Below are positions 1-39,498 of a DNA stretch of 39,498 nt, in pieces (positions within the stretch are counted from its first letter, which is position 1; each line of letters opens with the position of its first letter). Location of the stretch: contig JYFJ02003618.1 in assembly GCA_000934665.2 (NCBI GenBank), positions 1 to 39,498 of the forward strand, written 5' to 3'. The notes under the pieces were generated by a model that was not told where the DNA came from, searched no databases, and saw only the letters and a program-made list of their open reading frames with translations. The translations under genes were made by a program, and so were the position numbers. This stretch comes from Catajapyx aquilonaris. Its lineage: Eukaryota.

Positions 1-609
1 TTATGTCTGAGGCTCTCAGAGGACGCACGTTCGTCGGGCCCGTAATGCATGTGTCTCATCCACTTTCTCCCGCCAGCGGCCCCAGCCCCCACTGTTATTC
101 ATCCCAACTTTATTTATATAATGGCCCACAAATCCATCACAAAAATATACCAAAAAAAAATCTGTGTACGAACGTCCCCACAGCTGAGTGTATGAACGCA
201 ACCCGTCCACCACTAGCTATATTAGCTAGTACAGCTAACGTGTCCAAAAAGCTAATATAGCTATTAATTGACAGGCTGGCATTGTTGAGAGGAGGAAAAT
301 CTGGCAACGTAGCCAAGATGTCCGGTTGTTGTGATGCGTTGTTGTCAGGTTTGACCCCAAGCTGACCTCTCCTGTGACCTGCTGCCCTGCTTGGGATCAC
401 CACATTTAGGCAGACACCAAGGGAACATTTTGTAGCAACTGACTAAGAAGGTGAGATCACCCAGAATGAGATGGTGACATGTCACTGGGTGTACCTGTTG
501 TGGTAAACAAAAACACATGGTTTAGAGAGAAACTGTAATCATGCTGATGTGTCCAGTCTTATTGGTGACCCCAATTTTTTTTTATTATTTGCAGCGATCC
601 AAAGCAAAT

Positions 610-2500
610 ATGTTTGGTGTGCGTCTGCGTAAGATGGGCTTGAGTGGAGAGCAGTTTGAGAATGTGGCCTCCGTTATCCTGAGGGTGCCTGGACTCTTCA
701 TCTTCGACTACTGGTGGCAGTTTGACCTCCATCACTCCCTTCCAAAGAGTAGCGACTGGGCCGACATTGTTGGGGCAGCCCTCACCAATCTTGGTAATAA
801 TTAGTGTTGCTGTTATCAGATCAATTTGCTAATGTGTTTTCCATCCAGTTGTGCTCCAAGGATTGGTGCTTCTGCTGCTTCCGCTTGAGCAACTAGTGTC
901 GCTCTATATGCACTATATCAGCGCCGCCTTAGTTGCCTGGGCTGATTTATTCTCCCGTCAGTACGTGCTGGCTGAGCAGCGACTTGCGCAGGAGCAGACT
1001 TTAGCCCTGTCTACTGTCTCCCCGGCTATTCCGACTGAGGACACGCTCTTGGATTGGGATCACGAGTTTTTATTGAGACAAGTGTCAGCGGTGGTGTTAC
1101 ATGTTGTACTTGCATCTTCAACTGCATTTTTGCTGGATTTGGACTGTCCCATGAAACGTGCTTCACTTGCCGTATACTGTCTTCCAGTTGTTGCACGAAT
1201 GGCAAGCGTGCCAGTTACTCACTTGAACATTGTACATAACGCAAGCAGTGCGATTGCGATACTTGCATGCATATACTATGTCCTTAGTTTAATTCCTGGT
1301 GTTGTTTCATATGGGAGGCGTTGTTACCATGCAATTGCACAGCGTGTAAGTGAAGTTGGCATCGCACGAGTTGCCAGTGAAGTTGCTGTACGTGCATTGG
1401 TACCGACGTACTTTTTAGCCTTTTGGGGCGTACTCTTTGCAGCTCAGATGTATGACTACTGGTTTGTTGAGCGTGGGCGGGCTTTTCAAGTGTCAGACGA
1501 GTGGTACTTGGTGCTGCTGTACGCCGTGTCAGAAGTGTGCTGCACACCTTTAAGCCTTGCTAGCACATGCGTTGTCGTTTGTTATGCTTCTCGTGCAGCG
1601 TTACATCTAACACGGATGTACATATGTGCTGGTGGCGTCGCAATAGGTGCGCCAGTGCAAGACCAGCTAGTACACGCAGGCATTGGGGAAGGTTTTACAA
1701 TGGTGTTACTTGCAATCCAAACTGGGTTAATACAACTGCGTATGCCACATCGTATGGGAGCCATGTCAGTTGTTCTCTTTATTGTAGTTGGCTCGCTTGT
1801 ACAGAGCATGTACGATCTGACTGAACCAGCCCTCTTGACTCTCAGTGCGTCCCACTCCCGCTCTATTGCTCGTCACGCGCGATTGCTCTCTCTCTGCATC
1901 TTCCTTTTTGCATTCCCACTGTACATGATACACGTGCTGTACCACGTATTTGATCTAGACTTCTGGACACTTGTTGTAATATCAACGTGCGCTCTAACTT
2001 CGGTCCAAGTTGTGGGATTGCTCGTAGTGTACGGTCTGTTTGTGTACGACGCAACCCAAACCCGCGGTTGGGATTCTCTAGATGAGGTCGTGTACGCCTC
2101 ACGTGCCGTAACACGCGTCCTGGAATTCCTAGTCGCATTATTCGTGGTCGGAGCGGGTCTGCGTGAGAGCCTGGGTGAAGAATGGTCGTGGATGAACAGC
2201 CTCGTGTTAGCAGTCCACTGTTACTACAACGTCTGGCAGCGGCTCCAGGCCGGTTGGCGCTCATTCCTTCTAAGGCGTGAAGCAGCCCGTAAAATCCGCT
2301 CATTACCCAAAGCGAGTAAAGAGAGCCTGGCTTCCCACAACGACGTCTGTGCCATCTGCTACGCTGAGATGGACTCAGCCCGAGTCACACCCTGCAAGCA
2401 CTTCTTCCACGCCGGATGCCTCAGAAAATGGCTCTACATACAAGACAGATGTCCAATGTGCTCATCCAACATCACCATTGGTGACAACAGTGACACCTAA
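610..2500 (+). CDS. RNF145: RNF145/TRC8-family sterol-sensing multi-pass membrane RING-H2 E3 ubiquitin ligase, ~611 aa, 2 coding exons
   Basis: Exons 610-793 and 849-2500 are joined by a phase-1 GT..AG intron (794-848, 55 nt). An acceptor at 594 implies a 5'UTR intron. The N-terminus has the TRC8_N motif VILRVPGLFIFD, followed by many hydrophobic TM segments and a C-terminal RING-H2 (CAICY..PCKHFFHAGCLRKWLYIQDRCPMC). LAIQTGLI, DFW..IS, TSVQV, HCYYNVW and GWRSFLLRR resemble RNF145 more than RNF139 as I recall them. Confidence 0.88.
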
Positions 2501-2728
2501 GTCACTTCTTTCCCTCCCCAAATCACTGCTCATCACAGGCTGTGTCTATTTGGAGTCTTTAAAAAAATGGAACGTTTTGTGTTCAGTCGTGCCAACAGCA
2601 AGGATCTCAGCGTAGCCAACATTATTTCAAGAAATGGAACACTGCATTAATATCTAGTCATGCGGTTTTTATTTACACAAAATAATTATGGAACATATTT
2701 TGCATGCTGTAAAAAAATTAGGGAGGTA

Positions 2729-2734
2729 AATAAA
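2729..2734 (+). terminator. Candidate polyadenylation signal of the RNF145-like gene
   Basis: AATAAA 229 nt after the stop codon and just upstream of the next gene's promoter motifs. Confidence 0.4.
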
Positions 2735-2773
2735 CTGATATAAAGTGATATTAGTTGTGTATTAGCTACTTCT

Positions 2774-2804
2774 TGCGCATGCGCATAGCAGATGACGCCA
2801 TTTT
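2774..2804 (+). promoter_or_regulatory. Proximal promoter motifs of the SMC1-like gene: NRF1/Erect-wing palindrome and YY1/Pho site
   Basis: Perfect TGCGCATGCGCA at 2774-2785 and CGCCATTTT at 2796-2804, 70-100 nt upstream of ATG 2872. Confidence 0.55.
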
Positions 2805-2871
2805 GGAACGCGGCCGAGTGCGGACAAGACGCGTCTCGTTCTCTGCACCCAAGGGCGGCCCCGGGGCGAAA

Positions 2872-5800
2872 ATGGATGAGTCGGACGAACAGGCAGGAGG
2901 GGACACGTCCCAGCAGACCCTGTCCTCCTCACCGTCCACCGTAACCTCCATGTCCCATCTTCACATGGTCCAGATCCAGGACTTCAAGTGCTTCAGAGGG
3001 TCACACACATTTGGACCCTTCCCAAATTACGTTGGGGTCATAGGCTCCAATGGGTCAGGTACTACAAATAAGCCGGTTGAAAATATACTTAATTATATAA
3101 ATACTAATTGGGCTTATTTGCAGGAAAGTCGTCGTTTTTGGAAGCGATTAGTTTCGGATTGGGGATGGACATTTCGGAGCTGAGGGTCAAGAAAGCGGCT
3201 GACCTTTTGCATCAGGTTGATGGGACCGCACCGCAAAACTGGTAAAATGCAGCTGATTTTAATTAGCGTTTGCACACCTATTAATCGCGGTTAACCATTA
3301 CAGTTTGGCCGTCACGTTGACGTTCCTCAAGGACGACGGACAAGCGCTGCCGTTTTCCAGAGTTATTGACCGCAAGAGAGAGCGGTTCTTTGTTAACGAG
3401 CAAGTAAGGCTCGAAACGACTACAAATGATTGCGAATAATTTACCGTTTCGCATTTTACAGGTGGTCACCAAGGAGGTGTATCGGAAAAAACTGGCTGGT
3501 TTGGGGCATTATGCCAGCACCATCAACTTCACAAGGTTCCGAGAAGTCGTGGAAGACGACAACGGCATAAAAGGTGCGCTGGGATTAACGCAACTCCTGG
3601 AGAAAGTCAGCGGGTACGTAATGCAACATTGAAAGTATACGTTTATTACATTTTCCTTACATGCATACATGTGATGCCACAGATCCAGTTCTCTGAAGAA
3701 GGATCATATGGATTTGGAGCGGAAGCTGAAAGTTGCTGAGGCTAAATTTTCGGCCAGCAAAGAGGCCAATTTGAAAAACAGGCATAGAGTCTCTGAGCTG
3801 CGGAAAGATATCAGGAATGCTAACAATTACGGCAAGTGGAAAGAGAAACTTGTAAGGCCAATCCTTCTATAATTATTACTGCGGCTGCATTGAAGTGTTT
3901 TTAAAATTTGCAGGATGAGAAGACATTAACATTGGAAATGCTGAATTTGTTTAAAAACTCCGAGGATATCAAACAAGCAATGGAGAAGCGTAAGCCAGCA
4001 GATGGTAAGGAATTAGCGAAGAAGCTGGAGGATGCGCAGAAGAAAAAGACTAAAATTGCGGACAAAATTTCAAAAGTGTCCAAAGCGGCTGAGAAACGGA
4101 GAGCTGAAGCTTCTGACAAGGTAAAAAGGAATTTCGTAATGACAATTTTGCACTTATGTGAAAGTTGCGTGACACTTTGCCTTCTTCGATTAAGTTCAGG
4201 GACCTTGCAAAAGCTAATAAATCCCACGAGGCATCAAAGCAGGAGCTGCAAGAGGAGGAGCAAGTGTTACAGAGGCTGAAAAGGGAGCTTGCACATGCTG
4301 AAGCCGAGTCCACCGTTTGGAATAAGCAGCTTGAGGAATATAAGCAGGTCCATCAGCGCATAATGAAAAATTTGACGGAACATGAAGCCAAGCGCACGAA
4401 AAGTGGAACCTACAACATGTCGAAAGAAGAGGTTGGAATTTTACTGGAAAATTGCGCATTTGGATCCTCATTTTGTACTGTATGTCTTCATTACTTTTCA
4501 GATGTCTAAGTATTGTGAAGTGATGGAGAAAGTCAATCGAGACTGCCGTGAAGCTCTAACCAACAAGGCGAGGATTTCTCGTGAGCTTCTGTTTATTAAG
4601 CATAAGAGGGACAACATCTGGCGTGAAAAAGATGAAGTGAAGACAAAGGCGTCGAAAAAGACCGCTGTTCTTGATGGACTGAAAAAAGACCTGGAATTGC
4701 TGAAAGAGCGGATTGCGTGAGTTTCTGTTGTGCTCTGTGCTTTTCTTACATTCGATGTTGAAAATTGAGAACATTATATTTTTCCCCAGGTCCATGATTG
4801 AATCTCGGGGACTAAAACAGAAGGAACTGGATAATTATGAGCAGAACAAAGCCGGTACCGAAGCCCGGAAAAGAGAATTGGAAACTCACTACTGCGAAAT
4901 TCAAAACATGTTGCAGGAGCTTTCTCATGTCAAAGCAATGGACGACAATCGACAAAAAGCTGATCTTATTATGACTCAAAACGATGGTGTGGTAAGTGAA
5001 TTTTTTGTGCAGCTTTGCATTATTGAACATTATCATTATGTAGCATTTGTATTAAAATAGTACAAACATTATTAGCACTTTCAATTAATTTTACATATGT
5101 CTAATACAAGACTAGGGCCTTTCTATTCTTGTAATCGATTTAATACATCTCTTATTAGAGGGGACGCTTGAAGGACATATGTGAACCCATTGACAAGAAG
5201 TACGACAGAGCAATCACACTGATCTTGGGAAAGAAGATGGACACATTGATAGTGGATGACCTAGAGACGCTGAAGAGATGCGTGCATTTTGTGGTACAAA
5301 ATAAGGGTCGTACCGAAAGGTTTTTTCCTTTGCATCGATTGCGATCGATTGGTGAAAGGGATTGGAAGAAGAAATTCAGGTCAGTTTCCGCTTTTATTTG
5401 CTTAATTTAATCAGTTGTGACGCCATTTAATTTACGTCTTTGCAGATGTGATCGACCTGGTGTTCAGCCAATGGCTAACTTTATGAGGTATGATAACGCC
5501 AAAGCTAAAGGCATTGTTGCACTTCTAACGGACAAAGTTCTTCTTTGTGAGACTGTGGATGATGCCAAATGGGCTGCCTATGAACTGGAAGGAGGATTCA
5601 AGTATACAGTGAGTAAAACTGTGAAAAGATGTATTGATTTTCATGATGATGATCTGTAAATAATATTTTATATGTAACTTGTTAATTTATGGCTTCCAGG
5701 CCGTGTCTTTGGATGGGACGGCATTTTACAAGAACGGAAGGATATCCTGGTCCTCTGGCGGCTCATGGCGCAACAAATGTGGCAAATGGGATGCTGTTCG

Positions 5801-8800
5801 ATATCAGAAAATTCATGACAATAGGGTATGGGAATGAAATCTGACATTTTGGAAGGGTAAGTAAGACAAATCTTAATTTCAGAAAGCTGTCAGGGAGGAA
5901 TTAGAAAGGCTCTCCAAGCATCGATTTGAGGAATTTGACAAGGAAGGCATGAGTGTGGATATTGAATACTGTGGACAGCGGATCAAAGTATTGCAAGAAT
6001 CCAAAGAAGCAAAAGTAAGTGTTATTTTGAAAGATATGCATGGCTTTCAGCGCCTTGTTTTGGGCACATTTTATGTAATTATTTGCCAATGATATCAGTG
6101 ATAAATTACTTATTTTGTAAACTTTACAGGAACAACTAAAGGGAACCATCATGTCAGAACTTGATGAATTAGATGAAAAATTGCGAGCCATTTGTGTAAG
6201 TAAATAAGAAATTGATGTCTCTTGCATGTCATTGTTGTTAATCTTTCATGAAATGGTTACTATCAATGAAATGCTGCCATTAAGACATGTTGTGCATGCA
6301 ACAAGCACCCATGTGTCCAACCAAAGTTTGGGCCAGTTTTTCACTGGTGGTTAGAGTGACACTTTGAACCGTTCCAGGCTGAAGAAGAAGATTGTGAAAG
6401 AAAGCACAATGAACTGAGTCAGCAATCTGATGAGTTGACGACTATTGTTGAAGCTGTGAGAATTCAGGAGTTGCAAGAATTCTGTAACAGGGTTCGAGTG
6501 GCTAGCGTTAATGACCTGAATGTCATCAGAAGGTGAGGCCTACTCTGTGTTCGTTTCTGTTACATAAATTGAAAAGACACAATGCGATTAAGCGATTTCA
6601 TGGTGAAATTAGTCTAATTGTTGCTGAGACATCAAAATTATGTTTTTCTGCCATCTGATGTATTTTTAATTATTAATTTTCTAATCCGCTTGTTTGGCAT
6701 AGTGCTCAGTTGGAATGGGAGAGTGAGAAGGAGGAGTATCAACAGCAGATTAGCCGCATTAACACTGCTATAGATGACATGAAGCAAAGGCTTGCAAGGG
6801 GTGAGTTGATGTATATCGGGCTTGGAATGAAGTGTGAACAGCAGGCTGCATCTTTCAGCAATATAATAAGCTCTAGAAAAACCCTCGCTTCGCTCATATT
6901 TCTCTGCGGTGCAGGCCAGGCAAGCCACTCGCTTCGCTCGCTTTTTCTAGGCCTGCTGCCTGGGGTGGTGGAGGCCATATTGTTAATCCCTCAAGACTTA
7001 CAGCCAGAGATGTTGCCCACCCCCACCCCTATCCGTTCCTCCGTTTTAAGGTGAATCCACATATCCATGAACCATGATTCCATATTAGAAGCCGTTCAAA
7101 ATTAGACCACATCTGTGATGAAGAGAAACGCAGCATTTATTATGGTAGGCTGCATTTATCTCACAACCAAAGTAACTTTTCTTACCCTCCTAAATTGTGA
7201 AAATTTGTGGATTTTAAAATTCTGCTTGGCCTATAGTGTTGAGAAAACATCACCTCCGCTGCCAATTTTCACGTTAGCAGGGTGAAAATACAGCCAAAAG
7301 GCGATGTTCCGAAGCCACTTGCATCCGGTCGCGAGTCGCCGGCCAGCGCCAACGAGGGATAAATAGGGTACAGGCAGGCCGTAAAGGTCCGCTATATTTG
7401 ATGGTTTTGCCATGGCACTTCACGGCAAGAACACGCGCGAATTTGAATATTTTTGCCGCATGAGCTCCTTTAATGCACTTTTCTACGTATTAATTCCGTA
7501 AGTACGGCAAAGATATTCAAAAACAAAGGGTTACCAACACAGCAATGTTCCAAACAAAGGGTTGCCAACACCCAACAATGTTCCAAACAAAGGGTTCCCA
7601 AAACACAGCAACGTTCCAAACAAAGGGTTGCCAACACAATGTTCCAAACAAAGGGTTCCCAACACGCAGCAATGTTCCAAACAAAGGGTTGCCAACACAC
7701 AGCAATGTTCCAAACAAAGGGTTACCAATGCACAGCAATGTTCCAAACAAAGGGTTGCCAACACAGCAATGTTCCAAACAAATGGTTACCAACACTTTTT
7801 TTCACATGTGTGTGTATGATTAGCATTGGGCATGTTAATTGTGATTATCCAAATGCCTGATTAACGTGACCATTGACACTCTTAGTAATAGCAGTAAGTG
7901 CTAATTACTGTAATTCTCAGTAATATTAACGTACTATGGTAACATTCGAAAGGGCATACATTTCTACACCCGCGCGCATACTGTAGGCCTGCAACACTAA
8001 TTGTTTTAGATACTCAGTGACCGAATCGGGGGGACGCGTCGTGGATGGAACAGGGAAGGGTCGAGGTGACGGCAGAGACTGTTCATGTTGTTAACTCACT
8101 CATCGGAAGTCAGCTGATAGCTGAGGGGGTCTTTACTTCCCCCTTTGCGCATGCTCGGAACAGTGGCCAATTATAGAGGCGTCATGGTAACAATACCACG
8201 CAGTAACAATGGACGAGGGCCAGTAGGAAGCGTGCGGCAACAACAATAAGTGTCTGACCAATCACAATCAGAGGGCTTATACATAGTCTGCAAGCATTTT
8301 AATATTATAGATAGAAGGAAGATAGCAATATTAAACTAATTTAACGTGACAATAGTATGCTCATATATTTTTAAACTAATGCTAATGATAGCTTTTGTTT
8401 GAAGGTCGTTATGATGCCAAGCAAAAGGATGTTGAAGAGCAGGAGGCAAAAGCGAGGAGCATTCGAGAGAGCACAAATGTTACACAAGGGAATATTACGG
8501 CAGCAGAGTCTGACCTGAAGGCAGCAGAAGATCAGCGTCAAGCATACGCAAATGAACTTGGAGAATTGCAGAAGGAAAAACGGACGGTACAGTACATTTT
8601 CTTATGTGTGGTTTTTCTCATGGCTGCTCTGGGATGAACTGGAAAGTATTTCAGAGAGCAATGTTCATGTAAAGATTTAGATTTGTTACTCAAGTGTGAC
8701 TTTATTTTTTAAGACACATTTTATATTCCCCTTATAGGTGCTGGATAATATTCGGAAGTTGAAGGACCAGCGAAGTACGTTAGCTTCTGATGCAAGCCAG

Positions 8801-10824
8801 GTTGAGGAGGAATTGGATTCACTTCTGCATAAGCAGCACTTCCTGCTCCACAGTTGCTTGGTGAGTGATTCAAGTGCATTAGTGCAAGTTGGAGAAATAT
8901 TTAGGGAAGAACAATGAAGAGGTGTTACTCATATTGACTGTAACTGGAACACCACACCTAGATCGCTGGATTGTATGTGTAGAGGAATTTCAGGAAGGTA
9001 CTTTCTATGAGATTCTATTGAAATGTGCTTTCCAGGTAAGAAACATACGTATCCCCCTGCAAGCTGGACAACTTCAGGACCATGCGGAATTTCTAACCAC
9101 TCCTGAAGCGGAACTGTCGAATTATTCAAAGGAGGAATTGCGTGAAATGTTGGAGTAAGTTGTGGTTTTTTTTTTTAAATTCCCTGAGTAGAATTACATG
9201 TTGGTATTATTTAAATGTTTCCACTTGTCTTGGTAGAATGCCTGATTGTAATTTTCTTATTCTTCTTAGGGCCTTTTGTTGTTATCCATGGTAAATCCAC
9301 ACCAAATGCTTAATTATATCTGAATATGCAACTGTCCAATTAGGAATGAAGATGCTTTTTTTAATTATTTACCATGATCATAGCTAATTCAAATGACCTT
9401 TTGTCTTAATACTTCCCCGTTTCAGATCCGTTGGCATCGACTTCCAAAGTTTAAACCGAGATTTTCTGGAAGCTGTCAGGAATAATGAGTTTGAAAGACT
9501 TGAAGCTGAATTAATGACTGATCGTACGATACATCTGAGCCAGATGAAAAAGGAGTACACGGGTGAAAACGTATGTACTCTATTTATTTATTTGTATGGT
9601 AAATGTGTTGAATTCATCAGTGTGTCAGTGTCATGCACATTTATTCATGTTATTCTCTGACATGTATTATTATTTAAAAGTACTGTACACTTCAGCCAGT
9701 TGCAGGGCTTGCATCTCGTAAACTGTGCACGTCCCTTTGTGATTAATGGTTGGTAATTATACAAGTAAGACAAATGTGCTGTTATTAATGTTGCTATGAC
9801 TCGTTATGTAATTTGTTGTACCCGATGGTCATAAACGTATTAAACTTGGCATAATCAGACGTGCATTTGTCTTGTAACCACAGTCAAGGGCTAACCTGAT
9901 GAAGCAATTGGATGATGAATTGAGACTCCAAAACGAGCTGAAGGAGATCAGCAATGAAATGAAACACCTGCAGAAGCAAGTGAAGGAAATGGAGGTGTTG
10001 AGGAAGGACAAGTTCCTGGCCTGCTTCCAGGAGGTTGAAAGAAACCTGATGAAGTTCTACAAAGTTAGTAGCTTGATTAGGTGGACGCGAGAGCAGGTCA
10101 AATAGCCGTTCTTCTCAACATCCTCTCATTGCAGAAAGTGACGGACTGTGATACGGTGCAGGCTGTCCTGTCTGTGGACAAGGACAGTGCCACTCCATAC
10201 AATTGCCCTGTCACGTTCAATTGCGTTGTACCGGGGAAGAGATGGGTGCCTTTCGAATGTATGTCTGGCGGAGAGAAAACGCTGGCTTCCATGGCTCTTC
10301 TTCTTGCCATCAACGAGTAAGTGCAGGCTGTTTTGTAACTGTTATATCTCGTTGCTGTCAGTCGGTTGCATACTAATCTTGCGTTACCTTCCAGCTGGCA
10401 GTCCCCCAGTTTCTGTCTGATGGATGAAATCGATAGCGCTTTGGATGGGCACAACAAGCGTCATGCAGCTGCGGTCATCTCTTCGTTAGCAAATGCAGGG
10501 AAGCAGTTCTTTGTTGTGACTCACAAGAACTCTTTCCTGCTTCTTGCAGACTTGATGATTGGTTTCAGCGGCCATGTGAGTTGCTCTGTTCCTGTTTTCA
10601 GGCACATAACCTAGAACAGTACGTTGCACGCTGACTTCTCGTCTTGTCTGATCATTTTTTTACAATTGCAGAAGGACAGGGCCAAGAAGAAGCAGACGTC
10701 AACAAGGGCTTTTCACCTATCACTTAAGGGCTATGATCTGGGCGTGGTTGAGGAGGAGGTGGAAATGGACGAAGAGGCAGATGAGGAGCTGCCTATGGAC
10801 TTGTCTCCTCCCTCATTTGTCTAG
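2872..10824 (+). CDS. SMC1: Divergent structural maintenance of chromosomes protein 1-like (cohesin SMC1 paralog), ~1270 aa, 24 exons
   Basis: Phase-consistent GT-AG exons: 2872-3058, 3124-3241, 3304-3403, 3462-3613, 3683-3851, 3914-4120, 4195-4431, 4502-4716, 4790-4991, 5159-5379, 5446-5608, 5700-5825, 5883-6014, 6130-6195, 6378-6532, 6703-6800, 8405-8586, 8738-8860, 9036-9154, 9426-9570, 9884-10063, 10135-10316, 10395-10575, 10672-10824 (3813 nt, open frame). N-head FKCFRGSHTFGPF..GSNGSGKS..AISFGLG..LRVK; coiled coils; SMC1-type hinge GRLKDICEPIDKKYDRAITLILGKKMDTLIVD; C-head NCVVPGKRW..MSGGEKTLA..LMDEIDSALD. Exons 7 and 17 need AAG acceptors to keep frame. Confidence 0.88.
6865..8323 (-). 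mobile_element. Putative non-autonomous transposon (Helitron-like) inserted in SMC1-like intron 16
   Basis: Intron 16 is 1604 nt versus 57-313 nt for the others. The right end reads A|TCTTCCTTCTATCTATAATATTAAA on the minus strand (Helitron-like 5' TC). The left end has CTAG, an inverted pair CTAGAAAAA/TTTTTCTAG (6873-6881/6942-6950) and a duplicated CTCGCTTCGCTC. It contains an internal minisatellite and is flanked by direct AGCAATAT (6857-6864, 8324-8331). No transposase ORF. Confidence 0.45.
7513..7795. repeat. Minisatellite, ~9 units of 28-33 bp, consensus AATGTTCCAAACAAAGGGTT(G/A/C)CCAACACACAGC
   Basis: Head-to-tail tandem units are directly visible. They produce the repetitive ORFs seen in all six frames. 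Confidence 0.95.
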
Positions 10825-11806
10825 CCATATAGCAGAGTGCGAGAGAGGATTGTTGCGTAGCCCAACTGTCTTTCATTGCCTACATTGTAGTACAACAATA
10901 GGAAATGAATGGTTGAGGCTACAACTTGGTAGCAAAGTTCAAATGACGTTCCTCCTGAAGCAATGTTTTCGTTTCCCGGTGTATTTTCTTATTAATCGCA
11001 ACAATGTTTCTGGTCAAGCTTCTTGCTCGTAAGGTAATCCTCAGTGTCAGTTTTATGCACTGTTTTTTAGTTTTTTTTTCATTTTGCAGTTGACATTCCA
11101 AGACATGTCTATCCCAGTGCCTTACTTTTTTTATTACCGTACTTTTTTGATATAATTTCATACATCGGTTATGTTGCTGTACAATACAAGTTTTGTGGCA
11201 ACTACTATGTAAAGTTTTGTACCGTAATATGTGCTGTGACTAAGGTGCTTTTTGCAAATGAATTTTTTTTCTCCCCAGTGATTTCTTGATGAGCCGTGTA
11301 AACAGATAATTTTAAGAGACACGTGATAACGTGCAAACTGACAATTTTGTACATGAGAAAAGTAAAGCTGCTGACATATCACTGGCTTGTGTTTTTGATT
11401 AGTCGCTTTAATTTTTACAAATAATTTAATTATTGCAGTTAGGATGGGAAAAAAAAAAGCTGAAAATTTCACGTCCAACTGCCTTACATTCTTGCACCAC
11501 CAAAGATGTTTTATTCCTTTCATCCAAAAAAAAGAAAAGAACCACAACAATGAATACAATACACACCAGTCGTCTAGCTAAACAAAATTGCATAGTTCCA
11601 ATGCAGCACTTTCTTGCACAATCTTTTTTTAAAGTGAACATGTTCAGGTGACCAGTCTTAGCAGCTCAGCATCGTAATGGAAATTAAAACAAAAAATTAA
11701 ACCTAATGGACCGAATGGAAGTATCAGGCTGGTTCTCTCCTCCTCCTCCCCTGATGAGTATTTTTTTTTTCCTAAAAAAAATTTTTATTTGGAACTAAAG
11801 GTTGAT

Positions 11807-13147
11807 TCAGCTGTCTCCGCGTAAGGTGGCCAACAAGTCGCCAGATTCCTGCATCTCCTTGACGATGTCCAGTCCGCCAATCAGTTCTCCCTTGACGTAC
11901 ACTTGAGGGTAGGTGGGCCAACTGGAGAAAGTCTTCAGTCCCTGGCGGACCTCCTCGTCTTGTAGGATGTCAAACGTCTCAAACTCAACCCTGAATTTGC
12001 AAAAACCATTGTTTGTTAATTGAGCTACATGCGGCGTACATCGAATTGACCTTACTCTGCCCCTTTTAGTATGTCGATCAGCTGCCGGCTGAACCCGCAC
12101 CTGGGCGTCTCAGCATCCCCCTTCATGAAGACCATAATGTTATGCTTCCGGACCAACCCACCCAGCCTTTCTTCAAGTGGCTGCTTCTTCGGGAGCATCG
12201 CAGCCAGCTCCCCATTCTCCGACATCTCCCTCATTATATCCAGCCCGCCGATCAACTCTCCGTTGATGTACAGCTGCGGGTACGTCGGCCAGTTAGAAAA
12301 TTCCTTCAGACCTTGCCGGACCTCATCGCTGCTCAGTATGTCAAACGTGCTGTAGCGGGCCTTGTAGTCGTTCAGGATAGCCACTGACTGCTTGCTAAAA
12401 CCTGATGAAGTGGAGAACAATTAGACGGGTAACAATGCGAAATGAAAGCGATCTTACCGCATCGAGGTTCCTGCGGGTTTCCCTTCATGAACAGCATGAC
12501 GGGAGCTGCGTTAATCAGCTTCTTCAGTCGGTCGTTGATATCCTCTTCTTTCCCCTTCAGCGTCCCCTCCGCATTGTTGCTCCCTTCCTGAGCAGCCTGC
12601 CTGACCTTCTTGGTCAGCTCCGGAGCCCTTGCGCCGTCCACACGTCCCACAGCCTTCCCTCCCCGAAAGAGGATGACCGTCGGAACCGAAGTGACCCCAT
12701 GGGCCAACGAGGCTTCCGGAACCGACTCAGCCTGCAGAAGGAAGAACCGAACAGCGGACAGGTCTGCAGACGACGCCAGTTCCCGCATGCACGAGGTCAC
12801 CGTCGTGCATTGCGCTGCCCATTCCGCACAAAAGTGAACCACGGACAGATCAGCAGACCTGGAAAGTAATTAAGTCACATACCCGATAATTGCATTATTT
12901 ACCGCCATGTACTATACATTTAAAAAAATATATCAATGGAAAGTTCTGGATGCAAAAAAAAAAGTGAGTTCATTGCACTTGATCAAACATTGGTTGTGTA
13001 CAATCGGGACGAATCATACACCCAGCTGATAAATGAGTGTTGGCCAATTTGTTGTACATTAATAATACGCAATTATTTCAATTATTTAATTGCTTACTTG
13101 ACAATTTTTTCCAGCTCAGATGAACTCTGCACGTTCGAGAGCGCCAT
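11807..13147 (-). CDS. GLRX3: Glutaredoxin-3 (PICOT/TXNL2), ~326 aa, Trx-like domain plus two monothiol CGFS Grx domains
   Basis: Minus-strand exons 13147-13098, 12858-12458, 12401-12056, 11990-11807 (981 nt, GT-AG, phases consistent). Motifs: [84 protein letters not shown]. Confidence 0.95.
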
Positions 13148-13196
13148 CTTTTTTTTTCTTCTTTTTTTTTCATCTCCAGCGTTCCAAACATGGCGG
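13139..13196. promoter_or_regulatory. YY1/Pho-like motifs at the GLRX3 5' end
   Basis: AAGATGGCGC overlaps the GLRX3 ATG (minus strand) and AACATGGCGG lies at 13187-13196 (plus strand). Both are typical of housekeeping promoters. Confidence 0.35.
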
Positions 13197-16100
13197 ACGG
13201 ACGCCGGCTCCTAAATTTTAATTAAATTAATCCCAATTTTAATTCCACTGATTACTCATTACATCAAGTGCAGTATGTCAAATATTATCAAGTGCTTTAC
13301 TTACAGTTATAATAACGACAGGGATGCCAACAGTGCCGCCAGATTTGAATGGTGTTCTAATGAAGCGAAGGTCATCAGTGTCCAGGGGACATAGGTGTGA
13401 TATTAATTAGGGAGAAAAAATGGGCTCCATCCAGTCTGGAGCGGAATTAGATACGGTATCGGCTCAGACTCGCATGTCCACTCACAGCGTGTCCGATGGG
13501 CAGACTTCTAGGCTCCTTTTGTAGTCTCGGTCCATTTGCAACGGTTGCATAATGCTTGTTATTTCCACCGAGGAGTAATTAAGGGAGAAAAATTACCTCC
13601 CAAGGTTGTGGAAATAAATGTGCTAATGTGCGTGAGTTACAAAAAAATATATTTATTTCATTTTGGTTACACTTTTAACATCACACTGAGTATAAGATCA
13701 GCAAATGGGAAGAGAATGGATATTTACGAATGTGGGAAAGTATAGAAAATGCTTTACACATATGACTGTCTGTATATGATTGTACACACTCTCTGTAAAT
13801 AAAAACTGGCCAGACAATGACTATGTCTGGGTTATTCATCTAAAAGATTGTTTACCAGCCAGTTTATCTCTAGGAAATTGTCTCACATTCGAGAAGGATT
13901 CACCCTTTTCGTATATAGCGCATTCTCACTCATATATGTAGTAACAGCTTCCCTTCTGTGCTGCCAGGTCGGAGCCACAGTTGAAGCTATTATATTCCAA
14001 GCTTCCCCAGTACATAACCGAGACCCGCGCTGTGAAGTTCCCACTCGGGCCACAGAGAGCAGCCTGTTCTCTCTGAAAAGTGCTTGGCCCCATTTTATTG
14101 ATTTTAGGCGGGAGAGAAGGTGGAAATCCGGGTGGTGTGTGCTGTGCTTCCATTCCCCCCAAAATCCGGACAGAAGAAGGAACAGGACCAGGAGGGGGAA
14201 CAAAAAACAGGACAGGTGAATTTTTAGGGGACGAAGCTGACTTAGTTTTTTTAAAAGAGCATCAGGGAGATTGGGTTTGGATCGAATTGGGTCTAAGTTT
14301 ATTGCTTTAGGTGCACATGTATGTTTCAATGAGTGCAGCGTGCTGTCATGTAGATCGATAGGTCCAAGTAGTTGAAATGGAAAGTTTGGTGACTACCTGC
14401 GAGTATTAATAATATTAGTTGTAATCATTTTAGGGCGCATTTTACGCTCGGTACAGTGATTGGTTTCTGGAGAATTAATTACATTTCGATATTAATAGTG
14501 GACAGTGGAGATCGTTAACATATTAATGCAAATTAAGGACAAATCATCAATTATTGATTAGTATTGCACATAGTTTTGCGATCGTATGCACAGTAATGAT
14601 ACAGTTACTGACGGAATATGGTTACCTTTTTAATGCAGTTATCCTTGTGCATAATTATGTTAGCAATTTCCGAACCAATAAGACACCGATTTTGTTAGAC
14701 ATTTGCGCCAAATGTTTTCACAGAGTTCATTAAGTGATTCGTAATACGACGATTAGAAGTGGCTGTAGTAACTGATTATTATAATCGAGTAGCTACTTTC
14801 TAACAGTAGGTACAAGTTGAGTAGAGGTGCTTTTTCGTGCTGTAAGACACTTGAGTGATACATTTAGAAGTCGTTGGCATGTCATCTGAGGCCACGGATG
14901 ACACTCATTTTATCATATCATTCAGCGGTGGTTGAATAATATGTGTACTTACAAAATATGAGCAATATATGATTCATTACCTCCACAAGTAGAGCTTTAC
15001 AGATTAGAGCCAAAAAAGCGATAACCATTACTGACATTACAGTTGCGATACACCGTAAATTGCGAATACCTTTTGCGAGTGAACTTTGTGAAAACTTTAT
15101 TTTTGAGCAGTTACTCTCGATTATCTGACGGGATATCAAGGTTTAGCTGTTCAGGAGAATAAAAATAGTAACTCCTAATATTGTGTTTTAAGAGTGCATT
15201 TGTTTAATTGCCTGCAAAGATCATAATCATAATTTCCTGCTGGAAAATCCTCAGCCATTCACATAAGAAATAACTCAATTGAGCCATCAGCAATAATTGA
15301 TGATTAATTGAAATTTGTAGGGCCTAATATAAGGACTAATATTTCTTATAACTCAACTGAAAGTCACTTATTAAAAATAATAATAATCAGTCCTGCTGAT
15401 AGCTAACTATTTGGAGACACTTCTGGCTGTAATTGCATATACACAAAATCAGTTGATATTCATTTATGATGCATGATTTAAAAAATCGCCATTGGATTTA
15501 TTAAGATGTTGTGATTATTGTTAATATAATAAGCTGTCATGTGTAAAGGCATTCATTTATTATTATTTTCAAAAACGCTATTTCTAAGCACATTTTTTCT
15601 GGTTACAAAGCCCATTCCATTGCATTTTTAAACATTACGTACTGTACTTCAGCAATTGTGCGTTTATATGTCCCGGAGTAATAAGTTTTATTTTTGACCA
15701 TGAATGCCAATTTCTCCTATATTTCCTCAGTATATGAAATGTTGCTAAAATGATCATCACATCCACAATAATTGTTAGAGGAAAGCCTATTTCCTTTAGA
15801 ATCACAGTCATGTCATTTTCACATTTAAATGTGGCGCCATAAATCAGGAATTAATAATATATTTAATGAACCTTTCCGCTAAGTGCGTGATAAATATTGC
15901 AAATCCTCCACCGAAGCCATACAAAGCTTCGGATCCAAGTTTCTGCAGTGCTTATGGTCCGTTAGCGATAGGTTTTACTGCAAATATTTAAAATAGTAAT
16001 ACGTACAATAGATTACGCTGCATGTAATTTTTTTACTTGCACAAACAGTAGCTGTTAAATGGTAGCCTGAGCAAGTGCAATATTTTCACCAGAGTAATAC

Positions 16101-16333
16101 TCCAGCTGTGATCGCCACATGCTCTTCCACGTGGAAAATGAAATATTGGCGTTGCTGCAAATTTATATGAATTTGCATGCAAAATAGCTGAAGTGGCCCT
16201 GTTCTTGTGACATAGCAATTGCATAGTGTTATGTTCTCATTATAGGAAGTGAAGAACGTTATGTGCACAATCATGCTTGGCAATAAAATTATTTATAGGC
16301 TACATGCCATGCTTCCCATTGCACGTATGCAGA

Positions 16334-16359
16334 CCCCCCCCCCCCNCCCCCCCCCCCCC
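16334..16359. repeat. Poly-C homopolymer (26 nt, containing one N)
   Basis: Directly visible. The ambiguous base at 16346 indicates local assembly or read uncertainty. Confidence 0.9.
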
Positions 16360-16729
16360 ATCTGCAGTAGAAAAAATAAGTATGGTCAATATAATGGCAG
16401 TTTGGGTACCTCAACCAGCAGATTTATAAAATATAAAAAAAAACTCGCGACTCACAACACCGTCCTTTTACCTCCAGTAATGGTCAGGGGCTGGACCTTT
16501 TCACTTGACATAACAGCTATAAAGTTGTCCCTTCGGGCATTTCAAAGTGGCCAGAAAAACCGTTAGGTCAGCTTCCAAGGCCGACAAGGTCCACTAAAAA
16601 AGCCGCTCTCTGAAAGAAGAAAAAAGAGAGGAAATTCCTTTATAGATGCACCCCTCCAGGTATTCGCTGCATTCACCCAAAAATTCCAGCCTCTCTTTGT
16701 TGAATCTCCCGCAGATTTAATATCCAACA

Positions 16730-19700
16730 ATGTCGTCGTCTTCACCGACGAAACGGAAGAAGGAAGGGTCGTACTCTGAGGTACCTCAAAATGGAGACAT
16801 GGTCCTGGGGGATCCCGCGGAAGAGACTGGAGCCGTGTGTCTGAAGCCCAAGATGAGCCTGATGAACGGAGTGACGGTGATTGTCGGAAGCATCATCGGA
16901 TCGGGAATCTTCGTGTCACCAACCGGTGTCCTTCTGGGGACAGGTTCGGTCAACATGTCCCTAGTGGTGTGGACAGTGTCCGGCCTGTTCTCCATGGTCG
17001 GCGCCTATTGCTACGCCGAGCTGGGCTGCATGATCACCAAAACTGGAGCGGACTACGCTTACATCATGGAGACATTCGGACCTTTCATGGCATTCATCAG
17101 GCTATGGATCGAGTGCATGATCGTTCGACCGTGTTCTCAAGCCATCGTAGCACTCACATTCAGCATCTACATACTCAAGCCCTTCTTCCCGACATGTATG
17201 CCTCCGGACGAGTCTGTGCGTTTGCTTGCGGCCGTCTGCATTTGTAAGTTGCTATCGTTGGACGTTAACAATGTCCATTCTGAACTTTACACACACGAGA
17301 TGCAGATAACAAAAAATGTTATTAACCACCCCCGTCTGGATGAGTAATAAATTATCGCGTCTCTAAGCCACAAATGAGTTCGTCTGCGAGCAAAATATTA
17401 TTCCAAAGAGAAGACCTCTCATTCTTGATTAGAACACATTACGCGGTGGCCCAGGCAATAGGTCAAGCGATGTCGATCAATCACCCGGAGTATGACGTGT
17501 ACTTCACTAAGCCGTTTAGGCTGCTATATTTGCACAGGCAGTTTTTCCAGTGCCGCACATAAAACAGCAGCTTCCTTTATTGCAGTCAAAGTGGCCAAAT
17601 TTTGCGATCACGCCTACAGGGTGCCGGTTGGGGAGAAAAAAAGCGCAATCTGCAAATGTGACATTTCGCCAGCACACTAGAAACAATTAGGCAGGAAGGT
17701 GTCTATTAAAGCCAGTGAGCAGAGGATGGGGGGGAGAATCTCCATTGCACTTTTAATAGAATGGATTCAGAGTCTGCTGGGAAGTCCCAAAACGACTCCT
17801 GCGAAATATTATACCACAGGTATACCACTGGATGTAGGACAGGTTCTAAAAAGAGAACTGGATGAACAAAAGGGCTGCTTTGTTGGATCTCTAAAAGCAG
17901 CTGCGAGCTTTACAATTTTTGTCGACTGTAATTTGAATCCCGGACTCGGAGGGTGCTGAGGGGGAATGGAACTACTAGGGGACAAAAATTCCTGAGCATA
18001 ATTGTTCATTTTTTTTTGTCAGGAGCAATAGTTAGAAACAATTAAGCAGATGATCAGCGACTGTGCGTGACAAAAGTAGTACCAGATTATATCAATTCGT
18101 GACCGTCAAAACTACTGGATAATATCTCAGAAGTTTCTAAGAGTATATTTTGGGAGCAGTGGAAATTTAATTTGAAATCCTGTAATCGCATCTGGAGTGT
18201 GCAATTGTGTTCCTAATCACTATTTTTTTCTTGGCTTTACACCATCTTCGTTGATCTTTGGAACGATCCTCTTTTTTTTTCTTCTAGACCTTTGATCGAA
18301 ACCTGTCGTAAAGTTTACTTTTCGGTTTCCTATTTCTGCTTGGAGCGTACTTCTCACGGTCAGAGCCTGGAGTGCAAACTCGTGTACCATCAGTCTACAC
18401 ACACACACTCACACTTGACGTCCGAAGTTGATCGTTGAGCTTGCAAAACCTCAGATTCGCGGGCGAAATTGGACACTATAATAAGTCAATGGCCTATACC
18501 GACAATCTGGAAATATCGGTTCGAAGTCCACTCTACACATAAATGAACATAAAAAGGGAATTGTTTACGTCGCTGTTTAGCGTCAGAGGCAAAGTTCAAT
18601 CTTTCTGAATGAGAGCAGTATGAAAATAGGCTACTATAATTATTATCTCCGGATTTTTCTAGCTATATTTGGAAAATTAACTTACACTTTTTTTTGTATC
18701 CTGAGTCTGACGACATGCTTAGCGAGATTGCATGACCGTATAGTATAATACGCTGAGGTCAATGGCACATACCGTGTGTGAGCTGAGGTTTGATTTACAG
18801 CACGTGTTCGATGGCGGCCTCTGTCCTTGATAGATCGGCGAGGATTGGCATAATTCAGCAATAACTCAATGCCGGTTATAGAGAGGCTTTGTCACCGAAC
18901 AAAAATTTGCGAACATTTTCACGTTGTCAGGATCCGGTGACCTGTCCTGGCGTTCAGTAAATGAAATTCCGAACTGGGGGACAAACACATGTGTGTTGCT
19001 CAGAGGTCAGAGCCGAAAAGAGGTTTTTTGGCGAATAGACCTCAGCTTATATAGCCCAGTTTTTGCAAGGTTGCCTCCATATGCATGGTTGCCATATGTT
19101 CCCTACAAATTGGTGGGAACAATGACCGAAGGGCATGCCAATGTTAAATATTTAAAAAAACAGTGTTACCGCAGGAATTAGTGAAATTCCGGACATGAAA
19201 AATTGAAATTTGCGATTTTCCAAAGAATCGGCAGAAAACCTGGAACGTATGCTATAGTAAAATCTATAGGAAAATCTAATAAAACCAGTCGAAGTCTGGG
19301 AGAAGTGCAGAAAAATAAAATACATAAGAAAACCTCAGAAGTCCCTGGAGAATCCACGGAAAACCACAGAAATCCAGACAACTCAGGAAGTCCAGAAAAA
19401 TAATCTGGAGATTACAAAGATAATGTGCACACATCATTTGAAATTACGTCTACAATATCAGTGTAGACGTCATCAGGAGTTTGCAGATTTTTTTTCTCGT
19501 CCCGTATTCTTATACCACCTGTGGCTTTTATCTGCAGAAAGGTGATGCAACTATTCGCGAATGTGGCGTGTTCCCTCGTCAACAAAGGAGATGGGATGCG
19601 CATATACACATATACAAGTATATATAACTTACCTGACCCCAGACCTGCAATTTAATCCACGCTGCATCAAGCAGGGTTGAAAACCTGTTTATCCCCGATC

Positions 19701-22700
19701 AAAAAGTGTTAGCATGGTCTGTATAATTAAGGTCGGAACTGGCTGCAACTAGAATATGGATTATAGATAAAAACCCGGATATTTTTTCTTTGTATGCGAA
19801 TATATGTGTGCGGTGCGAGCGTCAGTGGCAAATACGCAGATCGATGACGAATTATTAGTCAGACGCGATCGATTCGTCAGGGTCAACCGTCGTGAGCAGA
19901 CTGAAGCAAGAGTCATTGTTGATGGTAGTAGGGCGTCTATGTGACGTCATTGATTTCTGTTGCGTGGGAGGGTTTTCGGTTTTTACGTGGGCCGAAGAAC
20001 AGATCGATAAGTTGGCAGGGTGCCCAAAAATGATGTGACGTCGGTTGGGGAATAGCCGAATTCTCCAGGGTTGATGGCCTCCTATTTCGCTTCCCCCGGA
20101 ATTCCGGAATTCGGAATCCATTTTGGACTAAATACCGTGACTTGACAGGGTCGGATTTTATCTCGTAGTTTCATAAGGCCTTGATTATAATAAACTGCAG
20201 CTGCCCTGTTGAAGTTGTCGATTTGTTTCGTTTGAATATTGGTGCTAAACTGGGTGCTAAAGCAGATATTGTCATACAATAATATAAATATATTGGACAT
20301 GTGTATCAGAATTATATCTGATACACTAATCCAATGGCTTTATTAGTTTTATTATTATGGAGAAAGTTGTACAGTAAATGAGCACTCCCTATATAATTAT
20401 ATCAAATGCTGATATGATGAAATTATGACAGTGAATATTTCCTTAAAAAATTTCCAGAAAATGTTGAAAATGTTTCCTTACGCCTAATCATGGCGAAATA
20501 GGGAAAAGTGCATATTTCAAGACAAAATTCGAAATATAGATAAGCCTTATCTCAAGTGCCAATGTAAGTGCTCGCCACTCCGAGAGATATGAATTATATG
20601 GAAAATGTATGGTTTGAAATAATATGCTCGACAGTACACTATAATTATGTTAGCTCATAAACCACGGTGCTTGATAACACCTACATCTTGTTATCATGCT
20701 TCCTCTGGCTCACGTAACCGAACGTAAACATTGCATAAGCCAAACATTGCACAATCCATTATTTCTTGATTGACACCGTATCGATGTGATATACATTGTC
20801 TTGATGCCTGTCACTGATTGGGTTAATTAATCTATTGCCTCATTACTGAGACTGACCACGCGCTAATGTCATGAACTACATTTTACACTATTTTTCTTCC
20901 CACAGGTGTCTTGACCTTTGTGAACTGCTGGGACGTCAAATGGGCAACACGTGTTCAAGACGTCTTCACATATGCCAAACTGCTAGCACTTTTCATCATC
21001 ATCATCAGCGGTATTGTGCAGCTCGCATATGGTAAGCATTCAGGTCACCTCTACCGTGGGAGATCGGATCAAATGCCACGGCCAGACTTGAAAGGGTCAG
21101 TGTCACGGTCAACAGACGTCCGATAAGAACGAGGAAAATTTTGCTGTCACCTGAGCTGTTTCTCATCGCGAAAACTCTTGGCGATGGCAATCCGAGTAGG
21201 CAATGGACCTTGGAAGATTTTCAGGTCGATTTACGCTCCCGTTTTAGCCATGCGCGACGGCTGGACTCATATTAATGTCCGTCTGCTCGAAATTAATTGC
21301 TGTCATTAAGCATTGTAACGCGACGCTTTGTTTCCTGGCCGCATTCAGTTGATTTGTGTCCAAGCTTCTGATTACGAGAAAAGACGTTTGGACAGACTCT
21401 GCTGTAATTATTATTATCGTTTTTTTTGCAAGACTATCTCAGATGTCGCCTGTCGTCTGCGGATGTCGCCTACTGTTGTGCAAAAAAAAGTCTTGTCACA
21501 CCCGGCTGATGATAAAAAATAGGACAATTCCGGTTAAGATCTTGAGCAAGGATTTTCTTCCTGGGTCCATGACGCGGTTTTCCACTTGCGGTTGCATCAG
21601 AAAACCTGGCGGCGTAGGAGGACCGCAGATCATTATACCAGGAATCTCAAAAAAAGACGGCCTGAATAGAAGGATGATATTTCTGCATTGAACAACTTTG
21701 GGAAGAGCTATACTTAATTATAAGCTTCAAAAGGAGTGGGTCGACAGCCCACAGGATATTCTAAGCCGCGTTTAGTTAACTGTATTCTGCCCCCTACACT
21801 TTTCCTGTGTATTCAGCCTCTCATTTGTCATCTTTAGACTGGATGTCACAAGCACAGAGCGACTCCTTTCTCATACAGTTAAGAGTTCCTATAGTACACA
21901 TATTAGTTGCATAAGCGACTTTATATCTCTCTTCCGCTCAGCGCAACCGGAACACTGATACTGAATATTATTCGCAATGGGTAGGCCCTACATGGTACAA
22001 TCTGGCTTCATATCGAGGAATCATACCCCGGTTGTGATTTGAGAGCAGAAAATTCCATTGAGAAATCACATAAAGCACAATTGCTGAGTTCATTCCATGA
22101 AATTGGGTTGGCTGCCACAACATCCTTTTAGACTGATTATTCTAGTAGGTCAAATCATTTCCGCAATGGGAATTATCATGGGGCTCACAATATTGGGGTC
22201 AGACTATCAGTTCTATTTAGACTTATGTTTGCAAAAAAGTAAATGTATTTTTCCGCAAGATTTTCCGCTTCCTAATATTCTGCCTGTGACAGCGGGTGAT
22301 GGTCCTATGCTGTAATTTTCCGACCCTCTTGCCTCATCCTCTTCCACTTTTTTTTTTGGCCAGTGTATTTTTGGGGCTTCCCCCCTCCCATTTCCTCCCC
22401 CAACACGAGGGCGAAACTAGAGTAGAACGCTGTCTGCATCTTTTTTTCTCTCTCTCGATTTCTTTTTTGGCTTCTCGCTTTCTTCAAAGCGGAGACGCGT
22501 GTTGCATTTTTGAAGAATGTCCAAGTACCAGGACCGAAGGAAGTGCAAGTGTTTATAAACAGATTACTGTAACTTTGCAACCTAGTAACTTACGGTCCAC
22601 GTGGTCATGTACTACAAGTATGTAGAGTTAATTGGTTGGTGGGTGGGAAAGTGAAAGGCGAACGTGGTAAACGATCAAGGGAACGTGACCAGTTTGTAGT

Positions 22701-25700
22701 TGGCGATGCATTTTACGACTTCAGAAAACCTGTTATGAGCATACACCGTTGTAGTTTATTGCACATCAGTCTACGGTACTTCATCATATAAGCCAGGACG
22801 ATATTTTCTATTGCAGGCTGTCATCAGGGTAGTTTCTTGAGAAGGATGTAATAATTTTGGGATTCACGAACACCACATTTTCCACATGCACGGGCGTTGA
22901 AATGGGCAGAATTCGATTTAAATGCCAGTACTCAAAATATAAAAAGAATAATACGAGTAAAATGACATAAGCACATAACATTACAGAAAAAGAGCTAAAG
23001 TCCAAGATAATAAATTTGGAACTCGGTAAAGTACATGTGTTCAGGAAATCGGAATCAAATATTGACAAAATTTTGGTTGAAACACTTGACCCAATATGGC
23101 TGATGTCGAGTGGGTCAGATATCAGGAAGTTTTGACTCAAAGGCTGCATAATAATTATTTTTTCTACAGGGTCCTGAACTTCAGCCTTATTCCATTGCGC
23201 GGTTCAATTATTTTGTTGCTTTGGGAGGACGTATGACTGACAGTTAGAGTAATATTAGAAGCTGTTGGCGTTGTGACAGTGCATGCACCGTTACGATAGC
23301 CTTTACGAGATGTGTGTCCTAGATGCTGCATCTTAAGACACCGATAAGAAAATGGGGTCGTTTTCCGTCTCTTTTTATTGACGAATCCGTGGAAAGGTCT
23401 CTCCTGCTGCGATGGCCTTTCACTCCGAGAAATGGAACGACCCGGAACTATTTGCAGTCAATTTCCTCGCATTCACACGGACCTAAAAAAGGGACAGCTC
23501 TTAGAGACCGACGGTGCTGTCGGTGCAGGCAAAATTAGATCCCCGTGTCTTTTAAAGCCAGGGCGGGCTATACATCCAAGAAAGCGGAACCAGCTAGTCC
23601 GGACTGGAAATCCCCGAATTGTTGGGGAGAATATTCCAGCCCTGGGATTGGAATTGCAAATGTTCCCGCCAGCAGCGATCAAGACTTGATCCGATACCCG
23701 TCAGACCGATTGGAATAAGAAAAGACGGAACTGGCTTCCTATATGAGAAGACGTCCTCTTCTTATTCTGTGTTATTGTTCTGCGAACGTGGAGTCGCACT
23801 GGCGCCTGTATCCCTCCCGGATATATAACCTATTCGGTTTCTTTTCTTCTTCTGAAGCCTTCAAACCCGCGTGTTTGATCACAAGGGCTCGGGAGATTTG
23901 GAATGCAAACACTTTTCAAATCACGGACTTCCAATCGGAATTTTTGGAGCAAACATATGATAGACGTGACCTCTTGCAAGTTGTGTGGGTTTTTAGATTT
24001 AATAGGGTCGTCCTTTGGATGATGCAGCACCCTTCGTTATGAATACAATGAAGCAACATGTATGATTTATAAGGTCCGCACCAAACGCGGCTTGTGCGCG
24101 AATAATAGTTGCAAATCAGTGCCACGCCTTTTTCGTACGTACATTTAATGAGGATGTTGTTTGTACAATATTTTGTGTGTCTAATATATTTCTATTTTTT
24201 ACAGGAGAGACCAAGTACTTCACGTTTGAGAACACGGAAACAGACGTACGGCAGATAGCGCTCTCGTTTTACTCCGGGTTATTTGCGTACAATGGATGGT
24301 AAGTGACGCGCTTTTATCATTGGTTTCACGACATGACCATTTTACTGTCGATTGTGACAATATTTGTAACATATAGCTTGATTGTAGCCGCCTGAGTACC
24401 GGAGACAGGGAACAAATATTTTTATGGGACAAAAACCGCATTGTGCAGTTCGCTTTCAGCCTCGGTCCACCTGAAGGGATCCAATTTATCTGCCGAAGAA
24501 GAAGAAATAAATGAGACGAAGGATTTTGGCCAATGAAGCTCCTCTCTGATCCTGCACCTAATTTCGCAGAATCGGATTTGGCGCCCTGTTCAATCCCGAG
24601 CGACTTGTTATAACTATATATAAAAAAACCTTCGTGGAAGTAATTAGGACTTGGACTTTGCGGCTTTTGTTTAATACCGGGAATATCCTTCTGGATTGCC
24701 CTTATATATACTGCTTATATGCCAACATTGTAGTGATTACTATTTCGTCGTATATTCGGTAGATATCATTCCCGGTCTTGTGTAGTTAGATTGGAAAGAC
24801 CAGTCCGCAGCTAGATTAAGGCGCGTCTTTGACAGGATGACGTTAATTAATTGCTGATAGTTTTTTGATAAGGGATCGGCTGACGTGTCGGCGTGTTTTG
24901 GATGTTAACGACGGAGATGCGGACGTAACTAGAGTTTGACGGGAAAGCAACAGGTGTAGGAAATGACCTTGACAAGTATAGGCATAAGTCGTGTACTATT
25001 TCTATTTTTTTTTCTCTCGAGTGGTTTAGACACTTTAGAGATAACTTAGCTTGCGATGTTGATGGGTCAAAAGCATTTTATGGTTATGGGCCTTACAGCA
25101 GATAGGGTGGGTCATATGTCGCTGCAGCCTTGACCTGATTGAGGAATAGCTCTTATGCAGATCTGGGTCGGTAAGTGTAGATAATTGCAGTGCAGTCTAC
25201 TATAGTCTTGCCTTAACCATATAAACGTATGGCATACATGTGTCACTGTACATAGAATCAGCAGTTGTCTCTATCACGATAAAACAGATTAAGCACTACT
25301 GATGTAATAGTGGAGTAGCAAAAGATAATGTGTATACAGTACGTTACGTAAACGGCAGTTGACTCTGGAAGACGTAAACTGCTACACGACATTTAATCGA
25401 CTTGAGTGAGTGAATGGGAAGGCCAGTAAAAACTTTACGGAACTTATAAAATAATGTCATATCATAACCCTAAAAATATATATAATGTGCCTACATAATA
25501 AATAACACTTTGTTTTCAATTACAGGAATTACTTGAATTTCATCATTGAAGAACTGAAGGATCCTGTAAAGTAAGTTGGTCGCTTGGTTGGTATACTGTA
25601 CGAAAAGAATTCCGTAGCATAATATTGAAGTAATAACTTATTTGACGACCATTAATTATACCACTAATATTTTACCAGTTTTGCTACTTGCAGCTGTGTA

Positions 25701-28700
25701 GTGAACATTCCGGTTTTTTTTTTCAAACTCTTTAAAACTTTATCAAGGCCTCAATTGTCTTGTAACTTTCGAGACTTCTGGTTCCGATTTCATGTGTAAC
25801 AATATTACTTTCGCTTATTGTTCCTTTCTTTTCTCGAAGGAATCTGCCCAGAGCCATTGCCATTTCGTGCATTTTGGTGACAGTTGTGTACGTCATGGCC
25901 AATGTCGCCTTCTTCACTACGCTTTCACCACAGGAGGTTCTCAGTGCCGAAGCAGTTGCAGTGGTAAGGAACATTAGTCCCCACCAAGAAACAAGTAGCA
26001 GTGACTTTATGCCCTCAGATACAATCGTAATAATTTAATAAGCAAGATGCTGCATGCTCTTGCAATTTTTATCGGGCGAAAACGAATTCTCTAAGGCACG
26101 TGTAATTTGTAACGATAAATATGTTGGGTTTACTGTATAATTGACTGCATTTAAATGCACACGTTTCCGGCAATAAATCAAGTTTTCAAACTATTTTGAG
26201 CTAAACGCACGTGTCAAAATGTAGCAGGATTCACCTGATTAGGTTCCATATTGACGAAAATATACCCGTAGTAAAGTACAAGTTAATTGAAAATGTAATA
26301 TCGTATAATACTTTACTGATACAAAAAAATTGTGACAAACAGTTGAAGTGGCGCTCAATGAGAATACCTACAGCAAAAACATCTGTATAATAATATGACT
26401 TCATTTAATGCGGCCGCACCCAAGGCCTCCGCGCACATGTTCATTACGATATGCAGAAATTGTCCTCGTCCGAACTACGCTGTATTGCATGTTATGCATT
26501 AAAGACGACAAGTTGGAAGTGCGAGGGGTGTGGGCCTGTAGTACATTCAAGGTTACATTGCGAACATGTTTTTGCATATAAAATGTGACGTGCCAAGAGG
26601 GCAAATGGCACGAAGGGGCCAGCTCGGTCAAGAAAAAAAAAGAGAATGAAATCTTGATGTCCGATCATTTGGTTTTTTTTAAATCTCTTTCCTATCTCAG
26701 CTTGACCTCGTTGAGTTGCTAAACGGTTTGAACATTTCAAAAGAAGTAAGCCAGTTCAAGACTCCCTGGGTGCTAAAATAAATTCGCAGAATTATTTTTA
26801 ATAAGGGCATGTGGTGTTTAAGATATGAGATGCGCGCAATACTCTTTTTTTTAAGCATCATGATGTCTACAGAATATTTAGAATGACGTTTCTTGCAGGA
26901 TTATGCGGGATTTTACCTGCAAATTTATCATGACATGTTGCATCAAGTGCAAAGCATACGTACTTGACGTGCGCTGGATTACTTATCTGCAACTATGTTT
27001 TTTCCTCTTTGCAGTCTTTTGCCGAGAAACTGTATGGAAAATTTGCGTGGATCATTCCTGTGTTTGTTGCCATGTCAACATTTGGAGCTGTCAACGGTGT
27101 CCTTCTGACGTCATCCAGGTTCGTTGAAAAATTTAATTGCGAGTTTGTGTGAACAAACTCGTTAACTTTAGCCGCCGGCAATCCATTAAAAAGTTATTTA
27201 TACTGTATATTTAAAAAAACAAACACCCCTTCAATTTGGTACTTTACTACTTTGTGTACTGCACGGAAGTACCTCAACAGCCTTGTTCCCTGCATTTACG
27301 ATCAATTAAATAATCACGTTTCAGTTGCCAAATGAATGTAAAAGTTACACAGAATATACTGTAGAATTTCAGATAAAACACAGGTGATATACAGTAATGC
27401 ACACCATTGAAAGAATTAATGTCAACATTGAGAGGCAATTATTGCATTTTTTATTCACCTGCGTGCATTACCAATATGACAAAACAGCTGTAGTAGGGTA
27501 TGTGACTAATATGATTGTATTATCCTCAGATTGTTTTATGCTGGAGCCTGTGAAGGACAAATGCCTGTGATTCTAACAATGATCCAAGTCAGTCGGCTGA
27601 CTCCAACTCCCGCTGTTCTTGTCATGGTAAGTACTGGTTGTATGCATCACAGAGTATGACAATGCTCATTACTACACTTTGAGCTGATTCACTACATGAA
27701 TTCAGTGGACCAGCTGAGAGGGCATTAACCAGAGTTCAAGTTTACTTTAAATATTTATCGCTGGTGATAAGCTCGTCTGACACAGCAAATAATTTCCCAA
27801 TAGCCAGAGCAGACCGGTCATCTTATAGATGCAGCATGTGAATGTGGGATGACCAGTTGTAGAAGTAAAGAGGCCGTAAACACATTAAGTTGATGGCATT
27901 AGCTGTTATAGAGTGTGCCTCCGTATCACATTGCTTGAAGGCAACAAAAAGTGACTACTGATAATCTCTGCCTGCATGTACTGTACGTAAATATGGGTGA
28001 AAGGACTGGTTATGGAGGATGCATAATTTTACTGCTGTTTATTTATATCAAGGAAAGATAAAGTAATGCTATAATTCTGCCAGTGACTGCATGGCACCCA
28101 ATAATTATTACCAATATTTCCATATGTGATTGAGGATATCGAGGGAAAGCTATCATTACCATACAGAACAGTGGCACACTAAAATAAGTTAATAACTAGT
28201 CAATTGGTATGGCAAAAAAACTTATAGGTTTTTGTTGGTATTTATCATGAATGAGGCGCTACGAGTACAATAGTGCAGCTTACAAGGCGTTACATAAAGA
28301 AGTAGGAGTTTTAATTTTCGTAATTAGTAGGCCTATATTACAAGCCCGGTAATATTATGTTGTTGTTAAACAGGTTGCAATATTATTCTGTCTCATTCTG
28401 CGTAGACATTAACAGACAGGCAGAATGATCTGGGACAGAATCAACCAATGAAAATCACAAAGAGATAAATTCGATATGACCTACAAGCATACGATTATGA
28501 TATTTCTCTCAGAACAGCAGTCCTTATCTTATGCTCCATATCTGTGTTTAGAGTAATTCAGATTAACATGACCATCATAGTAATATTTTGGCAATTGTGT
28601 TTAATTTTCTCTTTACACGTGAATTTCGGCAATTTTGGTATTGCATGATTCCTTGGACAATTACCGTATAACCATCAAGGACGAAATTGTTTCAGAACAT

Positions 28701-29766
28701 TCCCTCTTGATAAATACATTATTGTATGACAAGTATATTGCCCTGAGATATCTGGACAATGCACCACAACCATTGTAGAGCAATGAGGAATGCATTATGA
28801 ACACATAACTCTTTTGACAGCATGACTGCACATCTCACGAAGGGAATTTGTAGGACACTGTATTACCAAAATGGATTGTTATGGCCCGTGAATACACAAA
28901 AGGATCACTAATTACTGGCGCTAGGTCAAACTTGGCCCACACAGGATGCACTAAAAGTATTGTAATCTTCAGCTAATGTTTTACAGCCTCTTTTTACATA
29001 AAGTCGGGTTTTATTGTAAAAGGATATTTCATACTACAGTATAAAGTTGTTACACATCCTTGGGTATGCCATATCAAACAGATGCATTGTGTGCAGCTCC
29101 AGTTAGCATAATATTTAAACGTCTAACATGTATGCAATTTTTCATTTCAGGCGCTCCTCTCCTTGCTTTATTTATGTTCTTCGGATATTTTTGCGTTAAT
29201 CAACTACGTAGGATTTGCCACATGGGTAAGTCCTGCACTCTGGTTTGGGATGAGAGCAAATCACTTTGAACTGATGTATACTCTTGAAATATTCCAGCTG
29301 AGTATCGGCCTGGCTGTCCTGTGCCTACCATGGTTGAGATGGAAGCGACCCGAACTTCCCAGGCCAATCCGAGTCAACCTGTTCTTCCCAATCATCTACA
29401 TCATTGCCACCATCTTCATAACCGTTGTGCCAATGATGGCCAGTCCTGTAGAGACAGGTATCGGAACACTCATCATTCTCAGCGGAGTTCCAGTCTACCT
29501 TGTGTTCATCTCCTGGAAGAACAAGCCCCGAGTTGTGAGGCAAATTACAGGTATGTTTCATCAGGTGGAATCACCTGGATACAGTAATTATTCCAGGCTT
29601 GTTAAGTGTACGGGTATAACAGTGCCAATAACTTTTTTCTCCCTGAAACGCAGCGAGAGTGACAAAGGAACTTCAAAAAGTGTTGCTTGTGGTTGCTCCT
29701 GAGTCTATGGCAAGGAGGGAAGTGTCAGGATCAGCATCGACGCAACCTTTAACCGCTCAGAAATGA
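16730..29766 (+). CDS. SLC7A8: L-type (large neutral) amino acid transporter light chain, SLC7 LAT1/LAT2-like; isoform A with last exon 10a, ~514 aa
   Basis: Exons 16730-17243 (acceptor at 16714, so an upstream non-coding exon exists), 20906-21031, 24205-24298, 25526-25570, 25840-25963, 27015-27118, 27530-27626, 29151-29225, 29298-29550, 29654-29766. Motifs: [10 protein letters not shown] (TM1), CYAELG, KPFFPTC (heavy-chain disulfide Cys), [15 protein letters not shown] (TM6), KNLPRAI, SSRLFYAGA. The symbol is family-level only (likely co-ortholog of SLC7A5/SLC7A8, Drosophila CG1607-like). Confidence 0.92.
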
Positions 29767-31120
29767 TAGCGTCGAGTCTATGATCTCCTTTTCTAACTTG
29801 CCTTTTTGTAGGGGGACTAAGGCAAGGAATACTTAACTCCCAATTGGGATCAGTTCTGATTCTTTATTATGTCTGCACTCTTGCACATTCTTCAAAAAAA
29901 AAAAAAATCTCACCTTTGCTTTATTTATTTTTTACTCCCTTGTTAGGTACTCTTTCTGTCTTGTGGCCGCATGTTTTATTACGAAAATTATCAAGGTACA
30001 TACATGCTCCCAGTTATTTATGAACATGCTGAGTGCAAGGTATTCATTGGATAAAGCAAATTAAATTACTTTAGTACTGATGGGGCATATGGATGACTAA
30101 TATCCACTAATTGTTGATGAAATGATCCGTAGAATCATACCTAAGGCCATAAATGAAGTAAGAAAATGCAATAAGTTCAATAATAATAATATTAAACAGA
30201 CAACGAGAAGTGCAATACAATCATACATGAAATGCACGAAATACATTATTTTAATACCGTATATTCCATGAAACAATAAAATTATACAAGTTGTCAATGG
30301 ACATTTCATTAGCACTTGATTTCTTAGGCTCCTGACAGTACTGCTTCCAATGAGTGAACATTATTATTATTACTGCATATGCTCATTCCATAAACTAAGA
30401 GATTGGAGCACTATTTAGAACTGTAGCATTATTCATATAAAATTTATATTCACATGGAATGTAAGCCTGCTCTTTCTCATAGGCATGACATATTTCTTCC
30501 TGCATTTTCAATGATAATGCTAACCATGAAAATGTAATGCGAAAGATATTTTGCATGCAATTCTAACCAGATACTAGATTTATTAGACTTTCAAATATAT
30601 TCATTATTATTACATCTCATTACATCAGATAACTGGGAGTTCATAGTTCATGCCCCTCATTTTTTTAAAAACTGCTAGACTGGACATAATGCAAGACATG
30701 TTAATTTCTTCCCTTTGTAGTTAAACATACAGGAACATGCAACACTTTACATCTCACCAACTCCATCGAGGCATGAAATCAACTAATATGCCCTAATATA
30801 ATCTCTCTCTCTTCACACTACAGCATATTACATGTTATTATTTTGGAATATTTATTTATTAATAATTAGTAAACATCATAACAAAAGTTTTATTATAGAA
30901 CTTCTGACTGCGATGATGTGACGTCAGCTTGATTTTTGCATGATTGGTGGTGTCATCGGTTTCATACAACTTTTATATTGCGTATTGTATTTATAATTTT
31001 GCCTCGGTGTTTTAAACATGTTTTCATCTCATTTGGTTTCGTTTATTACTGTGACGGTGTCGTAACCTGCATTTTGAGTTTTGCGTCTCTGTACTAGGAT
31101 AATTTCCTCTGTGCTTCCAG

Positions 31121-31245
31121 AGTCTGTAACTATGATGATGCAGAAAACTATGATGGTTGTGCGACCTCAGTCTTCCAAGGTTTTTGCTCTCTTGTTGATT
31201 AGTAGTGACGAGAGCTTGTGTGTTACCACTAATGATGCCCATTAG
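31121..31245 (+). CDS. Alternative last coding exon 10b of the SLC7/LAT gene (isoform B, ~518 aa)
   Basis: Acceptor tttcctctgtgcttccag| in the same phase 1 as exon 10a. Encodes (E)SVTMMMQKTMMVVRPQSSKVFALLLISSDESLCVTTNDAH*, homologous to the LAT C-terminal T-x-x-x-QK-x-x-x-VV motif. Confidence 0.75.
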
Positions 31246-31815
31246 GCAATATATAAACAGCAGACATGTGACTAATAGCTGTCATAGAATAGGTTCAGTG
31301 TGTTAGATATTTTTTTATAAATAATTTCTTACGTAACGTATTTTTTTAAAAATCAGTGCCAGCAAACTTTTTAAAGTAACTGCTGGTGTATAACTCTGTG
31401 TAGTAGTGGTAACATTTTTTAAGTTATCAATTTCAAGCTAATACTCTCTGGAACAATGAACACATAATGTGCAGTGTTTCTTAATCAAAGTAGTGCCATT
31501 ATTAAGTCCCAAACAGTGCGGTACACAGTGGTACTTATTTTGGCCCAAAATAAAATCCTTGCATTGAGTGTTGCCTTTGCAACAATATAAAATAGCGAGA
31601 TCGCATAAAAGGCGTGACCATTTCCCCTGGTAAAATAATACCCTGTTTGGGCATGCTTTTTCAGTAATTGTGTTATTTTAGTCTTAACTCAATAATTAAA
31701 CTTCATCATCATTGTAGCATAGTGTAGCCTTCTTCACCTTTGCTTCTCTTTGACATTGCATTTGCTGCTGTTGCTTTGACAAAAGTTATTAATGCAAATT
31801 TCATTTCCATTGCAG

Positions 31816-31883
31816 TGAGTATAACGAGGACTCTTCAAAAGCTGATGGTAGTGGTGTCTGCAGAAACAGCGAAGAAGGTGTAA
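31816..31883 (+). CDS. Alternative last coding exon 10c of the SLC7/LAT gene (isoform C, ~499 aa)
   Basis: Acceptor tttcatttccattgcag|, phase 1. Encodes (V)SITRTLQKLMVVVSAETAKKV*, homologous to exons 10a and 10b and to LAT C-termini. Confidence 0.82.
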
Positions 31884-31951
31884 AGTGCATCGCACTAGAA
31901 TCGTCAATGGTTTATTATTTTTTTTGGAATTTTTACATTATTTATGTTTTA

Positions 31952-31994
31952 AAACAAACTGAACTTCACAGTTTGTTTCACACTGTGAAGTTCA
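31952..31994. repeat. Overlapping inverted repeats (10-bp and 13-bp stems)
   Basis: AAACAAACTG (31952-31961) pairs with CAGTTTGTTT (31969-31978). TGAACTTCACAGT (31960-31972) pairs with ACTGTGAAGTTCA (31982-31994). Confidence 0.8.
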
Positions 31995-32820
31995 CGTTGT
32001 CCTATGGATACTTTATATTACGTCGCATTATTTTTAATGTTTTTTTTGTATTTTCCAATTTTTTTGTTGCTAAATTGACCATATTTTTGTAGTCTTAATA
32101 GTTGTCACGGAATATGCCGCATTGGCGTCTCAGGAGACGAGCCAATAAGACACAACAGCTATTGGAACTTAACAATATTTTCAGTGTTATTACCGGGAAT
32201 CCAGACTGTCATTCCAATGCCATTATGATGTCTCACTGTTCATTGGTAACACTGTATATGTATACGCTGTAACATTGTCCTGTTTGTCTCAAAGCAACAT
32301 TCCAGACGACGGGTGGCTGGGGGGGATCGAACTATAAACTGAAGCAAAAGAAAAATATATATCTAAATGCCGCCTGTTACTCGTTCAATGTCAGAGGAAG
32401 CTGTCTATGGTTCCCTCGTGTCTAGAAGTGAAGTCGTAACACATTCACTCTCACTGTGTTGGAAGTTGTGTTGTGGCCGTTGTCCAAGTTATGGATATCA
32501 GTATTACTGGAATATTGTTGCATTTTGTTCCTTCTCTTGTTTGGTGACGGATATGGAGAATCTCGTACATTACCTGAGGAGGATTAGAAGTTACACATGC
32601 TATAAAACAGGACATGAACGTCAATGAGACCGGGTCCATCCAACTGTCCTTCTGCTGTGATTTCCCTGTACACAGTACTATGCAGCGAAAATTAATAGTG
32701 TTTATACAATAGAGTCGAATCACATTACCACACATTGAATCCATTGAGTAACATCGACTTTTCCTTTGCACCCATTTTACTCCTCGGATTCCAAGATGTT
32801 GAGTATAGTAATTTCTTTAA

Positions 32821-32859
32821 AAAAAAAAACGACGACCACAATGTTCGTCGTTTTTTTTT
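32821..32859. repeat. Perfect 15-bp inverted repeat (hairpin, 9-nt loop)
   Basis: AAAAAAAAACGACGA ccacaatgt TCGTCGTTTTTTTTT. Confidence 0.75.
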
Positions 32860-35800
32860 GGTCAATGATCAATAGTCGTTATAGTTTACAACTGGATTTT
32901 GAATTTTGAATACCACTGTGCTTCCAATGAAAGTGGTTCATTTATTCAGTTGTCAGCACAGCCATATTCGAACACTTTAGAGAACCCACTCGCCTTTCGC
33001 AGTTGGTAGGCATAGTTTCAAAGTAGGAAATTTCAGGAAGGGGGAAATAAATAGGACCACAGTTGATATATACCTCGGGACAAAAGCGTACCGCAGGTAG
33101 AGCCTTTCTTTTTTTCGGCGACGTTTCACATCAGAATCTCACTCGTCAGACCAAAAAAAAAAAATCCTCACAAATGTAGTGACCAAATCCAAATATCCTT
33201 CCACTAATGAAACAAAAAGACTTTTATAGGACCTCGGTGCCTAAAAGTCCTCCTATGTATCTGAACAGGGTCCTCCAGAGTCTCAAAAAGAAATTTTGCT
33301 GACGACAATAATAAATCTCAGGATGAGGAAGTGCAGTGTACAGAGAGAGAGGGGGAGAGGCGTATGTAGTGAGAAATATAATCCAAGGTGCAGATAAATA
33401 CCGGAACTGACACCGGCTGTGATTGGACCTCAGCTGAGAAAATGTTCTGTAATATAAACTGTAGTTATACTGTAGAGTGATAAGAGCATCTTATTTTGCC
33501 AAGATAACTGCCGGGCCTTCTTTTGGCGTTGGAGTGTTACAGGAACTTGAGTGGGTGACAAATCTGATATTGCGGAGTGTAATGGTGAGACTGCAAGACT
33601 ATGAAACCATTTTTTTTTTGAGAGAGATGAGGGATGGCAGAGAAAGAGTGAAGGATGTATATGTTTTTATTTATGGTTGGTGTGCTTTAGTCGTAAGCCA
33701 ATTGTAGCCATATCATGGTCAATAACAATTGTTGTCTGGGACACAAGGGGAGAGACCATAATGATGAATGAAACATGCCAATAAATAAAGGTGTGTAAGA
33801 ACTGACTTGCGTTTCAGTAACTCTGGCTCTAAAGGACTTTATCCCACTTCTTGTGCATTGTGCGTACTGCTTCCGAGCTGGAATTTGCAATTAGTGGCTC
33901 AAGAGCTTTCTCATCAGTCTGGCATGCACATGGTAATTACTCAACTGATGCCCTTCATCCGCTTCGGTGGATGATTGACAATGCCAACCCTTCTCCCTGG
34001 TGCATCATCCTGAAGACCAATCTCTTTCCAAGTTCAGGTAGGCACTGACTGTCATAAAAAATTAACTCTTGATTCCCTGATTGAGACCAGAAATGTTCAC
34101 TAGTTTGCACATAAAATCCTGCTAAATATTACTGGAAAGACTCTTCAGCATGATCACCACTTGTTGAGCTTGTCCAGCCCTCTCGTGGGATCGTCGCAAA
34201 ACATTATTGGCAAAATTTGTCGCTAATCTGAAAAACACGATTAGTAATGAGCAGGGCTTAAATCCAGATATTACGCAGGATGATGATTAAGACCCACAAT
34301 TAATTTGCATCTCAAAATATTACACGTTGATAACAACATCAGCTTTAAAGGTGTCAACAATGACACTCATTCTACTGCAATGCAGATTGAATTAGTCTGT
34401 ACAGGGTAAGTCAATTTTTTGCCGGATTTTCATACATCTGCAGTTTCATGCGAATAAAGCGCAATAACCAGCAGACCAGGCCCAAGGAAGATAGGAAGCA
34501 TTTGGGTTCCCCAAAATGGCTACTTAAAAGTCGTGCAGCTTCGTAGCAGATAAGTAAGCAAACGCGTCGTCGTCGTTGTCGTCGCTAAAAGTTTTATCAG
34601 GCGACACTTTGTTGGAGAGAAAAGAAGGAGGAAAAAAAATGCCAACTGAACCTGGGATTTTAGCATCCGGGGCCACTTAGAAAAGAGGGGGGGTGTAATC
34701 ACCTAATAAATATTCCTGGCGGAGAGAGAAGGCTCCTGGCTCCTTCTTTTCGACCTTTTACGAGTGTGGGAAGTACACTGGTTTTATGTTGTTTACACGG
34801 AAGAAGTTGTCTAATCTCTGAAATGAGGAAAGGTTAGTGCTTACCGGGTCATCTCATCATGCAAATGAGCCTCAATTTCCCACCCAAATTATGTTTCCCT
34901 GGCGCTGCTTGTCCTTTTGCAAATCGATGGACCAAGAAGCAGCAGAGAATGATGATGCTCATGTTATGAGGCATAACTCTCCTGATGCCGTATCCCTAAG
35001 TGAAAGACACTCGTAATATTAACCCTAATTGCGTCTCTTGGTCGATCCACATCTTGAGAGGCCAAGGGAATTATTATTGGAGGGACATATTTGTGGGAAT
35101 TACAATCTGGCGTCTGGTACTATCCAAGTTAGCCAGTTTTGCTGTAGTTTTCTCCCGGTTTTTTCTTCAAAACTGTGGCTATTTTATATTCACTCTGAAG
35201 GTTTCTGGAGACTCCTATGGGTATTCTATAGAATAGGTGTAATATTGTGTATTCATGCGATGTTCAGTTAACGGTACTTCAAAGGGCAGGTTGCGAGGCT
35301 GGGAAATGTTTGTGATGCAAAATAATTTTCCCAGGAATATTAGACCTGCGAGAGGATGGCTTAGGCTTACCTGAAATAATATCACCTGAGGTGAAATTAG
35401 TTAAACTCCATACTCCATGCGCCTTATGTAAGGCATTGCTAATTATTCATCGCCCCCACCTGAGCCGTATACATTAACGTAATTGTTCCAAGTTATTAAA
35501 GGAAGAGTAGGCTCTACTTCAGGGGAAATCAAGTGGCAATACTTGAAGAGAGAGTAATGCGTTGTGAATACTTCGCACACAAGTAATTCACGGAATTTAA
35601 TGCAAGTACAAACCGAATATAATATTAGTACCGTGCAATACTGCTGGCAATTACCAGGGAAAGTGAAAAAGAAGCACCGTCGAGTTTAGCATTAAATATA
35701 TCCAAGGAGAACACGTCCTTTTACGATGAGCTAAATGTTACCATTTTAAAGAGAGGATTTAATAGTAAACAAAACCGCCCCCGAAAATTTACGATTTCAT

Positions 35801-38800
35801 AAAAGAGTCTCGGCGGAGATGAACTCTCTTGCAGACTCGTAAATCCGGTGGTCGACTCCACAATGCAGAAAAATGGACCCAGATTTTAGCTGCAGCTCGC
35901 ACACAGAAATTCCGGAAAATCCCAGCCAATTGTGCCTGGAAGCAGTAAACACACTATACATTATTCGGAATATTGACCAACTGGAAGCAGGTGGCTTCCG
36001 ACTAACTGTAGTACATAAAACACATCCCTTTAGGATCCGGCTTCCTCTTGTGATGAGTTGTGAGGCGAATGTAATTAGAGTTTGGGTTTGGGATTGCGTG
36101 GGAAGAGAGAGAGAGGAGCCGACGACCAGGCATCGATCCCTACTCGGGCTAATCAACCTTAATTGGCAAATTATAACGAAGCCGATCAAGCCGGGTTCTC
36201 GAATCTCGTCTTTCCACTCACTCTGCATTTACGCCAACTCCAGCACTTATTGCTCTGGAGGATTAGAGTCTGGAACCAATCGGGTAATAGCTCAAGTGCA
36301 GACTTGTGGCACACTTCCTGTACCTGTGTAAAATACTTGATGTGTGCTTGATGTGTTCATGCATCGAGGCACTTGGCAGCTATCCGCTTCTTACTTAGTA
36401 ATTAATCGAGAGGAGTCAGGTGATCCCTGTGAGACTTAGCGCTTCACTTACCATGAATAAGAGATGCTCTCTCGGAGTCAGCGTTTCGAAGAATAGATCA
36501 TGCTTGTGCACGACACCGTATACATCTCGGATATGGCTTGAGTCACGGGATTATACAATTCAGGAGTATGCCGCCTGTCATCTCTATAGACCTGAAAAGG
36601 TTCTTGCAGGGGCATGGCCATCAATGCATTTTGCATATAAGCGTATTTATAGCGTATCGTGCTATGAATATAGAAACTCACGTTTTGATGCAGTTTTAAT
36701 ATTCAGTTTGTGTCACAGTACGGGTTGTTAACAAAAACAATTAAATCGTTATAATAGAGCAAAAAAATTCAATTGTAATATTCATGCGTTTCATGCTCTG
36801 GCTGATCGTAACTTAGTGAACACATTAATAAGCTGTATAGAAGAACCACTGGTAACATGATCCAAATGAAACAATCCTATTGAATCTGCAGTCAGTTGAA
36901 GACCTTGTAGAGGAAACTCACCCCGGAGGATCTGTCAAGTTGCTGCCAAATATAGTATATTATGTAATATTATGTGCGGGTAGTACAGTATACAAGCGAA
37001 ATCCTCGGTGTATGGTTCAGCGTAGCATGCATTACCACAAGTACTTATGCAGTTATGCTCACAGACTACAATGCCCGGAATCTCCTTACAGCCTCACTAA
37101 CAAGATTCTAAGGAGGTGTTGAAGCCTCCAAGTAATTTAATAAAGGCTACTGGCATGGCCGGGAGGACTGCTCCTAAGGACCTGGTGTATTTATCGAGAG
37201 CCTCTTCTTGACTCCTATAAGGAGCAAGATAAGACAGTGCATCACCAAGAACAAGTAATATGTATGAAGGTGTACTACACACTGTAAATCTCGTACAGTA
37301 CTTGTTCTTTCATGGAAGATGACATGTACCATATTAATGCTCCCAATTTCTATATGCGCGTTTAAAAGAATTATTATGTGGGTGATTTTATACAGTACTT
37401 CACCTTTTGATGTAAATGTGTAGAGTTCATGTATACTGAAGTGCAGGAAGCAATAGCCGGAGGTGGATTTAATGGGTCCCTGATGTCGTACAGTGAAATG
37501 ACCCTTGCGGCTTTCAGACTGCCCGAAGTTATTTTGTTTATATTCACCAGGTGCCCCTGGCTGGTTGAGTCACTTTAATCTTGCTGAAGTTATGAACGGT
37601 AATAGTAATGTTCGCGTGAGATCAACCGGTTGCATAACTTTTGATCGATATGACTGTTCCCAGCGGTGCAGTGAAGTGCAATTTTGTATTAACCGACGAG
37701 AGACTTCTTCTTCCTTGTGTCAAACGCGACCGCGCCTCGAAATTTCCCAGAGAAATCGACACCTGAAAGGAGCAAGACTTACATAAGGACTGATCGAATT
37801 ACCAGTTTTGGAGGATGATGTTCGCGAATTCTGGTTTTGCGAATCGCTGATGCGTTCGGATTCCTAGTTGCGCTTGGAGACGACCCCCAGGCCCTTTCCA
37901 CGTGAGTTGAATCGGGATTGAAGTGCTGCAGGCATCAGCTTCCATTATTAACCCTCGATTCCTGCTGCTGTGGCATCTGACAAAAAAAAAATACACACTC
38001 ACACATGTGCCAATAGACCGATGTTGATGGGGGAGGAGATTTTTTTGCGGGAATGTAAATCGCAATTTGGGCCTTATACAGCTGCCACATGGCTCGTGTT
38101 GATAGCACCACGACATGCGCCAATCCTATATGGAATGCTTCATAACACACTCGGTTTGACCTGTTGCAACTGAAGGTCATACAAACTCCGGCACGAGAGA
38201 ATTTTTACGATCATATACAGTGTGTTCTAATTAGGATGTCCATGTCTGTTTGCACATTTATGCATAATATTACTTTTATGAGTTTTCAAAAAATTAGCTG
38301 ATTAGATGATTGTGACATAACTTGCATACGTATGTCTTGAAAACATGTAGGCCTAATACGCGCAAAATGGGTTTAATTGCTAAATATAGGCAGTTAAAAT
38401 TTGATTTAATATCTCAATTTCATAATTCATTGCAATTAACTTCTGAAGGAATTCTACTGAACCTAATTATTAGCTATTAGTTTCGATAATTACTTATAGA
38501 AACTGTTTACAACTAACTGCTTAATAATACGCAGACTCTTAGAGAGAAAATATCTGTAAACTACAGTAAAATGGGCATGTTAATTTGAACACGATTGCCA
38601 GAAAATATTAAATAAGCGAGCTTATTTTGGAGCAAAATTACTTGCAGTCTACAGCGTTGCGAATAATGATACGTGAATAATATTATTGTCAAGCAATTTT
38701 GCATTAATGTATTGGGCAAAATGCGGTTATCATGCAAATCGTACGGGTACACTTCATTGCATAATCGGTGAAATAGCTGTATTGCACCGGCTTGTGCAAA

Positions 38801-39498
38801 TATTTTGCAGATTTGCCAGGGCTTATAAACACATGTTAATTAAATAATTTCCGGAACCATAACGCAGATTATTCCATGCGCATGCATTTTGTGCATTAAA
38901 CACATCTAGACGGACCTCCTGTTGGCTCATTATCGCTCCAAAATAATTGGCGTTAATTGCAAGCATAGTCGGCTTACCTACTTTATTATTGCTTGGCAAC
39001 TTAATATGGACACTCGTTCGTGTGATTATGCCAATTTGATTAAAAACTTTGAAGCCGGATTACACGCTAGCCATCAGCCTGTTAAATCCGGGTTTGCCCG
39101 TGATTTCTTGCATCCGGATTTCTGGCCCTCCCAAAAGCCCCATGTTAGAACCCGGAGCATTATTAGCGACAATGGTCCCTCATTCTGGCTGCTGTCGCGG
39201 TCGCACGACGATGGTTTCATTACTGGGAAAAGGAAAGTGCCAGCCTGCCCAACCGGAAAAGACCCAGGGATTTACTTCCAATCTTTTTCAACGTAATTGC
39301 GTTCCAAGACTAAATCCTACGAGTTAAAAGGATCTGCCTAATATTAATCAGATTCTCATTTGAAAAAAAGGGGGGAACAGACACTGCCAACTATTCGGCT
39401 TGATTTGGAGAAACCCACAATGTCCCAACGGAATTGCGATTTTTTTTTTTCGATTTAAATTTTTGTTACATTGCATCGTGGCAGGGTTGGTCACCCCG

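Follow-up and report, generated by a model that had tools for sequence, protein, structure and literature searches.

A complete SMC1-type gene of 24 exons lies on the forward strand of contig JYFJ02003618.1 of Catajapyx aquilonaris, at positions 2872..10824 of the 39,498-nucleotide stretch analyzed here (the window, about 39.5 kb), and is accompanied by three neighbors: GLRX3, an SLC7 gene and a gene with a TRC8_N domain. Resplicing the model from the window gives a coding sequence of 3813 nt, with the ATG at 2872 and the stop codon at 10822-10824, which is translated into 1270 residues. All 23 introns have GT-AG borders, the splice phases are mutually compatible, and the spliced sequence has no stops in the coding frame, its two other frames having 68 and 105. 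Introns are mostly 57–313 bp long, with a single long one of 1604 bp after exon 16. The exon 7 donor (GTTGGA) is weak, yet it is the sole in-frame choice. The complete frame of about 1270 residues described in the sequence-only reading is therefore borne out.

The gene is predicted to encode a full-length SMC1-type ABC ATPase with an N-terminal head, a coil of ~340 residues, a hinge, a second coil of ~400 residues and a C-terminal head. By translation and alignment, exon 1 (2872..3058) encodes a 26-residue Ser/acidic extension, the start of the N-head and the first part of Walker A. This motif (GSNGSGKSS, 3043-3134) is interrupted by intron 1 and ends in exon 2 (3124..3241), which also holds the arginine finger LRVK (3180-3191) and matches Pfam SMC_N at 1.3e-4. 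The N-head continues in exon 3 (3304..3403) and exon 4 (3462..3613), the latter carrying the Q-loop region NFTRFREVVE (3525-3554) with the Arg162 codon at 3540-3542. In the spliced model the N-terminal coiled-coil arm begins in exon 5 (3683..3851), runs through exons 6 (3914..4120), 7 (4195..4431) and 8 (4502..4716) and ends in exon 9 (4790..4991). The hinge is encoded by exon 10 (5159..5379, first half), exon 11 (5446..5608, second part; alignment and Pfam SMC_hinge, 0.0027) and exon 12 (5700..5825, the end, VSLDGT...ISWSSGGS, placed by translation and alignment). The C-arm occupies exons 13 (5883..6014), 14 (6130..6195), 15 (6378..6532), 16 (6703..6800), 17 (8405..8586), 18 (8738..8860), 19 (9036..9154) and 20 (9426..9570) and ends in exon 21 (9884..10063), where the C-head starts. 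Alignment places the animal-type stretch NCVVPGKRW and the signature motif MSGGEK (10261-10278) in exon 22 (10135..10316), and the Walker B and D-loop segment SFCLMDEIDSALD (10408-10446) and FVVTHKN (10510-10530) in exon 23 (10395..10575). By translation and alignment, exon 24 (10672..10824) supplies the last head strands, a 30-residue acidic tail (10732-10821) and the stop codon.

In the alignment, Met27 (window position 2950) falls precisely on Met1 of canonical SMC1. The Ser/acidic extension of 26 residues reported from the sequence alone is indeed encoded ahead of it, and translation may start at the putative upstream ATG, whose context (gcgaaaATGg) is better than that of Met27 (acctccATGt). 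The sequence-only reading did not mention the acidic C-terminal tail, the replacement of the Q-loop glutamine by arginine or the regained H-loop histidine. A perfect palindrome, GCGCATGCGC, a putative NRF1-type site, is a candidate promoter element at 2775..2784 (no strand assigned), 88 bp upstream of the ATG. It has one exact site in the window, and two sites are counted with at most one mismatch against 0.59 expected.

The gene is a member of the animal SMC1 clade. The best PDB match of the hinge exon (exon 10) is human SMC1A (E 1.1e-13), with SMC4, the best chain outside SMC1, reaching 3.9e-4, and exon 22 likewise matches SMC1A (2.3e-9) better than SMC4 (6.5e-5), in agreement with the SMC1-specific head and hinge sequence that had been claimed. 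For exon 23, ABCB4/ABCB1 come first (2.8e-6), followed by yeast Smc1 (3.3e-4), with human SMC1A absent within 0.01; exon 4 alone finds no SMC chain in the PDB at E<=1. Thus two of the four exons searched against the PDB (23 and 4) do not indicate SMC1. Pfam matches 5 of the 7 exon pieces at E<=0.01, 2 of the 7 reaching the curated cutoff, with SMC_hinge at 1e-10 (exon 10) and SMC_N at 3.8e-10 (exon 23) as the strongest. In the alignment all SMC motifs occur in order, together with the hinge and two arms of coiled-coil periodicity. The phylogeny proposed earlier as a check places the gene in a clade with 12 animal SMC1s (support 100/98; LG+C20 PMSF), in a tree rooted on one SMC4 row (P0150), SMC4 being the only non-SMC1 class in it. 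The two long branches, those of the model and of SMC4, show no mutual attraction there, and the placement among animal SMC1s recurs in an LG+G4 tree of 44 rows (SH-aLRT 99). Rebuilt model, SMC1A matches and tree together confirm an intact SMC1-family gene. Within the clade the model branches outside the 12 bilaterian SMC1s sampled, as sister to them all (84/84), in a panel without a cnidarian or sponge row, a position that may reflect a long-branch artifact or an old paralog.

The trees also bear on a relationship with meiotic SMC1B, either as an ortholog of the vertebrate protein or as an old SMC1B-like line predating vertebrates. A fish SMC1B (P0086) is the top phmmer match among 25 full-length library representatives, and forcing the model into a clade with the three fish SMC1B rows is just borderline disfavored (AU p 0.054, delta lnL 5.6). 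However, canonical SMC1A rows score higher (median 316.8 bits over 119 rows, against 247.2 over 119 SMC1B rows), and SMC1B is nested with vertebrate SMC1A in 3/3 trees (97–100 support), with the model outside this vertebrate clade. Moreover, the CpG observed/expected ratio of the window (0.78) and the short length of most introns are unlike the well-established values for vertebrate genomes. Descent from an SMC1B line is therefore very improbable.

The extreme divergence that had been noted is confirmed. Identity to any of 41 SMC1s is 25.1% or less (19–25% to canonical animal SMC1; ~22% overall), and the terminal branch is 3.5–3.7 substitutions/site, against ~0.1 for a canonical animal SMC1. 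For comparison, 15 canonical animal SMC1s share 53–94% identity with each other (median 63), and fungal-type SMC1s are still 32–37% identical to gar SMC1A. Among 376 animal-invariant columns the divergent protein keeps 150 and fish SMC1B 278–302. The altered near-invariant positions listed in the sequence-only reading (FKCFRG, GSNGSGKSSFLEA, MSGGE and FCLMDEIDSALD) are all present; the counterparts in the gar, mussel, wasp and brittle-star SMC1 rows are FKSYKG or similar, GPNGSGKSN, LSGGE and FFVLDEIDAALD. A search of 1.84 billion representatives yielded no ortholog, the highest identity in the hinge being 45%.

The neighboring genes are ordinarily conserved. The Grx domain of the flanking GLRX3 is identical to the human one at 41/63 positions (~65%), the SLC7 exon is identical to human y+LAT2 at ~87/152 (~57%, by manual count), and the third neighbor has a TRC8_N domain scoring 343.6 bits in Pfam. 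The divergence is thus specific to the SMC1 gene, and a proteome that is long-branched throughout, the scenario raised earlier against a specialized paralog, is opposed by these genes. It is solely from the contrast with these three neighbors that we infer paralogy. The alternative is that the divergent gene is the only SMC1 of the genome, an essential cohesin subunit in runaway divergence. The absence of a second SMC1 in a tblastn search of the window is consistent with this, as is the retention of every domain and of most catalytic motifs, and long-branched sole SMC1s do exist, as in the row named Intoshia linei SMC1. That row, however, keeps 254/376 animal-invariant columns and 83/85 near-universal ones (at least 95% conserved across SMC1s), whereas the divergent protein keeps 57/84 (~68%) of the latter, and an essential SMC1 without a glutamine in its Q-loop would have no precedent in the 41-row panel. 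With the ordinary conservation of the neighbors added, a sole SMC1 appears unlikely.

The SMC architecture is kept. The alignment shows Walker A, the arginine finger (R83), the signature SGGEK, the Walker B DE and the D-loop, that is 5/6 of the ATPase motifs, the Q-loop glutamine being the missing one. The N-arm has 344 residues (355–356 in canonical SMC1) and the C-arm 396 (399–412), so that both are ~10 residues shorter and have shortened together, and their 3.5-residue hydrophobic periodicity is pronounced (z 4.5 and 4.4), with just 1 and 2 prolines. That the core catalytic motifs, the match in length between the arms and the periodicity of the coils have all been retained points to selection, and from the sequence it would be structural selection that has kept the rod-and-hinge architecture. 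The earlier proposal that the gene is still under selection gains support from the same pattern.

A non-functional or unexpressed duplicate, be it under relaxed constraint, silenced not long ago or an artifact of gene prediction that is never transcribed, would also account for the extreme divergence, the lost catalytic Q-loop glutamine and an exon 4 that is unrecognizable alone. Nevertheless, the gene has none of the hallmarks of a pseudogene (stops, frameshifts, lost splice sites, lost introns), and since 24 exons and 3.8 kb are free of stops, frameshifts and broken splice sites, any neutral phase would have been very short. The conserved core is kept at ~68% against ~22% overall identity, the arms have changed length together with heptad-type periodicity preserved, and GC3 (0.527) is like that of a neighboring gene (0.503) and unlike the GC of the introns (0.382). 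A dead duplicate is accordingly quite unlikely.

Two loops of the ATP site have changed. In the Q-loop, Q162R and G163E sit among the conserved residues N157, F161, V165 and E166; across the other 41 SMC1 rows, conservation of the glutamine column is >=95%. In the C-head, S1202T and L1203H give VTHK where SMC1s have ISLK, and in the PDB matches of exon 23 His1203 aligns with the H-loop histidine of ABCB proteins, a place where SMC1s have Ser-Leu. In SMC heads the Q-loop glutamine drives lobe flexion and is in contact with both Mg2+ and the gamma-phosphate. For condensin, Q-loop Q-to-L mutants are reported in which Mg2+ coordination and the ATP-driven switch are lost (PMC6591010). With the Q-loop glutamine lost and an H-loop histidine gained, a variant complex would therefore bind or hydrolyze ATP differently, and an altered ATPase is what the sequence predicts. 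With the glutamine gone, function may just as well have been lost.

The rebuilt ATP site, head and hinge surfaces just 35–36% identical to those of canonical SMC1 and the new acidic tails at both termini would also suit a protein working outside cohesin, as a regulator titrating SMC3 or kleisin or as the core of a new SMC complex. Nothing positive speaks for such a role, and the complete SMC1 architecture with the animal-type C-head NCVxPGKR is retained, so that a role outside cohesin seems improbable.

The reading that we favor, and consider somewhat more probable than its negation, is a lineage-specific, selected SMC1 paralog that forms a variant cohesin. The gene would descend from animal cohesin SMC1, having evolved many times faster than the canonical gene under maintained structural selection, and would be an extra copy restricted to its lineage, the canonical SMC1 presumably lying elsewhere in the genome. 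As expected from family membership, its hinge would dimerize with SMC3 and its C-terminal head would bind kleisin, closing the ring of a variant cohesin. The rebuilt ATP site, with its Q-loop arginine and ABC-type H-loop histidine, would change ATP binding or hydrolysis, plausibly yielding, among other outcomes, a cohesin that is slow and stably closed. A more specific version is less probable: a cohesin-derived SMC1 with a re-engineered ATP site (Q-loop glutamine lost, ABC/prokaryotic-type H-loop histidine regained) and a rod and hinge under selection. Such a protein may belong to a cohesin that is naturally slow or asymmetric, or to a new SMC complex; either would have a changed ATPase cycle, possibly serving long-lived germline cohesion.

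Compared with canonical SMC1A, the divergent protein has the same five-part architecture, motif order, animal-type C-head stretch and clade, and similar lengths of N-arm, hinge and C-arm (344/156/396 against ~355/152/405). It differs in the replaced Q-loop glutamine and glycine, in VTHK for ISLK, in a 3-residue hinge insertion ahead of GG, in the acidic extensions of 26 N-terminal and 30 C-terminal residues and in a branch ~30x longer. Vertebrate SMC1B, likewise a faster-evolving SMC1 copy with its architecture intact, would be the obvious functional analog; it is, however, 50–56% identical to SMC1A and keeps 74–80% of the animal-invariant columns, including the Q-loop. The nematode proteins DPY-27 and SMCL-1 are precedents for the recruitment of SMC paralogs to new tasks. 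Both stem from condensin subunits of the SMC4 type, and in SMCL-1 the ATPase is altered and the hinge and coils are missing, whereas the divergent gene is SMC1-derived and keeps hinge, coils and whole architecture. Independent SMC1 duplications are described in Daphnia (PMC2680839), and SMC1 duplicates on long branches in sawflies (PMC13239252). Like the Daphnia pulex and sawfly copies, the present gene would be a lineage-specific extra SMC1 of an invertebrate, its duplicate status being inferred; the parts of those descriptions that were available report no Q-loop loss. By analogy to vertebrate SMC1B and to the Daphnia and sawfly duplicates, the best guess at the function of the present gene is one in the germline or in meiosis.

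Few animal proteins are as constrained as SMC1, with the other animal phyla in the panel 53–66% identical to gar SMC1A. In mammals, dN/dS is 0.215 for SMC1B and 0.003 for SMC1A (PMC11431564). A copy at ~22–25% identity that keeps rod, hinge and most motifs with two active-site loops swapped would be a natural experiment on the cohesin ATPase cycle, showing what parts of that cycle some chromosomal task can do without. If the favored reading is true, it would be a further independent case of cohesin subunit specialization outside vertebrates; if the gene is instead the sole SMC1 of the genome, the finding would be more surprising still.

Rebuilt from the raw window, the SMC1-type gene occupies positions 2872-10824 on the forward strand and consists of 24 exons whose 23 introns all have GT...AG boundaries and compatible phases, recovering the complete frame of about 1270 amino acids that the sequence-only reading had proposed. 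The 3813-nt coding sequence specifies 1270 residues and a stop codon, and the spliced sequence has no stops in the coding frame versus 68 and 105 in the other two. The GC content at third codon positions is 0.527 versus 0.382 for the introns, and is similar to that of the neighbouring TRC8-like ORF (0.503). The serine-rich and acidic N-terminal stretch of 26 residues noted earlier is present in the predicted protein, in which Met27 (position 2950) aligns with the canonical SMC1 Met1; the ATG context is stronger at the upstream start than at Met27. Twenty-two of the introns are 57-313 bp in size, and the only long one, intron 16 (1604 bp), houses a minisatellite with a 33-bp unit (8.6 copies, 85% matches; 7521-7795). 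An ORF spanning this minisatellite gave no match in a Pfam search.

The extent of divergence is evident in an L-INS-i alignment of the model with 41 SMC1s, comprising 15 canonical animal sequences, five fish SMC1B, Intoshia and 20 other full-length representatives (P0074, P0098 and P0150 were omitted from the 25 full-length representatives). The identity of the model to any of these rows is at most 25.1% (median 21.6%), whereas canonical animal SMC1s share 53-94% among themselves (median 63%). Identity to gar SMC1A is 50-56% for SMC1B and 32-37% for the fungal-type rows. Against gar or mussel, the heads and hinge of the model are 35-36% identical and the arms 15-21%; the corresponding values between mussel and gar are 71-83% and 51-56%. 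All four divergent motifs quoted in the sequence-only reading occur in the model, and their canonical counterparts are seen in the aligned SMC1s. The model retains 150 (40%) of the 376 columns that are invariant in the 15 canonical animals, compared with 278-302 in SMC1B, 254 in Intoshia and 207-245 in nine further rows that were checked. Among the 84 columns at least 95% conserved in all other rows it retains 57, while seven leave-one-out controls keep between 74/88 and 83/85. The Walker A motif GSNGSGKS is intact, and the arginine finger R83, SGGE, the Walker B residues D1170-E1171 and the D-loop are retained. The arms, of 344 and 396 residues, are each about ten residues shorter than those of animal SMC1s (355-356 and 399-412), contain one and two prolines, and have a 3.5-residue hydrophobic periodicity with z scores of 4.5 and 4.4 relative to 300 shuffles. 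Overall change is extreme, the catalytic core is preferentially kept, the arm lengths match and disabling mutations are absent, a combination that suggests continued purifying selection on the fold.

Database matches point to the SMC1 family. When four exons of the model were searched individually against the PDB, exon 10, the first half of the hinge, matched human SMC1A with an E value of 1.1e-13 (best non-SMC1 chain, SMC4, 3.9e-4), and the signature-motif exon, exon 22, gave 2.3e-9 for SMC1A and 6.5e-5 for SMC4. For exon 23, from Walker B to the H-loop, ABCB4/ABCB1 rank first with a whole-sequence E value of 2.8e-6 that combines two weak stretches, yeast Smc1 follows at 3.3e-4 and human SMC1A is absent within E 0.01; exon 4, the Q-loop exon, found no SMC at E<=1. 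Pfam assigns SMC_hinge (1e-10) and SMC_N (3.8e-10) to exons of the model, and five of seven exon pieces match at E<=0.01, two of the seven reaching the curated cutoff. The 73-residue hinge exon has 399 matches at E<=1e-3, one of them at E<=1e-10, among 1.84 billion cluster representatives; none exceeds 45% identity, and human SMC1A is at about the same level, so the gene's own product and any close ortholog are absent from that library. When the spliced model is scored against two named panels, the median is 316.8 bits (289.9-337.6) for 119 canonical SMC1/SMC1A rows (P0270-P0388; molluscs, annelids, nemerteans, an echinoderm, wasps and vertebrates) and 247.2 bits (142.7-298.0) for 119 fish SMC1B rows (P0151-P0269). 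As a yardstick, the fungal-type SMC1 P0077 reaches 612 bits against human SMC1A. A word-indexed search for longer proteins with exon 22 gave 15 candidates, none of which scored. A search for metagenomic relatives of the hinge exon reduced 216 pattern matches to a single locus confirmed by tblastn (L001), which was dismissed as a chance match because its contig has 63% GC and bacterial-looking long ORFs and the matching frame has no other similarity.

A tree of 44 rows and 1231 columns under LG+G4 nests the model within the animal SMC1s (SH-aLRT 99), where it is the sister of all the remaining animal rows; its end branch is 2.37 versus a median of 0.53. A second tree under LG+C20 PMSF was restricted to 564 head and hinge columns and 24 rows, retaining 23 of the 41 comparators (nine canonical animals, two SMC1B and seven other representatives were dropped). 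Here the end branch is 3.71 and the model attaches between 12 animal rows and 11 outside rows, of which the one identified is the fungal-type P0077; these two sets are split at 100/97, and the branch dividing the model from the 12 animal rows has a support of only 72/69. When P0150, an SMC4 (490 bits versus 188-205 for SMC1), was added to the LG+C20 rows as outgroup with head and hinge columns, a clade of the model and the 12 animal SMC1s receives 100/98, the same 12 on their own receive 84/84, and the two long branches of 3.46 and 3.36 stay apart. These placements identify the predicted protein as an animal SMC1 derivative. Its basal position within animals, in a panel whose sampled animal SMC1s are bilaterian, may be a long-branch effect. 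Closer affiliations are not favoured: forcing the model into a clade with three fish SMC1B rows costs 5.6 lnL and is disfavoured only marginally (AU p 0.054), and a clade with wasp SMC1 and two long rows, which costs 5.3 lnL (AU p 0.076), is neither favoured nor rejected. The full-length library representatives P0076 and P0085 group with wasp SMC1 at 99-100 support on long branches of ~1.2-1.3 in the LG+C20 trees, P0076 scoring 597 bits against human SMC1A, and may represent additional rapidly evolving SMC1 copies of arthropods.

Two loops of the ATP site are changed. The Q-loop, NFLVFQG.VE in every other aligned row shown, is NFTRFREVVE in the model; the anchors N157, F161, V165 and E166 are conserved, the glutamine is replaced by Arg162 (3540-3542) and the following glycine by Glu. 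In the C-terminal head, the near-invariant I-S-L-K becomes V-T-H-K (10510-10530), and in a HMMER alignment its His is matched to the ABCB-transporter H-loop His. Condensin mutants with Leu in place of the Q-loop Gln are described as having lower nucleotide affinity through failed Mg2+ coordination and as losing the ATP-driven conformational switch (PMC6591010). Given these effects and the changes in both loops, a site built on the model's head would be expected to have an altered rather than simply normal ATPase cycle. No described SMC1 paralog without the Q-loop glutamine turned up in a non-exhaustive literature search.

The neighbouring genes indicate how far the acceleration extends. Upstream lies a TRC8/RNF139-like E3 ligase gene (833-2500, forward strand) with a TRC8_N domain (2.8e-102, 343.6 bits) and RING-H2; it is a single 555-codon exon whose ORF has an open 5' end, which makes a short upstream first exon probable. 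Downstream and convergent is a GLRX3/PICOT-like gene (12052-12869, reverse strand) encoding thioredoxin and monothiol glutaredoxin domains, the latter identical to human GLRX3 at 41/63 positions by manual count; its exons are unusually large, with a very short intron near 12372-12420. Beyond it is an SLC7 amino-acid transporter of the LAT or y+LAT type (16721-17347 and 29127-29702, forward strand), whose first large exon is identical to human y+LAT2 at ~87/152 positions (~57%, manual count). Its next recognisable long ORF lies ~12 kb past that exon, so intron size in this genome varies from less than 60 bp to many kilobases. SMC1 in ordinary animals is at least as conserved as genes of these three types. 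An alternative recognised in the sequence-only reading, that the whole proteome is similarly long-branched, is thus opposed by the TRC8-like, GLRX3-like and SLC7 genes, whose ordinary conservation argues for an acceleration specific to the SMC1 gene. This specificity is the main argument, an indirect one, for a redundant extra SMC1 copy. Judged by established vertebrate CpG and intron values, a host genome with CpG observed/expected of 0.78, 41% GC and tiny introns does not look vertebrate, and the clusters closest to the TRC8-like and GLRX3-like ORFs occur most often in Arthropoda, a weak lead. Scanning the window for Rfam families and tRNAs found nothing, and Pfam gave no match for 11 other long ORFs; the assembly contains a single N at 16346.

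The AATAAA at 2729, likely the poly(A) signal of the TRC8-like gene, is only ~140 bp ahead of the SMC1 ATG, which leaves room for no more than a very compact SMC1 promoter. A perfect GCGCATGCGC palindrome at 2775-2784, 88 bp upstream of the start, presumably resembles an NRF1/EWG-type site and is a candidate element only; it is the one exact copy in the window, where two sites occur at up to one mismatch versus 0.59 expected.

SMC1B is a vertebrate SMC1 duplicate, and vertebrates are among three groups with documented independent SMC1 duplications. Daphnia pulex has two SMC1 genes from a duplication independent of the vertebrate event (PMC2680839), several sawflies have SMC1 duplicates tending to long branches (PMC13239252), and mammalian meiotic cohesin genes are fast-evolving, with dN/dS of 0.215 for SMC1B versus 0.003 for SMC1A (PMC11431564). 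No account of a variant diverging far beyond SMC1B and with two changed active-site loops turned up in a non-exhaustive literature search. The model fits the kind of SMC1 duplicate seen in vertebrates, Daphnia and sawflies, but differs from SMC1B in its far greater divergence and its two altered loops. On balance, we lean slightly towards regarding it as a selected extra SMC1 copy that would form a variant cohesin.

Follow-up and report, generated by a model that had tools for sequence, protein, structure and literature searches.

What does it mean that a single transporter gene of Catajapyx aquilonaris is followed by three versions of its own last coding exon, and how would these be used? The window, i.e. 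the whole stretch of 39,498 nucleotides that was analysed (contig JYFJ02003618.1), contains a gene in which the last coding segment is duplicated into three tail exons (10a, 10b and 10c) that all follow the one phase-1 donor at the end of exon 9. By homology, the duplicated segment is predicted to be the cytoplasmic C-terminal helix together with the position of the Val-Pro-Pro motif. We consider it fairly probable that the three exons form a stack in which 10c is the default, 10a and 10b are optional and the first one to be included is translated.

The gene is an arthropod SLC7 LAT-type light chain, in agreement with the sequence-only reading that preceded this analysis. The translation of exon 1 matches the Pfam domain AA_permease_2 (PF13520; E 2.7e-14, 53 bits at a cut-off of 27). 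Exon 9 alone has no Pfam match; a search with it returned 172 proteins at E<=0.001, the named ones being Y+L transporter 2 or LAT2-like and those with recorded Pfam domains carrying PF13520, and the best identity was 78% (matches in Daphnia, spiders and thrips). For the comparison with solved relatives the homologue P0005, which is 77% identical to exon 9 of the window, was used as query, standing in for the window protein. It matched LAT2 (E 5e-155), y+LAT2 (E 8e-155) and LAT1 (E 7e-150), and its alignment to the HAT light chains extends into the tail, up to ...QKMCVVVYPE; the human LAT2 stretch ...LLTLVSQKMCVVVYPE aligns with the homologue tail. Presumably the core of the tails also resembles the C-terminal end of human LAT1, to which it had been likened earlier. 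The cysteine of the FPTC motif in exon 1 lines up by motif with LAT2 ...LFPTCFPPESGLRLLAAIC, and we take it to be the disulfide partner of the heavy chain. The RNA contig over 16712-17243 has a loose end of 187 nt 5' of 16712, and an upstream 5'UTR exon sits outside the mapped stretch, before that position. The window also holds a TRC8-like open reading frame (best identity 53%), the named matches of which are from stick insects, millipede, cricket and decapods.

Table 1. Exons of the transporter gene and unspliced RNA contigs in the window
Feature	Position	Strand	Evidence and remarks
Coding exon 1	16712..17243	+	ATG at 16730; FPTC motif cysteine; RNA junction 17243>20906
Coding exon 2	20906-21031	+	GT..AG junctions in RNA contigs
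Coding exon 3	24205-24298	+	GT..AG junctions in RNA contigs
Coding exon 4	25526-25570	+	3' boundary from frame and GTAAGT donor, without RNA cover
Coding exon 5	25840-25963	+	5' boundary from frame and AG acceptor, without RNA cover
Coding exon 6	27015-27118	+	GT..AG junctions in RNA contigs
Coding exon 7	27530-27626	+	GT..AG junctions in RNA contigs
Coding exon 8	29151-29225	+	GT..AG junctions in RNA contigs
Exon 9, last transmembrane helices	29298..29550	+	RNA junctions 29225>29298 and 29550>31816
Tail exon 10a, ...TAQK, stop 29765-29767	29654..29767	+	HMM E 1.3e-4
Unspliced RNA contig	29950-30162		exon 9-10c intron, depth 7.6
Unspliced RNA contig	30545-30823		exon 9-10c intron, depth 4.9
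Tail exon 10b, predicted 59-nt cassette (ESVTMMMQKTMMVVRPQSSK)	31121..31179	+	HMM E 3.8e-5
Terminal exon 10c	31816..33749	+	RNA contigs; HMM E 9.8e-9

The exon ends, acceptors and translations that had been proposed for the tails could be read directly from the DNA. Exon 9 ends in phase 1 with a final G at the donor CAG/GTATGT (29550), and behind it lie three acceptors (29654, ...ctgaaacgcag/CG; 31121, ...gtgcttccag/AG; 31816, ...tccattgcag/TG), from which frames of 37 (10a), 41 (10b) and 22 (10c) residues, counted with the G of 29550, run open to a stop. Their homology was established with a profile HMM. It was constructed from the tails of database homologues (76 distinct sequences, the window contributing none) and was run against the window translated in six frames, 1978 segments in all, of which it matched three only, namely the three tail exons (Table 1), the next-best segment having an E of 0.99. 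All three matches are on the + strand, within one intron, directly 3' of an AG and in a phase that fits exon 9, which is the arrangement of neighbouring homologous exons of the same phase behind one donor that is expected of a mutually exclusive cluster.

The RNA data consist of the assembled contigs of one sample from one run; such contigs drop minor forms and cannot reveal the 3' ends of RNAs. The junction 29550>31816 lies inside a spliced contig of 1640 nt (depth 28) and it follows that 10c is a used exon. More specifically, RNA runs unbroken over 31816-32859, joined to exon 9, and a second contig covers 32851-33749; the 3'UTR extends to 33749 or beyond, and an AATAAA is found at 33780. The coding part of 10c (31816-31884) reads VSITRTLQKLMVVVSAETAKKV followed by a stop, and the sole transcript form seen for the window gene contains 10c only. 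On the RNA evidence the constitutive last exon is 10c, which provides the default tail. The two other junctions that had been put forward for checking, 29550>29654 and 29550>31121, were not seen in this run: among its contigs 29550>31816 is the only tail junction and none enters or leaves 10a or 10b, where 29654-29949 and 31121-31246 are left uncovered and count neither way on use. Two unspliced contigs stem from the exon 9-10c intron (Table 1). A second copy of them, as expected of a repeat or transposon, was sought within the window and none was found, and the other introns of the gene gave no contig in the same run. These intronic contigs may represent run-on or 3'UTR of a 10a transcript, or a retained intron.

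That one gene can supply alternative tails, as had been supposed for the window gene, is evident from other arthropods, and the stack is common to many of them. At least one tail segment was found in 44 of 64 related loci, at least two in 19 and three in one. Isoform pairs of the same gene are distinguished by the tail alone (P0024/P0037, 477 of 497 residues identical; P0074/P0077, 472 of 483), and in one organism transcript L044 equals L020 (99.5-99.7% identity) plus a 97-nt insert that codes for ...VVISPE and a stop. An alternative 3' splice site was rejected as the origin of the latter difference, as no placement of the 97-nt piece ends in AG; the tandem tails of L001, in which the 64-nt difference does end in AG, may have arisen in this way. 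Two genomic loci display the exon structure itself. In L050 a proximal exon of 76 nt, which contains a TGA and has GTAAGT as its donor, is separated from the distal exon by an intron of 67 nt, and the bee-like L061 has a 59-nt proximal exon with the donor AAG/GTTCAG and a distal exon that opens with TAA. In addition, transcript L019 contains a 59-nt proximal tail fused directly to the distal tail in a different frame. In fact, in every relative with a readable structure splicing or run-on joins the proximal tail exon to the distal one, so that a transcript carries two or three tail exons of which the first one is translated. The rule of one exon per transcript is broken by L001, L019 and L044, with two tandem tails each, and by L007, with three. 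The relatives are distant (best identity 78% in exon 9), and their splicing pattern is therefore applied to the window gene by inference.

Transferred to the window, the pattern would make the proximal copies optional, with the first tail exon that is spliced in being the translated tail; the later ones would serve as 3'UTR, since every proximal exon either contains a stop or throws the following exon out of frame. This has a direct consequence for 10b. Its product probably ends in ...MMVVRPQSSK, with a predicted tail of 20 residues instead of the 41 proposed earlier, since 10b is built like a 59-nt cassette with AAG/GT and the shifted frame meets a TGA at the very start of 10c. The first three bases of 10c constitute a stop when the exon is entered in phase 0, and splicing of 10b (31121-31179) to 10c would thus place the TGA of 31816-31818 in frame directly behind ...MMVVRPQSSK. 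On these features of the DNA (59 nt, AAG/GT at 31180, TGA at 31816-31818) 10b is a candidate frame-shifting cassette. The frame that stays open past 31179 up to 31246 is probably intron; the 21 residues that it would add past ...RPQSSK have no counterpart in any of the 76 distinct homologue tails, of which 31 have V or L and 17 have K as the last residue, the latter 17 being 19-21 residues long. Moreover, the length of 59 nt and the AAG/GTT donor are those of L061, the length recurs in L019, and the nearest tails to 10b are from insects (P0060, ...MMVVRPQSSR; also P0033, ...VVVRPQSK). The candidate donor, AAG/GTTTTT at 31180, has 6 of the 9 consensus bases, the same score as that of the weakest two of the eight confirmed donors of the gene, and it is without the purines at +3 to +5 that are present in six of these eight. 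The database proteins P0054, P0062 and P0015 read K/VF or K/VQ across the same boundary, which fits a GT directly after AAG. They are cases of intron read-through in annotation, as the 41-residue tail probably is, and proximal tail exons, being tiny (56-97 nt), are easily misread into the intron in this way.

The place of 10a in the stack is less straightforward. It has a tail of the "APE/SPE" type (...VVAPES...), without the early stop that is typical of a-type exons in the relatives, and its extension of 19 residues is absent from every homologue examined. The candidate donors are 29709/GCAAGG and 29721/GTGTCA, and there is no good GT donor nearby; the only donors 3' of 10a that agree with the consensus at 7 or more of 9 positions are 29996 (AAG/GTACAT) and 30461 (AAT/GTAAGC). 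The first of these was rejected as the donor of 10a, as the contig of 29950-30162 crosses the site unspliced. 10a may be a cassette that uses a weak or GC donor and ends in ...APESM, it may be an unspliced run-on that ends at its own stop at 29765, or it may be an exon with its own poly(A) site.

The sequence-only reading had arrived at a different arrangement, namely three true alternative last exons that are used in a mutually exclusive manner, with their own 3'UTRs, poly(A) addition near 30295, 31570 and 33066 and a 41-residue 10b tail ending in ...TTNDAH. Each of the three frames indeed ends in a stop that is followed on the + strand by an AATAAA (30275, 31549 and 33046), and the contig of 29950-30162, located between the stop of 10a and the AATAAA of 30275, would fit a 3'UTR of 10a. 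Nevertheless, although the hexamers are where they were said to be, the meaning attached to them is not borne out: the window contains 70 AATAAA on both strands in 39.5 kb, where 52 +/- 7 are expected by chance, i.e. about 1 per 1.1 kb per strand, and they are no commoner after the tail exons than elsewhere, their density being roughly at chance level. In addition, RNA contigs pass through the AATAAA of 33046 to 33749 and the contig of 30545-30823 lies past the signal of 30275. The unmatched residues behind ...RPQSSK and the length of the K-ending tails speak against the long 10b product, and the readable relatives all join the proximal exon to the distal one, contrary to exclusive use. We therefore regard separate last exons as an unlikely arrangement.

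Equally, one might suppose that only 10c is functional here and that 10a and 10b are relics that are no longer spliced in. The single tail junction in the one RNA run, the weak donor of 10b and the loss from 10a of the early stop of its type would be in line with this. Against it, both exons still have an AG acceptor with its pyrimidine tract, are in the correct phase and keep their core open, and both have significant profile scores, while 10b has kept the 59 nt and AAG/GT of L061 and L019 and 10c its opening stop. Pairwise, the three exons share 28-33 of 59 nt and their flanks are unrelated; codon third positions agree in 7-9 of 20 and second positions in 12-15 of 20, with an amino-acid identity of 7-8 of 20. 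With synonymous sites near saturation, an unselected exon of 59 nt should have lost the insect-like ...MMVVRPQSSK that 10b still encodes. Given the near-random third positions, the unrelated flanks and the closeness of 10b to insect tails, the three exons are ancient duplicates that selection has maintained, and the decay that had been named earlier as a refuting outcome is not what they exhibit; we regard relics as an unlikely explanation. Finally, the idea that the three segments are alike by mere chance, as instances of a short hydrophobic motif, might draw on the motif length of some 20 residues and the low pairwise identity, but it is ruled out with near certainty by the HMM scan (E 1e-4 to 1e-8 on one strand, in one intron and in phase, among 1978 segments) and by the multiple tails of the 19 related loci.

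With a stack of optional proximal exons and a default 10c, the same transport core would be made with a choice of two or three C-terminal helices. We infer, in analogy to b0,+AT and LAT1, that a swap of the tail may alter the contact with heavy chain and lipid, the exit from the ER, or the binding of the free C-terminus. A wider version of this idea, which we offer as a tentative one and hold with more doubt than belief, is that the stack is ancient in arthropod LATs, that the first included exon wins, and that it exchanges the helix, the position equivalent to Val-Pro-Pro and the free C-terminus (...PAQV versus ...K or ...PE), by which the core could be sorted to different membranes, or released from the ER, by rules that differ from tissue to tissue. 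If true, this would add a layer to the regulation of heteromeric transporters that is not described in print, and vertebrates may cover the same role by separate paralogues.

We found no description of duplicated or alternative tail exons in SLC7/LAT genes in the openly accessible literature. Complete novelty is not supported, as the alternative tails themselves are already present as predicted isoforms in public protein sets. According to PMC11352668, the predicted transcripts of Drosophila mnd all encode one and the same protein, so that the two tails of the fly must belong to a gene other than mnd.

The relation to the known HAT light chains (SLC7A5-11, i.e. LAT1, LAT2, y+LAT1/2, xCT and b0,+AT) is clear from the AA_permease_2 fold and the FPTC cysteine, which the window shares, and from the tail ...[LM]QK..[VM]VV..., which aligns with the human LAT2 end ...LLTLVSQKMCVVVYPE. 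In contrast to the three genomic copies of the window, no duplicated alternative tail exons were found in the literature on vertebrate HAT light-chain genes. In b0,+AT the C-terminal helix and the Val-Pro-Pro touch the N-terminal helix of the heavy chain, and the same stretch has been tied to ER-Golgi trafficking and to a cystinuria mutation (excerpts of PMC9110406); in LAT1 the tail forms helix H4, on which the retention of two PE lipids at the interface with 4F2hc depends (excerpts of PMC11065870). By homology, the swapped segment is the helix that meets the cytoplasmic helix of the heavy chain and holds the interface lipids in the solved mammalian complexes, and a conserved set of two or three natural versions of it constitutes a ready-made experiment on the role of the tail. 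A further parallel is AAT-6 of Caenorhabditis elegans, an SLC7 transporter like the window gene, in which a C-terminal PDZ motif binds NRFL-1 and decides membrane retention (excerpts of PMC3419730). Distal-type arthropod tails keep a hydrophobic last residue, but 10c of the window ends in -A-K-K-V, which, unlike the end of AAT-6, is not a class I S/T-x-hydrophobic PDZ motif.

The closest counterparts are the arthropod orthologues annotated as 'Y+L amino acid transporter 2' or 'LAT2-like' (Lepeophtheirus salmonis, bees, flies, and Daphnia-like and copepod-like metatranscriptome contigs). They have the donor at the same position and in the same phase as the window, seven residues past KNKP with a split codon that begins with G, and their tails are of the proximal types ...RP..K and ...SPE followed by a stop and of the distal type ...(K/E)xPAQV. 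Most of them show two; the three tails of the window (a-, b- and c-type) are matched in number only by L007, the tails of which are of other types. Clusters of tandem-duplicated exons are known from insects in Dscam1, mhc and ion-channel genes. The LAT tails share with such mutually exclusive clusters the origin by tandem exon duplication and the single swapped segment. They differ in that the transcripts of the relatives hold two or three tails, so that exclusivity results from the first stop.

Downstream of exon 9 of the LAT-type gene, which terminates at 29550 in phase 1 (CAG/GTATGT), lie three AG acceptors with pyrimidine tracts that open exons at 29654 (10a), 31121 (10b) and 31816 (10c). 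The translations of the three tail frames offered by the sequence-only reading agreed exactly with our direct reading, and its observation that the exons are homologous was confirmed. A profile derived from 76 distinct homologue tails in the database was run against 1978 six-frame segments of the window and matched exactly these three (10c, E 9.8e-9; 10b, 3.8e-5; 10a, 1.3e-4); the next segment scored E 0.99 and no fourth tail copy was found among the segments. Compared pairwise, the cores are identical at 28-33 of 59 bases and at 7-8 of 20 residues. Because second codon positions agree most often (12-15 of 20) and third positions at a nearly random rate (7-9 of 20), and because a comparison of the flanks revealed no similarity, the three tail exons are, judged by this pattern, old duplicates under peptide-level selection and not recent decaying copies.

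The window is of animal origin. Exon 1 of the LAT-type gene matches AA_permease_2 (E 2.7e-14) and the FPTC cysteine motif is present in the ORF, while exon 9 (29298-29550) matched 172 proteins at E<=0.001, the top matches being arthropod proteins of 74-78% identity named 'Y+L amino acid transporter 2' or 'LAT2-like'. A Daphnia homologue aligned with human LAT2, y+LAT2 and LAT1 (E ~1e-150) through the tail end ...LLTLVSQKMCVVVYPE. Spliced contigs from one public run confirm eight GT..AG junctions, 29225>29298 and 29550>31816 among them. The 187-nt part of an RNA contig that precedes 16712 falls off the examined stretch, which points to a non-coding first exon further upstream, joined to a CAG acceptor at ~16712-16715. 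A single N at 16346, within a C-rich run (translation PPPPXPPPP) some 370 nt upstream of coding exon 1, is probably an assembly uncertainty. Among the neighbouring genes, the TRC8/RNF145-like protein has database relatives that are at closest 50-53% identical, the named ones being from stick insects, a millipede and a cricket. The frames beside the glutaredoxin domain look like further thioredoxin/glutaredoxin modules of a putative GLRX3-type protein. At 7470-7860 a short unit recurs in the open frames of all six reading frames (e.g. NVPNKGLPT.. and QQCSKQRV..), and this recurrence indicates a tandem DNA repeat within an intron of the SMC-like gene.

Genes in the window
Feature	Position	Strand	Basis
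SLC7 LAT-type light-chain gene	~16712 to at least 33749	+	
TRC8/RNF145-like RING membrane protein	833-2500	+	one open frame, 555 residues; TRC8_N E 2.8e-102, zf-RING_2 E 8.6e-11
Glutaredoxin-domain gene	11807-12869	-	Pfam Glutaredoxin E 4.8e-18 for 12052-12420
Multi-exon gene, SMC-like ATPase motifs (GSNGSG..., LSGGEKTLASMALLLAIN, FCLMDEIDSALD) and long coiled coils	~2755-10800	+	ORF reading only

Exon 10c is a used terminal exon, since a spliced RNA contig (1640 nt, depth 28) links exon 9 with 31816, by the junction that had been anticipated, and runs unbroken to 32859; it is the sole tail seen spliced to exon 9 in the examined run. A second contig spans 32851-33749, so that the 3'UTR of 10c measures at least 1.87 kb, and the RNA continues past the AATAAA at 33046 that had been taken for its end. 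The two contigs break, overlapping by 9 nt, precisely at a near-perfect hairpin (32819-32859) composed of an A run, CGACGA, a 9-nt loop, TCGTCG and a T run. The argument that each tail exon has an AATAAA of its own does not exceed chance expectation: the hexamer occurs 70 times on both strands of the window versus 52 +/- 7 expected, and its presence a few hundred bases past each tail exon is therefore attributed to chance. Exons 10a and 10b are without contig cover in the one run, which counts neither way as contigs drop minor forms. Two unspliced contigs lie in the intron between exons 9 and 10c (29950-30162, depth 7.6; 30545-30823, depth 4.9); no contig of the run fell in the other introns of the gene, and neither intronic contig has a second copy elsewhere in the window.

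Alternative tails recur in related species. Same-gene protein pairs distinguished by the tail alone are already present in the databases, as in Lepeophtheirus salmonis (P0024/P0037, 477 of 497 residues identical), the pair P0074/P0077 (472 of 483) and two species of Bombus (P0058/P0066, 474 of 484). Scanning contigs from metagenomes and metatranscriptomes yielded 64 loci, some of them near-duplicates of one another; at E<=0.01 at least one tail segment was found in 44, at least two in 19 and three in one, and none in the remaining 20. Two transcripts of one organism (L044 and L020, 99.5-99.7% identical) are set apart by a 97-nt insert encoding ...LQKLLVVISPE and a stop; an alternative acceptor was ruled out because no placement of the insert ends in AG, and by sequence the insert is thus a cassette exon. 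In the genomic locus L050 a proximal exon of 76 nt (...VVVSPE, then TGA) with a GTAAGT donor is separated by 67 nt of intron from a distal exon ...GAEKPAQV that ends in a stop; the bee-like genomic locus L061 has a 59-nt proximal exon (...VVVGPQKAK) with donor AAG/GTTCAG and a distal exon that opens with TAA. In transcript L019 the proximal ...VVVRPQKK tail starts 59 nt ahead of the distal one, which lies in a different frame with a stop two codons into the distal exon. The copepod-like transcript L007, the single one of the 64 loci that also has three tails, holds three consecutive tails (1626-2190; ...VVVPPGTK..., ...VLPPQSK... and ...VLPKEKQA with its stop) and is unspliced across the acceptor-like sites ahead of the second and third. 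In L044, L050, L061, L019 and L007 the first included tail exon is translated and later copies are 3'UTR. Wherever the structure of relatives is readable, the proximal tail exon is not a separate terminal exon.

Read as 31121-31179, exon 10b is likewise 59 nt long and ends in AAG with GT at 31180, and 10c opens with TGA. If so spliced, the predicted 9>10b>10c product would terminate in ...ESVTMMMQKTMMVVRPQSSK and a stop. This predicted tail of 20 residues resembles insect tails (...MMVVRPQSSR in P0060, ...VVVRPQSK in P0033) and is consistent with the K-ending tails, which make up 17 of the 76 and are 19-21 residues long. The longer 10b tail proposed earlier adds 21 residues without counterpart among the homologues, which look like the read-through in P0054, P0062 and P0015 (K/VF or K/VQ across the same boundary). 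The weak point of the cassette reading is the donor (AAG/GTTTTT), which agrees with 6 of 9 consensus positions; six of the eight confirmed donors of the gene are GTAAG. Exon 10a is of the 'SPE/APE' type; in relatives a stop follows immediately, and the 10a frame continues for a further 19 codons, as far as 29765. It could be used as a cassette via 29709/GCAAGG or 29721/GTGTCA, both of which would shift the frame so that a stop soon follows in 10b or 10c; it could run on with no later splicing, in the manner of L007, and both intronic RNA contigs would then be accounted for; or it could have its own poly(A) site. Of the sequence-only reading, the alternative tails stand as real and conserved, and the three terminal exons with three 3'UTRs are probably incorrect where 10b is concerned and unproven in the case of 10a.

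In the light chain, the counterpart of the swapped exon would be the C-terminal helix. For b0,+AT, this helix is described as contacting the N-terminal helix of rBAT, and the Val-Pro-Pro that follows it as sitting between the helix and IL4, being tied to ER-Golgi trafficking and holding the cystinuria mutation P482L (PMC9110406). Deletion of residues 483-507 (helix H4) of LAT1 is reported to cause the loss of both PE lipids at the 4F2hc interface (PMC11065870), and a C. elegans SLC7 member to be retained at the membrane via a C-terminal PDZ motif (PMC3419730). The position equivalent to Val-Pro-Pro differs across the tails of the window (VVAPES in 10a, VVRPQS in 10b, VVSAET in 10c), as do the free ends (...TAQK or ...ESM, ...SSK and ...AKKV, respectively), and 31 of the 76 distinct tails, of the distal type, terminate in V or L. 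Considering these precedents and differences, the tail swap would most likely serve to make contact with the heavy chain or lipids, exit from the ER, or scaffold binding specific to the isoform.

A literature search on duplicated tail exons in SLC7/LAT genes found no description of them, and alternative tails are already visible in the automated isoform predictions of public protein sets. The alternative use of tandem-duplicated exons is in itself a well-known phenomenon. For mnd of Drosophila, one protein is described as being encoded by all predicted transcripts (PMC11352668).
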